From positions 2,139-66,138 of the forward strand of contig CASFUZ010000005.1 in NCBI GenBank assembly GCA_949298065.1: 64,000 bases of DNA. Direction: 5' to 3'. Origin of the DNA: an uncultured Pseudomonadota bacterium (GTDB taxonomy: Bacteria; Pseudomonadota; Alphaproteobacteria; RF32; CAG-239). Positions 1 to 64,000 of the stretch are shown piece by piece. The notes below the pieces were generated by a model. The model had not been told where the DNA came from and did no database searches. It was given only the letters and a program-made list of their open reading frames with translations. Numbering within the stretch: the first letter of the stretch is position 1; each line of letters starts with the position of its first letter. The translations under genes and the position numbers were made by a program.

Positions 1-632
1 AAGCGCGCTTTACCAACCAAATTTTCAAAAGGCACAAACCCGACATCAAAACGACTATCGTTAGACTTATCGCGGTTGTCCCCCATCACAAAAAAACTTC
101 CCTGAGGTACGGTAACTTCAATCGTGTTATCGGAGCCTTCGCTGTCCGAAACTTCTATAATCCGGTGCGTAAAGCCCTCGGGCAAAACCTCTGTATATTG
201 ACGAAATCGCTCGGCATTACCGGCGGCATCGCGGATAACAAAATCGCTGTCATTTTTGCGCTCAACCACTTTGCCGTTAATATACAAGCGACCGTCTTGC
301 ACTTTGACCTTATCGCCCGGCAAGCCGATAATGCGCTTAATGAAATCGGTCTTATTATCTTGCGGAAACTTAAAGACAACCACATCGCCGCGTTCCGGCA
401 TATCCGCCCAAATACGTCCGCTGATTAGGGGCAAAGAAAACGGCAAAGAATGTTTGGAATAACCATAAGTGTATTTTGACACAAACAAATAATCACCGAC
501 ATAAAGGGTCGGATACATTGAGCCGGAAGGAATTTTAAACGGCTCAAACAAAAAAGTACGGATTAAAATTGCAATAACAATAGCATAAATCACCGTTTTA
601 ATCGTATCGGCCAGGCTCTCTTCTTTCTCCAT
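1..632 (-). CDS. lepB: Signal peptidase I (LepB), C-terminally truncated by window edge
   Basis: My minus-strand translation starts MEKEESLADTIKTVIYAIVIAILIRTFLFEPFKIPSGSMYPTL..GDNRDKSNDSR, with the S26 catalytic SGSM box and GDNR box. ATG at 630-632. Conserved lepB-acpS neighbourhood. Confidence 0.85.
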   Translation of the reverse strand, partial: MEKEESLADTIKTVIYAIVIAILIRTFLFEPFKIPSGSMYPTLYVGDYLFVSKYTYGYSKHSLPFSLPLISGRIWADMPERGDVVVFKFPQDNKTDFIKRIIGLPGDKVKVQDGRLYINGKVVERKNDSDFVIRDAAGNAERFRQYTEVLPEGFTHRIIEVSDSEGSDNTIEVTVPQGSFFVMGDNRDKSNDSRFDVGFVPFENLVGKAR

Positions 633-754
633 TACAAAACCTCATAAACCAATTGTTTAACCTACTGTTATTTTAGAGAAAAACACCGCTTATGCCTTTT
701 TCTAAAATAACGCTCATATACTAGTCATTATTTTAATTATATCAACCCCAAAGT

Positions 755-1159
755 TTAAATAATTTCAATAATAACAAAGGCCTGTGCCCAAGGATAATCA
801 TCCGACATAGAAACATAAACTTGCGCTTGTCTGTTTTGACAGATTTCATCCAACTTCTTTTTAGCACCGTTATAAAGATGCATTTCCGGTTTGCCGCTCG
901 GCTGATGCACAATCTCAATATCTTTCATAAACACACCATCACGAAAACCTGTTCCCAAAGCCTTAGTGCAAGCCTCTTTAGCCGCAAAACGCTTAGCTGC
1001 AGCACAAGCATATTCTCGCGGCGAAAGTTTTTTGCGCCGCGCGATTTCGGCTTTTTCGGGCTCAGAAAATGCCCTATCCAAAAATCTGCTGCCAAACTGT
1101 TTCAGAGTTTCTTCTAACCTATCAATATTTGCCAAATCACAACCGATTCCAACAATCAT
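755..1159 (-). CDS. acpS: Holo-[acyl-carrier-protein] synthase
   Basis: 134 aa. MIVGIGCDLANIDR N-terminus is typical of AcpS 4'-phosphopantetheinyl transferase. Sits between lepB and spoT as in other alphaproteobacteria. Confidence 0.85.
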   Translation of the reverse strand: MIVGIGCDLANIDRLEETLKQFGSRFLDRAFSEPEKAEIARRKKLSPREYACAAAKRFAAKEACTKALGTGFRDGVFMKDIEIVHQPSGKPEMHLYNGAKKKLDEICQNRQAQVYVSMSDDYPWAQAFVIIEII

Positions 1160-1178
1160 ATTTCACCCTCATTTATTG

Positions 1179-3329
1179 TTATTGTGCGGCACGAGCCACA
1201 TAAGAAATTACCTTAGATGCCTTAAGCGCGGCAATAATATCCGTCAAATGCTTCAGGTCTTTTACCTCAACATCAACTAAAATCTCAAAATAACTAATTG
1301 TTCGGTTGATGATATTTAGGTTGGCAATATTACCGTTATTCCGCGCAATCAGATTTGAAAGCTCGGCCAAAGTTCCGGGTTCGTTTGCGAGCATAATCTT
1401 CAAGCGGCCGGTGTGCATTTCGTTTTCTGCTTCTTCGCCCCAAGCAATATCCAACCACCGCTCCGGCTCATCGGCATATTTCTCTAAAGCCTTACAATCA
1501 ATCGTGTGCACCGCAACACCTTTTCCGGTTGTAACAATACCGACGATTCTGTCTCCGGGCAACGGATGGCAACAACCGGCAAAATGCACGGCCATTCCCG
1601 GAATAAGACCTTTAATTTTAAGCGGTTCTCCTTTGCCTTTTTTCGGCTTAACCAATTTCTTAAAGCTCGGCAGCTTAACCGACTTAACCACTTTTTCCAG
1701 CTTAGATTGCTTATAACCGGGGTATACTGCTTTCAAAACATCCCAGCCGGTAACAATTCCCTCGCCGACTTTGGCATAAATATCATCAATCGTTTCCGCC
1801 TCAAAGTTCGGCAAAACATTAACCAAACCTTTTTCCGAAAACTCCAAACTTTCACCCTTAAACAACCGCTCCAAAATCTCTTGCCCGAGCGTAATAAATT
1901 GCTCGCGTTTATAAGCACGAACATAACGTCTGATAGCCGCCTTGGCCTTGCCCGTAACCACAAAGCGCTCCCATTCTGTTGAGGGGTGCTGTGCTTTAGA
2001 GGTCAAAATCTCAACCTGATCACCATTTTGCAAAACCGTTCTTAACGGACGAATTTCACCGTTGATTTTTGCGCCCACACAAGTATCACCGACCGAAGAA
2101 TGCACGGCATAAGCAAAATCAACCGGTGTTGAATTAACCGGCAAACCGATAAGGTCTCCTTTAGGCGTAAAGCAAAAGACCTGGTCGTTATACATCTCAA
2201 GTTTGGTATTTTCCAAAAACTCTTCCGGATTTGAGGCTTGTTCCAAAATCTCCAACAATTCTCTAATCCAGCGGAAGTTTTTACCTTCGGCTTTTTGCCC
2301 TTGCTTATAAGCCCAGTGCGCCGCCACACCTTTCTCACCGATTTCGTGCATTTCGTGTGTGCGGATTTGAATCTCAATACGCGTATTTTCCGGACCGATA
2401 ACTCCGGTATGGATAGATTGATACCCATTGGGCTTCGGTGTGGAAATATAATCTTTAAAGCGGCGCGGCACCATATGATACTTGCTGTGAACAATACCCA
2501 AGGCCTGATAACAAGTTGCCACGTCATCAACAATAATGCGGAAAGCCATAATATCGGAAAGTTGCTCAAAAGAAGCATTTTTCTGCTGCATTTTGCGCCA
2601 AATGGAATAAGGCGTTTTTTCTCTGCCGGAAACAACGGCCTTAATACCGTTTTCTTCCATATCTTTTTGCAACTGTTCAATAATCTTCGGCACCAGATTG
2701 CTGTCTTTTTCGCGCAAGAAGTTCAGACGTGCCACAATAGAATCATGCGCTTCCTTATGCAACTCGGCAAAAGCAATTTCTTCCAACTCGCTTTTGACCT
2801 CCTGCATACCGATACGCTCGGCCAAAGGCGCATAAATATCCAAAGTCTCGCGCGAAATACGCGCTCTTTTTTCCGGCGCGCAAAAATGCAATGTACGCAT
2901 ATTATGCAAGCGATCAGCCAACTTAATCAGCAAGACGCGAATATCTTCAGACATAGCAAGCAAGAGCTTACGGAAATTTTCAGCTTGCTTGTTGTTGGCT
3001 GACTTTTGTTCAATCTTGGCCAACTTAGTCAGGCCATCAACAATCTGCGCCACTTGGTCGCCAAAAAGCTCGCGCACTTCCTCAACCGTTGTATCCGTAT
3101 CTTCCACCGTATCATGGAGCAAACCGGCAATAATGGAAACTGAATCCAACTTAAATTTTGTTAAAATACCGGCCACTTCTACCGGATGCGAATAATAAGG
3201 GTCGCCGGAGGTTCTAAGCTGAGCGCCGTGTTTTTTCATAGCAAACACATAGGCGCGGTTTAATGCATCTTCATCGGCATCCGGGTCATAGGATTTGACC
3301 AAATCAACAAGTTCATACTGTCTTAACAT
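1179..3329 (-). CDS. spoT: Bifunctional (p)ppGpp synthetase/hydrolase (RelA/SpoT homologue, Rsh)
   Basis: 716 aa. HD hydrolase region (HDTVEDT), RelA/SpoT synthetase region, TGS and ACT-like C-terminal domains. Conserved position next to rpoZ. Confidence 0.9.
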   Translation of the reverse strand: MLRQYELVDLVKSYDPDADEDALNRAYVFAMKKHGAQLRTSGDPYYSHPVEVAGILTKFKLDSVSIIAGLLHDTVEDTDTTVEEVRELFGDQVAQIVDGLTKLAKIEQKSANNKQAENFRKLLLAMSEDIRVLLIKLADRLHNMRTLHFCAPEKRARISRETLDIYAPLAERIGMQEVKSELEEIAFAELHKEAHDSIVARLNFLREKDSNLVPKIIEQLQKDMEENGIKAVVSGREKTPYSIWRKMQQKNASFEQLSDIMAFRIIVDDVATCYQALGIVHSKYHMVPRRFKDYISTPKPNGYQSIHTGVIGPENTRIEIQIRTHEMHEIGEKGVAAHWAYKQGQKAEGKNFRWIRELLEILEQASNPEEFLENTKLEMYNDQVFCFTPKGDLIGLPVNSTPVDFAYAVHSSVGDTCVGAKINGEIRPLRTVLQNGDQVEILTSKAQHPSTEWERFVVTGKAKAAIRRYVRAYKREQFITLGQEILERLFKGESLEFSEKGLVNVLPNFEAETIDDIYAKVGEGIVTGWDVLKAVYPGYKQSKLEKVVKSVKLPSFKKLVKPKKGKGEPLKIKGLIPGMAVHFAGCCHPLPGDRIVGIVTTGKGVAVHTIDCKALEKYADEPERWLDIAWGEEAENEMHTGRLKIMLANEPGTLAELSNLIARNNGNIANLNIINRTISYFEILVDVEVKDLKHLTDIIAALKASKVISYVARAAQ

Positions 3330-3430
3330 TGCAACCTTATTATTCTAATCAAAAAAAACTTCCATCCAATCCTGCTTTGATAGCTATTTTATACTATAAT
3401 TAAAAAATTAACAATTACTTTAAACCAGCA

Positions 3431-3459
3431 AAAACCCCGCAGATTATGCGGGGTTTTTC
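3431..3459 (-). terminator. Rho-independent terminator downstream of rpoZ (palindromic, bidirectional)
   Basis: aaaaccccgcagattatgcggggttttt: GC stem CCCCGCA/TGCGGGG flanked by A and T runs on both strands. Confidence 0.7.
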
Positions 3460-3482
3460 CAAGATTTTTTATGATATTGATT

Positions 3483-3974
3483 TTATTCTTCATCAAAACC
3501 ATCGGCGACATCATCACCCATATCAAAACCGTCATCCATTCCGGCTTCGTCATCAAGCGAAATATCATCATCACTACCGGCATCAGCAGCGTCCAAGTCC
3601 AAAACATCGTCATCATCACCGCCATGAACCTGCATACCATCAGCCATTTCGCCATCAAGCAACAAACCGGAGAACTGCTCGTCCAAATCAGCCAATTCTT
3701 TTTCAGCAGCCATAATCTCAAGCTCTTCTTCTTCCGGCTCCTCAACTTCAACATATTTTTGCAAGCCCATAACCAGAGATTTTTGCAATTCTTCAATGCT
3801 GACTTTTTCTTCTGCAATCTCACGCAAAGCAATCACCGGATTCTTGTCATTATCTCTTGCAACCGTAATCGGTGCGCCGGAGCTGATATCTTTTGCTCTC
3901 TGAGCTGCAACCATCAACAACTCATAGCGATTCGGAATTTTATCAACGCAGTCTTCAACTGTAACACGAGCCAT
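3483..3974 (-). CDS. rpoZ: DNA-directed RNA polymerase subunit omega with long acidic C-terminal extension
   Basis: [30 protein letters not shown] is the canonical RpoZ N-terminus. Residues ~90-163 are a poly-acidic tail ([44 protein letters not shown]). Confidence 0.85.
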
Positions 3975-4068
3975 TTTCTTTTACCTTTTTTAATAAGTTA
4001 AATCAATTTTTTAAGTGTTATAAGCTCAAATAAAACCAAATTGCAAGAAAAAAATATTCAAAATCAAC

Positions 4069-5445
4069 CTAAGCCGCTGATTTTAGGCAATTTAATCTTG
4101 CATAAATTTTTACGGGCAATTTATCAATATCCCCTGCCCCCATGGTTATGACGATTCCTTTGAAATCTGAAGAAGCATTCACAATCTCTTCTTCGCTCAT
4201 CAATCTTACGGGAACACTAATCTTATCTAAGATAATATCTGACGTAACATTCGGAATGGGCTTCTCACGCGCCGGATAAATATTCATCAAAATAACTTCA
4301 TCAGCCAAAGATAAGCTGGCTGCAAACTCCGGTGCAAAATCTTTGGTACGGGAATATAAATGCGGCTGAAAAATAACCATCAAATGCTGTTGCGGCCAAA
4401 TTTGGCGAACCGAGCGCAGTGTTGCCTCAATCTCTTTGGGATGGTGAGCATAATCATCAATCAAAGTCAACTTTTCGTCAGCTAAGATAATATTAAAACG
4501 CCGATGCACACCCTTAAACTCGGGCAAAGCTTTTCTAATCTCTTCTTCGGTAACACCGCAGTCTAAAGCAACCGTAATCGCCGCTGTCGCATTTTCCACA
4601 TTAACCATCCCCGGCACACCAAGCTTCAAATCAAAAATATCGCCATTCTTGCCATGATAATCAAAAGTATACAATCCGTTTTCCAAGCGTAGATTATCCG
4701 AATAAAAATCAGCCTTACCGTTTAGGCAATAATAACCGTCAACTTTATGACGTTTAATTTCCAAGCCTTGTTTAATAAAGAGCTTTCCACCCTCCACAAT
4801 TTTTTCGGCAAAATCCTCAAAAGCAGCCAAAATACTCTCTCTGCTGCCGTAAATATCCATATGGTCAGCATCCATAGAAGTAATAATTGCTTTCTCTGGG
4901 TTAAGAGTCAAAAACGAACGGTCAAACTCATCAGCTTCAATAACAATATAATCCGATGTTGTGTCCACCAACAAATTTGTGCCAAAATTCTCGGAAATTC
5001 CACCCAAAAAAGCGCTGCATTTAATCTTAGAATTATGCAAAAGCCACGCAAGCAAAGTAGAAGTTGTGGTTTTTCCGTGAGTCCCGGCCACACATAAAGC
5101 CTTTCCCGCTTGCGACAAAAGCCCCAAAACCTCAGAACGCTTATGCGGCTTCATACCATTTTCAATAAAGAAATTAAGCTGCTTGTTATCTTGCGGAATA
5201 GCCGGCGTATAAACCACCAATGTCTGCTCTTTATTCCGATAAACTTCGCTGATTTCCGAAACCTCATCAGCATAATTAATTTCAATACCTTCTTCTGAAG
5301 CCATTTTTTCGGTCAAAGCCGTTTTTGTGCGGTCATATCCGGCAACATTATAGCCCTTAACCTTAAAATAACGAGCCAATGCACTCATACCGATACCGCC
5401 GATACCGACGAAATATACATTTTTTATATTATCTAAAATCGTCAT
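4069..5445 (-). CDS. murC: UDP-N-acetylmuramate--L-alanine ligase
   Basis: 458 aa. VYFVGIGGIGMSALA N-terminal Rossmann motif and GTHGKTTT P-loop of Mur ligases. Length and C-terminus fit MurC. Confidence 0.85.
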   Translation of the reverse strand: MTILDNIKNVYFVGIGGIGMSALARYFKVKGYNVAGYDRTKTALTEKMASEEGIEINYADEVSEISEVYRNKEQTLVVYTPAIPQDNKQLNFFIENGMKPHKRSEVLGLLSQAGKALCVAGTHGKTTTSTLLAWLLHNSKIKCSAFLGGISENFGTNLLVDTTSDYIVIEADEFDRSFLTLNPEKAIITSMDADHMDIYGSRESILAAFEDFAEKIVEGGKLFIKQGLEIKRHKVDGYYCLNGKADFYSDNLRLENGLYTFDYHGKNGDIFDLKLGVPGMVNVENATAAITVALDCGVTEEEIRKALPEFKGVHRRFNIILADEKLTLIDDYAHHPKEIEATLRSVRQIWPQQHLMVIFQPHLYSRTKDFAPEFAASLSLADEVILMNIYPAREKPIPNVTSDIILDKISVPVRLMSEEEIVNASSDFKGIVITMGAGDIDKLPVKIYARLNCLKSAA

Positions 5446-5446
5446 T

Positions 5447-6778
5447 TTATTTTAACTTTCTTACTTCTTCTTTGAACATCTCACCGCGATGCTCATAACT
5501 CTTAAACAAATCAAAGCTGGCACAGCAAGGCGAAAGCAATACAACATCGCCTGATTTTGCATGAGCCTTCGCTGCTTTAACCGCATCTGCCAGATTATTA
5601 GTATCTACCACTTCGCAAATCGGCGAAAAACTTTCAATCAGTTTTTCGTTATGCAGGCCCATACAAATCAATGTCTTAACTTTAGCCTTAACCAAATCAA
5701 ACAACACGCTATAGTCGTTTCCTTTGTCTTTGCCGCCCGCAATCCACACAACCGGCGCAGTCATACTATCCAAAGCATACCATGCGGAATCAACATTTGT
5801 GGCTTTTGAGTCATTGATATAAGTAACACCGTCTTTGACCAAGACCGTTTCCAACCGATGCTCAACCTGAGGGAATGTCCTTAAACCTTCGGCGATTTTC
5901 TCGTTGCTTACACCCAAACGCATACATGCCAAAACAGCGCACATAGCATTATAAACATTGTGGCGGCCCTTAATGGTAATCTCGTTTTTATCAATAACGA
6001 ACTCTCGGCCCGATTCTCTTGCCACCAAGTTGTTGCCGTCCATATACGCCGCGCATTCACTTTTGTCAAGATAGGTGAAGGGCGCTGCTTGGGGCACAAT
6101 ATTCAAACTTGCAACCTTTTCACGCACGACATCGCTGTCATAACCATAAATAAACAGATCATCTTCTCGCATATTCTGCAAGATACGAAACTTTGAGTTA
6201 ATATAATTTTCAAACTTAAAATCATACCTGTCCAAATGATCCGGCGTAATATTAGTCAGAACGGCTACATCTGCTCTGAAATCATACATTCCGTCCAACT
6301 GAAAGCTGGATAATTCAATCACATATAAAGGATGCGCATTTTCAGCCACTTGTGCTGCCAGAGAGAAACCGACATTTCCGGCCAAACCGGCATCAACACC
6401 GGCCACATCCAAAATATGTTTGGTCAGAAGCGTTGTAGTTGTCTTGCCGTTGCTTCCCGTAATGCAACACATTTTAGCCGAGCTGTTGCGTCCGGCAAAC
6501 TCAATTTCCGAGATTACTTCTATCTTGCGCCGATGCAACTCTTCCACCACCGGATTATTTTCAGGTATTCCCGGACTTTTAATCACCAAATCGGCATTAT
6601 AAATTTTATCAAGGCTATGTTGGCCTTCCTCAAACTCAATCTGATTTTTAATCAAAACCTCACGATATTTGTCAGACAAATTTCCTTTATCCGATAAAAA
6701 CACTTCATGTCCGAGCTTTTTAGCCAGCAAGCAGGAACCTGTCCCGCTTTCGCCGCCGCCCAACACAACTGTTCTCAT
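5447..6778 (-). CDS. murD: UDP-N-acetylmuramoylalanine--D-glutamate ligase
   Basis: 443 aa. GSNGKTTTT P-loop. C-terminal VVLLSPCCASFDLFKSYEHRGEMF matches the MurD C-terminal signature. A 1-nt gap to murC suggests co-transcription. Confidence 0.8.
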   Translation of the reverse strand: MRTVVLGGGESGTGSCLLAKKLGHEVFLSDKGNLSDKYREVLIKNQIEFEEGQHSLDKIYNADLVIKSPGIPENNPVVEELHRRKIEVISEIEFAGRNSSAKMCCITGSNGKTTTTLLTKHILDVAGVDAGLAGNVGFSLAAQVAENAHPLYVIELSSFQLDGMYDFRADVAVLTNITPDHLDRYDFKFENYINSKFRILQNMREDDLFIYGYDSDVVREKVASLNIVPQAAPFTYLDKSECAAYMDGNNLVARESGREFVIDKNEITIKGRHNVYNAMCAVLACMRLGVSNEKIAEGLRTFPQVEHRLETVLVKDGVTYINDSKATNVDSAWYALDSMTAPVVWIAGGKDKGNDYSVLFDLVKAKVKTLICMGLHNEKLIESFSPICEVVDTNNLADAVKAAKAHAKSGDVVLLSPCCASFDLFKSYEHRGEMFKEEVRKLK

Positions 6779-6806
6779 ACTTTTCGTCCCTGCTAAAAAA
6801 TCCTGC

Positions 6807-8048
6807 TTAATACAACACTAAAATTGGAGCATTACCTATAAATCTATTGTTGTCAATAATCTTTCTTCTAAGTTCACCCCTATTTTTTCTGGTTTCCAAA
6901 ACATCGCTCATCGGAGCTTTATACATCGCCAAAATTGCTTCCACCGTTTCACGCTGCAAATCACCAATCCTTGTCCCTCCGATATCGCGCAAAGCATCAT
7001 GCACGCCTTGTTTATATAACAAAATTGAAGCCATAACACTCCGTGTCAGCATAGAAACCCTATAAGCTTTAACTGTCTTATCACAAGTATAGGCCCAACC
7101 TTCAATATCAAACCCATCTGCATTAATAAGCTTTGAAAATTCACGTTCCAAACCGGCATATTTAACCTTTTGCACCAACCTCTGACAAGGATTAACCAAA
7201 TCCTTAAGCATACTCACCTGTGTTCCCTTGCCCTGCTCTTTCTCCCACATATCAATCAATGTACCGGCTGTATTTATTCTGTCATAAGTTTTCAAATCTT
7301 TGGTAAAAGCATTAACCCTATCCAATGTTCCGACAAAAGCCTTCACATCGGCAGAAGTCAGCGGACTATTAAGGGTTGGTTCAAGCGTTCTGATATCGCT
7401 TAACGTAAGCTTAGTTTGCTTCGGGGCATCTGGATAAAACATTTCTTCAGGAACCATAGCATTGATTTTTTCAAAGAACTCTGGATTATGCATAACCTTT
7501 GCTTTGGTTGAAGGCAAAGGAACCTTTTCAATTGTTCGCCGATAATCGGGCCAACTTTCCGGCATCAAAACATAATAAAGATATGGCGAAACAAACTCCA
7601 AATCTTCAATTCCTTCAAGCTCTTTAGCGATTCTTTTAGGAAACTGATTTTTGGTTTCTTTAATCCCCGGCATATTCAAAATTTTTTCAGGCATATTCGG
7701 CACCGTATGCAAATAAGGTCCGATATATTGATAATACTCCGGCGGAATAACCGATAACATAGCAATCAAATCATCTTCATGCACATTTTTAAGACGTTTT
7801 TCCGTTTGTCCGTAATAATCAATCGTCACCCGAAACACATTATCAAAAATATTCCCAATATCCCAATGATAGTCATATTTACGGTCAACGATTTGGTTCT
7901 CTTTCACAAACTTTTTGAGCATTTCCTCATAAGGCGGCAGCTTTTCATTCATATTCACGGAAAAATCAGGCTTTTTATCCAAAGCCGCCTTCGCTCCAAA
8001 GCTCATCAGAGCGCTCAATATCGCCGATATTAAAAATATCTTTTTCAT
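6807..8048 (-). CDS. Secreted hypothetical protein (signal peptide)
   Basis: 413 aa. N-terminal MKKIFLISAILSALMSFGAKA signal peptide. No recognisable catalytic motif. 4-nt overlap with upstream ORF suggests an operon. Confidence 0.5.
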   Translation of the reverse strand: MKKIFLISAILSALMSFGAKAALDKKPDFSVNMNEKLPPYEEMLKKFVKENQIVDRKYDYHWDIGNIFDNVFRVTIDYYGQTEKRLKNVHEDDLIAMLSVIPPEYYQYIGPYLHTVPNMPEKILNMPGIKETKNQFPKRIAKELEGIEDLEFVSPYLYYVLMPESWPDYRRTIEKVPLPSTKAKVMHNPEFFEKINAMVPEEMFYPDAPKQTKLTLSDIRTLEPTLNSPLTSADVKAFVGTLDRVNAFTKDLKTYDRINTAGTLIDMWEKEQGKGTQVSMLKDLVNPCQRLVQKVKYAGLEREFSKLINADGFDIEGWAYTCDKTVKAYRVSMLTRSVMASILLYKQGVHDALRDIGGTRIGDLQRETVEAILAMYKAPMSDVLETRKNRGELRRKIIDNNRFIGNAPILVLY

Positions 8049-9490
8049 AATGCCGTAATTCTGCTTTTAAAGGTCAAAACTTTTTCGCCGTTTGCCGGAA
8101 TTTCCACATGCCACAAAGCTGTTGAAGCATTTTTCTTTTCGCTGGCTTGGCTTTCCGCAACGATTTCCCAATTACCGCTAAATGTCTGCTCAAAATCAAC
8201 ATTAACCGATTCGCCTTTGGCATTTTTAAAGGTTATTTCAAAATCCGCTTCAAAACTTTCTTTACTCAACTTTGTAACATTGCGAAGTTTGCCGTTAAGC
8301 ACCACATCAAAAGATTTTCCTGAGACAAGTTCAGCTTTTCCGCCTTTTGCAAGCTGCGGAAAAGAGCTTTCCCCGACAAACAGCATATTTCCTTTAGCGT
8401 CTTTTTCATAAAGACGTACCACACCTTGCGGCAAAGGCAAACCCAAACCGCTTGCTTCCGAATTTGTCAGCTTAAACACCACTTCGGGATGATTGTTTTC
8501 AAACTCATTTTCACGCAAATTTAAGCCCGCATATAAAGGAGAAGTTGCTTTATAAACACGGTCAAAACGCACATTTTCCTTTTCAAACAAACTAATCTGC
8601 TTAGACTGATTATTTTTAACATCCACACGTTTGGGCAACTCATACAAATAATAATCGCCCAAAGCTTCGGGAACAATACCGCCAACAGCATTTTCAGGCA
8701 AAGAGGCATCGGATACGGCTGCTTTCATAGACAAGGCATACATTCTAGGCATAGCAACAGGTTGCACAGTATTAACACTTCCCGACACGAGCTGCACGGA
8801 AGCCTTTTCAAAATCGGCACCGGATTTATTATCAATCGTAACCCAGCCATTGAGGTTCATAACATTATCTTTTCCGACCTCAGCCACATAAGCGGCATTC
8901 CACTTAATCCCGTTTGTCAAATATGCAAGCTGCAACTTCTTTTTTCCGGGAGTTTTATTACGCAGACGCATATCAAGCGTTGGTTTGGTTATCAAATTTT
9001 TCGGTAATTTTTCATAAATAATACGCCCAGGGAATTCCGTTTCAACACCATAATCAAATTGCAAAACAGGACGGCAACTAACACTATCAATTATTTTGGC
9101 GGTATTAAAAATATCTTTTCCCGTTTTTTCATCAAAACGAGCGGTTTTAACGGTTTCACCGACCATATTTTCCACAAGATTACAAGAGTTCAAAAGGTTA
9201 TAATTATAGTTTTGTTCTTTAACACTAACTCCCTCTCCCGTAAGCATGGCACTTTCGGGATTAATCTGCTCAGGCACTCCTTGAAACGCAATCAGGTTAC
9301 TACCGCGTTCAAGTTCTATTTCACGCACATCCCTAACAAAACCCATACCATTGTTATAAATACTGATTGCCATATTCACAGATTTATCGGCATCTATTAC
9401 AATTTTATTGTTTTCGGCACAAGCAACGGAAGCGGAAAGGAAGCCCAAAGAAACAGATAAAAACAAAACATTAACAAACTTTTTTTGCAT
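8045..9490 (-). CDS. Secreted hypothetical protein, possibly DUF4139-like
   Basis: 481 aa. Signal peptide MQKKFVNVLFLSVSLGFLSASVACA. Weak resemblance to DUF4139 family proteins. Overlaps the downstream gene by 4 nt. Confidence 0.4.
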   Translation of the reverse strand: MQKKFVNVLFLSVSLGFLSASVACAENNKIVIDADKSVNMAISIYNNGMGFVRDVREIELERGSNLIAFQGVPEQINPESAMLTGEGVSVKEQNYNYNLLNSCNLVENMVGETVKTARFDEKTGKDIFNTAKIIDSVSCRPVLQFDYGVETEFPGRIIYEKLPKNLITKPTLDMRLRNKTPGKKKLQLAYLTNGIKWNAAYVAEVGKDNVMNLNGWVTIDNKSGADFEKASVQLVSGSVNTVQPVAMPRMYALSMKAAVSDASLPENAVGGIVPEALGDYYLYELPKRVDVKNNQSKQISLFEKENVRFDRVYKATSPLYAGLNLRENEFENNHPEVVFKLTNSEASGLGLPLPQGVVRLYEKDAKGNMLFVGESSFPQLAKGGKAELVSGKSFDVVLNGKLRNVTKLSKESFEADFEITFKNAKGESVNVDFEQTFSGNWEIVAESQASEKKNASTALWHVEIPANGEKVLTFKSRITAL

Positions 9491-9644
9491 TTAATAACCC
9501 CTTACAACATAATTTTTGACCAATATAACCCATAAAATTGCAAAAAAAAAGTGATAAAATGTTAATATTGCTAGACTCGGTAACAATATTTTCATAATAT
9601 CGGGATATATATTGAATAAAGCTAAAGTTTTAAGGAGAAAAAAC

Positions 9645-10154
9645 ATGGCATGGACAGAACAAATGGTTGAAGACCTGAAACGGATGTGGGCGGAAGGATT
9701 AACCACAGGCGAAATAGGCAAACGTTTGGGTGTTTCCAAGAACTCCGTTGTAGGGAAAGTTCATCGTCTTCAACTTTCCGGCCGTCCATCGCCGATAAAA
9801 AAGAAGGATAGTCCTACAAAAGAAACTCCAGCTCCATCCAAACCAAGCAAAGCGGAGAAGCCAACACAGCCAACACAGCAGGTAAGCAAATCTAAAGAAG
9901 AGAAAGCCCCGCAGAAAAAGGAAGAGATTGAAGAACTCATTGTTTCTACGTCCATATCAACAGCAGAGCCCAAAGCACAATCACGATCTTCCGGCAAAAC
10001 GATGCTGACAGATTTGGATAATCACACTTGCCGATGGCCGATTGGCGACCCCAAAGATGAAAATTTTCATTTCTGTGGCAAAAAAGTCAAAATCGGACAG
10101 ACCTATTGCGAAGAACACGCCAATATCGCTTATGTTAAACCCGGCAAAAAATAA
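9645..10154 (+). CDS. gcrA: Cell-cycle transcriptional regulator GcrA
   Basis: MAWTEQMVEDLKRMWAEGLTTGEIGKRLGVSKNSVVGKVHRLQL is the alpha-specific GcrA N-terminal DNA-binding domain. Conserved C-terminal box HTCRWPIGDP...FCG. Start ATG at 9645 is preceded by aaggaga. The ORF-track start at 9612 is probably too far upstream. Confidence 0.85.
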   Translation: MAWTEQMVEDLKRMWAEGLTTGEIGKRLGVSKNSVVGKVHRLQLSGRPSPIKKKDSPTKETPAPSKPSKAEKPTQPTQQVSKSKEEKAPQKKEEIEELIVSTSISTAEPKAQSRSSGKTMLTDLDNHTCRWPIGDPKDENFHFCGKKVKIGQTYCEEHANIAYVKPGKK

Positions 10155-10191
10155 TTTTTAGCAGACCTCAAATATAAGGACTTTGTATATT

Positions 10192-10998
10192 ATGTCAAAA
10201 GGAACATTATTTGGTTTTATAGCAGCAATCTGCGTTGTACTTGGCTCCATCTTATCAGCCACGGATAGACCCTTGGCCTTTGTAGATGTCCCGAGTATGA
10301 TTATCGTTATCGGCGGTACATTTGTTGCTTTGTTTTTATCATATGAAACAAGCCTTGCCTTAAAAGCTATCAAACTGATGGGCAAAGCCTTTGGACGCCA
10401 TAAAGATTCTGAAATCTCACTCAAAGACGAAGTCGGTCAGATTGTGCGTTGGGCATACATCATTCAAAAAAACGGTTTACAAGGTCTTGAAAATGAGATT
10501 ACCGATGATGTCCGCACCAACAATCCGTTTTTGGCTTATGGAGCAGATTTGGTTGTAACCGGTTATACGGGAGCAGAGATTAAAACCATTATGGAACATA
10601 TGATGGAATCTCAAGCAGAGCGGGACCGCCGTGAAACGGATGCCTTGAAAAAAATGGGCGGCGACGCTCCTGCTTTTGGTATGTTGGGAACATTAATCGG
10701 CCTTATCATCATGTTGAGCAGCATGGGTGGAGACCTCTCTGCCATCGGTCCGAGTATGGCCGTTGCTTTGATAACCACCTTTTATGGTATCATTTTGGCT
10801 CGTTTAATCTTCATTCCTTTGGCTACAAAAATGAGTGCCCGTAATGATGTAACCATGTTCAAAAACAACCTGCAAATGGAAGGTTTGGTTTTGTTGGCCG
10901 AGCGCAAGAGCCCTCGTTACATTCAAGATAAGATTAACTCATTTGTCAGCTTAAACGAACAATTCTCCATTGATCGCGATATGAACTCGGGAAAGTAG
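10192..10998 (+). CDS. motA: Flagellar motor stator protein MotA (MotA/TolQ/ExbB family)
   Basis: Topology is 2 TM, a ~100-aa cytoplasmic loop, then 2 TM, which is MotA-type rather than TolQ-type. Followed by a MotB-like gene. ATG at 10192 has an aagga SD 11 nt upstream. The ORF track uses TTG at 10183. Confidence 0.65.
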   Translation: MSKGTLFGFIAAICVVLGSILSATDRPLAFVDVPSMIIVIGGTFVALFLSYETSLALKAIKLMGKAFGRHKDSEISLKDEVGQIVRWAYIIQKNGLQGLENEITDDVRTNNPFLAYGADLVVTGYTGAEIKTIMEHMMESQAERDRRETDALKKMGGDAPAFGMLGTLIGLIIMLSSMGGDLSAIGPSMAVALITTFYGIILARLIFIPLATKMSARNDVTMFKNNLQMEGLVLLAERKSPRYIQDKINSFVSLNEQFSIDRDMNSGK

Positions 10999-11004
10999 GA
11001 TAAA

Positions 11005-11661
11005 ATGAAAAAGAAACCGGAAGAAAAAATTGATGAAGACTGGATGTCCACCTATGGCGACATGGTAACTTTGTTGCTATGTTTTTTTGTCATGATGCTT
11101 TCGGTTTCCAAACCGGATGTAGCTAAATACGAACAAATCTCAGCCGGTTTGAGTGAAGGCTTAGGCAAAAAAATCATTCAACGCCCTATAGAAATGCTAA
11201 TGACCGAGCTCAAAGATGACATTCAATCTTTGGATTTAGAAAAGAAAGTAGCCATCGGCAGCGATACTCAAGGTATTGTATTAGAGTTTGGGGGAGATTT
11301 GTTATTTAACCGAGGTTCTGCTGACATTAAGCCAGAAGCAACGCCCGCCCTCAAACGTATGGCGGCTACATTGCAATCAGAACGCTACAAAAACTTTGTC
11401 TTCAGTATTGAAGGTCATACGAGTGATGAAGTTGTAACAAGTGAAAAATATCCCTCCAACTGGGAACTTTCTTCAGCCAGAGCTTCCGCTGTTGCCCGTT
11501 TCTTAGAAGAAAGGGGTATTGACAGGGTCAGAATGCGCGCAACAGGTATGAATGATGTCAGCCCGAAATATCCGAACTTAGACCCCTTTGGCGAACCGAT
11601 ACCGGAAAACCGCATTCGCAATCGCCGTGTTGTTATTCATATAGAACCATCTTTTATGTAA
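11005..11661 (+). CDS. motB: Flagellar motor protein MotB (OmpA-like peptidoglycan-binding C-terminus)
   Basis: N-terminal DWMSTYGDMVTLLLCFFVMM matches the MotB plug/TM signature. C-terminal OmpA-like domain (NWELSSARASAVARFL). Confidence 0.75.
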   Translation: MKKKPEEKIDEDWMSTYGDMVTLLLCFFVMMLSVSKPDVAKYEQISAGLSEGLGKKIIQRPIEMLMTELKDDIQSLDLEKKVAIGSDTQGIVLEFGGDLLFNRGSADIKPEATPALKRMAATLQSERYKNFVFSIEGHTSDEVVTSEKYPSNWELSSARASAVARFLEERGIDRVRMRATGMNDVSPKYPNLDPFGEPIPENRIRNRRVVIHIEPSFM

Positions 11662-11667
11662 TTTAGG

Positions 11668-12252
11668 CTAGAATATTCCGCCAACGGCAAACCACCTGCC
11701 GTCTTCAAAAACCAAATGAAATGCGGCGCAGTTTGGGATAGCGTCATAAGCAACATTAAAATAATTTAAGAGTTGGCTCATTGTTCCGCCATGGATAGCC
11801 ACCCCCATAACATCATATTTTTCAGATGTTAACTTTTGGAGTTCGGCGAGCACTCGCTCACGCGCTGTTTTTTTGCTTTCTCCTTGCGGAAAAGATATAT
11901 CATCATATTCCGGGGCAAGGCTCGCCCAATGAGACAAAATTTCGGGATAACGATCAGCCAAATCTATTGTAAGCTGTCCTTCCGCCACGCCATAAAAACA
12001 TTCTTTAAGATTTTCGCGAACAATAACGGGAATTTGCAATGCTTGAGCAACAACATCGGCCGTGTGTTTTGCACGAATAAGCGGACTGGAGAAAATAGCC
12101 TCAAGTTTTTTATCTTGGAGTTTGAGCAAAAGTTGCTGAGCTTGAGCAACACCGGTTGGGGTCAGGTCATAATCCATACCGGAACCTTGCCAACGTCTTT
12201 GGCGATTAAGCTCGGTTTCACCATGTCTGAAAATATAAAAATCTTTCCGCAT
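11668..12252 (-). CDS. Histidine phosphatase family protein (phosphoglycerate mutase-like)
   Basis: FYIFRHGETELN catalytic RHG motif. Probable start at the internal Met (MRKDFYIF). The ORF-track start is at 12303. Confidence 0.7.
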   Translation of the reverse strand: MRKDFYIFRHGETELNRQRRWQGSGMDYDLTPTGVAQAQQLLLKLQDKKLEAIFSSPLIRAKHTADVVAQALQIPVIVRENLKECFYGVAEGQLTIDLADRYPEILSHWASLAPEYDDISFPQGESKKTARERVLAELQKLTSEKYDVMGVAIHGGTMSQLLNYFNVAYDAIPNCAAFHLVFEDGRWFAVGGIF

Positions 12253-12354
12253 AAAATACCTCCAAAGGTAGAGTATAAAGAAAAAAACACTAAAGAAAAG
12301 CAAAAAATCTATTGATTAATTTGAGAAGAGAATTATAGTAGCAGTGTTTCTGCC

Positions 12355-12428
12355 GCGGGTATAATTCAATGGTAGAATGAGAGCTTCCCAAGCTTTTAAT
12401 GCGGGTTCGATTCCCGTTACCCGCTCCA
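12355..12428 (+). tRNA. tRNA-Gly (anticodon CCC)
   Basis: Manual fold: acceptor stem GCGGGTA/TACCCGC, D-arm, anticodon stem AGAGC/GCTTT with loop TTCCCAA (anticodon CCC), T-arm GGGTTCGATTCCC, discriminator T, then CCA. 74 nt. Confidence 0.85.
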
Positions 12429-12727
12429 TTAAAAGACCACCCCCAAGAGGGGTGGTTTTTTAATGGAAAGATAAAGACTTGAATCGAACCCGAGAGGGCG
12501 TGAGCCGATAGAAAAGCTCCGGTGGAGCTTTTCGTTGCGAACGGTGCAGTTTTGTTAATTTGTGAGAAGCGACAGCGCAACGACGCAAATGTTACAAAAC
12601 AAACTCAAGATTCCCGTTACCCGCCTTTACTTTTGGCACAATCTCACCACCCCCAAGAGGGGTGGTTTTTTAATGGAAAGATAAAGACTTGAATCGAACC
12701 CGAGAGGGCGTGAGCCGATAGAAAAGC
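12409..12727. repeat. Tandem duplication of tRNA-Gly 3' end plus trailer (att-like direct repeats)
   Basis: The 16-nt tRNA 3' end gattcccgttacccgc (12409-12424) recurs at 12608-12623. The 83-nt block accaccccc...gatagaaaagct (12436-12518) recurs identically at 12647-12729 (its last 2 nt are the Fic stop codon). Confidence 0.8.
12436..12461 (+). terminator. Rho-independent terminator in the tRNA-Gly trailer (repeated at 12642-12667)
   Basis: accacccc-caaga-ggggtggt hairpin followed by TTTTTT. Confidence 0.7.
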
Positions 12728-13336
12728 TTATAAAAGCTGATGAATATCATATTCATCATACCCCTCATAATAATAGCTGACATCAATACCTTTCATAAAG
12801 ATTTCGCGCTCATTAATTTTATCTGTTAAGGCATTTTTCAAGAGGTGCTTTATTTCTATACTTTTTATCGGACTTCTTTCCATTGCTAAAAGATAGTCCT
12901 CCTTATCAATTTTATTCCAGTCCACAACCCTTTTGAGTTCTTTTTTGAATATTAAATCCAACCAGATTCTGGCAGCACGCCCATTTCCTTCTCTGAACGG
13001 ATGCGCAATATTCATCTCAACATATTTTTCAACGATTTCATCAAAAGTAGATTGCGGCATTTTATCAATATTCTTTAGAGATTGTTTCAAATACATAAGC
13101 GGGGCAAATCTGAAATTTCCCTTAGAAAGATTAACATCACGCAGTTTTCCGGCAAAATCATAAATATCTTCAAATAGATATTTATGAATCTGTTTCAGTC
13201 CAGCAAAAGTCCCAACCTTAATTTTATCAATTTTACCACTATCAAAAAGCTTCTTAGCTTTTTCCTTGCTAATTTTTTCTTCAAATCTGTTAAGCTCAAT
13301 CTGATTCGTGATATTTAATTTATTTTCTAAAACCAT
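12728..13336 (-). CDS. fic: Fic family protein, class III (C-terminal inhibitory helix), putative AMPylating toxin
   Basis: 202 aa. Fic active-site motif [15 protein letters not shown]-terminal SYYYEG fits the (S/T)xxxE(G/N) inhibitory motif of single-protein class III Fic enzymes (NmFic-like). Confidence 0.8.
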
Positions 13337-13481
13337 TCACTGCCTCTTTTATACGATATATTTTAATTTAAACACAAAAAAGCTAAAAGGCAATTAAGTT
13401 TTAACTTTTGTCTTTCGATATTTTCGTTTATCTAAAAACACCCTTAATAAATTTTAAATATTTTTCTGCCTACATAAAGAT

Positions 13482-14222
13482 ATGCAAAATGAATATACAA
13501 ATAGCGAATACTGCAACCCCTTTGATAAAAAAACGCAGAATTTTTTTATGAAACTAGAACACTGCGGACGTTACTTATACGCTTATGATAATATCTTACC
13601 CACGGACACTATTGCTGATATTTCCTGTGCCACAGGATACGGTTCAAATTTTTTAGCTCAAAAAGCAAAGTCTGTTATCGGATGCGACATCAATAGCCAC
13701 TATATAAATAGTGCTAAAAAAAATTATGTAAAACAAAACCTCTCTTTTATAGAACTCAATCTTCAAGAAAATATAAACATCCTCAAAGATAAAATAAACA
13801 CTATCGTAAGTTTTGAGACTATAGAACATACAACAGCTCCTTTTGAGGTTATCAAAAAATTCTATAATATCTTGCCCCAAGGCGGAAAACTTTTTTTATC
13901 CTTTCCCAATGAAAAATATGAAATTTTTGATACATCAGGAAAGAATATGGACAAATATCATTTATCCATAATCAAATATGATAAAATGTTGACTTTTCTA
14001 CAAGATAGTGGCTTTACAATTAATAAAATCTTAGGCCAAAGCCTAATTAACAATATTATTTCACAAATCATTAAAATTGAAAAAGACTTAGCTTTCTCTT
14101 TTGACAACCTTTTTAACTACAGCCAAAACAATATTATAAATCAAAGCAGATTATTAGCTTATCCAAACGAAAAAAACATTGAACAAAGTTACTCGTTTAT
14201 ATTTAATTTAAGCAAAACCTAA
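13482..14222 (+). CDS. Class I SAM-dependent methyltransferase, substrate unknown
   Basis: 246 aa. Motif I DISCATGYGSNFLA and the following acidic residue (GCDIN). Very low-GC, codon usage differs from neighbours. Confidence 0.6.
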   Translation: MQNEYTNSEYCNPFDKKTQNFFMKLEHCGRYLYAYDNILPTDTIADISCATGYGSNFLAQKAKSVIGCDINSHYINSAKKNYVKQNLSFIELNLQENINILKDKINTIVSFETIEHTTAPFEVIKKFYNILPQGGKLFLSFPNEKYEIFDTSGKNMDKYHLSIIKYDKMLTFLQDSGFTINKILGQSLINNIISQIIKIEKDLAFSFDNLFNYSQNNIINQSRLLAYPNEKNIEQSYSFIFNLSKT

Positions 14223-14224
14223 CC

Positions 14225-15046
14225 CTACCCCTCGCGGGTAAAAAGGTCTGATTGCTTAACATCTAAAACATTGGCGATTCTTTTGCCCGCCAAGTCATAA
14301 TATTGCGGATTAAGCTCTACCCCGACAAAACGTCGTTTAAGTTTCAGAGCCGCCACACCGGTCGTACCGCTTCCCATAAACGGGTCTAGAATCAAGTCAT
14401 TTTCATGGGTGGAAGCCGTAATAATCCGCTCCAACAAAGCCAAAGGCTTTTGGGTTGGGTGTTTGCCGAAAGTTTTTTCGCTCATCTGCGTTGTGGGAAT
14501 AGCCCAAACCGTGCGCATTTGTGTATGCGGTTTTTTAATAAAATCTTGCGGGAAATCACCGTTTTTCATCGCATCATAATTAAAATAATGCTTGGCTTTT
14601 TTATCTTTTCTGGCCCAAACCAAACTCTCGTGACTAGCCGTAAAATATTTGCAGGACAAATTCGGCGTTGCGTTAGGCTTAAACCAAGCCACGTTGTTCA
14701 AAACATGGTAACCCAGCAACAACATAGCATAACCGCAGGAAAAAATGCTGTGATAAGTACCCGATACCCACAAAGTCCCGTTAGGCTTCAATAGCTTTTT
14801 ACAAAGCGCCAACCATTGTTTATGAAACTCAAAATCTTCGGCAATTCCGCGGCTTTCATCCCAAGCCCCTTTGTCCAGCTTAACCAACTTGCCGTTATAA
14901 CAAGTTTTGCCGGTTTTAGAGAGCATATAAGGCGGGTCGGCAAAAATCATATCAAAAGTTTCTTCCGGAAACTGCTTAAGAACCTCAAAACAATCTCCGT
15001 TATAAAGCGCATAACTTTTATTATCTGCAATCGGCGACACTGACAA
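14225..15046 (-). CDS. CcrM/HinfI-family beta-class N6-adenine DNA methyltransferase lacking the CcrM C-terminal domain
   Basis: 273 aa. DMIFADPPY (motif IV) near the N-terminus and ILDPFMGSGTTGVAA (motif I) near the C-terminus. Block-by-block similarity to Caulobacter CcrM (GTLWVSGTYHSIF, NYDAMK, HPTQKP). The protein ends right after the MTase core. Confidence 0.7.
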   Translation of the reverse strand: MSVSPIADNKSYALYNGDCFEVLKQFPEETFDMIFADPPYMLSKTGKTCYNGKLVKLDKGAWDESRGIAEDFEFHKQWLALCKKLLKPNGTLWVSGTYHSIFSCGYAMLLLGYHVLNNVAWFKPNATPNLSCKYFTASHESLVWARKDKKAKHYFNYDAMKNGDFPQDFIKKPHTQMRTVWAIPTTQMSEKTFGKHPTQKPLALLERIITASTHENDLILDPFMGSGTTGVAALKLKRRFVGVELNPQYYDLAGKRIANVLDVKQSDLFTREG

Positions 15047-15060
15047 TTCCCCTCGCCCGC

Positions 15061-15354
15061 TTATTGATTATAAGAATTGATGATGGCTGTGGCATTAATC
15101 ACCGATTGGCGATACAAACCGCTGTCCAACATATCCAAACTGCGAATGCAATAATTCGCCACCTGATTAGCGGCCAAGTCAACATCGCCGAATGTCTCCG
15201 GCAAAACCGCTTTTTGGCGTGCTTGTTCCAAAATGCAAGCATTAAGTTTGCCCTGCGGTGTCAGAGGAGTTTTATCTTCTTCGGGAAAAGGAGCCAAACT
15301 CGTGCAAGCGGAAAGTCCGCTCAAGACCGCCAACATCATCAGAATTTTTTTCAT
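15061..15354 (-). CDS. Lipoprotein (hypothetical)
   Basis: MKKILMMLAVLSGLSAC lipobox. ~97 aa from the internal Met. The ORF track extends to 15417. Confidence 0.5.
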   Translation of the reverse strand: MKKILMMLAVLSGLSACTSLAPFPEEDKTPLTPQGKLNACILEQARQKAVLPETFGDVDLAANQVANYCIRSLDMLDSGLYRQSVINATAIINSYNQ

Positions 15355-15500
15355 TATTTTATACTTTGCTAAAAATAGTCCTAACTTATGTTTTTTAATA
15401 TAAAACAAACCGCACAAACTGCAAGCCTTTTAGCTGCCTTATACAAAAAAAGAGAGAAAACCTTAAAAGGCTTTCTCTCTTTCTTAATTATTTCATACTG

Positions 15501-16085
15501 CTAGAGCATACCCACTCCACACAAAAAAGCACCGATGAGCAACCCCAACAAGAAGAATGTCAGACAAAATATCCAAACCTTATAAAAAGGCTTGCATAAA
15601 TTGACCAAATCACCGTCCATCAGAGGCATTTTTTCTTTCATAGCCTCAAATAAAGAGTCCTTATCACAAGACTCAATATTTGCCTTACACCAAGCTCTGA
15701 CTTCCGGCTCTTCAATATGAAGGTCAGCATAGATTGCAATAAATGTAGACGGAGCGCCGCAGGCTTCCAAGACTTTGATTTCCCCTTGGAAATAAGCGGA
15801 ACTTTGATACATCTTAATCATCAAATCCTTGAGGTCGTCATGCCTCAGCAAGGACGGCATTTCTCTTGCAATCACCGCCAACGCCAAGAAGAAATCAATA
15901 TTTTCATCTAAGCACCGCTGAAACCCGTCTTTTGCCGTAAAGACCCGATATTCTCCTCCTGCAATCAATTCGGAGAACTCCGAAAACTCAGCCTCTAACT
16001 GAGTTAAGTTCTTTTCACATACGACACCAAAATCGCCCTTAGACAGCGCATTGGCCATCATCAGGACAGTTTCAAATTTCTTCAT
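15501..16085 (-). CDS. Hypothetical tail-anchored membrane protein
   Basis: 194 aa. Single C-terminal TM (IFCLTFFLLGLLIGAFLCGV). No recognisable domain. Confidence 0.45.
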   Translation of the reverse strand: MKKFETVLMMANALSKGDFGVVCEKNLTQLEAEFSEFSELIAGGEYRVFTAKDGFQRCLDENIDFFLALAVIAREMPSLLRHDDLKDLMIKMYQSSAYFQGEIKVLEACGAPSTFIAIYADLHIEEPEVRAWCKANIESCDKDSLFEAMKEKMPLMDGDLVNLCKPFYKVWIFCLTFFLLGLLIGAFLCGVGML

Positions 16086-16105
16086 AAAAAAAAAATTATT
16101 AGTTA

Positions 16106-16660
16106 TTACTTGCGATGAATAAATCCACCGCGTTTCATCAACACAAACATTCTCAGTCCGATAATCTTGGCCGCAGGCTCGGATCTATCGTACCAATCGG
16201 CATAAACACAAATACCGTTGAACAACTGCGGATGCTGACCTTTGTATTTTGCACAAAGTTCCCGTGCTTGCTCCGGGGTTAAAATAGCCGCCACGGAAGC
16301 TATTGCTTCTTTGGGAAGACGATAATCTCCCGTGTTTGCCACCCACCAATTCCACAAAGCTATTCCACTCAACTCTTGCGGCGCAAGAGCTTTCCTTTGC
16401 GGCGCAGAAGTTGGTTCTGGCTTAGGCTCTGCTTTCTCTTCCGGTTTCAAAAAATCAGCTGCAGTTGTCGCATCAACCTCTTCTTGAGGTTCTTGCTCCA
16501 AGACAATTCTTTTCGCCTCTTGCAACTTTCTGATTTTTTCAACTTGCTCCGGATTCAATGCCTCACCTTCAAAAGGAGATTTGCGAGCTACAATTTTTTT
16601 AACACACCAGATTGCCAATACTGCCAGTACGACAATCAAAATAACTAAATCTAGATGCAT
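16106..16660 (-). CDS. Hypothetical N-terminally anchored protein with Pro/Glu-rich linker
   Basis: 184 aa. N-terminal TM (LVILIVVLAVLAIW), PE-rich linker, conserved-looking C-terminal domain. Confidence 0.45.
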   Translation of the reverse strand: MHLDLVILIVVLAVLAIWCVKKIVARKSPFEGEALNPEQVEKIRKLQEAKRIVLEQEPQEEVDATTAADFLKPEEKAEPKPEPTSAPQRKALAPQELSGIALWNWWVANTGDYRLPKEAIASVAAILTPEQARELCAKYKGQHPQLFNGICVYADWYDRSEPAAKIIGLRMFVLMKRGGFIHRK

Positions 16661-16938
16661 ATTATTTTATTTTTAAGTTAAACAATAATTTCTTATTCAT
16701 CCCACAATAATCATCACTTAAGCTCTTTTCATACCACAACGAAAGACTTTTGTCTAGACAAAAAATTAAACAAAAACCGTTCATTCAGAATTATCCCGAC
16801 AGACATCAATCTTGAGTCTTTTTTTTCTGGTATTTAAAAAAATAAAGTGCTATAAAACGCGTACAAGATTCTATTTAAAGTAACTCATGGCCGGAAGATA
16901 AGGCATAAAACCGTCTTAATCCGAGGGCCTTTTTTATG

Positions 16939-16946
16939 TTAACCAT
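16939..16946 (+). promoter_or_regulatory. CtrA-type half site TTAACCAT just upstream of the PFOR start
   Basis: Exact TTAACCAT 8-mer 16 nt upstream of ATG 16962. A single 8-mer is expected about twice by chance in 64 kb, so this is weak. Confidence 0.2.
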
Positions 16947-16961
16947 ACAAGGATAAAATAT

Positions 16962-19900
16962 ATGTCTGACGTTAAGATGAAAATGATGGATGGTAACGAA
17001 GCAGCCGCTTCCGTTGCCCACCGCATGAATGAAGTCTGCGTAATTTACCCGATTACCCCGTCCTCACCGATGGGCGAATGGGCAGATGCGTGGTCTGCTG
17101 CAAAGCAAAAGAACATTTGGGGCGTTGTACCTGAGGTTCAGGAAATGCAGTCTGAAGCCGGTGCTGCCGGTGCTTGCCACGGTTCTATTCAGGCCGGTGC
17201 ATTGACCACCACCTTTACGGCTTCTCAAGGCTTGCTCTTGATGATTCCGAATATGTACAAGATTGCCGGTGAACTTTCTCCGTTTGTAATGCATGTTGCC
17301 GCTCGTTCTTTGGCTTACCATGCATTATCAATTTTCGGCGACCACACCGACGTAATGTCTTGCCGTCAGACCGGTTTTGCAATGTTGTGCTCTAACTCCG
17401 TTCAGGAAGCTCACGACTTTGCAGCCATTGCTCAAAGTTCTACTTTGCGTTCTCGCGTACCGTTCATGCACTTCTTTGACGGTTTCCGCACATCTCATGA
17501 AATCAAGAAGATTAAAGTTTTGTCTGATGACGACCTCCGCGCTATGTTGGAAGGTGTAAACTATCAGTTCAACGCTGAACACGCTCTTCGTCCGGAAGCT
17601 CCGGTCATCCGCGGTACAGCTCAAAACCCGGATGTCTTCTTCCAAGGTCGTGAAGCTTGCAACCCGTTCTATAACAAGGTTGAAGGCATTGTTCAGGAAG
17701 AAATGGACAAGTTTGCAAAAATCTCTGGCCGCAAATACAACGTTGTTGACTATGTTGGTGCCGCAGATGCTGAACAAGTTATCGTTATTATGGGTTCCGG
17801 TGCCGAGACGGTTGAAGAAACCATCAACTACCTCAACGCCAACGGCGGTAAATATGGTTTGGTTAAAGTTCGTTTGTATCGTCCTTTCCCGACCAAGTCT
17901 TTCTTAAAGGCTTTGCCGAAGTCTGTTAAAGTTGTTAATGTTTTGGACCGCACCAAAGAATCCGGTTCTATCGGTGAACCTTTGTACTTGGATGTTGTTG
18001 CAACCTTAACTCAAGCTTTCGCCAACAACGAAATCGCTTCTATGCCGCGCATTTACGGCGGTCGTTATGGCTTGTCTTCCAAAGAGTTCACACCGGGTAT
18101 GGTTAAAGCTGTTTATGACAACGGTGCTTCAGCCAAAGCCATCAACGGTTTCTCTGTCGGTATCACCGATGATGTAAGCAAGACCTCTTTGCCGTTTGAC
18201 GATTCTATTGACACCGAACCTAAAGACGTTGTTCGTGCCGTATTCTTCGGCTTGGGCGCAGACGGTACGGTTGGTGCCAACAAGAACTCCATTAAGATTA
18301 TTGCTGAAGATGCCGGCAAATATGGTCAGGGTTATTTCGTATATGACTCTCGTAAATCCGGCTCTATGACAACTTCTCACCTGCGTTTCTCAGATAACCC
18401 GATTAAGGCCGCTTATCTGATTAACAAAGCAGACTTCGTTGCCTGCCACCAGTTCCCGTTCATGAGCAAGGTTGACATCTTAAAGATTGCCAAACCCAGC
18501 GCAACTTTCTTGTTGAACGCACCTTACAAGGCAGAAGAAGTATGGGATCATCTCCCGATTGAAGTTCAGGAAGAAATCATTAACAAGAAGCTGAACTTCT
18601 ACACCATCAACGCTGTTGAAGTTGCTCGCGAAACAGGTATGGGTCAACGCATCAATACCGTAATGCAGACCTGCTTCTTCGCAATCTCCAACATTTTGCC
18701 GAAAGATGAAGCTATTGAGCAGATTAAGAACGCCATTAAGAAGACTTACAGCAAAAAAGGCGATGCCATTGTTCAAAAGAACTTCCAAGCTGTTGATGCT
18801 TCTTTGGCTCACTTGCACAAGGTTGAATATCCGTCAAGCGTTACTTCCAAATTCCATCGTCAGCTTCCGGTTCCGGCCGATGCTCCTGAATTTATAAGAA
18901 AAGTTACTGGCGAAATCATTGCTGACCGTGGTAACGAGCTTCCGGTTTCTGCTTTTGAAAAAGTTGTTGACGGTACATGGCCGACAGGTACAACTCAGTA
19001 CGAAAAACGCTGCATTGCAACCGAAATTCCGGTTTGGGATCCTGATACATGTATCCAATGCGGTAAATGCTCTTTGGTATGCCCGCACGGCGTAATCCGT
19101 ATGAAAGTTGCCGATGAAGCTGAGTTGAAAAATGCACCTCATGGCTTCAAGTCTGCGGCTTATAAAGGTAAGGAATTTGCCGGCAAACAGTTCATCTGGC
19201 AAATGTCTCCCGAAGACTGCACGGGTTGCGGTATCTGCGTAAGTGCTTGCCCGGCTAAGAACAAAGCTGACCCGACCAAGAAAGCCATCAATATGGATCA
19301 TATTGAGAACCACTTGGAAGAGCAAAAAGCTTGCTGGAAGTTCTTTGACACACTGCCTTATGTAAAACGTACCGAAGTTGCTAAGAACTTGCCGAAGACC
19401 ACTCAGATGATTCAACCTCTGTTTGAATTCTCCGGTGCATGCGCCGGCTGCGGTGAAACTCCGTACATCAAACTTTTGACTCAGTTGTTCGGTGACCGCA
19501 TGGTTGTTGCCAATGCAACCGGTTGTTCTTCAATTTACTCCGGCAACTTGCCGACCACACCTTACACCAAGGATGAAAAAGGTCATGGTCCGGCTTGGGC
19601 AAACTCTTTGTTTGAAGACAACGCAGAGTTTGGTCTGGGTATGAGATTCTCTATTGACCAACAAACCAAATTTGCCCGCACACTGTTGGAAGGCTTGAAG
19701 GACAAAGTTGGCGAATTGGCTGACAAGATTCTGAACAACCCGCAGTCAACAGATGTTGAGATTGACGAACAGCGCAACAACATAAAAGCTCTGCGCGACA
19801 AGCTCGCTTCAATCAATTCTGAAGAAGCAAAATCCTTGTCCAAATTGGCAGACTACCTGATTAAGAAGTCTGTATGGATTTTGGGCGGCGACGGCTGGGC

Positions 19901-20528
19901 TTATGATATTGGCTTTGGCGGTTTGGATCACGCCATCGCATCTGGCAAGAACATCAATATCTTGGTAATGGATACGGGTGTTTACTCCAACACCGGCGGA
20001 CAACAGTCCAAAGCTACCCCGATGGGTGCTTCTGCTAAGTTCGCAACAGCAGGTAAATCTTTGCCGAAGAAAGACTTGGGTATGATTGCTATGTCTTATG
20101 GCAACGTTTATGTTGCTCAAGTTGCCTTTGGCGCTAACGATACACAGTTGATTAAGGCTTTGAACGAAGCTGAGGCTTATGATGGTCCTTCTATCGTTAT
20201 TGCTTACTCTCACTGTATCGCTCAAGGCTTCAACCTTGCTGATGGTTTGGAACACCAGAAGGCTGCTGTTGATACAGGTTCTTGGCCATTGTATCGTTAC
20301 AATCCGGAAAACATTGCTCAAGGCAAAGCTCCGTTGACTTTGGACTCCAAAGCTCCGAGCAAACCGCTTTCTGACTATATGTCAAACGAGACACGTTTCC
20401 AGATTGTTAACAAGATGAATCCTGAACGTTATGAAACCTTGCTCAACAAGGCTCAGGAAAACGTTAAGGAAAAACGTTCTCTATATGAACATATGGCTGA
20501 ATTTGCCATTAAGGAAGGCGCTGAATAA
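16962..20528 (+). CDS. nifJ: Pyruvate:ferredoxin (flavodoxin) oxidoreductase, single-chain
   Basis: 1188 aa. Two 4Fe-4S ferredoxin motifs (CIQCGKCSLVCPHG, CTGCGICVSACPA). TPP-binding GDGW motif (ILGGDGWAYDIGFGG). Overall PorA/NifJ architecture. Confidence 0.9.
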   Translation: MSDVKMKMMDGNEAAASVAHRMNEVCVIYPITPSSPMGEWADAWSAAKQKNIWGVVPEVQEMQSEAGAAGACHGSIQAGALTTTFTASQGLLLMIPNMYKIAGELSPFVMHVAARSLAYHALSIFGDHTDVMSCRQTGFAMLCSNSVQEAHDFAAIAQSSTLRSRVPFMHFFDGFRTSHEIKKIKVLSDDDLRAMLEGVNYQFNAEHALRPEAPVIRGTAQNPDVFFQGREACNPFYNKVEGIVQEEMDKFAKISGRKYNVVDYVGAADAEQVIVIMGSGAETVEETINYLNANGGKYGLVKVRLYRPFPTKSFLKALPKSVKVVNVLDRTKESGSIGEPLYLDVVATLTQAFANNEIASMPRIYGGRYGLSSKEFTPGMVKAVYDNGASAKAINGFSVGITDDVSKTSLPFDDSIDTEPKDVVRAVFFGLGADGTVGANKNSIKIIAEDAGKYGQGYFVYDSRKSGSMTTSHLRFSDNPIKAAYLINKADFVACHQFPFMSKVDILKIAKPSATFLLNAPYKAEEVWDHLPIEVQEEIINKKLNFYTINAVEVARETGMGQRINTVMQTCFFAISNILPKDEAIEQIKNAIKKTYSKKGDAIVQKNFQAVDASLAHLHKVEYPSSVTSKFHRQLPVPADAPEFIRKVTGEIIADRGNELPVSAFEKVVDGTWPTGTTQYEKRCIATEIPVWDPDTCIQCGKCSLVCPHGVIRMKVADEAELKNAPHGFKSAAYKGKEFAGKQFIWQMSPEDCTGCGICVSACPAKNKADPTKKAINMDHIENHLEEQKACWKFFDTLPYVKRTEVAKNLPKTTQMIQPLFEFSGACAGCGETPYIKLLTQLFGDRMVVANATGCSSIYSGNLPTTPYTKDEKGHGPAWANSLFEDNAEFGLGMRFSIDQQTKFARTLLEGLKDKVGELADKILNNPQSTDVEIDEQRNNIKALRDKLASINSEEAKSLSKLADYLIKKSVWILGGDGWAYDIGFGGLDHAIASGKNINILVMDTGVYSNTGGQQSKATPMGASAKFATAGKSLPKKDLGMIAMSYGNVYVAQVAFGANDTQLIKALNEAEAYDGPSIVIAYSHCIAQGFNLADGLEHQKAAVDTGSWPLYRYNPENIAQGKAPLTLDSKAPSKPLSDYMSNETRFQIVNKMNPERYETLLNKAQENVKEKRSLYEHMAEFAIKEGAE

Positions 20529-20553
20529 GCACTTCTGAGCAAAGAAAGTAAAA

Positions 20554-20586
20554 AAGCCCCTTAGCCGCAAGGTTAAGGGGTTTTTA
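20554..20586 (+). terminator. Rho-independent terminator after PFOR
   Basis: gccccttagccgcaaggttaaggggttttt: stem CCCCTTA/TAAGGGG followed by a T-run. Confidence 0.7.
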
Positions 20587-20679
20587 ATTGGCTGTATTTT
20601 TTTCTGTACAAATATTTGACAGAATTTCCAAAATATGATATATTCATTACATAATCAACATTTTCTAAGGAGAAATACT

Positions 20680-20991
20680 ATGACCCCCGTTCAATATAAC
20701 AGACCTCTCCCCAATCCCAAACCGCGCAAATTATATTGCCAACTTTCAGATAACCAGAAAGAAGTTGTAAGCCTGATATCCGAACTTTATATCCAAAGAG
20801 CCAATGCCAGAGGAGAACAGATTGCGCAACATCAAAGATTTGATTTATACAATCATTTTGCCAATCTTTACACCGAAGACCAATTAGATAAAAAGCACAA
20901 AGAATTATATAAAAACCGCAATAATTTTACGGAACAACAACGAAATCTCATCAACGATAACCGTTATTATGACCCTTTTGAAAGAAACTAA
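20680..20991 (+). CDS. Hypothetical protein
   Basis: 103 aa from ATG 20680, preceded by aaggaga. Starts MTPVQYNRPLPNPKP. No recognisable motif. Confidence 0.4.
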   Translation: MTPVQYNRPLPNPKPRKLYCQLSDNQKEVVSLISELYIQRANARGEQIAQHQRFDLYNHFANLYTEDQLDKKHKELYKNRNNFTEQQRNLINDNRYYDPFERN

Positions 20992-21103
20992 CAATAAAGT
21001 CATAGGGCACAAAAGCAAGATATGCACATTGGAAGCAACGCGATATAATAATGGTTCTCAAAGCAGCCATTGATGCGGTCAAGCTGGCAACAGCTTAAAA
21101 AAA

Positions 21104-21136
21104 AACGCAGTGTTTTTTCACAAAAACAACTGCGTT
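21104..21136. terminator. Possible bidirectional terminator hairpin between convergent genes
   Basis: aacgcagtg...caactgcgtt inverted repeat with A and T runs. The long loop makes it weak. Confidence 0.3.
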
Positions 21137-21161
21137 CCAAGGTTAACAAACAGGTCGGAGC

Positions 21162-21431
21162 TTATACATTAACACCGTAATGAGCCAAAATCTGCTGCAT
21201 ACGATCATAATCTTTATGCTCCGCCTCGGACAAATGTTCGTCCGTAAGAAGTTTACACTTTAATGCATTAAACTCTTTCCGCAATTTTTCCAAATCTTCT
21301 GCGGAATAAGCAACATGTGAGCTGGCAACTCTCTGATACTTTTTGCCAGATTTAATAATCTTTCCCATAACTGAAAAATTTTTAATTAATAAATCTATAA
21401 AACTAATCTCGGAAACTGCAATGTAGCACAT
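21162..21431 (-). CDS. Hypothetical small protein
   Basis: 89-aa ORF, possibly starting at the internal MGKIIKSGKK. No recognisable motif. Confidence 0.3.
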   Translation of the reverse strand: MCYIAVSEISFIDLLIKNFSVMGKIIKSGKKYQRVASSHVAYSAEDLEKLRKEFNALKCKLLTDEHLSEAEHKDYDRMQQILAHYGVNV

Positions 21432-21556
21432 TTTTTCAACTTGTAAACCTTTTTTGTCAAAAATTTCATTAAAACAAAAAAAATCTGTTGCATTTTAGAA
21501 AAAATAGCCCTAACTTGATTAGACAAAAAAGTATAAATCTTCAAATTATTATAACT

Positions 21557-22324
21557 ATGAATCACAAGTACTTACGACCGACAGATGACTTTTGTATGCT
21601 TAAGTCTCTGTCTGAAGCAAAACAAATGTTTGAAGCTGACGGTTTTTACGGCAAAGTAGCCTTAGGGCTAACCCGTCTTACAAGAACCGAACCTCTACCC
21701 AAAATGGTTTTAGGTAAGCGTCCTCCGGAACAGATTAACATCATCCAGTGGATTTGTTATGCCGGAACCAAAGGTATGGTTGGTATTCCTGCATTTTACC
21801 ACAAAGAAAATTATGCTGATTATGGAAACATTCAACTCCTTACGGAAATTCCGATTAGCACAACTTTTGTTGCGGATGAGGAAATATTCTGCTTTGAAAG
21901 AGAAAAAAACACAGACAACTCTTTCAACCCGACAATCTTTTCTTTGGCCTTTATTGACAATGAAGAAATGGCCATGTTCATAGCAAGGATTTGGGGAGAA
22001 AAGCCGGTTAGCGCCACCTTAAACAAACTAACAATCGTCAACAACGGCATTCTAAATACAGAATTTCCGTTGTGCGAAAATTATGTGGCTCCGATTTGGA
22101 AGGTTAAATGTGAAAACGGCGGTTTTCGTATGCTGGCAGCCTTCACGGATGATTATGCCATATTCTCAGAATATGACACAAAAACATTCAACTGGCAGCC
22201 TCTTTCGCCGGGAAAAAGCTTCATGAGAGATAACAAGCTCTACACTATTTCCGATTCGCCAACCTATGGCTATTGCTTCAAGGAAACAATGTCTGTATCC
22301 TTTAACAAAAAACCGTCTCCTTAA
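21557..22324 (+). CDS. Hypothetical protein
   Basis: 255 aa from ATG 21557 (MNHKYLRPTDD). No recognisable motif. Confidence 0.45.
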   Translation: MNHKYLRPTDDFCMLKSLSEAKQMFEADGFYGKVALGLTRLTRTEPLPKMVLGKRPPEQINIIQWICYAGTKGMVGIPAFYHKENYADYGNIQLLTEIPISTTFVADEEIFCFEREKNTDNSFNPTIFSLAFIDNEEMAMFIARIWGEKPVSATLNKLTIVNNGILNTEFPLCENYVAPIWKVKCENGGFRMLAAFTDDYAIFSEYDTKTFNWQPLSPGKSFMRDNKLYTISDSPTYGYCFKETMSVSFNKKPSP

Positions 22325-22347
22325 CCGGACACGGTTTTTTTGTTGGC

Positions 22348-23469
22348 TTATTTCAAATTATTTGGATTCAGACATTCAAGCTCCGGTAAAACAAAAAGCC
22401 CATCCTTGCGGATTAACACGTCATCAAACCAGATTTCGCCTCCGCCATGCGCCGCATCTTGCATCTGGATTAAATCCCAGTGGTTAGCGGAACGATTGCC
22501 GTTAAAAGCAAAATCATAGGCATTGCCGATAGCCATATGGAAAGACCCGCCGATTTTTTCATCAAACAGAATATCTAAGATTGGGTGCGTAATATGCGGA
22601 TTAACGCCAAGCGCAAATTCGCCCATATAGCGAGAACCTTCATCCGTTTCCAAAATATCTTGCAATACATCTTCATTAAGCTGAGATGATGCTCTCACTA
22701 TTTGACCATTTTTAAACTCCAGCCATATACGAGAAAATACCGTTCCCCGATAAGCACTATCCGTATTAAACTGCACATAGCCATTAATTGAATCTTTGAC
22801 CGGAGCCGTATAGACTTCACCATCGGGAATATTCCTTTTTCCCTCGCTCTTAACCACGGGAATTCCTTTAATTGAAAATTCCAAATGCGTATCCGGCGCG
22901 ATGATTTTGACCTTATCTGTTTTCTCCATCAACTTCTGTAAAGCAGTCATCGCCTCACCCATTTTATGATAATCCAACAGACAAGCATTAAAGTAAAAAT
23001 CTTCAAAATCTTTAAGCGACATTTTGGACATTGCCGCCATCGTCACATTCGGAAAGCGCATCACGCACCAACGCTTATTAAGGCGAACCTGCGTATGCAC
23101 CTTCTCGCCAAAACACTTAGACCACAGCGTATTTTTTTCCATCGGCAATTCAGATAAAGCAAAAATATCATCAAAACCTCTGACTGCCACATAAGCATCA
23201 ACACTTTCCATAATCTTGCGATGTATACCGGCATAAGCTTCTATCTGCTCCGCTGTTGCATCACGTAAAAAATCTTTAATAAAAGCATTATCATTGCAAA
23301 AATAAAACGGCACGCCCCCTGCGCGTATAACCGCAGCAATTAGCTCTTCAAACAACGGCAAAGCCGATTGCCCGAAGCACTCCACATAAACCTTATCGCC
23401 TTTTTTAACCTCTATGGAATAATTGACGACATTTTGTGCCAATTTTACAATTCGCTCATCTCTTTTCAT
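22348..23469 (-). CDS. Aminopeptidase, M29 (AmpS/PepS-like) family
   Basis: 373 aa. Resemblance to the thermophilic metalloprotease M29 family (N-terminal MKRDERIVKLAQNVVNYS..KKGDKV, conserved His/Glu/Asp-rich core). Confidence 0.5.
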   Translation of the reverse strand: MKRDERIVKLAQNVVNYSIEVKKGDKVYVECFGQSALPLFEELIAAVIRAGGVPFYFCNDNAFIKDFLRDATAEQIEAYAGIHRKIMESVDAYVAVRGFDDIFALSELPMEKNTLWSKCFGEKVHTQVRLNKRWCVMRFPNVTMAAMSKMSLKDFEDFYFNACLLDYHKMGEAMTALQKLMEKTDKVKIIAPDTHLEFSIKGIPVVKSEGKRNIPDGEVYTAPVKDSINGYVQFNTDSAYRGTVFSRIWLEFKNGQIVRASSQLNEDVLQDILETDEGSRYMGEFALGVNPHITHPILDILFDEKIGGSFHMAIGNAYDFAFNGNRSANHWDLIQMQDAAHGGGEIWFDDVLIRKDGLFVLPELECLNPNNLK

Positions 23470-23470
23470 C

Positions 23471-24955
23471 TTATTTTTTCTCCGAATTTTTAAGATATTC
23501 CACCAATAACCTGATACCGAAACCGGTTGCGCCTTTCGGACACAAATCCGTTCCCTCTTTGGCTATCTCCAAATCTGCCATATCTATATGTGCCCAGCTG
23601 ATACCTTTTTGAATATAGCGCTGCAAAAAAGCCGCCGCTTGTGAACCATCTCCGACATTTTTGCCCACATTTTTCATATCTGCCTTATCAGAATCAATCC
23701 ACTTATCAAAGGCATCATTCATCGGCAAGCGCCACAAAAGTTCATCAGTCGCTTTTCCTGCCTCAATCAAATCAGCAATCAATTTATCATCATTTCCGAA
23801 CACACCGGCATATAATCCCCCCAAAGCATAAGCCACCGTTCCGGTCAAAGTTGCAATATCAATAACTTTTTTAGGCTTAAATTTTTCTTGCCCGAACCAC
23901 AGCAAATCTGCCAAGAGCATCCGCCCTTCTCCATCCGTATTAATAACCTCCACGGTTTGTCCGGACATAGAATGAATAACATCATTAGGCCGCATGGCGC
24001 TGCCGGAAGGCATATTTTCAACCAAACCGACCACCGCGGCCACATTAATTTTTCTTTTTTGCAAAGCAATCGCCTTCATTGTTGCCACGACAGCGGCAGC
24101 TCCTGCCATATCGGCAAACATATTCACCAAATCTTTGGTGGTTTTTAAGTTAATTCCGCCGGCATCATAGGTAACGCCTTTACCCACCAAAAGCGTATCA
24201 ATATCTTTGTTTTTCTTATCTCCGCGCCAAACCATAACGGCGGCACGCGGTTTGTTCACAGACCCTTTGGCGACATCTAAAAGCAAATTAAAATTCTGCT
24301 TTTTCAACGCCTTTTCATCCAAAATTTCAACATCAAGCTTCAAATATTTCAAGCGTTCAATATCAGCGGCAAAAACCTCCGGTGTCAGATAATTTGCCGG
24401 CTCATTAACCAAATCTCGCCCATAACGCACGGCATTTGCCAAAGAGGCAAAATCCGTAAAGCCTTCGGTTGTTTTGTCGTCAAACTTTTCGCCCTCAAAA
24501 CAAACTGTTTCCAAAGCCGGATAATCTTCCGCTTTCTTTTGTGTAAAATACTTATCAAAATAATAATTTCCGAGCTCCAAGCCTAACGCCAATTGATAAG
24601 CTGTTGCCTTATAATCCAAATCACAACCTTTAATTCCATCACACCAAATTTTTGCCACCCGGCTCTTGCTCAAGAGTTGCGCCAATTTTCCACCGCAGAG
24701 CAAAAAATCAAGTCTTTGCGGCTTTTCGCCCAAACCAATAACAATCAATTTTGCTTTTTTTGCATAAGTTTCAACACTTTTTCCTCGTTCTCCGGCAAAT
24801 TTTGCATTTTTTAAAACAGCATGCAACAAAGCCGCCTCTTCTTTGTCCAAAAATTCATTATATGCCGAGTCGCGAAACACCTGATTTTCAGATAACAAAA
24901 TCACTTTTGCATCACATTTTTGAGGACATTTTCCATTGAAAATCATCTCAAGCAT
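23471..24955 (-). CDS. pepA: Leucyl aminopeptidase (M17)
   Basis: M17 signature NTDAEGRL (VINTDGEGRMLLAD). Start at internal Met 24955 is supported by a strong SD (agggggaag) 6 nt upstream. The ORF-track start at 25000 is likely too long. Confidence 0.85.
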   Translation of the reverse strand: MLEMIFNGKCPQKCDAKVILLSENQVFRDSAYNEFLDKEEAALLHAVLKNAKFAGERGKSVETYAKKAKLIVIGLGEKPQRLDFLLCGGKLAQLLSKSRVAKIWCDGIKGCDLDYKATAYQLALGLELGNYYFDKYFTQKKAEDYPALETVCFEGEKFDDKTTEGFTDFASLANAVRYGRDLVNEPANYLTPEVFAADIERLKYLKLDVEILDEKALKKQNFNLLLDVAKGSVNKPRAAVMVWRGDKKNKDIDTLLVGKGVTYDAGGINLKTTKDLVNMFADMAGAAAVVATMKAIALQKRKINVAAVVGLVENMPSGSAMRPNDVIHSMSGQTVEVINTDGEGRMLLADLLWFGQEKFKPKKVIDIATLTGTVAYALGGLYAGVFGNDDKLIADLIEAGKATDELLWRLPMNDAFDKWIDSDKADMKNVGKNVGDGSQAAAFLQRYIQKGISWAHIDMADLEIAKEGTDLCPKGATGFGIRLLVEYLKNSEKK

Positions 24956-25098
24956 TATTCTTCCCCCTAAAATAGTAACATTTTTAAAGATTATACACAA
25001 AAAACAATAACAAAAGCCTAATTTAAACTAGTCAAAAGCAAAAAAATATTGTACAATTTGGACAAAATTACAATTTTATCCAGAAAAAGAGACAAAAA

Positions 25099-26970
25099 TT
25101 GGCCAAGAAGCGCATAGAAAAATTAGAAGGTGCTTTTCCCGACTTCTTAGATGAAGAACAAACCTCTCTTGACCAAATTTTTGACATCATCTCCCTCTCT
25201 TTCCAACCCCAAGCCCCTGACGCCCCCGTACTTTCCAAAGATGCGCTTGAAGCTGCTGATAGTCTTTACGACAACAAAATTTCAAAAATCTGCGACGACA
25301 TTCTCTCTCTTGAGCAAAATGCAGCCACTCTAATTCAAGCTGATATTGAAAACCTTTACAAAGGAAGCTTCGTTAGAGATTATGCCAAACGCTTCCAAAT
25401 CAGCGAAAAAGAAGCAAAAGAACAGTTACGTCAAGATTTAGCAGAGAAGCTTAATGCCTTGGGTATGAATTGCATAGACAAGCGACACTACGCATTGCCC
25501 CGCGAGATTAAACATATTATTCGTATGGATTTTTACGGCACCATTGATAAGATTGATGAAAAAAATGATGGTAAGTCAGCTAAAGAACTATCCCACATCT
25601 ACCTCAACCGCAATCCACAAAAGACCGAAGATATCAGACTTCAAGACTATGACTTGACAGCATCACCGATTTGGATGATATATCGGCAGTTCAGAAGTTT
25701 TCGTCTTCTGGAAAGAAATCTGCCCAAACTTCTCAAAGATGCAGGCATCACTCCAGAGGAATTTATACATCTTAATGCCTATGACATTTCTCAGGTTTTA
25801 TACAATCACTACATTAACAAAAGCAAGCCCGATGCTGATAAATCAGAGCGGGCAAATTTGTTTTTAGGAGCCAAATATCGTTTTGTTAAAACCTTCATTC
25901 GCCACAACAAGAAAGCTTTCAAACATATTATGAACTTACGAGGCGTAGACCCACGTTATACGGACACCCTCATTAAGAATATGGAACAATACGGCATAAC
26001 CTCTGGCTTTGATGTCGTTGAAAAAGAATACACTGCAGAAACACTGGAAATCTTAAAGAAACACAAACTCGTGCCGGAAGATACTGAAGTTGGCTCTCCG
26101 ATAAAAGACAAAGAAATTTCAAAAATAAAAAAAGCTGGACTAATTAATCTAATTTTAGCAAGAGATGAGAATGGGAATCCCGTAACCGGACCGGATATTA
26201 CCATTCATCACAAAATTGCCGTTCAAGATAGTGGCGAAAGAACCAACTTTGCCGAAGTTAACCAGTTTCAAAATCTTTGTATTATCATTGAACCCTACCA
26301 CTTTTTTGCACACTCACTAGATCGTACAAAGAATATAAACGGAGCCGAATGCTACGTTTCAAGAATTGAGATTGGAAAAAGAGTTGCCTTTTATGGCGGT
26401 TTCAATAAAATTTTCCAACTGGAACATGACTTTGGAATGCCGCATTATAACGAATATGACCACGAAGTCTTAAAACAAATCGGCCTCCAACAAAACGCTG
26501 ATAGTGAAATAACGTCCTATTGGGACGAGCAAAAAAAGCTCTCCCGCCGCAAAAAATTTTCGCGAAAAAAGAAAAAAATCCACTCAAAAGAAAAAACAGA
26601 AAAAGAAAAGACCCCACATAAACAAAAGAAAAAAGAAAACTTTTCGCAGCCCGACAAAATGGAGCAAAAAAACAATATATCTCAAGCAAAGAAAATTCCT
26701 CTGAAAGATACTGCACAATCTTCAAAAGCAGAAAAACAAGAAAACAGCTCATCAAAACCGCATATTTTATCCAAACGCATAGAACAACTTACGCGCAAAA
26801 GAGATGAATACAACAAAATTCGTGCCGAGCTCATAGAAAAGCGCAAACAATATCTAAGCTTGCGTGCCGCCAAAAAATCTGCCATAAAAACTATTAGTCA
26901 ATTTGAAGATGACGAAAAATTTGAGAAATTTATTCAATATGCCATAAGGATGCAAAATAAACAAAAATGA
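25099..26970 (+). CDS. Large uncharacterised protein with internal HNH-like nuclease motif and Lys-rich C-terminal tail (putative toxin)
   Basis: 623 aa. IHHKIAVQDSGERTNFAEVNQFQNLCIIIEPYHFFAH fits a His-Me finger (HNH) pattern and is homologous to the motif in the 208-aa ORF at 41829. Residues ~470-623 are a K/R-rich tail (SRRKKFSRKKKKIHSKEK...). Translationally coupled (ATGA) to an immunity-like ORF. Confidence 0.4.
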   Translation: MAKKRIEKLEGAFPDFLDEEQTSLDQIFDIISLSFQPQAPDAPVLSKDALEAADSLYDNKISKICDDILSLEQNAATLIQADIENLYKGSFVRDYAKRFQISEKEAKEQLRQDLAEKLNALGMNCIDKRHYALPREIKHIIRMDFYGTIDKIDEKNDGKSAKELSHIYLNRNPQKTEDIRLQDYDLTASPIWMIYRQFRSFRLLERNLPKLLKDAGITPEEFIHLNAYDISQVLYNHYINKSKPDADKSERANLFLGAKYRFVKTFIRHNKKAFKHIMNLRGVDPRYTDTLIKNMEQYGITSGFDVVEKEYTAETLEILKKHKLVPEDTEVGSPIKDKEISKIKKAGLINLILARDENGNPVTGPDITIHHKIAVQDSGERTNFAEVNQFQNLCIIIEPYHFFAHSLDRTKNINGAECYVSRIEIGKRVAFYGGFNKIFQLEHDFGMPHYNEYDHEVLKQIGLQQNADSEITSYWDEQKKLSRRKKFSRKKKKIHSKEKTEKEKTPHKQKKKENFSQPDKMEQKNNISQAKKIPLKDTAQSSKAEKQENSSSKPHILSKRIEQLTRKRDEYNKIRAELIEKRKQYLSLRAAKKSAIKTISQFEDDEKFEKFIQYAIRMQNKQK

Positions 26971-27377
26971 ATGAACTAATCAAACATATCAAACAAACAG
27001 CTTCCGCACGCTTAGCTGCACCGGTAAACACACAAAAAATTATTCTTTGCCAAAAAGAACTCACCCAAAACGGCAATGCCATGCTCCCTGATGCCTTTTT
27101 GGTGATTTTACACAGTTTTAATGCTGTTTCTTATGACGGAGCCAGAATTTTCGGCATAAATCCTGAAAGCAAAAATTTTATGGATATTGTTTTAGCCAAC
27201 CAAATGAGCCCCCTTGCCGGAAAGCAAAATATAGTTATTTTAGGTTGCGATGAATTTGATTATCTCGCCTACAATACAGAAACACAAACTTATCAAATCA
27301 TTGACAAAGAAGACCTTGAAGTGTTAGAAGAATATTCAGAGATTGAACCGGCCGTAAAGCACATTTTAAAGATTTAA
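26967..27377 (+). CDS. SUKH (SMI1/KNR4)-like immunity protein candidate
   Basis: 136 aa. LPDAFLVILHSFNAVSYDGARIFGI resembles the SUKH N-terminal motif. Clear paralogue of the ORF at 42448 (shared ELT..N.A.LP/IP..L..G..IFG/FYG and LAYNTETQTYQIID/LLYNENEKVYTIAD). Confidence 0.45.
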   Translation: MNELIKHIKQTASARLAAPVNTQKIILCQKELTQNGNAMLPDAFLVILHSFNAVSYDGARIFGINPESKNFMDIVLANQMSPLAGKQNIVILGCDEFDYLAYNTETQTYQIIDKEDLEVLEEYSEIEPAVKHILKI

Positions 27378-27380
27378 GCA

Positions 27381-28328
27381 ATGAAGAATATCTACGAACC
27401 TAATGAACAAAATATGAAGCTTGCCGCCCAAACCATTAAAGATGGCGGTTTAGTCGCTATGCCAACCGAAACCGTTTACGGCTTAGGTGCGAATGTCTAT
27501 ATTGCTTCAGCCGTTGCCAAAATTTTTGAGGCCAAACAACGCCCTTTTTTTGACCCGCTGATTTCACATATTGCCGAAATTGATTTCTTAAAAACCTACG
27601 CCCAAACAGATGAAAGAATTATATCTCTGGCAAAGAAGTTTTGGCCGGGACCTTTAACTATGGTTCTAAAACGCATAGACAATAATTCCGCCATAGATTT
27701 AGCTTGTTCTGGTTTGCGCAACATTGCCGTGCGTATGCCGGCACATCCTGTTGCTCTAAACTTAATCAAAAAAAGTGGCGTACCTATTGTTGCTCCTTCA
27801 GCCAACAAGTTCAAATCCATCAGTCCGACAATGGCTCAACACGTTTTTGACAGTTTAGGCAGTAAGGTTGATATGATTTTAGACGGTGGTGCATGCCGCG
27901 TGGGCGTTGAATCCACCATTATTGACGTTACCGGAAAGAACATTGTCATTTTGCGCGCCGGCGGAACTTCTAAAGAAGATTTGGAAAAATTCTTAAACGA
28001 AAAGGTCTTGCTCTCAGACGGCGCCCCCAACAAACCAAGCGCCCCCGGACAATTGCTCAAGCATTACGCCCCTGAACATCCTTTACGCATTAACGCCGCC
28101 ACCCGCCAACCCGGAGAATTTTTCATCGGCTTTGGCAATATTGCAGACTGCGACTTAAACTTAAGCCCAAGCGGAGATTTATGTGAGGCGGCAGCAAATC
28201 TTTTTGCTTTTTTAAGAGAAGCGGACAAAGTCAAAGGTTATAAAGGTTTGGCTATGTCTCCCATACCGGAAACGGGTTTAGGCTTGGCTATCAACGACCG
28301 CATTCGCCGCGCCTCATATAAGGCTTAA
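27381..28328 (+). CDS. tsaC: L-threonylcarbamoyladenylate synthase (Sua5/YrdC type, t6A biosynthesis)
   Basis: 315 aa. YrdC signature VAMPTETVYGLGANV plus a Sua5 C-terminal domain. Confidence 0.8.
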   Translation: MKNIYEPNEQNMKLAAQTIKDGGLVAMPTETVYGLGANVYIASAVAKIFEAKQRPFFDPLISHIAEIDFLKTYAQTDERIISLAKKFWPGPLTMVLKRIDNNSAIDLACSGLRNIAVRMPAHPVALNLIKKSGVPIVAPSANKFKSISPTMAQHVFDSLGSKVDMILDGGACRVGVESTIIDVTGKNIVILRAGGTSKEDLEKFLNEKVLLSDGAPNKPSAPGQLLKHYAPEHPLRINAATRQPGEFFIGFGNIADCDLNLSPSGDLCEAAANLFAFLREADKVKGYKGLAMSPIPETGLGLAINDRIRRASYKA

Positions 28329-28344
28329 TTTACTGGAATAGAAT

Positions 28345-29097
28345 ATGCTCAATTTCTCCGAAGATTATCTGCTGGACAAACAAGTTAAAATATTTCAACC
28401 GCTAAACGGCTATCGCGCCTCTACGGACGCTGTTATTTTATCTTCGCTTATTGCAGAGCTCAAAAAAGATGCTTCTGTTTTAGATGTCGGCTCCGGAACA
28501 GGAGCAATTTCCTTATGCTTGGCTGAAAGATTTAAGAATATCCGCCCGCAAATTACTGGACTTGAACTTCAACCTGAACTGGTAGGTTTCTCAAATCAAA
28601 GTGCCCAAGCAAACGGATTCGCAGATTTTCTCTCTTTCCTTCAAGCAGATATATCTGATAAAAAAACTTGTCCAAAACCCTGCTCTTTTTCTCATGTCAT
28701 CACCAACCCGCCTTATTCGGAACATGATATGCCCTCTCCCAACGCCAGCAAAGCCTTTGCGCACAATGGCAAAAGTTTCAAGCTTTCGGAATGGATAGCC
28801 TTTTGTATCAAGATGCTCCGCCCGCAAGGTTATTTTTATATGATAAACAGAGCTGAAGCCCTACCCGAAATTTTGGCTTGTCTGTATGGCAAATTAGGCG
28901 AAATAAACATATTTCCGCTTTATTCCAAACCCAAGCAAAAAGCCAAAAGAGTAATCATCTGTGCAAGAAAAGACTCAAAAGCTCCGGCCATCATCCATCA
29001 GGGTCTAATCATTCATAACGCTGATGGCACATACAACCAAACAGCACACAAAATTCTCCGGTCCGGACAGTCTTTAAAAGAAGCTTTGCAAAATTAA
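28345..29097 (+). CDS. N6-adenine methyltransferase, YfiC/TrmN6-like (tRNA m6A37) family
   Basis: 250 aa. Motif I VLDVGSGTGAISL and the NPPY tetrapeptide (VITNPPY) typical of small N6-adenine MTases. Confidence 0.55.
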   Translation: MLNFSEDYLLDKQVKIFQPLNGYRASTDAVILSSLIAELKKDASVLDVGSGTGAISLCLAERFKNIRPQITGLELQPELVGFSNQSAQANGFADFLSFLQADISDKKTCPKPCSFSHVITNPPYSEHDMPSPNASKAFAHNGKSFKLSEWIAFCIKMLRPQGYFYMINRAEALPEILACLYGKLGEINIFPLYSKPKQKAKRVIICARKDSKAPAIIHQGLIIHNADGTYNQTAHKILRSGQSLKEALQN

Positions 29098-30221
29098 GCT
29101 CCAAAAATAACCACCTGTTTTCCGCCATCATGCTGAGCCTTTTGGATAGCAAGAATGGCTTGCTCAATCAGCTTCTTAGCCGAAGCTGCCGGATCTGGGA
29201 AAATACTAACCCCGACAGAAGTCTCTAAACGATGCTCGGCGAAATTATCCGCGACAGGTTCATCTAAAGCAGCCTTAACGCGCTTAATCTCTACATCCAA
29301 ATTTTCTAAATTATCAACATTTGGAATCAATATCCAGAACTGATATTTTAAGCCTGTTGCAACAGTAAAAGTTTTCTTCAGGCTCAAGACCAATCTTTCG
29401 GCAATTTTGCGCAAAATAAAATCATCAATTCCCAAACTCTTAAAAGATTTCAAGTTATCAACACTTACTCCGATTAGAGCAATCATATTTTTCTTTTGAC
29501 GAATATCTTTATAATTTTCGGCATTCACCGCCATTTGCACACGATCTTCCAACAAATAAAAATTAGGAAGACCTGTTAAGTCATCATACAAACCCGAAAC
29601 CAAATTAATTTTTGTAATAATTCTGCTCCCGACAAGAATAAAAGTAAAATGTTGGTTATCGGGCAAATAAACAGCATCAAAATTCATTCGCTGTACTTTG
29701 TTATCTGGCAGCTTCAGGCGCACCATCAGACTTTTGTCATTAGTTAACATTTCGCCGATATTCTCGGCCAACAAATTCCAATCTTCTTTAACCACAAATT
29801 TCAGGAAATTTTTTTTTAAAACATCATCTTCACCAGCCACACCGAGAATTTTTAAGAAAGTTTTGTTGGCATACTCAATTTTATCATCTCTGACAATAAC
29901 AAAAGAACGCTCTGAATTTTTAAATACTTTATTGATAATATCTTTAAGATGAACGTCTGCATCTTCAATAAAATCCTGCACAACAAAATCCGTCATTTCT
30001 TGCTTATCAGACTTTAAAGTTTGCTTAATAGTCTTAAGTTTTGGCGTTTCATTCAAACTTTCCAAAGAATCCAAATCCACATTAAAATTTTTAGCCGCAC
30101 TTAAAATACCCAAATCAACATTATGTTTAAGATTTTTATCACCGACTCCTTCCAAAAAGGCAATTGTATCGGTATCAAAAACCAAATTCTGATTATTATC
30201 ACTCATTACAAATTTCCGCAT
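29094..30221 (-). CDS. Degenerate GGDEF-domain protein (PAS-like N-terminus), predicted catalytically inactive
   Basis: 375 aa. GGDEF-domain landmarks DDLTGLPN and the C-terminal QAILAIQKAQHDGGKQVV are present. The GG(D/E)EF position reads ATGLKYQFWIL and the RxxD I-site is absent. Confidence 0.6.
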   Translation of the reverse strand: MRKFVMSDNNQNLVFDTDTIAFLEGVGDKNLKHNVDLGILSAAKNFNVDLDSLESLNETPKLKTIKQTLKSDKQEMTDFVVQDFIEDADVHLKDIINKVFKNSERSFVIVRDDKIEYANKTFLKILGVAGEDDVLKKNFLKFVVKEDWNLLAENIGEMLTNDKSLMVRLKLPDNKVQRMNFDAVYLPDNQHFTFILVGSRIITKINLVSGLYDDLTGLPNFYLLEDRVQMAVNAENYKDIRQKKNMIALIGVSVDNLKSFKSLGIDDFILRKIAERLVLSLKKTFTVATGLKYQFWILIPNVDNLENLDVEIKRVKAALDEPVADNFAEHRLETSVGVSIFPDPAASAKKLIEQAILAIQKAQHDGGKQVVIFGA

Positions 30222-30344
30222 AAAACCTCAAAGCAAGATTATCTTAAAATGATTATTTCCAAAAAACAATCAAATATTTGCTCTTTATTAACTTTAATTT
30301 GTTAACATAAACAAAAATTAAATAATAACTAACGGATATTCAAC

Positions 30345-32387
30345 ATGGCAGAAGCAGAAGAAGAAAACGAAGCCCCAGAAGAAAAGCCCGTTCAACCGGA
30401 AACAGAAAGTAACGGAGAAATCGGAGCTAACAAATTTTTAGTCAAAGAAAGATTTGAAATAGACTATGCACAACCGCTCCCCTGGCTTGATTGTAACGGA
30501 GCCAAAGCCTATCGTGTGATAGACCGCATAGATACCAAACGCGGCCTTTTTGCTCTGCTCTGTAGCAACAAAACCTGCCCACGCTCCACCATTTTGCCCT
30601 ACATCAAATCTCTTGAATGCCGAAGCTTAATGAAACTCGTAGAGTTTGGCATTGTAACCTGGTTGCCGGAAAAATCGCGAAACCTTGCGCTTATCTATAA
30701 AATCCCTTATGGCAAAGTTTTTGAAGGAGGCAAAACCACATTAGATATTCGCAATTCAGAAAAATTTAAAAGCACGCTCATTAGCCTGCTTTCAGTAGTT
30801 GAGGCACTAAAAAACTATAACATAACCCACAGAGCCATACGCGCCGATAATCTTTATTATGCCAATGCAGATAAAACCGAAATTATGATTGGCGATTGTT
30901 GCGCATCATTTCCAAGCTTTCATCAACCTCCGGCATACGAAACTATAGAAAATATGCTTTCCATAGCAGAAGGAAGAGGTAATGGAAGCGAAAAAAATGA
31001 CATATATGCGATTGGTGCGGTCATGATGGCCTTATACTTAGGGCATGAAGTTGGAACAGATTTAAGTTTACCGGAACTTTTAAGGCTAAAATCCAAAAAA
31101 GGAAGTTACCAAACCTTACTTGGAGATGAACATATTCCAAATCAAATTTCGCCGATACTCCGTAATTTATTAACGGACAACATTGAAAATCGCCTGAACT
31201 ACATACAAGTCTACAACCTTTTAGATGGAAAGACAAGCAATTACACATCAGCCACGAGTACGGATCGCCCCAAAAGAACCATATCCTTTAACGGAGAAAA
31301 ATTTTATAACACCCGAGATTTTGCCATAGCACTCAGCAATTCACCGGAAGAAGCTTATGAACTCGTAAAATCCGGCAAATTACTGGATTGGGTAAAAAAC
31401 GGCTTAGAAAACGAAAAACTGGCAGGAAAGATTGAAAAAATATTAAATGCTTTTCCAGAAGGCACAACCTCCACAGAAGTTCTGATGTCAAAGATTTGCA
31501 TTTTACTTTCCCCAGACCTTCCAATCAAACTAAACAACCTCTGTTTATTTCCCGATGGTGCCCCCAAAGCCATCTACTATGCGTTGCGCAATAGCACGGA
31601 CACCACCCCGTTCAAGGAACTTTTTTCCACAGAAATAATCAAACTTTGGTATCAGGAACAAGAACATATGCGCTCACCCGCCAATGCTGGAGAGTTTCGC
31701 ATTTATGTCAATCGGCAAGATATCGGCTATGGAATAGACCGCATAATGTATGACTTTGATGACGACATTCCCTGTGTAAGCCCCTTATTAGGAGATGAAT
31801 TTGTCAATTCTCCGACCAGAATTTTAAGAGCATTAGATAATACATATGCCAAACAAATTGTTAAAAGCATGCCTTATGACCGAAACATTATAGCCTATCT
31901 TAGATGTAAAATGGGAAAAAAAATAGATGGAATTTTAACAGATTTAAGCACCAACAAAGAATATTTACAAGCCAGTGCCGTATTAAGATTATATACCTCA
32001 ATGCAAAATAAATTCGGACCGGCACAACTGCCGCATTTATCGCAATGGCTGTCAAGCTCATCAATGTCCATAATCAAGAGTTATCATAATCTCAAATATC
32101 AAAAATTTTTAGAAAGAGAATTACTTAAGATCAATAAAAATGGCAAACTCCATGAGCTTTGCGACATTTTGGAAGATGAAGAAGCACGCAACAAAGACAA
32201 AGCGAACTATGCCAAAGCCGTAAGCGACATAAACTTTTTACTTGCCGAAAAAAACAAAATACTTAACAACAGCTCCAAATTAGATGATGATGCGCGTAAT
32301 CTAGCCATACGCTTTACCTCTATTTTAGCAATAATGGTCATGCTTGTATCATTTCTGTTCAACCTCATCATGTGGATATTACAATGA
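30345..32387 (+). CDS. Membrane-anchored protein with eukaryotic-like (Hanks-type) protein-kinase fold and divergent catalytic loop
   Basis: 680 aa. ITHRAIRADNLYY aligns to the HRDLKPENL catalytic loop with the HRD Asp replaced by Ala. IMIGDCCASF aligns to the DFG region. DIYAIGAVMMALYLG aligns to subdomain IX. Acidic N-terminus and a single C-terminal TM (ILAIMVMLVSFLFNLIMWIL). Confidence 0.5.
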   Translation: MAEAEEENEAPEEKPVQPETESNGEIGANKFLVKERFEIDYAQPLPWLDCNGAKAYRVIDRIDTKRGLFALLCSNKTCPRSTILPYIKSLECRSLMKLVEFGIVTWLPEKSRNLALIYKIPYGKVFEGGKTTLDIRNSEKFKSTLISLLSVVEALKNYNITHRAIRADNLYYANADKTEIMIGDCCASFPSFHQPPAYETIENMLSIAEGRGNGSEKNDIYAIGAVMMALYLGHEVGTDLSLPELLRLKSKKGSYQTLLGDEHIPNQISPILRNLLTDNIENRLNYIQVYNLLDGKTSNYTSATSTDRPKRTISFNGEKFYNTRDFAIALSNSPEEAYELVKSGKLLDWVKNGLENEKLAGKIEKILNAFPEGTTSTEVLMSKICILLSPDLPIKLNNLCLFPDGAPKAIYYALRNSTDTTPFKELFSTEIIKLWYQEQEHMRSPANAGEFRIYVNRQDIGYGIDRIMYDFDDDIPCVSPLLGDEFVNSPTRILRALDNTYAKQIVKSMPYDRNIIAYLRCKMGKKIDGILTDLSTNKEYLQASAVLRLYTSMQNKFGPAQLPHLSQWLSSSSMSIIKSYHNLKYQKFLERELLKINKNGKLHELCDILEDEEARNKDKANYAKAVSDINFLLAEKNKILNNSSKLDDDARNLAIRFTSILAIMVMLVSFLFNLIMWILQ

Positions 32388-32869
32388 AAAAAGAACAAAA
32401 TAAAAAACCGCTAATAAACTTAAAAAAATCATACAACAAGCTATCCATCGCTCAAAAACTACTTTTGTTCATAGGATTGATATTCATTGTAATTAGCACT
32501 TTGCCGGCCGTAATGGTATTATTGATAGGTTTGCTGCCAACATTCACTATATTAATAACAGATCCCAAGAACACCGATAAATTAGTCATAATCGGAAGCT
32601 TTAATTTAGCTGGAGTATTTATTTACTTGATGAATGTTATCAACACCTTCACCCTACATAATGCTTTCTTTATTGTTGGAGATGTATTTAATCTTATCAT
32701 TATGTTAGGATCAGCAGGTTTGGGTTTAGTTGCCTATTACGAAATTCCCAATCTTTTTATATTTATTTCCAAAGCTTCAGCCCAAAAACGCCTCAAAAAC
32801 ATTGACAATAAACTCGCACGTTTAGCCGAAGAGTGGGGAACAGATTTAATAGACCGCCAGAAAGAATAA
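32384..32869 (+). CDS. Hypothetical integral membrane protein
   Basis: ~161 aa from MKKEQNKK with an ATGA overlap with the upstream gene. Three or four hydrophobic helices. Confidence 0.45.
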   Translation: MKKEQNKKPLINLKKSYNKLSIAQKLLLFIGLIFIVISTLPAVMVLLIGLLPTFTILITDPKNTDKLVIIGSFNLAGVFIYLMNVINTFTLHNAFFIVGDVFNLIIMLGSAGLGLVAYYEIPNLFIFISKASAQKRLKNIDNKLARLAEEWGTDLIDRQKE

Positions 32870-32876
32870 GCTAAAA

Positions 32877-32900
32877 AACTCCCTGAAGGGAGTTTTTTTA
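32877..32900. terminator. Bidirectional terminator shared by the membrane-protein gene (+) and rpoH (-)
   Basis: aactccctgaagggagtt hairpin flanked by A-run and T-run. Confidence 0.7.
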
Positions 32901-33800
32901 TAATGCAATCGCTTTTCTAATTTTCTTAATAGAATTAAGCTCAATTTGGCGCACACGCTCTTTGGAAATACAATAAGCTTTACTCAAATCATCAAGTGTA
33001 ACAGCCTTTTCAGCCAAGCGCCTTTTAAATAAAATATCTTTTTCTCTCTGATTAAGGCAACTCAAAGCCTTCTGAAATAACTTTCGGCGATAACGCAATG
33101 TTTCACTATAGGCCAAGACATCTTCCTGATTAGGCTTAGAATCTGAAATAAAATCAATCCATTCGGTCGTATGCTCCGAAGAATTATCCAACACAGAGTT
33201 AAGAGAACCATCATGTGATCCTAAACGCATATTCATATCCGTAACATCTTGTACTGTCACATCCAAAGAAGATGCAATATTTCCAAGAACCTCCTGAGAT
33301 AAATCTCTGTCATCAATAAGATTAAGTTTATTTTTAATTTTCCGTAAATTGAAAAAGAGCTTCTTCTGAGCAGCAGTTGTACCGATTTTAACCAAAGACC
33401 AAGAGCTTAAAATATATTTTTGAACCGATGCCTTAATCCACCATAAAGCATAGGTTGAGAAGCGAAAACCTTTACTAGGGTCAAACTTATCTACAGCATA
33501 TAATAAGCCAATATTTCCCTCCGAAATCATCTCTCCGACAGGCAAACCATAGCCTCTGTATTTTGAAACAACTTTAACGACCAATCTAAGATGTGAAGTA
33601 ATTAACTTATAAGCAATTTTTTCATCTTTTGTTTCCTTATATTTTGTAGCCAAGCGAAATTCTTCATCTTGCTCCAAAATTGGAAATTTTCTGATACTTT
33701 GTAAATATCTTGCCAAATTAAATTCTGGTGAAAAGTCAAGTCCATTAAGAGCGAAAGCGCTGTCCATAAGGTTTCTCCTCTTCCGATGTTGACTTTTCAA
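32898..33800 (-). CDS. rpoH: RNA polymerase sigma-32 (heat-shock) factor RpoH
   Basis: 300 aa. Sigma-70 regions 2 and 4. The RpoH box (ATTAAQKKLFFNLRK) is present. Confidence 0.9.
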   Translation of the reverse strand: MKSQHRKRRNLMDSAFALNGLDFSPEFNLARYLQSIRKFPILEQDEEFRLATKYKETKDEKIAYKLITSHLRLVVKVVSKYRGYGLPVGEMISEGNIGLLYAVDKFDPSKGFRFSTYALWWIKASVQKYILSSWSLVKIGTTAAQKKLFFNLRKIKNKLNLIDDRDLSQEVLGNIASSLDVTVQDVTDMNMRLGSHDGSLNSVLDNSSEHTTEWIDFISDSKPNQEDVLAYSETLRYRRKLFQKALSCLNQREKDILFKRRLAEKAVTLDDLSKAYCISKERVRQIELNSIKKIRKAIAL

Positions 33801-33849
33801 CGTTAAATAAGAGAAAGCTAAATTACAACCTATTCTTTAGTTTTAATAT

Positions 33850-34830
33850 TTATACTTGTTGTAGTTTATCAAGAAGCAATTGAATATCTTGTGGAAACTC
33901 TGAAACAAATTGCAATTTTTGCCCACTTCTTGGATGAACAAAACCAAGAGAAGCAGCATGTAAAGCTTGCCGCGGAAAGTCATTTACAAAAGCCAACACA
34001 TCTGCACTCAATCCTTTAAGGGAAGTTTTTTTACTTTTTACATAAAGTTGGTCGCCGACAAGATTACAACCGATTAAAGCCATATGCACGCGTATCTGAT
34101 GCGTTCTTCCCGTTTCCAGATTGCACTGAACCAACGCTGCAGCTCCATTAAAATTCTCTAAGGTTTTATAGTTTGTGGCAGCATATTTACCGCCATTTTC
34201 AACCACAGCCATTTTTTTACGGTCAAAGCGGCTGCGTCCGATATTTGCTTCAATTCTGCCATTAAGAGGGTTGGGTAGACCATAAACAACGGCATAATAA
34301 GTTCGTTCAATAGAATGTTCAAAAAACTGTGCACAAAGTCCTTGATGAGCCAAATCATTTTTGGCCACAACCAACAAACCACTGGTATCTTTATCAATCC
34401 GATGAACAATTCCGGGACGTTTAACCCCGCCGATACCGGACAAATTATCCCGACAATGATACAAAAGCGCATTAACCAAAGTTCCGCTATGAGCTCCCGG
34501 AGCAGGATGTACGGTCATTCCGGCCGGTTTATTAACCACCAACAAATCGTCATCTTCAAAAACCACATCTAAAGGAATATTTTCAGGTACAGGCTCAGCC
34601 TCTTTAGCTTCCGGTACAAAGACCTGATAAACATCACCAACCCGTATTTTAAAGGAATTATCGGCAACCGTATCTTCATCACAAGTAACATTTCCGGCAA
34701 GAATCAATCGTTGCGCCTGAGAACGAGACAGTTGTGGCAAAACTCTTGCCAGAAACTTATCTAAGCGTTCTCCTTTATCCGTTTCGCACACGGTTGGTGT
34801 ATAAAAAATATTATCGGAAAAATCATTCAT
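33850..34830 (-). CDS. rluD: 23S rRNA pseudouridine synthase RluD (RluA family with S4 domain)
   Basis: 326 aa. N-terminal S4 domain (RLDKFLA). Catalytic HRIDKDTSGLLVVAKN motif. Conserved rluD-rpoH adjacency. Confidence 0.85.
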   Translation of the reverse strand: MNDFSDNIFYTPTVCETDKGERLDKFLARVLPQLSRSQAQRLILAGNVTCDEDTVADNSFKIRVGDVYQVFVPEAKEAEPVPENIPLDVVFEDDDLLVVNKPAGMTVHPAPGAHSGTLVNALLYHCRDNLSGIGGVKRPGIVHRIDKDTSGLLVVAKNDLAHQGLCAQFFEHSIERTYYAVVYGLPNPLNGRIEANIGRSRFDRKKMAVVENGGKYAATNYKTLENFNGAAALVQCNLETGRTHQIRVHMALIGCNLVGDQLYVKSKKTSLKGLSADVLAFVNDFPRQALHAASLGFVHPRSGQKLQFVSEFPQDIQLLLDKLQQV

Positions 34831-34916
34831 ATTTGCACAAATAAAAAATTTACGATATAGTTACTAATGTGAGGTAACATAAACAAAATAAGGCAATTTG
34901 GCAAGGACAGATTCGG

Positions 34917-35210
34917 ATGGATAAACTAAAACTAGTTAAAACAATCGTATTTATACTAACTTTTCTGCTTGTTTTCGGAAGCCTAATGCTTATCGGCACC
35001 CTTTTCAAAAAGACCAAAACTCTGCCTCGCCTGCCTAAAGAAGTTAATCTGCAAGAACCTATCGGTAGTCGTATATCAGATTTACAAACCAAGGAAAACC
35101 TCCTTTATCTGACCATCCGCGACGGCGGGCTTGCCGATAGAATAATAATTTTTGATACAATAACCGGACAAAAAGTTTCTACCATTTACCTAAATCAGAG
35201 GGAACAATGA
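34917..35210 (+). CDS. Small membrane-anchored/secreted hypothetical protein
   Basis: 97 aa. N-terminal hydrophobic helix (TIVFILTFLLVFGSLMLIGTLF). ATGA overlap with the next ORF. First gene of the coupling-protein block. Confidence 0.4.
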   Translation: MDKLKLVKTIVFILTFLLVFGSLMLIGTLFKKTKTLPRLPKEVNLQEPIGSRISDLQTKENLLYLTIRDGGLADRIIIFDTITGQKVSTIYLNQREQ

Positions 35211-36145
35211 GCGATACAGAGAATGAAGAAACATTAGATTTAAAAACAGAGCTCAAAAGCGAAGAAGCTTTGCCTCAAAATAAAAGCTATGAAGAAGAAA
35301 TCGCCGAAGATGATGAGTTTGAGCGGTTGCTCAACCAATTCATCAACTCCGAGCTGGAAGGCATAGATACCGGAATAGAGGAACCATCAGCCCAACAGGA
35401 GCAAACACCTGCACCTGCGGCTCAAACACAAAACACCTCCCCGAGAAATAAAGGTCCGGAACTGGATACAAACGAAAAAGCTTTGTTTGATGCTTATAAA
35501 AACTTCTCAAACTCCATTATTATGATGGCAAGTATGAATGAGCTTCCCACTCCCGATTTTCGGCTTGATACATCATTGCTTATTCCTCATTACAAATACA
35601 AAACAGGCTCACTGATTGCTTCAGAAGCTATTAGCGGATGGGAAATTATGCTCCAACTTCATCCGGAAGAACTTCAAGGCCTAAGCCCTGACACTTCAGA
35701 TGAAGAATTGTTAGATTTTGCCGAACGCTGTGAAGATGAACTTTTGCAGCTTGCCATTATCTCTTATGTTGAAATCTTAATAGAAATGGAAGGCTGTGAG
35801 ATAGCCATTGAAGAACGCCGCCTCAAAGCCCAACGCCGCAAGATAGAAAAAGAGATTTATGAGGAACATCAACGCCGCTTAGAACGCAAACAACGCTATA
35901 TTGAGGCTATTAAGAAAAAAGATTTTCCGATTGATGCCGAACGCTTGGTAACCAACTATTTCCGCACGGCGCAAAAAGACCCAGATGGGGCCTATCAGGT
36001 TCTGATAAACAATCCGGCAGTTTACGCCCCCATAGACACCGCCAAAATCAAGCCGCGCTTTTTTGGGCTCATTAAGCCCACCCCACAAGACGGTATCAGA
36101 ATAAACCGTGAAATCGGAGAATTTTTAAAAAGGCTAAAAGTTTAG
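35207..36145 (+). CDS. Acidic hypothetical protein (candidate secretion substrate or adaptor)
   Basis: 312 aa. Highly acidic N-terminal half, coiled-coil region, positively charged C-terminus (KIKPRFFGLIKP...INREIGEFLKRLKV). No known domain recognised. Confidence 0.45.
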   Translation: MSDTENEETLDLKTELKSEEALPQNKSYEEEIAEDDEFERLLNQFINSELEGIDTGIEEPSAQQEQTPAPAAQTQNTSPRNKGPELDTNEKALFDAYKNFSNSIIMMASMNELPTPDFRLDTSLLIPHYKYKTGSLIASEAISGWEIMLQLHPEELQGLSPDTSDEELLDFAERCEDELLQLAIISYVEILIEMEGCEIAIEERRLKAQRRKIEKEIYEEHQRRLERKQRYIEAIKKKDFPIDAERLVTNYFRTAQKDPDGAYQVLINNPAVYAPIDTAKIKPRFFGLIKPTPQDGIRINREIGEFLKRLKV

Positions 36146-36225
36146 CGAAAATATAAAAAATATAGACAAAAAAGATTTTTAATGCTAGAATATAGTTAAA
36201 TAAAAAGACTGACAGGACAAAAACA

Positions 36226-37719
36226 ATGGCTGACACTCATGATACAACAAAACCACATCCGGAACCGCAACCCCGTCCGGAGCCTAAACCTACGGTCAAA
36301 TCTGACGAAGCAGCTCCATCCGGCCAGCAAAACACTGATGACAAAACCGCCACTTTTAACGAAAACAGCGGCTCGGAAAATACTGCCCAAGTCAATCAAG
36401 ATGTCTCTTTTGACTCATTGTCCGTCAGCGAACAACAAGATTACCTCACCATCTTGGAAGAAAAAAACAAGCGAGGCCTACTTTCAGTCAGTGAAAAAGC
36501 CGTCTTAGATAATAATAAAAATAACGACAAGACCACCGGTAATAGAAATGTTGGTGATTTTGGTGCCAGAGATGGTGATGAAAATGAAGATCCTGATCCA
36601 GAGAAAAAAGGTCCTTTCAAAGAAAAAGATGTCATTAAATATATGTATGAAGACTGGCTTTTGGAAGGAGCTAACTGGCTTTGGTGTAAGACCGCTGCCA
36701 AGCTGGACAAAGGAGCTTATTGGGCTCAGCAAAAGATTCTTGAACGTATGGCTGAAAAGCGCTTAGAAAAGAACAAAGTTTACGATACGGAAGCCAGACA
36801 TGAACAAATAGCTAAACGCGCCATATCCTCTGGTCAAACTAATATGGATGCCGTCCAAAAGCACGAAGATGCTCAGCTCAAGAACCTCAAACTTCTTAAA
36901 GAAGGCAAATATGCCGAAGCTAATGTTTCAGCCACGACCAAAGTTCTGTTAGAAAACATGGACGACAAAGAAAAAGCGCAATTCTTTAAGATTTCTGAAC
37001 AAGGTATCAAGAATTTTTACAACAATATCAGAATGGCAGAACAATTTGGCTCAAATTACGCACAAGCCGGCATGACCTTTGATCTTGCACAAAACAAAGA
37101 CTACTACCAAGGCAAAAACTTAACTGAAGAATTTGAGAAACAAAAAGCCCATGCCATGCAGCTTTTCGCCAGAAGAATAGACGAAGCCGTCAAGCGTGGT
37201 GAAGACCCGATGAAAGTTGCCGCCAAACTCTTTAATATGTCTAAAAAGGCACTTGAAGCTTCCAACAAGACCATAGAAAAGCGCAAATTTTCAGAAGCAG
37301 ACAAGAAACCAAATAAAGATAAAACTATTCTTAAAAATGGTAACTTAGTTACATACATCAGCAAAATGAGCGATGAGCTCAAAACCATAGCCACTCCAGC
37401 ACAAGGACAAAAACGTGGTATGTATGAAGCTGCGGTTGCTGACATGAATTTTGACAAAGAGGCAAACTTAAGCCAAGAAGAGATTAACAAAGCTTTTGCA
37501 ACAATGCTAATACAGAAAGACGAAAATAACCAACACCGAGGCCGTATTGCAGAGCTCAAACAAAAACTCGGTCTAACCACTGAAAATATGGATGAATTTA
37601 CCAAGATTTACAACCGAAGACAAAAACAAATACGGACTAGGGAATATAACCAACGTGCCGCAGACACATTATCCGGCATGGCCGCATTGGGAAGCCATAT
37701 GTCCGGAGGACGTGATTAA
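36226..37719 (+). CDS. Hypothetical protein with Pro-rich N-terminus and coiled coils (candidate effector)
   Basis: 497 aa. PHPEPQPRPEPKP repeat, long coiled-coil segments, Arg-rich C-terminus (NRRQKQIRTREYNQR). No known domain recognised. Confidence 0.45.
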   Translation: MADTHDTTKPHPEPQPRPEPKPTVKSDEAAPSGQQNTDDKTATFNENSGSENTAQVNQDVSFDSLSVSEQQDYLTILEEKNKRGLLSVSEKAVLDNNKNNDKTTGNRNVGDFGARDGDENEDPDPEKKGPFKEKDVIKYMYEDWLLEGANWLWCKTAAKLDKGAYWAQQKILERMAEKRLEKNKVYDTEARHEQIAKRAISSGQTNMDAVQKHEDAQLKNLKLLKEGKYAEANVSATTKVLLENMDDKEKAQFFKISEQGIKNFYNNIRMAEQFGSNYAQAGMTFDLAQNKDYYQGKNLTEEFEKQKAHAMQLFARRIDEAVKRGEDPMKVAAKLFNMSKKALEASNKTIEKRKFSEADKKPNKDKTILKNGNLVTYISKMSDELKTIATPAQGQKRGMYEAAVADMNFDKEANLSQEEINKAFATMLIQKDENNQHRGRIAELKQKLGLTTENMDEFTKIYNRRQKQIRTREYNQRAADTLSGMAALGSHMSGGRD

Positions 37720-38219
37720 TGATAAAAAAAATATTCAAATTTCTCAAAGCATTGGTTGTAGGTTCAATTTGGACGGTTATTTTTGTTTACATCGCCGAAA
37801 ATATTATGATATATTTATGGAACTTTGACATCCTAAACACGCGCGATTGGCAAATCATTAATAGCTTTTGGGAAAGTGGTGGCAAAATCAAAGCCGGAAA
37901 AGACTACATTTTTATTTTAATGCTCCTAGCTCTCATTCCTTTGTGGTTTTGTGGTTGGAAATATTTTTATCATGTAGATTTCATAAAAGTTTTATTATTC
38001 CCGATAACTTGGTATAATAACCGAATGATAAAAAAATATGGAGAGAACACAAAGCGCATTGTTCTCAAGAACATGGGCACCACAAAAACCAAGCCCAATA
38101 TGGAAGAGATTATTGAAAAAAGATTAAAAGAAAGCAGCAAGCCGCGAGAGAAAGAAACCGGAAAGATTCGTCAATCCATTCACGACAGAATAACTGCTTC
38201 AGAACAAAATAAACAATAA
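37719..38219 (+). CDS. Membrane protein, paralogue of the N-terminal domain of the next ORF
   Basis: 166 aa. WNFDILNTRDWQIINSFWESGG...IFILMLLALIPLWFCGW aligns with WRFDIFNNDHWLYAWNKWNEGW...AFVLIILTFIPLWLTGW of the ORF at 38308. Confidence 0.5.
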   Translation: MIKKIFKFLKALVVGSIWTVIFVYIAENIMIYLWNFDILNTRDWQIINSFWESGGKIKAGKDYIFILMLLALIPLWFCGWKYFYHVDFIKVLLFPITWYNNRMIKKYGENTKRIVLKNMGTTKTKPNMEEIIEKRLKESSKPREKETGKIRQSIHDRITASEQNKQ

Positions 38220-38307
38220 CACTAAGCACTTTTTAACCAATTACGGAGTAATATTTATAGTATAAGGAATAATCTGCCCGACCAGCAGATAAAAATTGGA
38301 GAATAAC

Positions 38308-39561
38308 TTGAAACCCTTACTCATCTTAACAAGAATCATTTTTGTCGGATGCTTCTGGAGTATCTTTTTTCTGGAAGGCATAAGGGTTATTATGCTCCGC
38401 AACTGGCGTTTTGACATTTTTAACAATGACCACTGGCTCTATGCCTGGAACAAATGGAATGAAGGATGGATTATTGATGACCCCAAAGAATGGGCTTTTG
38501 TTTTAATCATACTAACTTTTATCCCCCTGTGGCTCACGGGGTGGGCCGCTCTGAGCCTAATTCCCTGGGGAAAAATTTTCTTAAACATCATCATGTTTCC
38601 CATAAAAGCTTTCCGCAACCTATTCTACAAACCGGTTAAAATCATTGCGAAAAGCGCAGGGGCTCCGGTTGTTAAGAAGAAAAAATCATATAAGGAAATT
38701 CGCCCACGCGGCACACGCGCACCGATTACGGATTATAATGACCCCATACGCCCGAGCGTCTTAAGCAATGCAGCCAAACCGCTGGCTCCAGCAAAACCTG
38801 CGCCGATTAAGAAAGAAGAAACTTCAGCTCCGGCAACCTTTGAGCATAATTTATTTAAGTTTGATGATGACACGGATGACGATTTTGACTTTGATTTTGA
38901 TTCCTTTGACAAGAAATTCAATGAAGAGAAAGCCACAGCCACCCCTAAAGAAGATAAACCCACAGAAGAAACAAAACCGATCAGCAAAAACAAAAACAAC
39001 AAAGAAAAACGAAATACAGCCCCCAAAAACACTTCGCCCACACCACAACAACCACGATCTGGAGGCAACTCTACACTTGAAGTTTTAAAACAAAAAGGCT
39101 ACGAAGTTATCACCACAGCCACAATCAAAAACAGCGTCATTGACTTTATCGGCGTTTCAGACAAACAAATCATCCTCTGTTTGCTTGACAAAGAACCAGG
39201 AGATTGGCTGGCTGATGAAGAACGCTTTAATGATGAAGAACCTTTATGGTTTTCAGAGAGCAGCCATCGCATATCCCCGGTCAGAAAAGTAGACATTGTC
39301 CGCAAGATTTTGGCAGATAAATTATCCGAATCTGATATGAATTTTGAGATTAAAGCCTTTGTAATTGTCCAAATAGGAAATATCATAAATGCGGAAGATA
39401 TGTTTGAAACATGGGATGAATTGAATATCTCAGTAACCAGAATTGACAGGGGAACACCAAAGGAATTAAAATTATTTTCTAAGACACTAGAAGAAGCAAA
39501 TTCGCGTATTGAAAAAGAGCAATTTGAAAAGATAAAAAAATTAATTCGTAGCATAGCCTAA
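38308..39561 (+). CDS. Membrane protein with paralogous N-terminal TM domain, acidic repeat linker and C-terminal cytoplasmic domain
   Basis: ~417 aa. Start uncertain: TTG 38296 in the ORF track, or TTG 38308 with a ggag SD. The linker is DDDTDDDFDFDFDSFDKKFNEEK. Immediately upstream of the coupling protein. Confidence 0.5.
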   Translation: MKPLLILTRIIFVGCFWSIFFLEGIRVIMLRNWRFDIFNNDHWLYAWNKWNEGWIIDDPKEWAFVLIILTFIPLWLTGWAALSLIPWGKIFLNIIMFPIKAFRNLFYKPVKIIAKSAGAPVVKKKKSYKEIRPRGTRAPITDYNDPIRPSVLSNAAKPLAPAKPAPIKKEETSAPATFEHNLFKFDDDTDDDFDFDFDSFDKKFNEEKATATPKEDKPTEETKPISKNKNNKEKRNTAPKNTSPTPQQPRSGGNSTLEVLKQKGYEVITTATIKNSVIDFIGVSDKQIILCLLDKEPGDWLADEERFNDEEPLWFSESSHRISPVRKVDIVRKILADKLSESDMNFEIKAFVIVQIGNIINAEDMFETWDELNISVTRIDRGTPKELKLFSKTLEEANSRIEKEQFEKIKKLIRSIA

Positions 39562-39591
39562 CAGAGTAAAACAGATAAAAGGACACAAGGA

Positions 39592-41814
39592 TTGCAAAAA
39601 AGAGGAGAAGAATGGGAAGAATATGATCATGCCGTCCAATGGATGGTTATGACCGTCGTCATCACCCTTATCGTAACAATCGCGCTGGCAATCATCTCTA
39701 TGCCTTTGGGCTACCTCATTGGCTCTGGCATATCCAAGGATTCCCTAAACGATGTCGGTAAATTTATCACCACGGTTTTTGATAATCCGTCCTATTTATT
39801 TTCACGCTATTGGAACTGGTTTCGCCAGCTATCCGCCTATCGCGGAAGTTTTTCGGTAAGTTTGTGGCTTCCGATTCTCCCCATACTCTCCCTCCCTTTT
39901 GGTTTAATAATCGGAGCGGTAACCAATCCCTATCGTTTTCAGTCAAACATCCATGGTTCAGCCCGCATTGCCGAATATAAAGATATTAAGAAAATGGGCT
40001 TATTTGATGGTTTCTGTATGGTTGTCGGCAAATACAAAGGCCGTCTGCTGATGTTAAAAGAAACCTTATCCACCTTGTGTTGCGCACCTCCGGGAACAGG
40101 TAAAACCGTTGGCGTGGTTATTCCGACAATTTTCAACTCACACGGAATGAGTATTGTCGTCAACGACCCCAAACCGGAATTATGCTATTCCACAACTGGA
40201 GCAAGAGCCAAAGACGGACCTGTTTTTGTCATTAACTGGGGTGCGGAAGACAACCCTGCGGAAGGCATTTATTACCCAAGCTGGAATCCATTGTCGCCCA
40301 ATGCTTTACCGGCTCCGGGACCGGATAGAGATATGTATGTTGACTCCATGTGCAACATTTTGGTTGAAGACCCCAAAGGCGGTGCCGACCCGCACTGGTC
40401 TAAGACAGGTCGCGCAGCATTAACCGGATTCATACACTTTATTGCCTCCAAATGCGAGCGCGCCCGCGCTAATGACTACTTCATCGGTCGCATTTATGAA
40501 GGAAAATTGGATGAAGAAGATAAACGTGTCTTGGAAGGTTATTATCTGGATATGCGCGACCCGATGTCCGCCCGCGCCATCCAAAACCTTAGGAATGATA
40601 ACATTACCATAGACAATTATCTACCGATTGGCACATGGCAGTTACTGCCGGAAAAATGGATAGGACACGAATCCTGCCTGGCTATGATTTTGGAATGGAT
40701 TACAGAAGCCCAAATCAAGCAAGCGCAAGACATCAAACGCCGCATTGAAGAAGGCGACCAAATGGCAGCGATGTCAGACCCCATGCGTACGATGCTTGAA
40801 GAAGCTGTTGATGAAGCCAGACGTTTTGGCTACTCTCCTCGTTGTATTACGGAATTAAGCCAACTATCCTCCATGCCTGATAAAGAGCGCGGCTCCGTAT
40901 TATCAACGGGTTTTGCGGGTATTGGTATTTTCAAGAACTCGGCCGTTGTTTCGCGTACCAGTTTTTCTGATTTGCAGTTCAAGGACTTACGCGGTATGAA
41001 AGACCCGATTACGGGTGAATGGAAACCAATTTCGGTTTATTTGTCAGTTAACCAAGTTGATGCGCGCGCTTTGGGTGTTATTTCGGGAACTTTTATTGAG
41101 CTGATGTCCTCTTACCTAATTGCCAACCCGCCAAAATTTGTAAACAAAACCGATGGTCAAATGGGACCCTTCCCTTGCTTGTTTGTGCTGGACGAGTTCC
41201 CGCAAATGCCGAAGCTGAAAGCCATTATTGATGGTCCGGCGGTCGGACGTGGTCAAAAAGTTTCATATTTGCTGATTGGACAAGACTTAGGCCAAATTTC
41301 CGGTAAATATGGTAAAGATGACCTGGAAACGGTTATCTCAACAACCGCATGCAAAATCATCTTATCCCAAAACAACGAGCAAACAGCCCAGCGTTTTTCT
41401 AAGATGATTGGTAACAAAACCGTCCAAACCACATCTTATTCAAAGAACGAAGGAGCTCTTGGAAAAGGAAGCAACCCGTTTGCCAAGAACGTATCTTATC
41501 AACTTCAAGGAACTTCGGTTATCAGCACCACCCAGCTTTTGAGCTTGCCAATGCTCAAACAGGTCGTTTTGATGCAAGGCTTCATTGACCGCCCGATTAT
41601 GGCAGATTCGCCTCGTTGGTATCTTGATTCCACAATGAAGAAGTTGGCTGCCTTACCGCCCTCACCTTATGTTCCGGATTGGATAGTTGCTCAGCGCGAA
41701 GATATTAATGAGGATATGTTAGCCAAACTTGGCATTGATTATGATCCTGAAGCAGATGACGGCGATGACGAGTTTGACGAAGAAGATGAAGACACAACAA
41801 CCAACCAACAATAA
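39592..41814 (+). CDS. virD4: Type IV secretion coupling protein (VirD4/TraG/TraD family ATPase)
   Basis: 740 aa. Two N-terminal TM helices. Walker A PPGTGKTVGVV. Walker B LFVLDEFPQMPKL. T4CP-like all-alpha and nucleotide-binding domain order. Acidic C-terminal tail (DDGDDEFDEEDEDTTTNQQ). TTG start at 39592 with an aagga SD. Confidence 0.8.
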   Translation: MQKRGEEWEEYDHAVQWMVMTVVITLIVTIALAIISMPLGYLIGSGISKDSLNDVGKFITTVFDNPSYLFSRYWNWFRQLSAYRGSFSVSLWLPILPILSLPFGLIIGAVTNPYRFQSNIHGSARIAEYKDIKKMGLFDGFCMVVGKYKGRLLMLKETLSTLCCAPPGTGKTVGVVIPTIFNSHGMSIVVNDPKPELCYSTTGARAKDGPVFVINWGAEDNPAEGIYYPSWNPLSPNALPAPGPDRDMYVDSMCNILVEDPKGGADPHWSKTGRAALTGFIHFIASKCERARANDYFIGRIYEGKLDEEDKRVLEGYYLDMRDPMSARAIQNLRNDNITIDNYLPIGTWQLLPEKWIGHESCLAMILEWITEAQIKQAQDIKRRIEEGDQMAAMSDPMRTMLEEAVDEARRFGYSPRCITELSQLSSMPDKERGSVLSTGFAGIGIFKNSAVVSRTSFSDLQFKDLRGMKDPITGEWKPISVYLSVNQVDARALGVISGTFIELMSSYLIANPPKFVNKTDGQMGPFPCLFVLDEFPQMPKLKAIIDGPAVGRGQKVSYLLIGQDLGQISGKYGKDDLETVISTTACKIILSQNNEQTAQRFSKMIGNKTVQTTSYSKNEGALGKGSNPFAKNVSYQLQGTSVISTTQLLSLPMLKQVVLMQGFIDRPIMADSPRWYLDSTMKKLAALPPSPYVPDWIVAQREDINEDMLAKLGIDYDPEADDGDDEFDEEDEDTTTNQQ

Positions 41815-41828
41815 GGCAAAATGAAGCG

Positions 41829-42455
41829 ATGTGGGAATGGTCCAACCGGCAAAAGAACAATTCTCCAACACCGGAGGTAACCCAAAAAAACTCCGCATCG
41901 CTTCTTGCCGCTTATAATGACTTGATTGGCAATAGCTATGCCACATATCACAGCCGCGTCAAGAATATTCAGATAGCAGACAATCCCAACAATGAAAAAA
42001 TTACATCTCCGTCTGCCGAAGAAGTCTTTGCTCTGGTTCAAAGCAAAATCCGCGAATATAATCTGCCCGCAAGCACCCAAATTATTGAGAAAGAATATAT
42101 GCCGCAATCATGGCAGGAAATGAACCGTGCCTTTGATCGCTACCATAATCTACGCGCGCGTTTTTTTAAGCTTTTGGGCTATTCTGAACAAGAAAAATGC
42201 CAACAAGCCGGACTAACGGAAGAAGACATAAATTGCTTGAGAAACGGTTTTGCGCCAGAAAACTATAACATACATCTCAAAATTCCGGCAGATTTTGGAG
42301 GGTTGGCTGAATTTGAAAATTTCAGTCTCATCAAAACCCATCCCTATCATGACAACATTCACAGAATTATAGATATGCAAATTGAAAACAACTTTTTAAG
42401 GGTTTACAAAAAAATTTATCTCCCTTGGTTTGAAGGAAAATTTTATCATGATTAG
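41829..42455 (+). CDS. Short HNH-like (His-Me finger) nuclease toxin candidate
   Basis: 208 aa. IHLKIPADFGGLAEFENFSLIKTHPYH fits the H...GG...N...H pattern. Homologous to the motif in the 623-aa ORF at 25099. Followed by a SUKH-like ORF. Confidence 0.4.
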   Translation: MWEWSNRQKNNSPTPEVTQKNSASLLAAYNDLIGNSYATYHSRVKNIQIADNPNNEKITSPSAEEVFALVQSKIREYNLPASTQIIEKEYMPQSWQEMNRAFDRYHNLRARFFKLLGYSEQEKCQQAGLTEEDINCLRNGFAPENYNIHLKIPADFGGLAEFENFSLIKTHPYHDNIHRIIDMQIENNFLRVYKKIYLPWFEGKFYHD

Positions 42456-42900
42456 CCGCTACCTAAATTACTTTCGCCAAGCAACGGGTTGTGTTTTTTT
42501 TGAGCCCGCGGTTGAAAGCAATTTATCAAAAATAAATCACGAATTAACTACACGCAATTTTGCCCCAATCCCCGAAGAATATTATAACTTTCTAAAACTA
42601 ACAGACGGGCTTATTTTCAATGGCATAGAGTTTTATGGTTCCGTTCCGCATTACAGAGAACTTAAAGAATACACTTTTCCCAATCTTATCACAGTCAATG
42701 AATATTACTTAAACTATGACTATTTCATTCGCAAACTTGTCATTGGCCGAATTTCGGAAAATTTACTACTCTACAATGAAAACGAAAAAGTTTATACAAT
42801 TGCCGACCGAATAAACCTTCGTCCAATTTTGGAATGCGAAAGTTTTGTTGCCTTCTTAAAGATTTTTTATGACCACGCACTTCCGCCGAATGAGCGCTGA
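42448..42900 (+). CDS. SUKH (SMI1/KNR4)-like immunity protein candidate
   Basis: ~150 aa. IPEEYYNFLKLTDGLIFNGIEFYG matches the SUKH N-terminal motif. Paralogue of the ORF at 26967. Overlaps the upstream toxin-like ORF. Alternative start at 42430. Confidence 0.45.
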   Translation: MISRYLNYFRQATGCVFFEPAVESNLSKINHELTTRNFAPIPEEYYNFLKLTDGLIFNGIEFYGSVPHYRELKEYTFPNLITVNEYYLNYDYFIRKLVIGRISENLLLYNENEKVYTIADRINLRPILECESFVAFLKIFYDHALPPNER

Positions 42901-42975
42901 CACATTGACAAGAAAATACAAATCTTATATATCTGACAAATAGAATTAAACTCAATTTTTTTGAAAAGAAACACA

Positions 42976-43344
42976 ATGTCTGACATAAGTTCACTTCATA
43001 ATCACGGCGAAAATATTGCTCCTTTACTGGAAAAAATGCCTAATGAAGACGCTTTTTATAAAGCCTCAGACATTTTTCAACAACTCTGCGACCCCACACG
43101 TTTGCGGATTTTGTGGTTGTTGGCACATTGTGAGGCTTGCGTCCAAAATGTTGCAATCACCGTTGGCATGAGCACTTCGGCCGTTTCTCATCATCTTCGT
43201 ATTTTGCGCCAAACAGGGCTGATAACCAACCGCCGTTCGGGTAAAGAAGTTTATTACAAACTGGCAGAAACCCAAACAGCCAAGCTCATTCACAAAATGA
43301 TTGACGATGTTTTTGAAATGAACTGCCCTCAAAATAAATTATAA
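42976..43344 (+). CDS. ArsR/SmtB-family metalloregulatory transcription factor
   Basis: wHTH DPTRLRILWLL..VQNVAITVGMSTSAVSHHLRILR with candidate metal-binding Cys (CEAC). Convergent with the P1B-ATPase. Confidence 0.75.
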   Translation: MSDISSLHNHGENIAPLLEKMPNEDAFYKASDIFQQLCDPTRLRILWLLAHCEACVQNVAITVGMSTSAVSHHLRILRQTGLITNRRSGKEVYYKLAETQTAKLIHKMIDDVFEMNCPQNKL

Positions 43345-43346
43345 TA

Positions 43347-45194
43347 TTACTTGGCTTTTAGCGCACGCATAGCATTCAAAATAGCAATGACCGAAACGCC
43401 GACATCGGCAAACACGGCATCCCACATCGTGGCAATACCCCCTGCGCCCATAACCAAAACCAAGAGCTTAACCCCTAAAGCAAAAACAATATTTTGGCGT
43501 ACAATTTTTAAAGTTTTCTTTGAGATTCTGATAGCCTGCGCAATTTTTGAAGGCTCATCATTCATAATCACCACATCAGCAGCTTCTACCGCAGCATCTG
43601 AGCCTACCCCGCCCATGGCAATACCGATATCCGAAAGAGCCAGAACCGGCGCATCATTAATTCCGTCTCCCGTAAAGACCAATTTTCCATCCGATGATTT
43701 TTCACCCATCAAAACTTCAACTTTTTCAACTTTTTGAGCCGGCAGCAAATTTGCAAAAAACTTATCAAGACCAAGTTTTTCAGCCACATTTTGAGCCACG
43801 GCAACATTATCTCCGGTCAGCATTACTGTTTCTTTTATCCCCGCTTTTTTCAAAGCTGCAATGGCGGAGATAGCATCTTCCTTTATCTCATCGGCAATAA
43901 GAATATAACCTTTATATACGCCATTTTCTGCCACATAAACCACCGTGCCGACCTCTTTTGCTTCCTCAAAATCAATCTTAAATTCATCCATCAAACGCTT
44001 ATTTCCGAGCAAAACTTCCGCACCGTTAACAATGGCTTTTGTGCCTCTTCCGGCAAGTTCTTCATAAGATGAGATTTTTTCAAAATCAGGCTCTTTGCCA
44101 TAGGCTTTCCGAATAGATTGCGAAACAGGATGCGTTGACCCAAATCCGGCATAAGCAGCCAACTCAAGCAATTTTGCCTCATCAATTCCCAAACCTTTAA
44201 CTTTGCAAACTTCAAAACTTCCCTTGGTTAAAGTTCCCGTCTTATCAAAAACCACAATTTCGGCTTTGGATAGAGCTTCCAAATAGTTGCTCCCTTTAAC
44301 CAAAATACCTTGGCGAGAAGCAGCACCGATTCCGCCAAAAAAGCTCAAAGGCACCGAGATAACCAAGGCACAAGGACAAGAGATAACCAAAAATGTCAAA
44401 GCCCGATAAAACCAATCACTCCACAAAGCTTCTTTTATTAACAAAGGAGGAAAGACGGCAATAGCAACAGCTAAAAGCACTACAATCGGCGTATAGTAAC
44501 GTGCAAAACGCGTAATAAAATTCTCTAGCAGAGCTTTTTTAGAGCTTGCATTTTCCACCAAATCCAAAATCTTGGCAACGGTAGATTGCGCATAGATTCG
44601 GCTGACTCTAACCTTAAGTCTGCCGTTCAGATTAATACATCCGCTGATAATTTCATCGCCGACAGCAGCTTCTCTCGGCACCGATTCTCCCGTAATGGCA
44701 GACGTATCTATTAAAGAATATCCTTCAATAATATGACCATCTAAGGGTATCTTCTCACCTGCATTAACAACAATTACATCATCAACTTTAACCTCTTCCG
44801 GACTAACTTTTATAATCTTGCCGTCTTGCTCAATATTAGCATAATCCGGACGAATATTCATAAGAGAGGCTATAGATTTGCGAGATTTTGCCACCGCATA
44901 AGATTGGAATAATTCACCAACCTGATAAAACAACATCACCGCCACACCTTCGGAATATTCGCCTATGACAAAAGCCCCTATTGTGGACAAAGACATCAAA
45001 AAATTTTCATCAAAAACTTGCCCATGCCCAATATTTTTAACAGCTTTGAGCAAAATCGGCAATCCAACGATTATATAAGCTGCAACAAGACACAACAGCC
45101 GAAAAACTTTCTCCTCCGCCGAAAAGAAAAACGCGCCGAAAAACAAAATTGCCGCAACGATAATTTTATAAAGAAGTTTTTGCTGTTTTTTCAT
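43347..45194 (-). CDS. Heavy-metal translocating P1B-type ATPase (Zn/Cd/Pb-type features), no N-terminal HMA domain
   Basis: 615 aa. CPC in TM6 (ISCPCALV). DKTGTLT phosphorylation site. TGDN and GDGINDAP motifs. TM8 FADVGVSVIAILNAMRAL resembles the ZntA/CadA pattern. Confidence 0.75.
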   Translation of the reverse strand: MKKQQKLLYKIIVAAILFFGAFFFSAEEKVFRLLCLVAAYIIVGLPILLKAVKNIGHGQVFDENFLMSLSTIGAFVIGEYSEGVAVMLFYQVGELFQSYAVAKSRKSIASLMNIRPDYANIEQDGKIIKVSPEEVKVDDVIVVNAGEKIPLDGHIIEGYSLIDTSAITGESVPREAAVGDEIISGCINLNGRLKVRVSRIYAQSTVAKILDLVENASSKKALLENFITRFARYYTPIVVLLAVAIAVFPPLLIKEALWSDWFYRALTFLVISCPCALVISVPLSFFGGIGAASRQGILVKGSNYLEALSKAEIVVFDKTGTLTKGSFEVCKVKGLGIDEAKLLELAAYAGFGSTHPVSQSIRKAYGKEPDFEKISSYEELAGRGTKAIVNGAEVLLGNKRLMDEFKIDFEEAKEVGTVVYVAENGVYKGYILIADEIKEDAISAIAALKKAGIKETVMLTGDNVAVAQNVAEKLGLDKFFANLLPAQKVEKVEVLMGEKSSDGKLVFTGDGINDAPVLALSDIGIAMGGVGSDAAVEAADVVIMNDEPSKIAQAIRISKKTLKIVRQNIVFALGVKLLVLVMGAGGIATMWDAVFADVGVSVIAILNAMRALKAK

Positions 45195-45205
45195 CTAAAT
45201 AAGCC

Positions 45206-45442
45206 CTATCTTACAAGTGTTACATCATCATCAACTTTGGCTATCAACTTTTCAGCCTCATCCAAAATCTCTTCAAAACGAGCTTCTTCGGCTTCCAAAA
45301 CCAACTTTCCGGTCATAAAAGAAACCGTTGCCGAAATAACACCTTCAATCTGCTGAACGGCATTTTCAATTTTAGCTGCACAATTGGCACAGTCCAAATC
45401 TTGTAAAATAAAAGTCTTTTTCATTATCGCCTCACAAAACAT
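45206..45442 (-). CDS. Heavy-metal-associated (HMA) domain protein, CopZ-like
   Basis: 78 aa. LDCANCAAKIE contains the CxxC metal-binding motif. Directly upstream of the ATPase in the same orientation. Confidence 0.7.
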   Translation of the reverse strand: MFCEAIMKKTFILQDLDCANCAAKIENAVQQIEGVISATVSFMTGKLVLEAEEARFEEILDEAEKLIAKVDDDVTLVR

Positions 45443-45519
45443 TCAAACGCTCATTTAATTGTTTATATGTTTATGATAACATATGTATTTTTTATTGTCA
45501 ACAAAGCAAAAGTGTGTTC

Positions 45520-46260
45520 GCACAAAAAAAGCACCCTGAAAAACAGAGTGCTTTTTTAACTGGGGCGAACTTTGCCGGAGGCAAGAAAACAATCCTGTGA
45601 ATTGTTTTCTGCCGACGGAGACGGAAATGTTATGGCGGCACACAAGCGACAGCGCCGTGGGCCAGCATTAAATTTCCGGTGCCCGAAGCGTAGTTGTTGA
45701 GCCAACGGCGAAACCTACAGAGCAAGAGGAGGCAAGAAAACAATCCTGTGAATTGTTTTCTGCCGACGGAGACGGAAATGTTATGGCGGCGCACAAGCGA
45801 CAGCGCGGTAAGCGGACATTAAATTTCCGGTAACCGAAGCGCAGTTGTTGAGCTCAAAGCGAAACTTACGGAGCAAGAATAGTCCCATGCACTTTTGCTT
45901 CTTACAAGCAAAAGTGTGTTCGCACAAAAAAAGCACTATGAAAAAGACCTTCTGAAAACAAAAAAAGCACCCTGAAAAACAGAGTGCTTTTTTTAACTGG
46001 GGCGAACTTTGCCGGAGGCAAGAAAACAATCCTGTGAATTGTTTTCTGCCGACGGAGACGGAAATATTATGGCGGCGCACAAGCGACAGCGCGGTAAGCG
46101 GACATTAAATTTCCGGTGACCGAAGCGCAGTTGTTGAGCCCAAAGCGAAACTTACGGAGCAAGAATAGTCCCATGCACTTTTGCTTCTTGCAAGCAAAAG
46201 TGAGTTCGCACAAAAAAAGCACCCTGAAAAACAGAGTGCTTTTTTTAACTGGGGCGAACT
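45520..46260. repeat. Array of direct repeats containing three copies of the tRNA-His trailer terminator plus tRNA 3' end, and three copies of a ~150-bp unit
   Basis: aaaagcaccctgaaaaacagagtgcttttttaactggggcgaact occurs at ~45525-45571, ~45965-46008 and 46214-46260 (the last is the true tRNA end). The unit ggaggcaagaaaacaatcctgtgaattgttttctgccgacggagacggaaat..ggcggc.cacaagcgacagcgc occurs at 45578, 45726 and 46012, each with a perfect 10-bp inverted repeat AGAAAACAAT-N7-ATTGTTTTCT. Confidence 0.85.
46211..46246 (-). terminator. Rho-independent terminator immediately 3' of tRNA-His
   Basis: On the minus strand, after CCA: GCACTCTG-TTTTT-CAGGGTGC hairpin followed by TTTTTTT. Confidence 0.7.
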
Positions 46261-46326
46261 ATGGGACTCGAACCCACGACAACCGGTACCACAAACCGGG
46301 GCTCTACCAACTGAGCTAAGTTCGCC
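46250..46326 (-). tRNA. tRNA-His (anticodon GTG) with encoded G-1 and CCA
   Basis: Manual fold of the reverse complement: G-1 plus acceptor stem GCGAACT/AGTTCGC, D-arm AGCTCAGTTGGTAGAGC, anticodon stem CCGGT/ACCGG with loop TTGTGGT (GTG), T-arm GTGGGTTCGAGTCCCAT, discriminator C, then CCA. Confidence 0.85.
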
Positions 46327-46490
46327 ATCAGACTTATGCGTTTTTACAAACAATCTAACCGAAAGTCAAGACAAAAAGCATAAAAAATTTTTTATAATCA
46401 TAAAAATCACTTTTCAAAAATTAACAATTTATTTTCTTTTTAGCGCTAACCTAAGGTTAAACAACTCCAGAAAAAGAGATAAAAAAAGCA

Positions 46491-47705
46491 ATGAAAAGAA
46501 GTCTTAACAGACATTTGGCACGCATTTTCAGCGGTTGCCTTTTGATATTGGGTTTAGTTATTTTTTCAACCCAAGCCAAAGCATCTGTTTCATCCATTAC
46601 GATTGATGCCGAAACCGGCGAGGTTTTATCCTCTTCGGGGGCTGATATTTTGCGTTATCCGGCTTCTTTAACCAAGGTTATGACCTTATACATAACCTTT
46701 GATGCTCTGGAGAAAGGCCTTATCAAGCTGGATGACGAATTACCCGTTTCAAGAACGGCCGCCAACCGTTCTCCCTCAAAACTTGGTTTGCGCCCTGGTT
46801 CAACAATTGATGTCAAGACTTGCATTATGGCACTCATTGTCAAGTCAGCCAACGACTGCGCCACAGTTTTAGCTGAAGGTTTAGGCTATAGTGAAGAAAA
46901 TTTTGCCAAGACCATGACCCGGGTCTCCAGAGAACTGGGAATGAAGAACACCACCTTCAAAAATGCCTCTGGCTTACCCAATCGTCAACAAAAGACCACT
47001 GCCAGAGATATGGCCTTGCTCGCCGCCGCTATGTATCACCATTTTCCCCAATATTACAAATGGTTTTCAGAGACCAAATTTACCTATCAGGGCAAAACAA
47101 TTTATACTCACAATTATGTTCTCAAAAAATTTGAAGGAGCTGATGGCTTAAAAACCGGTTTTACCAATGCTGCCGGTTTTAATATCATCACTTCTGCCGA
47201 AAGAGACGGACACCGTGTGATTGCTGTAACCATGGGACATAATACAGCCAAAGAGCGCGATAAAAAAGTTGTTCAGATGATGAGCAAGGGCTTAAGCAAG
47301 CTCGCCTTAAATGATAAGGTAAATTCTGCCAATATGTATGCCAATCTGGAAGAAAAAAAGCTTGAAAACGAAGCGACAACACAAGTTGCCTCAGCACAAC
47401 CGACTCTTCCCAAAGAGCAAAATTGGGATATTCAGGTCGGCGCTTTTTCCAACTATGCCAAAGCCCGCAATTATGCTTTAGAGATTAAGCAAAAATCGCG
47501 CAAACTTGCAAACAAAGAAATTATTATTGAGCCGGTTTCCACAGGCTCGGCCATCATCTACCGCTCAAAAATCGCCGGCTTTGCCAAAAGAGAAGCAGAT
47601 GCCGCTTGCAAAAGTTTGAAAAAAACAAATAAATCATGTATAGTTGTTGCCAAGCAAGATAACGATCAACTCATTTTGGCTCAAAACCAATATCAACAGC
47701 AGTAA
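46491..47705 (+). CDS. dacC: D-alanyl-D-alanine carboxypeptidase (S11, PBP5/6-like) with C-terminal SPOR-like domain
   Basis: 404 aa. Signal peptide. Active-site SxxK (ASLTKVMT). SGN and KTG (LKTGFT) boxes. C-terminal region WDIQVGAFSNYAKARNYALEIK resembles SPOR. Confidence 0.8.
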   Translation: MKRSLNRHLARIFSGCLLILGLVIFSTQAKASVSSITIDAETGEVLSSSGADILRYPASLTKVMTLYITFDALEKGLIKLDDELPVSRTAANRSPSKLGLRPGSTIDVKTCIMALIVKSANDCATVLAEGLGYSEENFAKTMTRVSRELGMKNTTFKNASGLPNRQQKTTARDMALLAAAMYHHFPQYYKWFSETKFTYQGKTIYTHNYVLKKFEGADGLKTGFTNAAGFNIITSAERDGHRVIAVTMGHNTAKERDKKVVQMMSKGLSKLALNDKVNSANMYANLEEKKLENEATTQVASAQPTLPKEQNWDIQVGAFSNYAKARNYALEIKQKSRKLANKEIIIEPVSTGSAIIYRSKIAGFAKREADAACKSLKKTNKSCIVVAKQDNDQLILAQNQYQQQ

Positions 47706-47711
47706 TTACCT

Positions 47712-48518
47712 ATGAACGACCCTATAGAAAAAAAAGCTCACGTAATTGTTGTCAGCAACGAAAAAGGCGGCACCGGAAAATCTACCATCTCCATGCACTT
47801 AGCCATAAAACTAATGCAAGAAGGTTTTTCTGTTGCAACGGTTGATATGGACGGCCGCCAAGGAACCTTATCAAAATATTTAGAAAACCGTGAAAACTTT
47901 TGCGCCAAACATAAAATCTCTTTGCCGATTCCAGTGCATTATCGTTTCACCCCGCAAGAAGATTATAGCTTAATCGCAGCAGACAGAGGAAACATTCGCA
48001 CTCAAATATCTAAACTTTTAGACAACTACGATGCCGTTATTATTGATACCCCTGGAAACAAAAACTACCTTTTTGAAGAAGCGCATCGTTTTGCCGATAC
48101 TTTAATCACCCCGATTTCAGACAGCCTGATAGATTTAAACGTCTTGGCAGACATTGATTTTGAAAACGAAAAAATCGGCCACCCGGGGCATTATGCAAAT
48201 TACATCTGGGAAGTCAAAAAATATCTGGCTTCTTTGGGCAAACCATACTTAAACTGGATTGTTGTTGGCAACAAGCTTTCATCTTATAATTCCAAAAACA
48301 AACAGGTTGTCTTTCAATATCTGGAAAAGATGTCTAAGCTCTATGGTTTTCGTCTGGCCGAAATCATCAAAGACAGAGTCATCTATCGCGAACTTTTCTT
48401 AGAAGGCCTGACCGTACTTGATATGCAACATCCAGATTTGCGCTTAAAGATGAGCGTATCTCACATTGCCGCCAAAAGAGAGATTCGCGCTCTGGCTGAG
48501 TTTATCTGCCCCGAATAG
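47712..48518 (+). CDS. mipZ: Division-plane positioning ATPase MipZ (ParA/MinD superfamily)
   Basis: 268 aa. Deviant Walker A VIVVSNEKGGTGKST. C-terminal KDRVIYRELFLEGLT and SVSHIAAKREIRAL closely match Caulobacter MipZ signature segments. Confidence 0.75.
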   Translation: MNDPIEKKAHVIVVSNEKGGTGKSTISMHLAIKLMQEGFSVATVDMDGRQGTLSKYLENRENFCAKHKISLPIPVHYRFTPQEDYSLIAADRGNIRTQISKLLDNYDAVIIDTPGNKNYLFEEAHRFADTLITPISDSLIDLNVLADIDFENEKIGHPGHYANYIWEVKKYLASLGKPYLNWIVVGNKLSSYNSKNKQVVFQYLEKMSKLYGFRLAEIIKDRVIYRELFLEGLTVLDMQHPDLRLKMSVSHIAAKREIRALAEFICPE

Positions 48519-48527
48519 GAGAAAAGC

Positions 48528-49052
48528 ATGAAAGAATTAAGCCTTCTAATGTTTGTAGCTGCCTGCGGCTACATTCTGAACTGCTTTTTCAATCGCTTTT
48601 CACCTGAGAAAATCCGCCAACACAATTTTTTTATCCCCTCACAAAGAGAATATAATATTTTATGGGGCTTTGCTTTTTATATGGGATTCGTAGCCTTAAT
48701 GCTGCCTGCACATCACAAAATTTGGCCTTTGAGCGCAATCGTCATAATTTTCGTTTTGTTGTTTTATTACAAACTGTTATACAAGACCTTGCAAAAAGCG
48801 CATAAAGGTTTTCTTTTGCAAGACCTGCAAAAAAGACTGCTCAAACAACAAAAAAACGATTCCTTGCTCAACCGCCCCTATTCAAGAGCCGAGGCTTTGC
48901 GCTTGCTGGGCTTAACCGCAGGCACGGATAATGACAATCCGCTACTAAACAAAAACCTTGAACTTTTGCAAAATTTTGCGGACCAAAACCCCAATCTTCC
49001 CTATCTCTCAGAGCTTTTGACAAAGCTAAAACAAAGTCTCTACTCAAAATAA
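48528..49052 (+). CDS. Hypothetical membrane protein
   Basis: 174 aa. Several hydrophobic helices. No motif recognised. Confidence 0.4.
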   Translation: MKELSLLMFVAACGYILNCFFNRFSPEKIRQHNFFIPSQREYNILWGFAFYMGFVALMLPAHHKIWPLSAIVIIFVLLFYYKLLYKTLQKAHKGFLLQDLQKRLLKQQKNDSLLNRPYSRAEALRLLGLTAGTDNDNPLLNKNLELLQNFADQNPNLPYLSELLTKLKQSLYSK

Positions 49053-49140
49053 CGGCTGATAACTTTGTGCGGGACTTGAGTTTAATGCGTATAGTGCTAA
49101 ACTCTTGGCATCAAAATTAAACCCACAACAAGGAGAGAGA

Positions 49141-50760
49141 ATGATAAAAACAATTTCTACCACCCCTTATACAGACCAAAAAATGGGTACGGGCGGACTG
49201 CGCAAAAAAACCAAAGTTATGATGCAGCCCAACTACTTTGAAAACTTTATTCAAACCATTTTCAACACCATCGGCGGTGTTAAAGGCAAGACCTATGTCG
49301 TAGGCGGCGACGGCCGTTACTTTAACGACATTGCCATACAAAAATTCATTAAAATGGCGGCAGCCAACGGCGTTGCCAAACTCATCATCGGTCAAAACGG
49401 CTATATGTCTACACCGGCAGGCTCCAATGTTTTGCTCAAAAACAAAACCAACGGCGCTTTTATCTTTTCGGCTTCGCATAACCCCGGCGGAATAGACAAT
49501 GACTTCGGTGTCAAATATTCGGACGAAACCGGCGGTCAAGTTCCCACTTCCATTACCGATGCGATTTATAAAAATTCTCAAAGCATCAGCGAATATCAGA
49601 TTCTTGATGTTCCGGATGTTGACATCAGCAAAATCGGCACTCAACAATTGGAAGGAATGACCATTGAAGTCATTGACCCGATTAAAGATTATGTTGAAAT
49701 GTTGGAAGGCATTTTTGACTTTGAGGCCTTGAAAAAACTTTTCAAATCCGGCTTCACCATGAAGTTTGATGCCATGAACGCCGTTACCGGACCTTATGGC
49801 AAGCGCATTTTTGAAGAGATTTTAGGCGCTGCTCCGGGCTCTGTTATCAATGCCACACCGAAACCTGATTTCGGCGGCTTGCATCCGGACCCGAATATGG
49901 TTTATGCCAAAGAGCTCATCGGCATTATGTATGGCGACAACGCACCGGACTTTGGCTGTGCCAATGATGGTGATGGCGACCGCAATATGATTTTGGGTAA
50001 AAAGTTTTTTGTATCCCCGTCAGACAGCTTGTCTATTCTAACGGACAATTACAAGCTGATTCCGGCTTACAAAAACGGCATTTACGGTGTTGCTAAATCT
50101 GCGGCAACCTCAACGGCCGTTTGCCGTACGGCAAAAGCTTTGGGGATGGACTGCTACGAAGTCCCGACCGGCTGGAAATATTTTGTAAACCTGATGGATT
50201 CCAAGCGCATTACCTTCTGCGGCGAAGAGAGCTTTGGCACAGGCTCCAGCCACATTCGTGAAAAAGACGGCATTTGGGCAATTCTGTTCTGGTTGAGCAT
50301 TATTGCCGCAACCGGAAAATCCGTTGAAGAAATCACCAAAGAACATTGGAAAAAATATGGCCGCAGCTATTACATCCGCTTTGACTTTGAAGGGATTGAC
50401 AAGGCTGTTGCCGACAAGCTTATGGCTGATTTGGAAACCAAGTTGCCTTCTCTTAACGGCAAAAAGTTTGGCGAATATGAAGTCAGCGAAGCTGCTCCGT
50501 TCATTTATAATGACCCGGTAGACGGCTCTTCCACCAAGAATGGTCTGGTTGTAAAATTTGCTGACGGCTCTCGTATCGTATATCGTTTGTCCGGAACCGG
50601 CACAAGCGGCGCAACCTTGCGTGTTTATATGGAAAAATTTGAGCAAAATCACTTGGATGAAGAACCTCTGAATATGCTCAAAGACATCGCCAAGATTGCC
50701 GCCGAGATTGCGGAAATCAGACCTCGTACAGGAAAACAACAACCCGATGTCATTACTTAG
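49141..50760 (+). CDS. pgm: Phosphoglucomutase (alpha-D-phosphohexomutase family, PGM1-like)
   Basis: 539 aa from ATG 49141, preceded by aaggagaga. Active-site phosphoserine loop SASHNPGG. Mg-binding DGDGDR (ANDGDGDRNM). Sugar-binding GEESFG. Confidence 0.85.
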   Translation: MIKTISTTPYTDQKMGTGGLRKKTKVMMQPNYFENFIQTIFNTIGGVKGKTYVVGGDGRYFNDIAIQKFIKMAAANGVAKLIIGQNGYMSTPAGSNVLLKNKTNGAFIFSASHNPGGIDNDFGVKYSDETGGQVPTSITDAIYKNSQSISEYQILDVPDVDISKIGTQQLEGMTIEVIDPIKDYVEMLEGIFDFEALKKLFKSGFTMKFDAMNAVTGPYGKRIFEEILGAAPGSVINATPKPDFGGLHPDPNMVYAKELIGIMYGDNAPDFGCANDGDGDRNMILGKKFFVSPSDSLSILTDNYKLIPAYKNGIYGVAKSAATSTAVCRTAKALGMDCYEVPTGWKYFVNLMDSKRITFCGEESFGTGSSHIREKDGIWAILFWLSIIAATGKSVEEITKEHWKKYGRSYYIRFDFEGIDKAVADKLMADLETKLPSLNGKKFGEYEVSEAAPFIYNDPVDGSSTKNGLVVKFADGSRIVYRLSGTGTSGATLRVYMEKFEQNHLDEEPLNMLKDIAKIAAEIAEIRPRTGKQQPDVIT

Positions 50761-51853
50761 GAAGCTCACATTAACCATCTTTTTCAACGCACTTGCCTTT
50801 TCGGCAAGTGCGGCTGATGGTTTATACGGTTTTACATCCGCCAATCCCTATACTTATGAGGAGCAAATTTTAGACATCAAAGTTGCGCCAAAGACGATTG
50901 TGAACTATCGCGAAGCCATGCGCAAAAACATCATCGCCTTGGCAGAGTTCGCCAAAGCCGAGAATAAAGACTTTGAGCTCATCGCCCACGAAGGCGAGGA
51001 ACTATTGCACAAAAGCTTGTGGGAATATCACTTAGATGGCTATAATGAAGCCCGCAAAAAAGGCTTAAACGCCGATGACCCGGTGTTTTTGGCACACTTA
51101 AAACGCACGACCCCGGAAAAAGACTATTCCCCCTCATCTGAGGCTTACGGCAAAAGCATAAGCGGCCTAGCTGTCAACAACCGCTTTTGCGGCAAACATG
51201 AGCTTAATGAACATATCAAAAAGCACAATTTAAAACTCATATCCATAGATTATTGCAAAACCGAAGCTGCTTTTGATGAAGCAGCTATGAACGCAACCGG
51301 CCTTAACTATTTGCTTTATGCCTTTCTCAAGCCTGAAACAGCCTTTAAGAAAATCAGAAAACAACCGATTATTAACGAAAATGCTCAAAACATTTTCAAA
51401 ATTGCCGAGGCTCAAAATATATCACTCTTTATAGATGACAGCTTATATAAAGACAAAGAAAGATTTTTGCAAGATATTAGGGAATCAAACTATGACATTG
51501 TCGTCATAGATCCGTTCTTCCATCATACATCAGCTTACAGCAAAGAAGATGTAGAAAGCCTAAAATTCAAGAAAAACGGCGCAAAGAGATTGATTTTTGC
51601 TAAAATAAACGTCAGTGAAGCCGACCCTGATGACTATTATTGGCAAGATGAATGGGAGATAGAAAAGACACCTTGGTTGGCCAGAGCTTCTTTCACTGAT
51701 GAAAATGCGGTTATCACCCAATATTGGGATGAAAACTGGAGACAAATCAGCGGTCGCTATTTCAAAGGCATCGTTGACAGTGGCTATGACGGCGCTTTTC
51801 TGACCGGCATTGAAAATCATACCTATTTTGAAAAACAAACCCCGCTGGAGTAA
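50747..51853 (+). CDS. Secreted protein, possibly GH114-like TIM-barrel glycoside hydrolase
   Basis: ~368 aa from internal MSLLRKLTLTIFFNALAFSASA signal peptide. DIVVIDPFF and YDGAFLTGIEN weakly resemble GH114 endo-alpha-1,4-polygalactosaminidase motifs. Overlaps the pgm stop by 14 nt. Confidence 0.35.
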   Translation: MSLLRKLTLTIFFNALAFSASAADGLYGFTSANPYTYEEQILDIKVAPKTIVNYREAMRKNIIALAEFAKAENKDFELIAHEGEELLHKSLWEYHLDGYNEARKKGLNADDPVFLAHLKRTTPEKDYSPSSEAYGKSISGLAVNNRFCGKHELNEHIKKHNLKLISIDYCKTEAAFDEAAMNATGLNYLLYAFLKPETAFKKIRKQPIINENAQNIFKIAEAQNISLFIDDSLYKDKERFLQDIRESNYDIVVIDPFFHHTSAYSKEDVESLKFKKNGAKRLIFAKINVSEADPDDYYWQDEWEIEKTPWLARASFTDENAVITQYWDENWRQISGRYFKGIVDSGYDGAFLTGIENHTYFEKQTPLE

Positions 51854-51856
51854 CAG

Positions 51857-52123
51857 ATGAACGAAGTAGAAGTTTTAGACATATCCCGCGAAGCCATTTT
51901 TACCCTGATTAAAGTAGTCTCTCCGGCACTACTTGTTGCCTTGTTCATTGGTTTAATCATCGGTATTTTCCAAGCCTTAACCCAAATTCAGGAAATGACC
52001 TTAGCCTTTGTTCCGAAAATCTTAGGTGTCTTTTTCACTCTGATTTTGCTCTTTCCTTTTATGCTCAACCAAATGCGTATGTTATCAGAAACTCTGTTTG
52101 ACAAGATTGTAACCGGCGGATGA
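51857..52123 (+). CDS. fliQ: Flagellar export apparatus protein FliQ
   Basis: 88 aa, two TM helices. Typical FliQ/SctS size and hydrophobicity. Followed by fliR and flhB. Confidence 0.85.
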   Translation: MNEVEVLDISREAIFTLIKVVSPALLVALFIGLIIGIFQALTQIQEMTLAFVPKILGVFFTLILLFPFMLNQMRMLSETLFDKIVTGG

Positions 52124-52129
52124 TAACCA

Positions 52130-52891
52130 ATGACGCAACTGCTTAATTTGGAAATATATCAGTTTATCTTTGTCTTTTTAAGAATAGGCTCGGCCATGGT
52201 AGTAATGCCGGGCTTTGCGGTCTCTTACGTAACGGAAAGACAAAGGCTTTCCATCGCCTTAGCCGTAACGGTTGTTTTGGTGCCTTTTTTAAGCAGCTAT
52301 CTTCCACCCGCCCCGACAGATTTCTTAGAATTTTTGCGCATTGCTTTGTTTGAGATAATTTATGGCTTATTTATGGGAATATATATGCAAATAATGTATT
52401 CGGCTTTAAGTTTGGTCGGAAACTTTGCCGGACAAGCCATCAGCTTTTCCAATGCGCAAGTTTTTGACCCCACATTCCAAAATCAGAGCATCGTCATTGA
52501 AACTTTTTTAAGCCTTGTTGCCTTAACCGTTATCTTTGTAACAGATTTGCATCACTTAATGTTGTCAGCCGTCATAGACAGTTACAAAATTTTTCCGGTA
52601 GGCTCTGCCTTACCTGTGGCCGATTTTTCAGACTTTTTAAGCCAAACCGTCAACAAGAGCTTCATCATTGGTTTTAAGATAGCCTCGCCTTTTATTGCTT
52701 TTTCCATTGTTTTTTATGTCGGTATGGGTTTGGTCTCAAGACTGATGCCGCAACTAAACATTTTCTTTTTGTCTTTACCGTTACAAATCTATCTTGGTTT
52801 GGGTCTGTTATTTTTAACCACGCCGATAATGATTCTTTGGTTCGCCAAATATTATGAAGACGGCTTAATAAAGTTTACATCAGGGAGCTAA
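52130..52891 (+). CDS. fliR: Flagellar export apparatus protein FliR
   Basis: 253 aa polytopic membrane protein in a conserved fliQ-fliR-flhB arrangement. Confidence 0.85.
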   Translation: MTQLLNLEIYQFIFVFLRIGSAMVVMPGFAVSYVTERQRLSIALAVTVVLVPFLSSYLPPAPTDFLEFLRIALFEIIYGLFMGIYMQIMYSALSLVGNFAGQAISFSNAQVFDPTFQNQSIVIETFLSLVALTVIFVTDLHHLMLSAVIDSYKIFPVGSALPVADFSDFLSQTVNKSFIIGFKIASPFIAFSIVFYVGMGLVSRLMPQLNIFFLSLPLQIYLGLGLLFLTTPIMILWFAKYYEDGLIKFTSGS

Positions 52892-52894
52892 GAG

Positions 52895-53971
52895 ATGATA
52901 GCCGAAGATGAAGACGAAGCCTCAAAGACCGAAGAACCATCGGAACGAAAAATCAGCAAAGCCAAGGAAGAAGGCGACATTGCCCTCTCTCAAGATGCCA
53001 AAAGCTTCATTATGCTTATTGGTATGCTTTTTGTGATATGGTTGGTATTACCTTTGATGTTTAAGTGGTTCTATATATTTTCTCTGCGCTTTATTGAAAC
53101 CCCGGATGCCATCCCAACAGACGCACGCCACTTGCGCTTATTGTTTTATGAAAGTGTTTTGGCGCTTCTCAAGATTTTAGGCATTCCTTTTGCCATCTTT
53201 ATGCTTTTAGGAATTTTTGCCAGCGTTGCGCAAACCGGTTTTGTTTATGCGCCCAAAAAACTGGAACCCAACTGGAATAAACTCAATATTTTTGCCGCCC
53301 TCACCCAATTTATAAATATGAAAAAGATTGTAGAAAGCTTAAAAGGCATCATCAAAATCACGGTCATAGCCTTTATCGGCATTCTGGTTCTAAGACCTTA
53401 TTTAGAAAAAGTAAACCTCATGCCCGAAATGGACGTTATGGGAATTTTATCATTTATTCATAAAGTTGTGGTTGTCTTAATTTTCACGGTGGTTATTGCT
53501 GTTTTTGTCATTGCGGTTGCCGACTATGCTTACCAAAAATACCAACATTTGAAGAAACTGCGTATGACCAAGCAAGAAGTCAAAGACGAATATAAGCAAA
53601 TGGAAGGTGATCCTTTGGTCAAGTCGCGTATCAGACAAGTCCGAATGGAAAGAGCCCGCCACCGTATGATGGATGCCGTCCCGCGTGCCGATGTCGTTAT
53701 CGTCAACCCGACACACTATGCTGTGGCCTTAGAGTATAAAATGGAAACAATGGATGCGCCGGTGGTTGTTGCCAAAGGTTTGGATAATTTGGCTTTGCGC
53801 ATTAGGGAAATTGCGGAAGAGCATGAAATCCCGATTGTGGAAAATCCACCTTTGGCGCGTGCGCTGTTTGCATCCGTAGAGCTTGATCAATCAATTCCGG
53901 CCGAACACTTCAAGGCCGTAGCCGAGGTAATTGGATATGTTATGCAGCTTAAAAATCCGCAGACCAGATAA
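52895..53971 (+). CDS. flhB: Flagellar export switch protein FlhB
   Basis: 358 aa. Four TM helices, then a cytoplasmic domain with the NPTH autocleavage site (VIVNPTHYAVAL). Confidence 0.9.
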   Translation: MIAEDEDEASKTEEPSERKISKAKEEGDIALSQDAKSFIMLIGMLFVIWLVLPLMFKWFYIFSLRFIETPDAIPTDARHLRLLFYESVLALLKILGIPFAIFMLLGIFASVAQTGFVYAPKKLEPNWNKLNIFAALTQFINMKKIVESLKGIIKITVIAFIGILVLRPYLEKVNLMPEMDVMGILSFIHKVVVVLIFTVVIAVFVIAVADYAYQKYQHLKKLRMTKQEVKDEYKQMEGDPLVKSRIRQVRMERARHRMMDAVPRADVVIVNPTHYAVALEYKMETMDAPVVVAKGLDNLALRIREIAEEHEIPIVENPPLARALFASVELDQSIPAEHFKAVAEVIGYVMQLKNPQTR

Positions 53972-56582
53972 ACTCCTGCAAAAAAGATTATTGCAGCTGG
54001 CCTATACATTGATAATCTTGAGCATCTCAATAATCTTGTTTATGCTCTATCCCGAATATTATATTTATTCGGTTATCAGTATGTTGGTTTTAAGTGTGCT
54101 TTGCCTGGGCTTAACCATCAAAACGCTTCAGGCCGGAGAAGAAGCCATCAGTTACGGCGGCTTTGCCAACGAGATAATCAAAAATGATTTTAAAGCGCGC
54201 CGCATAGACAACGCGCAAGGCGAACCCGTCATTCAAAATGATGTTGCCAAAGAGCTCCTAAAAAATGAGCCGATTCTGGAATATTTGGAAAAACAACTCA
54301 GCGAGAACCGCAATAATAAAGCCGCCTTTTATCGGTTGCAAACAGCTTGCCGTAATCTCTCTTCCGAAAGAGTAACCTTAGGGCTGAATCTTCACCATGA
54401 AGAAGACAAAGTCTTTGCGGAAGAAGAATGGTTTGACATTTCGGTTCGTCCGATATTTTTGAAAAAGACAGATATTTTTGAAGGCGCATTTTCCATCAAA
54501 GCCATCAAAAAAGACACTTATTTATATTGGAGTTTTCAAGACATTACGGCAAGCAAAAACATGGAGCGTGTTTTTCAGGAAGAACGCCAAAACCTGCACG
54601 ACTTTTTGGACTATATTCCGGTCGGATTATATACCTGTGCCAAAAATTTTGAAATAGAATACGCTAACCACGCCTTTGCCAAATTGGTCGGACTTCCACG
54701 AGAAGACATCATCGGCACGAATTTTCGCAAATATTTGGGCGAGAATCAAGAAACCCCGCAAAATACAAGCTGGTCAGGCCGACAATATTTTGTAAACAGC
54801 GCCAAAGAAGCAACCGAATGTTTTGTCATTCAGGAAAGTTTTCGCAGCAACAAGGAATATAAGCTCAGAGGTGCGGCGGTTGCAGGCATTCCGTCAGATA
54901 GAGATACCAAAAAAGAACTAAGCTCTTGTCTGGATAAAATAAGCTGGCTGTTTAATGCCGCCCCGGTTGGCATCATCTTCATCAACCGCGAAGGCAAGAT
55001 TACGGATTGCAATGTCAAAGTCAAAAACTTTTTGAAAACAGAAAAAGAAAAAATTTTATACCAAAGCATTTTTGACTATATCAAAGAAGAAGACAGAGCC
55101 GAACTGGAAAAAAAATTTGCCGCAATTTATGCCTCGGTTACAACTTCTGAATCCTTAGATGTTCACATAAACTTTGGTCAGGAAGAACACATTATTCAGC
55201 TTTATATCAGCCCGATGCGCAAATTTTACTCTTTTGACATCAGCGATATAGACGGCATCGTGCTTTATATGATAGATGCCACCCAGCAAAAAACACTGGA
55301 GCTCCAATTTGCTCAAGCCCAAAAGATGCAAGCTTTAGGACAACTTGCCGGTGGCGTATCTCATGACTTCAACAACCTATTAACCGCCATGATAGGTTTC
55401 TGCGATTTGTTGTTGCAAAGACACGGTGTCGGCGACCCCTCTTTCTCCGATTTAATGCAAATCAAACACAATGCCAGCCGCGCGGCGGGTTTGGTAAGGC
55501 AACTATTAGCCTTTTCACGCAAACAACCGCTCAAACCCAAACTGATAGACGTTACCGAGAACTTTGTTGAATTAAGCCATATGCTGAAACGAATTTTGGG
55601 CGAACAAATCATTTTGGAATTTTACCACGGAACGGATTTAGGCTACATAAGAGTTGACCCCGTACAATTCTCACAAGTTATCATCAACTTGGCCGTCAAC
55701 GCCAAAGATGCAATGAACGGACATGGTCGTTTAAGTATTTCCACCCGCGTAGAAGACTTAACCGAACCCTACCAGTTTGGTGCCGACACGATTAAACCCG
55801 GAGAGTTTGTCGTTATTGATGTTAAAGACACGGGCTGCGGTATTCCGCCGGAAAATTTGACGCGCATTTTTGAACCTTTCTTCTCCACCAAACAAAATGT
55901 TGTCGGCTCGGGAACGGGACTGGGTTTGGCCACTGTTTACGGTATTGTACGCCAAACCGAAGGTTTCATTAAAGTAGACAGCAAAGTCGGTGCCGGAACA
56001 ACTTTTTCCATTCACTTACCGCGCTTTGATTCTCTGGCTGAAGAAGATGAAAACAAAAAACCCGTCCAACAAGATAATATCAAAGCCAAAGACGGCTCTC
56101 CGGTCATTACGGTTCAAGAGCAAATCACCTCTCCTATTGCTCTAAACCAAAAACTCATTTTCGGCTTAAATATTTCAGCCATAGACCGAAGCATCAAAGA
56201 AAACCCCAATGCGACATCAACCCGCATTTTGTTCGTGGAAGATGAAGATTCGGTTCGCTCCTTTGGAGTCAGAGCTTTAAAGAAAAAAGGCTTTGACGTT
56301 GTTGCTTGCAATTCGGCCGAAAATGCGTTAGAACAGTTAGCGCAAGACAAAAACTTTGGCCTTTTGATAACCGATATGGTTATGCCGGGAATGAACGGTG
56401 CGGAACTTGCCGGCAAAGTACGAGAACAAATAGCCAATATAAAAATCATATTGGCCTCAGGTTACTCAGAGGAGATTGCCAGAAGAGAGCTTGCCGGCTC
56501 ACAAGATTTTGACTTCTTGGCCAAACCCTTCAGCCTGGGAGATTTAACCAAAAAAGTTTTTGATGTCTTGAGTAAAAACTGA
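53931..56582 (+). CDS. cckA: Hybrid sensor histidine kinase/response regulator, CckA-like
   Basis: 883 aa. Two N-terminal TM helices, PAS-like repeats, HisKA H-box GGVSHDFNNLLTAMIGFCDLL. HATPase N, G1 and G2 boxes. C-terminal receiver domain (ILFVEDED...ITDMVMPGMNG). Overlaps the flhB 3' end by 41 nt. Start uncertain. Confidence 0.6.
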   Translation: MDMLCSLKIRRPDKLLQKRLLQLAYTLIILSISIILFMLYPEYYIYSVISMLVLSVLCLGLTIKTLQAGEEAISYGGFANEIIKNDFKARRIDNAQGEPVIQNDVAKELLKNEPILEYLEKQLSENRNNKAAFYRLQTACRNLSSERVTLGLNLHHEEDKVFAEEEWFDISVRPIFLKKTDIFEGAFSIKAIKKDTYLYWSFQDITASKNMERVFQEERQNLHDFLDYIPVGLYTCAKNFEIEYANHAFAKLVGLPREDIIGTNFRKYLGENQETPQNTSWSGRQYFVNSAKEATECFVIQESFRSNKEYKLRGAAVAGIPSDRDTKKELSSCLDKISWLFNAAPVGIIFINREGKITDCNVKVKNFLKTEKEKILYQSIFDYIKEEDRAELEKKFAAIYASVTTSESLDVHINFGQEEHIIQLYISPMRKFYSFDISDIDGIVLYMIDATQQKTLELQFAQAQKMQALGQLAGGVSHDFNNLLTAMIGFCDLLLQRHGVGDPSFSDLMQIKHNASRAAGLVRQLLAFSRKQPLKPKLIDVTENFVELSHMLKRILGEQIILEFYHGTDLGYIRVDPVQFSQVIINLAVNAKDAMNGHGRLSISTRVEDLTEPYQFGADTIKPGEFVVIDVKDTGCGIPPENLTRIFEPFFSTKQNVVGSGTGLGLATVYGIVRQTEGFIKVDSKVGAGTTFSIHLPRFDSLAEEDENKKPVQQDNIKAKDGSPVITVQEQITSPIALNQKLIFGLNISAIDRSIKENPNATSTRILFVEDEDSVRSFGVRALKKKGFDVVACNSAENALEQLAQDKNFGLLITDMVMPGMNGAELAGKVREQIANIKIILASGYSEEIARRELAGSQDFDFLAKPFSLGDLTKKVFDVLSKN

Positions 56583-56595
56583 TATATGGATATGG

Positions 56596-57321
56596 ATGAA
56601 TAAGAACGCAAACATAGAGCAGTTGTCTTTCAGCTTTGAACACGAACCCTACCTCGGCAAAGAGGATTTTATGGTAGCCTCTTGCAATGCTGAAGCTTTT
56701 TCTTATGTGGAAAGCTGGCCGAATTGGCCGTTTTTTGCCATCTGTTTATATGGACCTGAAGGTTGCGGCAAAACCCATCTGGCTCATATGTTTGCCGACA
56801 ATGTTTCGGTTAAAACCCATTTTCCGTATAAGATACCGCAAGTTAGAGCTTCTGATGTCAAGCCCGAAACTCTGCGCTTGTTTGAACAACATCCCTGCCT
56901 GATTGTTGAGGATTTAAATAACAATCTCAATTATGAAGCAATGTTTCATTTATATAATCAGTATCGGAATGAAAACGGCTTTATTTTGTTTACCTCGGAA
57001 GTTGCTCCGGCAAGGCTGAATATCCCCTTGCCTGATTTACGCTCAAGACTAAATATTATCCCATCAATTGAAATCAAAGAACCCGATGATGAACTTTTGC
57101 AAGCCCTGATTGTCAAACTATTTACAGACAGACAAGTTACCATCTCACAAGAGGTCTTAAATTACATTATTGCCAATATGCAGCGCTCTTATGCCTACGC
57201 GCGCAAACTTGTAGCCGAGATAGATAACATTTCGTTGGCTCGCAAAAGAGCCATAAGCATCCCCATCGTCAAAGAAGCTCTGGCAGTATTAAATGATAAC
57301 CATCAAGGCGAACTTTTTTAA
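56596..57321 (+). CDS. hdaA: DnaA-related regulatory protein HdaA (Hda)
   Basis: 241 aa. AAA+ Walker A LYGPEGCGKTHL. DnaA domain III-like without a DNA-binding domain IV. Typical alpha HdaA size. Confidence 0.6.
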   Translation: MNKNANIEQLSFSFEHEPYLGKEDFMVASCNAEAFSYVESWPNWPFFAICLYGPEGCGKTHLAHMFADNVSVKTHFPYKIPQVRASDVKPETLRLFEQHPCLIVEDLNNNLNYEAMFHLYNQYRNENGFILFTSEVAPARLNIPLPDLRSRLNIIPSIEIKEPDDELLQALIVKLFTDRQVTISQEVLNYIIANMQRSYAYARKLVAEIDNISLARKRAISIPIVKEALAVLNDNHQGELF

Positions 57322-57344
57322 ACAACCACAAAGAAAGATAACTA

Positions 57345-58949
57345 ATGCTCAAAGGACTATTTTCAAAAACCCCTTGGTTTACGCTCTCCGGCACAAAATT
57401 CAATCTGGCATTTTCGGCATTTCTGCTCTTTGCCTACAATCTTCCATTTGCCAAAAAACTCTGGTTTATTGAACCTTCTGCCTTATTCGTGCTTTGTGGT
57501 ATGCTCTGCGCCTTTTCACTGTTTTGTATAAGCACCACAATCTTGTTTAATAAATATTCGGCCAAGCCTCTGGCTGTACTTCTATCAATTATTAACGCTT
57601 TTGTTCTTTATTTCATGAACACTTACAATACCCCCATTGACAAAGTAATGCTTTTAAACGTCATCCAAACAGATGTTTATGAAGTTCAGGATTTGCTCAG
57701 TTTTAGAATGCTGGCTTACTTTTTGTTTTTAGGCTTACTTCCAAGTTACCTAATATTCAAGACCCAAATAAATTACGGAAACATCAAATCAGAATTTATC
57801 AAAGCCCTCAAAATCATTCTTGGCTCGGCGATTCTTTGCGGAATAATTATGCTCGGCGGATATCAAACAACGGATAAAGTTTTTCGCAATCATCGGGATA
57901 TGAAATATTACTTATCTCCCGTAAACTATATCAGCGCAAGCCTGTCCGTTGCCAAAATGCGGCGCAAATCAAACCATCCTTTTGTCGTTGTCGCGCCGGA
58001 TGCCGAGTTAAATAAATACTGGAAAAACAATAAGAAAAACCTTTTCATCTTTGTTGTTGGTGAAACAGCTCGCGCCGCAAACTTCTCCTTAGGCGGCTAT
58101 GAGCGCCCGACAAATGCTCCGCTCAATAAACATTTGTCAGATATTGTTTATTACTCAGATGCCACAGCTTGCGGAACGTCAACTGCCGTTTCCCTGCCCT
58201 GTATGTTTTCCGCTTATGGACGCAAAGATTTCAAAATCGGTTCGGAAGAATATACCGAAAATATGTTGGATATCCTAAGCAAAAGCGGCTACAAAGTCTT
58301 GTGGCGCGAAAATAATACCGGTTGCAAAAACAATTGCGATAGAGTGGAAATTGAAGACTTTTGCACCAAGAAAACCTGCTTTGACGAAATTTTGCTCACC
58401 AACTTTGCCGAAAAAGTACGGCAAAATAACGGAAACACTTTCATTGTCATGCACCAAACCGGAAGCCACGGTCCGGCTTATTTTGAGCACTACCCCAAAG
58501 AAACGGAACAATGGTCGCCTGTCTGCACAACCGAAAACCTAAGCAGTTGCAGTAAAGAAGAATTAATCAATGTCTATGATAATACGGTTTACTATACCAG
58601 CATTTTCTTGAGTAAAATTATGGATGAGTTAAACAAACTCTCAGATGAATATAATGTTGCACTGATTTATGCCTCAGACCACGGAGAATCTTTAGGGGAA
58701 AAAGGTATTTTCTTACACGCCCAACCTTATGATACGGCACCGGATTATCAAAAAGACATTCCGATGCTTATCTGGCTTCCAAACGATTCGGCCAATGCCT
58801 TTGGCATAGATATATCTTGCATGAAAAAAGCGGCAAATGCGCCTCATTCTCATGACAATCTATTCCACTCAGCTCTAGGTCTTGCCGGCATAAAAACCAA
58901 CATCTACAACCCAAACTTAGACATTTTTGCTTCTTGCAAAAAAAATTAA
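57345..58949 (+). CDS. eptA: Phosphoethanolamine transferase (EptA/sulfatase family)
   Basis: 534 aa. Five N-terminal TM helices. Periplasmic sulfatase-like domain with the catalytic Thr motif (FVVGETARAANFSLGGY). Several Cys pairs typical of EptA/MCR-like enzymes. Confidence 0.7.
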   Translation: MLKGLFSKTPWFTLSGTKFNLAFSAFLLFAYNLPFAKKLWFIEPSALFVLCGMLCAFSLFCISTTILFNKYSAKPLAVLLSIINAFVLYFMNTYNTPIDKVMLLNVIQTDVYEVQDLLSFRMLAYFLFLGLLPSYLIFKTQINYGNIKSEFIKALKIILGSAILCGIIMLGGYQTTDKVFRNHRDMKYYLSPVNYISASLSVAKMRRKSNHPFVVVAPDAELNKYWKNNKKNLFIFVVGETARAANFSLGGYERPTNAPLNKHLSDIVYYSDATACGTSTAVSLPCMFSAYGRKDFKIGSEEYTENMLDILSKSGYKVLWRENNTGCKNNCDRVEIEDFCTKKTCFDEILLTNFAEKVRQNNGNTFIVMHQTGSHGPAYFEHYPKETEQWSPVCTTENLSSCSKEELINVYDNTVYYTSIFLSKIMDELNKLSDEYNVALIYASDHGESLGEKGIFLHAQPYDTAPDYQKDIPMLIWLPNDSANAFGIDISCMKKAANAPHSHDNLFHSALGLAGIKTNIYNPNLDIFASCKKN

Positions 58950-59053
58950 CAAGTGCAAATTTTTTATCAAAAAAAACTTGCAAAAATTAACGATTTATTA
59001 TACATACCTACCGGAAAGTATATATAAACATTTAAAAGTAATACAGGGATATT

Positions 59054-59689
59054 ATGCCAAGAAGAACTAAAGAAGAAGCCGAACAAACAAGGCAGGATAT
59101 CTTATATTCTGCATTAGATATATTTTGTGAAAAAGGCTATTCCAAAACCACGTTTGACGAGATAGCCAAGCGCATCAACCTAACCAAAGGGGCTGTGTAC
59201 TGGCATTTTCGCAACAAACCGGACATCATCACCGCACTTATAACAGAAGCGTTTAACCGCACCAACAACGCCATAACCGAAAAGATCCCGGAAGTCAACA
59301 ATCTGGCGGATTTGCGTACACATTTTAAGTGTTTGGCAGAAATTGTGCGAGATGTTCCCAATTATCGCAAGTTTTTATTTTTTATGCTGTTTCAGATGGA
59401 ATGGTCTGAATCTTTGTTTTTACATATCGGTTCCGCTGTCAAAGAGATTCGCGACTTTCCGATAAATACCATCAAACAAGCCCTGACCAATTCACAAAAG
59501 AATGGTGAAATTTCTGAAAACATAAACATCAATGAAACAGCTGTATGCATCTTCAGCCTATGGCAAGGAATGCTTTCTTATGCCATATGCAGAAAATCAT
59601 GGGTTGATTTTCCTAAACTCTTTTTAAACGGATTTGACTTAATAATAAAAGCTCTAAAAGACGAAAGGTCAGACAATGAAACTAGGTAA
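59054..59689 (+). CDS. TetR/AcrR family transcriptional regulator
   Basis: 211 aa. N-terminal HTH ILYSALDIFCEKGYSKTTFDEIAKRINLTKGAVYWHFRNKPDI. Directly upstream of an RND efflux operon with a 14-nt overlap. Confidence 0.8.
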   Translation: MPRRTKEEAEQTRQDILYSALDIFCEKGYSKTTFDEIAKRINLTKGAVYWHFRNKPDIITALITEAFNRTNNAITEKIPEVNNLADLRTHFKCLAEIVRDVPNYRKFLFFMLFQMEWSESLFLHIGSAVKEIRDFPINTIKQALTNSQKNGEISENININETAVCIFSLWQGMLSYAICRKSWVDFPKLFLNGFDLIIKALKDERSDNETR

Positions 59690-60854
59690 AGTAAGTAATA
59701 GAAAAATTCTAAAACAAACTGCAATTTTGCTTTTATGCGTTGGTGCAGGCTGGTTTTTAAAAAGCCGCTTAACCCCTCAAATGCCCATGATGGGAGCCGG
59801 TGGCGGCGACCCATATGTTCTGGTTCAAAAAGTTCAGCAACAAAATATCTCTCCCAAGAGAAGTTATATCGGCCATGTTGAAGCCATTAAGTCTGTTGAC
59901 TTGCGCCCGCAAATAACAGGATATGTAGAAAAAGTCTTGTTTCAGGAAGGTTCTTTAGTCAACGAAGGCGACATTTTGTTTGTCATTGAACAAAAGCGTT
60001 ATATGGCAACCGTTGAACTGCGCGAAGCGGAGTTGGACAGTGCGAAGGCTAATTTGGTCAGAGCCGAGAGAGACTACAAACGTCAAAAATCCTTAAGTAG
60101 TCAAAACTATGCCTCCAAAGCCACTTTGGATACATCTGAGAGCAACTACCTGCAGGCCAAAGCCGCCGTTGCTCAAGCTGAAGCAAATCTGGAACTGGCC
60201 AAAATTGATATGGGTTATACCGAGATTAAAGCTCCGATAACCGGCTATATCGGTAAAGCTTTGGTAACGGAAGGTAACTATGTTAACTCCACAACCCAAA
60301 ACTTGGCACGTATTGTACAAGTAGACCCGATTCGTGTTGCCTTTTCCGTTGCCGATAAGGATTTCTTGAATATGCGTGAACAACGCATGTCTCAAGGCAG
60401 CGATTCTATTAAAACAGAGATTGTTTTACCAAACGGCAAAGTCTTGGTTAATCACCTAAAATCTCGTTTTAATGACAACGAAATCAACTCAGACACAGCC
60501 ACCATCGCGGTCTATGCTGAATACAACAACAAAGACAATCTGTTAATCCCCGGCAACTATGTAGACATTCGTTTGGGTAATAAAGAAGATAAAATGGCTA
60601 TTCTGGTACCGCAAGCCTCAGTTGCTCAAGACAAACATGGTAACTATGTTATGGTTGTGGGTAACGACAACATTGCCTATGAAAGACGCGTTGTTATGGG
60701 AGACACCCTGGAAGATAAGCAAATTGTGTTAGATGGCTTAAAAGCCGATGAACGTGTCATCATCCAAGGCCTGCAAAAAGTAAGCAATGGCCAAAAAGTT
60801 CAAGTTGGTGAGATTGCCAACAATTCAGAAAAAGTTACTGTGGAGGGCAAATAA
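59676..60854 (+). CDS. RND efflux membrane fusion (periplasmic adaptor) protein
   Basis: 392 aa. Signal/anchor, coiled-coil hairpin, lipoyl and beta-barrel domains typical of the AcrA/MexA family. Confidence 0.8.
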   Translation: MKLGKVSNRKILKQTAILLLCVGAGWFLKSRLTPQMPMMGAGGGDPYVLVQKVQQQNISPKRSYIGHVEAIKSVDLRPQITGYVEKVLFQEGSLVNEGDILFVIEQKRYMATVELREAELDSAKANLVRAERDYKRQKSLSSQNYASKATLDTSESNYLQAKAAVAQAEANLELAKIDMGYTEIKAPITGYIGKALVTEGNYVNSTTQNLARIVQVDPIRVAFSVADKDFLNMREQRMSQGSDSIKTEIVLPNGKVLVNHLKSRFNDNEINSDTATIAVYAEYNNKDNLLIPGNYVDIRLGNKEDKMAILVPQASVAQDKHGNYVMVVGNDNIAYERRVVMGDTLEDKQIVLDGLKADERVIIQGLQKVSNGQKVQVGEIANNSEKVTVEGK

Positions 60855-60857
60855 ACA

Positions 60858-63800
60858 ATGTTTTCCCGTATTTTCATTGAGCGCCCGCGCTTTGCGATGG
60901 TTATCTCCATCGTATTAACTCTTGCGGGTATCATTTCGGTATTTTCTTTGCCGATTGCCTTGTATCCGGAAATCACACCTCCGGAAATCGTTGTTTCCGC
61001 TTCCTATCCGGGAGCCAGCGCAGAGGTTATTGCCAAAACCGTCGGTATTCCGTTGGAAGAAGAAATCAACGGTGTTGAAGACATGTTATACATGAGCTCA
61101 TCTTCAGAAAACTCATCATACCAATTAACCGTAACCTTCAAAGTCGGCGTTGACCGAGATATGGCGCAAGTTAAGGTACAAAACCGTATCCAACAAGCCC
61201 AATCCAAACTCCCGTCAGACGTTACTAGACAGGGTCTAACGGTTAAGAGCCGTTCTTCAAACATCTTAGGCTTCATCAGCTTGCTCTCACCGAACAACAC
61301 TTATTCGCAACTAGAGTTGGCTGACTATGTTCAAAACAACATCAAAGATAGCCTAAGCCGTGTATCCGGTGTTGGTGAAGTAAACGTTTACTCTTCAAAG
61401 TTAAGTATGCGTGTATGGTTGGATGCAGACAAAATTACGGCATTAAACATTCCGGTAGATACCATTAAAGCTGCCATTGAAGGTCAAAACTACCAACCTT
61501 CCTTGGGTAGCATTGGCGGCATCCCCGGAGACGGCACCCAACAAATGGTTTACACCTTGCAAACTCAAGGACGTATTAATGAAGTTGAAGACTTCAAAAA
61601 CATCATTGTCCGCACAGCTGAACAAGGTGGTTTGGTTTACCTTAAAGATATTGCTCGCGTAGAAATCGGAGAAGAAAACTACCATGCGACATCAAAATTC
61701 AACGGCGCACCGAACGTCGCCATCGCCATCAACCAGTTGGCGGGAGCAAACGCTCTTGATGCCATGGCCGGCGTAAAAGCCGAAATGGAACGTTTGGCTC
61801 AACGTTTTCCTGAAGACATCATCTACACCATTGGTTATGACTCTACAGGCTACATTAAAGCATCCATTGAAGAAGTTGTTTTCACTTTGATTTTGACTTT
61901 TGCATTGGTTATTTTGGTCTGCTACGTTTTCTTGCAAGACTGGCGTTCAACCTTGATTCCGACCCTAACCATTCCAGTCTCTCTGTTTGCCACCTTTGCC
62001 GTTATGTTGGCTTTAGGCTACAGCTTAAACATGATGACCTTGTTTGGTTTGGTCTTGGCCATTGGTTTGGTTGTGGACGACGCTATCGTGGTTGTAGAAC
62101 GTGTTCTGTTCTTAATGGAAAACGAAAAACTCACCCCGAAAGAAGCGACCATCAAAGCTATGGAACAAGTATCAAGTGCGGTTATTGCCACGACCTTGGT
62201 GTTGTTAGCTATCTTTGTACCGGTTGGTTTCTTGGGCGGTATTACCGGACAAATTTACAAACAATTCGCGATTGCGATTTCAACTTCGGTAACCTTCTCT
62301 TCTATCAATGCTTTGACCTTATCTCCGGCTTTGTGCGCAACCTTGCTGAAACCACTCAAACCGGCACAATCAGGTCCGCTGTTTTGGTTTAACCGCATCG
62401 TTAATCGCACCCGCGATCGTTATGCTTCCGTTGTTGGTTTATTAGGACGCAAAGTCAGCGTTATCTTCCTTCTGATGATAATGTTATTTGCCGGTGTAGG
62501 CGGATTCTTACATATCAGCCAAACATCATTCATTCCGTCCGAAGACCAAGGCGTTATCTTCATGAACATTCAGTTGCCTGAGGGTGCAACCCGTAACCGC
62601 ACACAAGAATTTGTTGATAAGATTTACCCCTTGGTTAAAGAAGAACCCGGCGTAGACAATGTAATGAACGTTGTTGGCGCCAGTATGATTGGCGGTTCCG
62701 GCGAAAACGTCGCCATGGGTATTATTACTTTACACCCCTGGAACGAACGTAAAGGAGATGAACTCTATTCATCAAACATCCTAAACCGCATTCGCGCCAA
62801 AGTTACAGGTCTGCCGGAAGCAGAAATTCAATTATTTGAACCGCCTGCAATTATGGGCTTAGGTATGAGTGGTGGTATGGATTATCGTCTGCAAGCCTTA
62901 AACTCTGACGACCCGCAACAACTTGAGGCCGTTTTAAGGAGCTTTTTGGCAAAAATTAATCAAAACCCCAATATCTCATATGCCTATACAACTTATACGG
63001 CTCAAACCCCGAACTACTATATTACGATTGATAAAGAAAAAGCTGAGGCTATGAAAGTAAGTATCGGTAGCATTTATAGTGTTCTGCAAAACTACTTGGG
63101 TTCAAGCTATGTTAACGACGTTAACTTCGGCACACAAGTAAACAAGGTTATGATTCAGGCTGACTGGAAATTCCGTAAGGATTTGGAAAGCTTGAAAAAA
63201 CTGCATGTTCAAAACCAAAACGGCGAGATGGTTCCGCTGGAATCAGTTATCTCAATGAAAAAAGTTTTGGCTCCGCGTGTTGTAACTCGTTATAACCAAT
63301 ATCCGAGTGCTTCAATCACAGCCGTACAAAACCAAGCCTCCAGTACAGGTCAGGCTATGGGCGCAATGGAAGAAATGTCCGCAAGCCTGCCCAATGGTTT
63401 CAGCTATGACTGGTCCGGCATGAGCTATCAGGAAAAATCCAGCAGCGGACAAATCGGCTACTTAATTGTGCTGGCGATGACCTTTGCTTACCTGTTCTTG
63501 GTTGCTCAATATGAGAGCTGGTCAACACCTCTGCCGGTTTTAACCTCTGTATCCGTGGCTATGCTTGGTGCTTTGGCTGGTCTGTTCATCACAGGTCTCC
63601 CGCTGAGTATTTACGCTCAGTTAGGTCTGATTTTGTTGGTAGGTTTGGCAGCCAAGAACGCTATTTTGATTGTTGAGTTCTCCAAAGAAGAAAGAGAAAA
63701 AGGCTCTTCAATCATCAAAGCGGCAACAACTGGTACCAAAGAACGTTTCCGCGCGGTCTTAATGACGGCCTTCACCTTCATCTTAGGCGTTTTGCCGATG

Positions 63801-63971
63801 ATTGTGGCCACAGGTGCCGGCGCGGCCAGCCGAATTGCCATCGGTGTTCCGGTATTTTACGGAATGTTGCTTGGTACGGCAGCCGGTCTGATTATCATTC
63901 CTCTGTTGTACATTCTCTTCCAAACATGGCGAGAAAATACATACAACTGGAAGAACAAAAAAGCCGAATAA
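60858..63971 (+). CDS. RND multidrug efflux transporter (AcrB/MexB family)
   Basis: 1037 aa. 12-TM HAE1-type architecture. [25 protein letters not shown]-terminus. Conserved TM4 D-D pair region ([12 protein letters not shown]). Confidence 0.9.
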
Positions 63972-63979
63972 CAACAAAA

Positions 63980-64000
63980 AATTCCCTCTTGAAGAGGGAA
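63980..64000 (+). terminator. Probable terminator hairpin after the RND pump gene (cut by window end)
   Basis: ttccctcttgaagagggaa inverted repeat preceded by an A-run. The T-run is not visible because the window ends. Confidence 0.4.

Follow-up and report, generated by a model that had tools for sequence, protein, structure and literature searches.

A predicted HNH nuclease with a YrhA-family SUKH partner at a fixed chromosomal position in a lineage of uncultured gut Alphaproteobacteria

HNH toxins with SUKH immunity proteins are usually studied as fast-turnover, horizontally shuffled weapons. Among the closest described systems is that of E. coli, where YhhZ is a T6SS effector of the Hcp-ET1 class; its gene, annotated as a 'putative endonuclease', overlaps yrhA by 4 nt and encodes a protein with an Hcp domain (T6SS_HCP, E 1.6e-11) and a weak HNH match. 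YhhZ constitutes group 32 of the His-Me finger superfamily, the hallmark of which is a catalytic histidine that ends the first strand, and a helix whose first turn supplies a His or Asn as metal ligand (PMC5714182). The LXG (T7SS) and 'HNH signature' polymorphic toxins are followed by a gene annotated 'YrhA family protein', as on the plasmids NZ_CP064819 of B. subtilis and NZ_CP107078 of Kosakonia, and the DNases of the colicin E7/E9 and pyocin AP41/S2 type are matched by an acidic inhibitor from a neighboring gene.

The window analyzed here, the whole 64-kb stretch of DNA, contains a two-gene module with the following features:

25029–25057, + strand: promoter-like site, 42 nt 5′ of the TTG (weak consensus match, 9/12)
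25099–26970, + strand: 623-aa multidomain gene product, predicted HNH (His-Me finger) nuclease, TTG start
25099–25449, + strand: residues 1–117, fast-evolving helical N-terminus (AlphaFold helices 47–120; family alignment)
25450–25965, + strand: residues 118–289, lineage-specific, mostly alpha-helical domain (motifs IRMDFYGT and SPxWxxFRQFRSF)
25966–26433, + strand: residues 290–445, toxin-type HNH domain (hhalign to YhhZ; MAFFT with three toxin C-termini)
26194–26322, + strand: residues 366–408, predicted catalytic beta-beta-alpha-metal core (H370, H371, D377, N388, N392, H401, H405, D408)
26434–26967, + strand: residues 446–623, basic tail (AlphaFold; charge count)
26967–26970, + strand: ATGA start/stop overlap of 4 nt, indicating translational coupling
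26967–27377, + strand: 136-aa YrhA-family SUKH protein, ATG start, presumed cognate inhibitor (NF038335, 60.7 bits)

The 623-aa protein belongs to a family that comprised 22 clusters in one search and 189 representatives at 50% identity in another, and for which 'hypothetical protein' is the sole name in the public records sampled; the family has no significant match among Pfam, NCBIfam, PADLOC, PHROG or PDB sequences, and neither a signal peptide nor a transmembrane segment is predicted for the window protein. Its N-terminus ranges from 94% down to 11% identity across the family, and contains a short conserved motif, FPDF/PYDYL and then LDQILD/EKILDAL, seen both in the alignment and at the N-termini of the genome loci. 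The domain at residues 118–289 matched no known fold and is joined to an HNH-like domain in almost every full-length member examined; the two co-evolve, and the predicted structure presents them as one rigid unit (pTM 0.84). The GC content of the module is unremarkable. The promoter-like site lies in the 98-nt divergent intergenic region common to pepA and the 623-aa gene, where such sites are no more numerous than in shuffled sequence. Translational coupling of the two reading frames, proposed in the first-pass annotation, is indicated by the ATGA overlap, which recurs identically in at least 15 of 29 loci; in most of the others the start touches or overlaps the stop. The gene sua5 starts 3 nt past the stop of the 136-aa frame and, like a methyltransferase gene, shares the operon of the pair.

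An internal HNH-like motif had been noted in the 623-aa protein, and it is present there as HH..N..N..H..H. The assignment of the family to the HNH nucleases is transitive: the profile of residues 290–445 matches E. coli YhhZ (hhalign probability 86.4%, E 4.7e-6), as does, at 96%, that of a 208-aa paralogue described below, and direct matches to Pfam and PDB models are all sub-threshold (AHH E 0.042, Col-Pyo_DNase E 0.064, HNH at best E 0.09, LtrA En domain E 1.7). By MAFFT and hhalign the domain is related to the DNase modules with which YhhZ/Hcp-ET1 and the LXG toxins end. Of the signature of these ~130-aa toxin domains, (V/I)HHK..(L)DDGGTN..NL.LI.N.PYH, the family keeps HHK, D377, N388, N392-L and PYH, with a 7-residue insertion relative to the YhhZ-type signature, and its active-site spacing equals that of YhhZ, pyocin AP41 and the colicin DNases residue for residue. 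Residues H371, H401 and H405 are kept in all 75 aligned representatives, H370 and N388 in 73, and N392 in 64. In the AlphaFold model, strands at 367–371 and 393–397 and a helix at 400–406 compose a predicted beta-beta-alpha unit in which H371 closes the first strand and the helix carries H401 and H405. This is the beta-beta-alpha-metal topology of the His-Me finger superfamily; the catalytic and metal-binding residues are also conserved across the family in the manner expected of that superfamily. The active site looks intact as judged from the alignment; if it works like those of the colicin and pyocin DNases, H371 would act as general base and the metal ion would be held by H370, H401 and H405. 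The profile match to YhhZ thus upholds the earlier proposal of an HNH-type nuclease domain, from which we infer the activity itself.

It could be argued that the 623-aa protein is a structural or binding protein, in which HH..N..H..H is no more than a relic or has arisen by chance, given that HNH models yield no significant direct match, that fold searches were essentially negative, and that degenerate active sites occur both in the 208-aa family and in a ~600-aa subfamily. We regard this as highly improbable, for the catalytic residues are almost invariant in 75 diverse representatives, have the spacing of the toxin DNases and fall on the predicted beta-beta-alpha unit, and a gene of the cognate immunity type has been kept beside them.

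The downstream frame had been described as SUKH-like, and this is borne out by its score above the 55-bit cutoff of NCBIfam model NF038335 ('YrhA family'). The 136-aa window protein itself has no Pfam match at E ≤1; of 25 members of its family, eight match SUKH_6, seven SMI1_KNR4 (best E 1e-6) and six SUKH_5. The family profile aligns with an E. coli YrhA fragment (hhalign E 4.9e-5) and found nothing among PDB sequences, and the protein carries a highly conserved acidic segment, YQIIDKEDLEVLEEY. A SUKH gene lies directly 3′ of the nuclease gene in 29 of 30 complete genome loci, and also in L036, L041 and L042. In L022, two tandem HNH paralogues with intact motifs lack an adjoining SUKH gene. 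Across the genome loci the nuclease is less conserved than its immunity protein. Because the motif profile ties the large protein to YhhZ, and both small reading frames of the window (the second is described below) belong to the YrhA family, a toxin/immunity ancestry is well supported, and the pair is in all probability a nuclease with its cognate SUKH inhibitor.

Of the 30 complete loci, which come from different species and in which pepA is only 40–91% identical, 29 share the gene order pepA, nuclease, SUKH, sua5; a single family member, that of L042, is non-syntenic. The clade is a deep lineage of uncultured gut Alphaproteobacteria, in which the pair is vertically inherited. A position that is fixed across so deep a clade is the behavior of a domesticated core module and not of a mobile, variable weapon. 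When 14 variants in one species-level (90%) cluster are compared, variation is lowest in the HNH domain (3.2% of columns, compared to 12% in the N-terminus). We are confident that the pair is a fixed core module and not a polymorphic system.

The first-pass annotation had seen in the two pairs of this window, one long and one short and 'orphan-like', the signature of polymorphic toxin systems, in which a strain-variable secreted toxin is followed by its immunity gene and accompanied by short orphan cassettes. The toxin-domain and immunity families are indeed those of polymorphic toxins, the immunity gene sits directly downstream of the toxin gene, and one genome holds two paralogous pairs. However, all but one of the 30 complete loci, drawn from different species, share one chromosomal position, sua5 rather than an orphan array comes next, and no region is more conserved within a species cluster than the HNH domain. 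Pfam and NCBIfam searches of the window protein and 21 homologues returned no trafficking or pre-toxin domain (RHS, LXG, PAAR, Hcp, FHA, PT-VENN or PT-TG), and there is no swapping of C-terminal domains among the relatives examined, none of which has an alternative toxin domain, nearly all representatives that bear the N-domain having the HNH-like segment. Neither a mobile-element signature nor an orphan cassette was found at the locus, and the short copy is a fixed gene 3′ of a coupling protein and has no general-base histidine. The synteny and polymorphism tests contradict a canonical polymorphic toxin system, which we reject as very unlikely indeed.

The second pair lies 15 kb away, beside a gene for a coupling protein:

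39592–41814, + strand: VirD4/TraG-like type IV coupling protein (T4CP) with an acidic C-terminal tail (Pfam T4SS-DNA_transf, E 1.2e-56)
41829–42455, + strand: 208-aa paralogue, a complete YhhZ/LXG-type toxin domain with the general-base His replaced (H149-L150; hhalign to YhhZ)
42448–42900, + strand: 150-aa YrhA-family SUKH paralogue (NF038335, 72.1 bits), overlapping the 208-aa frame by 8 nt

The small reading frame, earlier given as 156 aa from 42448, exists, but it is 150 aa long from the ATG at that position and 156 aa from a TTG at 42430. The paralogy that had been claimed for the two pairs holds for both components. Similarity between the 623-aa and 208-aa proteins is weak but real: BLASTP aligns HHKIA..PYH with HLKIP..PYH over 113 aa (E 0.005), the family profiles match each other in hhalign at E 6.7e-5 and 4.9e-5 (probability 64–68%), and both match YhhZ (the 623-aa family with a probability of 86%, the 208-aa family with one of 96%). 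The two small frames are clear paralogues, since they align by BLASTP (E 5e-5), the HMM of the 136-aa family finds the 150-aa frame among all window ORFs at E 6.5e-11, and both exceed the NF038335 cutoff.

The short copy is not orphan-like, being closer to true toxin domains than its longer relative and fixed 3′ of the T4CP, with the general-base histidine lost. Its family aligns with residues 258–373 of YhhZ (hhalign probability 96.3%, E 1.8e-9) and matches the YhhZ-type signature over 114 columns, with H-L for H-H and without the DD and TN residues, and tblastn matches the 208-aa protein to the C-termini of LXG and pre-toxin TG toxins. An alignment with pyocin AP41 likewise places HL against HH. 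The form H[L/I/M]K is found in 23 of 23 aligned family members and in 26 of 28 metagenome loci (all those with a readable motif), while the metal-ligand histidines are retained in the 208-aa protein. Since all homologues with a recognizable motif have L, I or M in place of the general-base histidine, the 208-aa paralogue is probably not an active nuclease. Its 150-aa partner lacks the strong acidity of true immunity proteins, with a net charge of −4 (+2 in L033) compared to −12 to −19 for the YrhA-family partners of toxins. In every fetched locus with a T4CP match the 208-aa gene lies 3′ of the T4CP, and in 23 of these 24 the short pair follows it directly; in L063 about 2.9 kb intervenes. The T4CP scores under every NCBIfam equivalog cutoff and is 77–98% identical across metagenome loci, a conservation above that of sua5. 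It has four unknown neighbors, and no secretion channel genes were seen in the 64-kb window.

This arrangement raises the possibility that the HNH proteins are nickases or other DNA-handling factors of a lineage-specific DNA transfer or uptake system centered on the T4CP, with the SUKH proteins as chaperones or adaptors rather than immunity proteins. Such a role would accord with the position of the 208-aa/SUKH pair 3′ of a T4CP that is more conserved across species than sua5, with the retention of the metal-ligand histidines but not the general base, with the lost acidity of the 150-aa partner, and with the binding of the SUKH member Syd to the SecY translocon (PMC3113570). However, the 623-aa gene does not adjoin the T4CP, the nearest relatives are toxins, and no relaxase-like features, oriT or channel genes were identified. 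Nor are HNH-type relaxases known, and we consider this role very unlikely.

The K/R-rich tail of the 623-aa protein reported in the first-pass annotation is confirmed as basic, with 47 K/R and 25 D/E in residues 453–623 (net +22), although its length is ~170 aa (171) and not ~150; it consists of a disordered K/R-rich stretch (pLDDT <50 for residues 463–557), two helices, and the cationic end ..RMQNKQK. That the nuclease motif is unusual in not being C-terminal is true of this clade only, as tails in the family span 0 to ~380 aa and homologues of ~1000 aa have the HNH domain at their extreme C-terminus, like classical toxins. Of 136 family members, 124 have a net positive charge over their last 15 residues, and the mean net charge of this stretch is +2.9 compared to +0.24 for other window proteins (Mann-Whitney p 1.7e-11, for sequences that are not phylogenetically independent and with counts that reflect composition only); the last 30 residues of the window protein amount to only about +1, as counted in the 98%-identical homologue P0001, whose C-terminus is identical. 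The cationic extreme C-terminus is compatible with a type IV secretion signal, a possibility raised in the first-pass annotation, without being proof of one, and that it has persisted while the tail sequence turned over completely suggests a constraint like that on a signal; the basic tail could also be a mere nucleic-acid-binding extension. The acidic tail of the T4CP, the cationic family C-terminus, the lack of a signal peptide or transmembrane segment and the terminal HNH domain of the ~1000-aa homologues are all compatible with export. We hold it possible, if somewhat doubtful, that the 623-aa protein is an exported effector, and unlikely that it leaves through the T4CP specifically. A still bolder scheme, in which both HNH/SUKH pairs and the T4CP operon form one lineage-specific core-genome export system, with the DNase as cargo, its cationic end recognized by the acidic tail of the T4CP, the SUKH protein serving as both immunity protein and chaperone for secretion, and the catalytically degenerate 208-aa pair exapted from a toxin/immunity cassette to become a fixed adaptor or gate of the coupling complex, is a long shot.

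The reading that we favor, with modest confidence, is that of an active His-Me-finger nuclease held in check by a co-translated SUKH inhibitor, for which export is plausible. The gene structure, the homology of both partners, the conserved catalytic residues, the synteny and the cationic C-terminus are shown here; nuclease activity, SUKH inhibition and any export are all things that we infer. The 623-aa protein would be made in the cytoplasm, with its variable helical N-terminus, helical domain (118–289), HNH domain (290–445) and tail, and the co-translated 136-aa SUKH protein would most likely bind it 1:1 and block the DNA-binding or active face of the nuclease, probably through the conserved acidic segment. 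The pair would have descended from a polymorphic-toxin cassette and become a fixed two-gene module, whose most probable role would be that of a self-immunized antibacterial DNase exiting by a lineage-specific route, with the conserved T4CP system 15 kb away as leading candidate. Against this reading, no direct Pfam, NCBIfam or PDB sequence match is significant, the protein has no known trafficking domain and the window no secretion channel genes, the L022 paralogues lack a SUKH neighbor, the basic tail could serve nucleic-acid binding instead, and order-level synteny, a slowly evolving immunity protein and a least-variable HNH domain are unusual for an arms-race effector.

These same properties suit a module that acts only inside the cell, with the SUKH protein as regulator or antitoxin. 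The pair would then be a chromosomal switch akin to toxin-antitoxin or abortive-infection systems, or a housekeeping nuclease under regulation that serves DNA repair, turnover or uptake. In favor of this, the core genome carries the pair at a fixed, syntenic site, where sua5 and a methyltransferase gene share its operon; trafficking domain, signal peptide and transmembrane segment are all absent; the N-domain and HNH domain co-evolve as a rigid unit (pTM 0.84); conservation is higher in the immunity protein than in the nuclease, and the HNH domain varies least within a species; and the basic tail fits nucleic-acid binding. On the other hand, PADLOC defense models gave no match, the large toxin with its inhibitor downstream is unlike type II toxin-antitoxin systems, defense and toxin-antitoxin loci are usually patchy rather than order-wide, all identified relatives of both components are secreted toxin/immunity pairs, and the cationic extreme C-terminus persists through full turnover of the tail, which suggests a signal-like constraint. 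A purely intracellular module is, we think, rather unlikely.

Here, then, a toxin/immunity cassette appears frozen at one site across a deep clade of gut Alphaproteobacteria that are abundant but uncultured, fused to a domain of no known fold, and with a duplicate copy that has lost the general base and is tied to a T4CP. Should the protein prove to be an exported DNase, its carrier domain would be new, and so perhaps would the route by which gut bacteria deliver toxins to one another; should it stay in the cell, the pair would be a clear example of toxin and immunity genes domesticated to serve the cell itself. In either case an unannotated family (189 representatives at 50% identity) is added to the His-Me finger catalogue.

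Comparison with the known systems places these features in perspective. The X-T4SS of the Xanthomonadales (X-Tfe/X-Tfi) resembles this locus in having a chromosomal toxin with an adjoining immunity gene and an encoded VirD4-type coupling protein, and in that a C-terminal region is proposed as the recognition element; it differs in that the window has no VirB channel genes. Tox-REHH is set apart by its description as a polymorphic C-terminal domain of the classical type, borne by RHS, LXG and other carriers (bioRxiv 10.64898/2026.09.22.753552). The colicin E7/E9 and pyocin AP41/S2 DNases share the HH pair on strand 1, the Asn before strand 2 and the H-x3-H helix, as well as the acidic inhibitor; pyocin AP41 is the best PDB match of the 208-aa family profile (E 0.05), and the C-terminus of a related LXG protein matches colicin at E 0.003. 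However, their immunity proteins have the four-helix Im fold rather than SUKH, the window protein has no receptor-binding or translocation domains, and sequence similarity of the 623-aa family to them is sub-threshold. The C-terminal domain of LXG and 'HNH signature' toxins is homologous to the 208-aa paralogue over ~130 aa (tblastn E 4e-9), which has lost the general-base His and the acidic and Asn residues of DDGGTN; those toxins carry recognized trafficking domains and lie on plasmids or in variable regions, whereas the window proteins have no such domains and are chromosomally fixed. With YhhZ, the window HNH domain shares the core signature VHHK..D.G..N.F.NL.LI..PYH, and in both cases a downstream YrhA-family immunity gene overlaps the toxin gene by 4 nt. 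The window differs from YhhZ/YrhA in that neither the 623-aa nor the 208-aa protein matches the Hcp carrier domain (T6SS_HCP), the HNH domain being joined instead to a helical domain of ~170 aa, which is novel, and to a basic tail; in the 7-residue insertion and extra histidine (H405) of its core; and in that its genes are fixed in the core genome rather than accessory to a T6SS island, with no T6SS genes in the window. Both components nonetheless match a known toxin/immunity cassette, one found in T6SS (YhhZ/Hcp-ET1 with YrhA) and T7SS (LXG with a YrhA-family protein) settings alike.

The first-pass annotation described a 623-aa ORF coupled to a SUKH-like ORF of 136 aa, and the two genes are as it claimed:

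25099-26970, forward strand: 623-aa ORF, TTG start
26967-27377, forward strand: 136-aa SUKH ORF, ATG start

The stop codon of the 623-aa ORF overlaps the start of the 136-aa ORF in the sequence ATGA at 26967-26970, and the next gene, sua5, begins 3 nt past the stop of the latter. TTG is the sole start available to the 623-aa ORF in the window and to its counterparts in the six closest species (loci L001-L006), and GTG is the sole available start codon in four other species; the SUKH gene starts with ATG. Scans for promoters and terminators around the pair gave nothing better than chance. A horizontal-transfer signature was considered and dropped, as the GC content of the pair (36-38%, where the window averages 41%) lies inside the local range; its A-richness is due to the Lys-rich tail of the larger protein, which is divided as follows:

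residues 1-117: helical, fast-evolving N-terminus containing a short conserved motif
residues 118-289: helical domain with no detectable relative
residues 290-445: toxin-type domain
residues 446-623: tail

Nothing significant came of scanning the 623-aa protein with Pfam, NCBIfam, PADLOC and PHROGs. PDB sequence searches with full-length and HNH-domain profiles gave no more than a polyQ artefact and a match to LtrA that was not significant, and neither a Foldseek fold search nor tblastn against plasmids gave a match. The weak sub-threshold matches that recur are all of HNH type (Pfam HNH, Col-Pyo_DNase, AHH and the LtrA En domain), and in an alignment of 75 representatives from the wider family H371, H401 and H405 never vary, while H370 and N388 are each kept in 73 and N392 in 64. 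By analogy with colicin E7, we take H371 to be the general base and H370, H401 and H405 to be metal ligands. The spacing of the motif agrees residue for residue with that in YhhZ, the LXG toxins and pyocin AP41, and AlphaFold places the catalytic-type residues on a unit of two strands (367-371, 393-397) and a helix (400-406), the topology by which the His-Me finger is defined (PMC5714182). We consider this strong motif evidence for a putative HNH nuclease.

Almost every full-length member examined has both the domain at 118-289 and the HNH-like domain, and the evolutionary rates of the two are equal. Within the tail, residues 453-623 include 47 K/R as compared with 25 D/E, and the AlphaFold prediction is of disorder from 463 to 557 followed by two helices. 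The nuclease motif had been reported to be internal, which is true of the 623-aa protein but not a general trait; the tails of family members measure anything from 0 to about 380 aa and the HNH domain forms the extreme C-terminus of homologues of ~1000 aa, so the internal position is clade-specific. Despite the varying tail, the extreme C-terminus stays cationic: net charge over the final 15 residues is positive in 124 of 136 family members and averages +2.9, versus +0.24 for other window proteins (Mann-Whitney p 1.7e-11, though the sequences are phylogenetically related). We also note a homologue of 935 aa (P0013) with an EF-Tu/CysN-like GTPase fused ahead of the family region, which is probably the product of chimeric assembly or gene calling and not a real architecture.

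A second, shorter pair lies directly behind a 740-aa ORF (39592-41814, forward strand) recognised by Pfam as a coupling protein of VirD4/TraG type (T4CP):

41829-42455: 208-aa ORF
42448-42900: 150-aa SUKH ORF, ATG start (156 aa from an upstream TTG)

The kinship of the two pairs proposed in the first-pass annotation is borne out by pairwise and profile alignment. The SUKH partners are clearly related in sequence: BLASTP aligns the 136-aa and 150-aa proteins with an E value of 5e-5, an HMM of the 136-aa family picks out the 150-aa ORF from all window ORFs (E 6.5e-11), and both score above the curated threshold of the YrhA-family model, NCBIfam NF038335. Relatives of the 136-aa protein, whose acidic segment is IIDKEDLEVLEEY, match Pfam SMI1_KNR4, SUKH_5 and SUKH_6; the SUKH family profile drew no match from PDB sequences. 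The putative nuclease partners are, by the same kind of comparison, more distant relatives than the SUKH partners, with a BLASTP E value of 0.005 and profile-profile alignments by hhalign at E 5e-5 to 7e-5 (probability 64-68%). Their kinship is made convincing by a third party that both families match, the E. coli K-12 protein YhhZ, which combines an Hcp domain with a weak HNH match: the 208-aa family profile aligns to YhhZ residues 258-373 (probability 96.3%, E 1.8e-9) and the HNH-domain profile of the 623-aa family to its core (86.4%, E 4.7e-6). The yhhZ gene, annotated as a putative endonuclease, sits upstream of yrhA with a 4-nt overlap, and its product is assigned to group 32 among the His-Me fingers (PMC5714182). 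Furthermore, tblastn of the 208-aa protein against plasmids matched toxin C-termini (T7SS LXG toxins, with B. subtilis at E 4e-9, a pre-toxin-TG protein and 'HNH signature' proteins), and in the two toxin records inspected the following gene is annotated 'YrhA family protein'. By the YhhZ/YrhA and LXG matches, all four genes of both pairs thus belong to one recurrent toxin-domain/immunity cassette. Tox-REHH was dropped as a relative, being an analogy only. The reading of the 623-aa protein as an active His-Me finger nuclease, restrained by a co-translated YrhA-type SUKH inhibitor, is well supported.

The short pair had been described as a short orphan, a description that wider comparison does not support. 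Its 208-aa gene comes straight after the T4CP gene in 23 of the 24 fetched loci with a T4CP match, always with the SUKH partner next; at one locus (L063) the T4CP match and the 208-aa gene are about 2.9 kb apart. Across loci the T4CP is 77-98% identical as compared with 36-68% for the 208-aa protein. In every 208-aa homologue in which the motif was found, H-[L/I/M]-K replaces the H-H-K of the toxins, and the DDGGTN residues are missing as well; with the general base gone, the 208-aa protein is probably not an active nuclease. The net charge of its SUKH partners is -4 to +2, as against -12 to -19 for the partners of true toxins and -7 to -10 for the 136-aa family. Because of the T4CP linkage, the lost general base and the weak SUKH acidity, the pair is better seen as a derivative of the cassette, exapted and associated with the T4CP. 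Conserved Tyr residues of the 208-aa family were considered as a relaxase-like catalytic Tyr and dropped; true toxins have Tyr or Phe at the equivalent positions, so these residues are structural.

The T4CP ends in a strongly acidic tail, DYDPEADDGDDEFDEEDEDTTTNQQ (codons at about 41740-41811; net -8 over the last 15 residues), and its conservation across species, amid neighbouring genes that are far more diverged, is unusually high for a conjugation-type protein. Four ORFs directly upstream (35207-39561; 312, 497, 166 and 421 aa) gave nothing significant in Pfam, NCBIfam, PADLOC or PHROGs; an N-terminal domain with 2-3 transmembrane segments is common to the 166-aa and 421-aa products (BLASTP E 2e-16), and the operon order upstream of the T4CP is identical in another species (locus L033). 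No VirB-type channel gene is visible within the window, and we found nothing relevant in the literature on type IV secretion in this gut lineage. Elsewhere in the window, the matches of a 680-aa ORF (30345-32387) are confined to weak ones of protein-kinase type (PADLOC MkoA, E 6.4e-8; NCBIfam MADS6 kinase, E 3.5e-4), its L033 orthologue being labelled 'Pkinase (weak)'; the ORF that comes after it, of 165 aa, overlaps it. A 278-aa ORF (21488-22324) is without a match in Pfam and NCBIfam.

A scan of species-representative genomes for the long pair returned 32 loci, all from metagenome-assembled genomes (MAGs) of uncultured gut Alphaproteobacteria (Candidatus Scatocola, 'uncultured Azospirillum' and Rhodospirillaceae). 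The order pepA (reverse strand), HNH gene, SUKH gene, sua5 is present in 29 of 30 complete loci and is also kept in a distant metagenomic member, and the start/stop overlap is kept in most loci; compared with the window proteins, the nuclease is 24-87% identical, SUKH 28-88%, pepA 40-91% and sua5 67-95%. The sole exception (L022, 5287-7964, MAG VLC_001) carries two tandem HNH paralogues of 456 and 435 aa with a 1-nt overlap, both with intact HH..N..H..H motifs, and no SUKH gene ahead of sua5. In locus L042 (3650-5858), a member of a ~600-aa subfamily and its SUKH gene lie in an unrelated context, and the two genes can therefore move as a unit; a Zeta-toxin-like gene and flavin reductases are nearby, and this subfamily retains the HH and Asn residues and lacks the PYH..H helix.

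These loci bear on the earlier proposal of a polymorphic toxin system, of which one part stands: an immunity gene does lie downstream, but the other three defining features (a carrier domain, C-terminal variation and an orphan or mobile context) were not found. Among the relatives examined, no family member with a different C-terminal domain was recovered, and within one 90% cluster the share of columns that vary is highest in the N-terminus (12%) and lower in the tail (5%), the N-domain (4%) and the HNH domain (3%); for the long pair PADLOC showed no sign of a defence system and PHROGs none of a phage. Export of the nuclease is a tentative proposal. It draws weight from the descent of both parts, from the modular architecture, from the cationic C-terminus and from the T4CP 15 kb away, which is conserved and has an acidic tail; against it we count the order-wide fixation, the low within-species variation of the HNH domain, the absence of a known carrier domain and of channel genes in the window, and the SUKH-less locus. 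A purely intracellular role for the nuclease we consider less likely.

In the public records sampled, the family, of 189 representatives at 50% identity, is named only 'hypothetical protein'. Its biochemistry would hold no surprise, and it is the domestication pattern and the T4CP link that should interest the specialist: the catalytic and immunity modules are already known, and what is new is the carrier domain, together with fixation in the core genome and a degenerate paralogue linked to the T4CP.

Follow-up and report, generated by a model that had tools for sequence, protein, structure and literature searches.

A VirD4/TraG-type coupling protein fixed in a chromosomal operon of gut Alphaproteobacteria, with a membrane partner of nuclease-like fold and a probable DNase toxin-immunity pair

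We found that the gene for a VirD4/TraG-type coupling protein (T4CP) of an uncultured RF32 bacterium (assembly GCA_949298065.1, contig CASFUZ010000005.1) lies in a core, vertically inherited, and syntenic chromosomal operon of this uncultured gut alphaproteobacterial lineage. The reading that we favor, with a probability of roughly 0.45, is that the operon encodes a chromosomally fixed membrane platform derived from a type IV secretion system (T4SS), in which a coupling protein is combined with a nuclease-like protein and an HNH DNase is the probable cargo. The genes form the string rpoH-rluD-DUF6476-p312-p497slot-m166-m421-T4CP, followed in the studied locus by p208 and p156. The 64-kb stretch that was analyzed (here, the window) otherwise contains only housekeeping genes, and the GC content of the locus shows no compositional anomaly. 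The features are as follows, in window positions.

34917..35210, + strand: DUF6476 small membrane protein (Pfam DUF6476, 29 bits versus a cut-off of 24)
35207..36145, + strand: p312, soluble acidic protein without a family match (related loci, n = 73)
36226..37719, + strand: p497, low-complexity/coiled protein without a family match, recognized by slot occupancy
37719..38219, + strand: m166, short membrane protein paralogous to the N-terminal domain of m421 (BLASTP versus m421)
38296..39561, + strand: m421, membrane-anchored protein with a PD-(D/E)xK/NERD-like C-terminal domain
39592..41814, + strand: VirD4/TraG-type coupling protein (T4CP), 740 aa (Pfam matches, Walker motifs)
41829..42455, + strand: p208, His-Me finger (HNH) nuclease-like protein (conserved HNH motif)
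42430..42900, + strand: p156, SUKH-superfamily (YrhA-family) protein (NCBIfam NF038335)

The RF32 comparison comprised the best 80 species-level loci of 393 relatives. T4CP identity over these 80 species-level genomes is 77 to 99%, and the gene order from rpoH to the T4CP gene is identical in every sufficiently complete RF32 locus. The median identities of T4CP (82%), MipZ (78%), RpoH (75%), and RluD (67%) show that T4CP is under stronger constraint than the neighboring housekeeping genes. The p312, p497, m166, and m421 genes are fixed, single copy, and invariant in order in all species. A preliminary description of this DNA had proposed an effector and immunity module centered on the coupling protein; the centering holds, but the module is not a variable effector island, being a core syntenic operon whose T4CP is more conserved than RpoH. 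In a second, sister lineage (lineage B; loci L083, L095, and L096), T4CP is 54 to 58% identical to the RF32 protein and m421 is 25 to 28% identical, an RHH_4 gene lies upstream, and p312 and p497 are absent. The DUF6476 gene, the first of the string after rluD, overlaps p312 by 4 nt and was detected in 69 related loci; it is missing from the lineage-B modules and is probably a general alphaproteobacterial rluD neighbor outside the module.

The sequence shows that the open reading frame at 39592-41814 encodes a true coupling protein of the VirD4/TraG type. It matches the Pfam families T4SS-DNA_transf, TraG-D_C, and TrwB_AAD_bind (E values of 1.2e-56, 1.3e-23, and 2.9e-16, respectively) and has two N-terminal transmembrane segments (hydrophobic stretches at aa 12-48 and 87-113), an acidic C-terminal tail, a Walker A motif (APPGTGKT, aa 165-172, nt 40084-40107) that is kept in 82 of 82 orthologues, and a Walker B motif (LFVLDE, aa 530-535, nt 41179-41196). 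These matches and motifs bear out its initial characterization as a complete coupling protein. It scores under the cut-offs of all NCBIfam equivalogs (Ti VirD4, Rickettsia VirD4, IncP TraG, F TraD, and others), the top scores being 137 bits versus 250 (CD1115) and 128 bits versus 728 (PRK13897), and a phmmer search of the PDB returned no match.

Relatives of T4CP were placed by a neighbor-joining tree. Because a relative with 45% identity (P0036) and the plasmid-borne T4CPs closest to it in sequence to T4CP (identity, about 35%) are encoded directly 3' of VirB8-9-10-11, the best reading is that T4CP descends from VirB/VirD4 secretion systems and that the channel genes no longer adjoin it. The protein resembles the alphaproteobacterial VirB/VirD4 (type IVA) coupling proteins in its Pfam domains, paired transmembrane segments, Walker motifs, and acidic tail; it differs from them in that it and nine sampled relatives have no channel genes nearby and in being encoded by a core gene of the chromosome whose fixed set of partners is novel. 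As initially described, T4CP stands alone: no VirB or Trb gene and no relaxase is present in the 64-kb window. Furthermore, no T4SS channel gene lies within 10 kb of the T4CP gene in any of 88 related loci, and neither a relaxase nor an integrase was found in the window or in the 10-kb flanks of those loci.

The key partners of T4CP are m421 and m166, with m421 co-occurring down to about 55% T4CP identity; the m421 gene lies directly upstream of the T4CP gene both in RF32 and in the three lineage-B loci. In m421, a helical membrane domain occupies the N terminus (aa ~5-120) and a PD-(D/E)xK/NERD-like nuclease-fold domain the C terminus (aa 258-421, nt 39067-39558); the disordered linker between them bears an acidic-aromatic stretch (FKFDDDTDDDFDFDFDSFD, nt 38851-38913). 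The nuclease-fold domain has an alpha-beta-beta-beta-alpha-beta core, a fold likened to those of Can2/Card1, Shedu SduA, and McrC, and it contains an invariant insert, GDWLADEERFNDEEPLWFSESSHRISPV. Residues D283 and D298-K299-E300 are invariant as well. Because this acidic motif (D...D-K-E) departs from the canonical D...(D/E)xK, catalysis by m421 is uncertain; its D-x-E arrangement resembles that of BamHI. The domain resembles those of NERD proteins, but m421 itself has no match to Pfam NERD, and homologues matched it with E values of 0.007 and 0.19, under the 22.1-bit cut-off. The positive-inside rule, the sole basis for placing the C-terminal domain, suggests that it is cytoplasmic. The m166 protein, found in 79 related loci, has a basic tail and two hydrophobic segments (aa 5-31 and 57-83); a BLASTP comparison with m421 gave 28% identity (E = 2e-16), in agreement with the paralogy of the two membrane proteins noted at the outset.

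The other two fixed genes encode proteins to which no fold could be assigned. p312 has a net charge of about -12, a disordered N terminus, and a conserved C-terminal half that ends in the basic motif KIKPRFFGLIKP.PQDGIRIN..IGEFLKKLK; it occurs in 73 related loci (median identity, 49%), and searches against Pfam, NCBIfam, PHROGs, PADLOC, and PDB profiles all came back negative. The p497 slot is always occupied by one open reading frame of 433 to 727 aa, whose fast-evolving product (mean column identity, 19%) is mostly low-complexity or coiled and has no Pfam or NCBIfam family match. It retains a short motif, GPFKE.DVI.YMY..WL..GANWLW (aa ~127-155), and the invariant residues D135, M140, and W144, and its C terminus reads G-x(0-2)-R-x(0-1) in 38 of 74 cases, versus 23 of 1402 background open reading frames. 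The positive C termini on which an effector role for both proteins had been based are indeed conserved in charge (+3 to +9 over the last 30 aa of p312 in 74 orthologues; median, +3 for p497), but the end of p312 is a conserved structured motif and not a loose charge signal.

On sequence grounds, p208 is probably a DNase toxin and p156 is probably its immunity protein. p208 starts with MWEWS, which varies little among homologues (M1, W2, and W4 not at all); aa 1-54 are mostly of low confidence in the structure model and precede a helical domain. The HNH core (nt 42255-42374) contains the invariant residues H149, K151, P153, G157, G158, N164, H174, and H178, which align with the DNase motif of pyocin AP41 and include the catalytic His, structural Asn, and metal-binding His of a beta-beta-alpha-metal motif; the HNH likeness pointed out earlier is thus of the colicin/pyocin type. 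Compared with the DNases of colicins E7/E9 and pyocins S2/AP41, p208 has a different N-terminal scaffold, carries I-H-L-K, in which the first of the two paired His residues is replaced, lacks receptor-binding and translocation domains, and is paired with a SUKH protein rather than with a four-helix Im protein. Its C-terminal charge is about +1, with no recognized T4SS signal.

The SUKH-like character ascribed to p156 was confirmed by NCBIfam NF038335 (YrhA family), which it matches with 72 bits versus a cut-off of 55, placing it in the SUKH (SMI1/KNR4, YrhA) superfamily, which is known for immunity proteins of polymorphic toxin systems. Its Pfam matches are subthreshold (SMI1_KNR4, 19 bits versus 25.4; SUKH_6, also weak), and the lineage-B homologue weakly matches SUKH_5, SUKH_1, and SUKH_6. 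A start at ATG 42448, which yields 150 aa, is likelier; a 150-aa gene call exists in the identical contig L001. SUKH proteins have been described as immunity proteins against nuclease toxins, including HNH toxins (PMC3113570, PMC3482391).

The p208 and p156 genes are always present or absent together, in RF32 as well as in lineage B (3/3). Among the 80 RF32 species loci, 23 were found to have the pair, and a few others are cut off so near the T4CP gene that its presence cannot be judged. It directly follows the T4CP gene in 22 of these 23 (in L022 it lies about 3 kb farther on) and in all three lineage-B loci, which ties it to T4CP; the proposed toxin-immunity layout is credible. In RF32 loci without the pair, housekeeping genes and not alternative toxins follow T4CP, indicating that the site is not a polymorphic effector slot.

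In our favored reading, a VirD4 hexamer and the membrane domains of m421 and m166 would form an inner-membrane receptor platform, by analogy with the DotL-DotM layout of Legionella (type IVB). There, the gene for DotM (IcmP), a protein with a cytoplasmic domain and an N-terminal transmembrane hairpin, directly precedes that for the T4CP DotL (IcmO), and the two proteins constitute a substrate-receptor platform that recognizes charged motifs. The likeness is one of gene layout; the m421 domain is PD-(D/E)xK-like rather than DotM-like, and genes for IcmSW, DotN, and the Dot/Icm channel are absent from the locus. The nuclease-fold domain and its invariant acidic insert may bind or process nucleic acid or, alternatively, dock basic partners such as the p312 C terminus, while p312 and p497 would serve as adaptors. 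The HNH DNase would be a cargo toxin passed to the ATPase for export, the SUKH protein would block it in the producer cell, and exit across the envelope would take place through a VirB channel encoded elsewhere or by another route. Given that channel genes are missing from the window and from the 10-kb surroundings of T4CP in the 88 loci, export of the DNase is only proposed. Because a minority of RF32 loci have the pair while T4CP is strongly constrained throughout, toxin delivery cannot be the main function of T4CP there.

It is possible, although we rate it as doubtful, that the VirD4-like hexamer was instead exapted as a T4SS-independent membrane DNA translocase that feeds DNA to the tethered PD-(D/E)xK domain of m421 or receives it from there, so that DNA might be taken up, processed, or degraded at the inner membrane; the HNH/SUKH pair would then be an auxiliary, regulated second nuclease and not an exported toxin. 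T4CP is an orphan in 9 of 10 distinct relatives from public assemblies, each in different housekeeping surroundings, and its housekeeping-level conservation in RF32 fits such a role. Its partners are related to DNA (the m421 fold, the p208 HNH motif, RHH_4, and the pentapeptide-repeat proteins encoded upstream of more-distant orphan T4CPs, pentapeptide-repeat proteins being DNA mimics), and type IV pilin, prepilin-peptidase, and ComEC genes adjoin three relatives. Likewise, HerA-NurA and other FtsK/HerA-superfamily ATPase-nuclease pairs genetically couple a hexameric pump of the same superfamily to a nuclease fold; here, the ATPase belongs to a different clade (VirD4), both partners are membrane anchored, and the nuclease motif is noncanonical. 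However, coupling proteins are, to our knowledge, known only as substrate receptors (the gate) of T4SSs and conjugation, close sister T4CPs are T4SS linked, a SUKH partner is typical of exported toxins, the RF32 loci have no linked DNA-uptake gene, and a VirB set may be encoded elsewhere in the genomes.

An effector reading, in which VirD4 serves a VirB channel from another part of the genome, the translocated effectors p312 and p497 are recognized by their positive C termini, the membrane proteins are unrelated neighbors, and the HNH/SUKH pair acts between bacteria as in Xanthomonas, is improbable. The conserved positive charge, the fast evolution of p497 (as often in effectors), the acidic T4CP tail, and the toxin-immunity layout fit it. 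However, an effector repertoire would not be expected to be fixed, single copy, and invariant in order; it is m421 that covaries with T4CP across lineages, whereas p312 and p497 are missing in lineage B; the downstream slot contains no alternative toxin; and neither Pfam nor NCBIfam recognizes any domain in p208, p312, or p497, with effector and translocation domains such as BID (Pfam) likewise undetected. The effectors of the Xanthomonas/Stenotrophomonas effector-immunity pairs (X-Tfe/X-Tfi) carry a C-terminal XVIPCD and are encoded in or near a complete virB1-11 cluster, whereas p208 is small, with no recruitment domain detected and no virB cluster seen. VirD4 has been described as the effector receptor of the bacteria-killing T4SS of Xanthomonas and Stenotrophomonas (PMC8740702). 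Here, the genes for a probable toxin and its probable immunity protein are likewise kept with a VirD4. The Bartonella and Xanthomonas analogies drawn initially nevertheless require a VirB channel, and none was found here or within 10 kb in any relative of the two lineages.

Antiplasmid or antiphage defence by a T4CP-like sensor ATPase and two nucleases is very unlikely: ATPase-nuclease designs are common in defence systems, and the m421 fold has the defence-related likenesses given above, but PADLOC was negative except for a marginal mad8 match (E = 0.0097), and a universal, syntenic locus with housekeeping-level constraint in 80 species and housekeeping flanks is unlike patchy defence islands. 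Finally, although 4143 of the best 5000 plasmid matches to T4CP sit on conjugative plasmids, the idea that the locus is what remains of a standard conjugative or integrative element with its other genes just outside the window is effectively refuted by the same chromosomal site beside rpoH-rluD in 80 species, the intact catalytic motifs, the unremarkable composition, and the lack of mobility and VirB genes in the window and the 10-kb flanks of 88 loci.

We found no description of an operon of an orphan T4CP and a membrane-tethered nuclease-like protein, with or without a DNase toxin and its immunity protein. SUKH proteins are known from T5SS, T6SS, T7SS, and similar polymorphic toxins, whose N-terminal trafficking regions are long, and we know of no SUKH protein linked to a T4CP; the HNH/SUKH pair would provide that tie. 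Our findings reveal a VirD4-type T4CP that is fixed in a widespread uncultured gut lineage with housekeeping-like conservation and no channel genes nearby and whose obligate partner is a membrane-tethered nuclease-fold protein. We only tentatively suggest that a VirD4-type ATPase has left the T4SS and, with a membrane-tethered restriction-endonuclease-fold partner, become a new T4SS-independent machine of the inner membrane for moving or processing DNA, and perhaps a DNase toxin, which is essential enough to be retained in the core genome throughout an entire order of gut Alphaproteobacteria. In other lineages, related orphan T4CPs are paired with pentapeptide-repeat proteins. Should these genomes carry a VirB channel at another site, the locus would represent an unrecognized receptor complex for a dispersed core T4SS of gut Alphaproteobacteria, together with new adaptors and the HNH/SUKH pair as its cargo; without such a channel, VirD4 would have been exapted for a different DNA- or toxin-handling function.

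The T4CP gene lies in a head-to-tail series of + strand ORFs (34917-42900) in which every junction is an overlap or a gap of at most 80 nt. In operon order, the genes are as follows.

From 34917, + strand: DUF6476 protein (97 aa)
35207-36145, + strand: p312
36226-37719, + strand: p497
37719-38219, + strand: membrane protein m166
38296-39561, + strand: membrane protein m421
39592-41814, + strand: T4CP, the VirD4/TraG-type coupling protein (740 aa)
41829-42455, + strand: p208, an HNH-like putative DNase toxin
42430-42900, + strand: p156, a SUKH-type putative immunity protein

An ArsR regulator and then a convergent ZntA-type ATPase are found 3' of p156. The remaining genes of the window are those of an ordinary chromosome (SpoT, MurC/D-like ligases, GcrA, MotAB, PFOR, peptidases, Sua5, a GGDEF protein, RpoH, RluD, a D-Ala-D-Ala carboxypeptidase, MipZ, PGM, FliR, FlhB, a hybrid kinase, Hda, EptA, and an AcrAB-type pump). 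Neither T4SS channel genes nor a relaxase or integrase was found in the 64-kb window, in agreement with the preliminary description, which had reported no VirB, Trb, or relaxase gene there, and the GC profile of the window shows no island at the T4CP locus. A promoter and terminator scan of the operon region gave a site count not above that of shuffles; the best sigma-70-like match in the region (39443-39472, 11 of 12 positions) lies within the 3' end of m421, 120 nt ahead of the T4CP start, and could be an internal promoter. Two overlapping ORFs at 30345-32869, conserved next to rpoH in about 44 of the 80 related loci, encode a 680-aa protein with a C-terminal TM segment and a faint match to protein kinases and a 165-aa membrane protein with several TM passes, respectively. 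A low-GC stretch at 12000-16700 (0.345 versus about 0.41) may have been acquired as a small island, or may constitute a Fic toxin locus; it contains the following genes.

12728-13336, - strand: Fic/DOC protein
Within 12000-16700: SAM methyltransferase
14225-15046, - strand: N6/N4 DNA methylase
16106-16660, - strand: protein with a sub-threshold phage-repressor match

The 740-aa T4CP is a true coupling protein of the VirD4/TraG type, as had been proposed from its Walker A/B motifs, two TM segments, and acidic tail. It matches the Pfam families T4SS-DNA_transf (1.2e-56), TraG-D_C (1.3e-23), and TrwB_AAD_bind (2.9e-16), and it carries a Walker A motif (APPGTGKT), a Walker B motif (LFVLDE), two N-terminal hydrophobic segments, and an acidic tail. 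The protein is divergent, scoring under all NCBIfam equivalog cut-offs, and a phmmer search against PDB sequences gave no match. An identical T4CP is present on ENA gut-metagenome contigs.

Scanning a single genome of each GTDB species for the T4CP gave 393 relatives, of which the best 80 were used; these are MAGs recorded as uncultured Alphaproteobacteria, “Ca. Scatocola faecigallinarum,” Proteobacteria bacterium CAG:495, and Azospirillum sp. 51_20, which we take to belong to the GTDB order RF32. The gene order rpoH(-), rluD(-), DUF6476, p312, p497 slot, m166, m421, T4CP is found in every judgeable locus, and the p497 slot holds an ORF of 433 to 727 aa in every locus long enough for judging. 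Median identity to the window protein among the related RF32 loci is 82% for the T4CP (minimum, 77%), 78% for MipZ, 75% for RpoH, 67% for RluD, 57% for m421, 49% for p312, 37% for m166, and 30% for p497. The T4CP is an intact, highly constrained VirD4-type ATPase. Judging from these sequence comparisons, the locus is a vertically inherited core operon on which purifying selection is strong, not a mobile element or a remnant in decay.

The co-location of the T4CP with m421, a membrane-tethered protein of predicted PD-(D/E)xK fold, and its paralogue m166 is fixed. The two proteins have a common N-terminal membrane domain (28% identity, E 2e-16), which bears out the earlier view of them as paralogues. 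In m421, a disordered linker carrying the acidic-aromatic stretch FDDDTDDDFDFDFDSFD leads to a C-terminal domain that hardly varies over 81 orthologues (including GDWLADEERFNDEEPLWFSESSHRISPV, GNIINAEDM, and RIDRGTP) and that would be cytoplasmic by the positive-inside rule. The AF2 model of this domain has an alpha-beta-beta-beta-alpha-beta-alpha-beta topology, with a pLDDT of about 80 to 88 for most secondary-structure elements and about 50 across the invariant insert. Homologues gave sub-threshold matches to Pfam NERD, and one is a NERD-domain protein by its NCBI name. The domain is predicted to have the PD-(D/E)xK nuclease fold. Because its invariant acidic residues (D283 and D298-K299-E300; D-R-E in the lineage B locus L083) form a non-canonical motif, catalysis is only putative. 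A search of the m421 profile against the PDB gave nothing informative.

A T4CP search of 1.84 billion representatives returned 274 proteins at E <1e-30, and the gene contexts of some of these were read (identities are to the window T4CP).

Lineage B, three Alphaproteobacteria MAG contigs (L083, L095, L096), 54-58%: dnaJ-like(-), RHH_4 (not in L096), m421 homologue, T4CP, p208 homologue, p156 homologue, with housekeeping flanks
Other orphan T4CPs (L085, L087, L089), 34-49%: alone amid housekeeping genes
Pentapeptide-linked orphans (L086, L088, L090), 31-43%: pentapeptide-repeat protein with an Arg-rich tail immediately upstream
T4SS-linked P0036 (L093), 45%: T4CP immediately 3' of VirB4...VirB8-VirB9-VirB10-VirB11
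T4SS-linked plasmids (Microvirga, Sphingosinicella), about 35%: T4CP immediately 3' of VirB8-VirB9-VirB10-VirB11

In a rough NJ tree, the RF32 and lineage B T4CPs fall beside the P0036 group; this placement and the T4SS-linked relatives indicate that the ATPase descends from VirB/VirD4 systems. The window and 88 related loci (1.67 Mb in total) gave no match to VirB queries taken from these T4SS clusters: no channel genes lie near the T4CP in them. In at least two lineages, the ATPase has a different, conserved gene context, of which the nuclease-fold membrane protein is the constant element.

Several further observations concern these relatives. The pentapeptide-repeat ORF of about 400 aa overlaps the T4CP start or ends within about 20 nt of it (L086:8772-13042, L088:4227-7658, L090:225-3823). 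The L086 T4CP has an acidic tail of about 300 aa with EWxDF repeats; about 8 kb away from this T4CP (L086:1-2444) are cas1 and a Cas9-like gene with a RuvC_III and a faint HNH_4 match, probably by coincidence. Three type-IV-pilin-like paralogues adjoin the module relative in L083 (13456-14776), a prepilin peptidase gene (Peptidase_A24) is immediately 3' of the T4CP in L087 (2690-3394), and a ComEC gene is about 2 kb downstream of the module in L096 (16220-18142); the window itself has no type IV pilus or competence linkage. In L095 (524-7922), the dnaJ-RHH_4-m421-T4CP module is preceded, at a distance of about 2 kb or less, by T7-like prophage genes for capsid, head-tail connector, and nozzle.

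Linkage of the T4CP to an HNH-motif protein and a SUKH protein is recurrent. Apart from those of lineage B, p208 homologues are confined to the window's lineage, and no Pfam domain is found in them. Their alignment contains the invariant block PEN..H.K.P.DFGG..N..T..H..(I)H, and the best match of the p208 profile in the PDB is the pyocin AP41 DNase (E 0.05), aligned exactly on the HNH motif, where a His-Me-finger-like motif had initially been noticed; p208 is probably a His-Me finger. Its AF2 model is confident over aa 61-208, and Foldseek gave no significant match, the top matches again being HNH-Cas8. PHROGs returned two matches only, both of unknown function, and no p208 relatives were found in viral contigs. 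An assignment of p208 to Tox-REHH was set aside: this divergent-HNH toxin is a different, RHS/LXG-fused family, tied to T5SS, T6SS, T7SS, T9SS, and two toxin-delivery systems, not to T4SS (bioRxiv 10.64898/2026.09.22.753552). The ORF after p208, described as SUKH-like, exceeds the NCBIfam YrhA-family (SUKH) cut-off; SUKH proteins are defined as immunity proteins against nuclease toxins, HNH among them (PMC3113570, PMC3482391).

The p208/p156 pair is present in 23 of the 80 RF32 species loci, immediately 3' of the T4CP in 22 of these and, in the remaining one (L022), about 3 kb downstream, behind two Cys-rich secreted proteins. It behaves as an insertion, present or absent from locus to locus, that separates the T4CP from the convergent gene after it, and pair-less loci have housekeeping neighbours and no other toxins. 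A polymorphic effector slot 3' of the T4CP was rejected, since the position is occupied by an RNase G-like gene, a CcrM-like methylase, MurA, TrpB, LigA, IspA, and Cys-rich secreted proteins. The p208 N terminus, MWEWS (41829-41845), is nearly invariant in 22 homologues (M1, W2, and W4 fully), and lineage B HNH proteins have an N-terminal ..NW(E/D)xL.. motif; these may represent a short recruitment motif, because aromatic-acidic repeats occur in the m421 linker and in some T4CP tails.

The positive C terminus first noted in p312 is conserved: the protein is acidic overall and has a basic C-terminal motif (+3 to +9 in 74 orthologues), although its terminal IGEFLKKLK might just as well form an amphipathic helix that binds membranes. 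p497 evolves rapidly and retains a single short motif. Of 74 p497-slot proteins, 38 terminate in G-x(0-2)-R-x(0-1), versus 23 of 1402 background ORFs (raw counts over related species); the lineage B HNH proteins of L095 and L096 end in GGR, and the two ends may be a shared C-terminal recognition tag. Neither p312 nor p497 has a family or solved-structure match in Pfam, NCBIfam, PADLOC, PHROGs, or PDB profile searches. In one species, the p312/p497 pair is tandemly duplicated 5' of m166 (L058:~2787-8200; ORFs of 282, 533, 134, 282, and 533 aa).

Our best reading, tentatively held at a probability of about 0.45, is that the T4CP and m421/m166 would form an inner-membrane receptor platform, in a DotL-DotM-like layout, with p312 and p497 as adaptors; the HNH DNase p208 would be its cargo, neutralised in the producer by p156. 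The ATPase is retained in the majority of RF32 species that have no toxin, so toxin export cannot be the sole or principal task of the machine. The main rival, to which we give a smaller but appreciable chance, is a functionally new, T4SS-independent pump-nuclease machine acting on DNA, with a logic as in HerA-NurA. DNA-related partners are consistent with it (the nuclease fold, HNH, RHH_4, and pentapeptide-repeat proteins, which are DNA mimics), as are the genes for type IV pilins, a prepilin peptidase, or ComEC that occasionally lie nearby. A defence system is improbable, as PADLOC gave nothing useful and the locus behaves as a core gene set, and a mobile-element remnant is effectively excluded.

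Searches of the literature on RF32 type IV secretion, orphan T4CPs, and CAG-239/Scatocola found no description of the locus. What is undescribed in the literature searched is the combination of three features: (i) an orphan VirD4 that is chromosomally fixed and conserved at a housekeeping level, (ii) its obligate pairing with a membrane-tethered nuclease-fold protein, and (iii) attachment of an HNH/SUKH pair to a T4CP. The components are members of known families (T4CP, PD-(D/E)xK/NERD fold, HNH, and SUKH).
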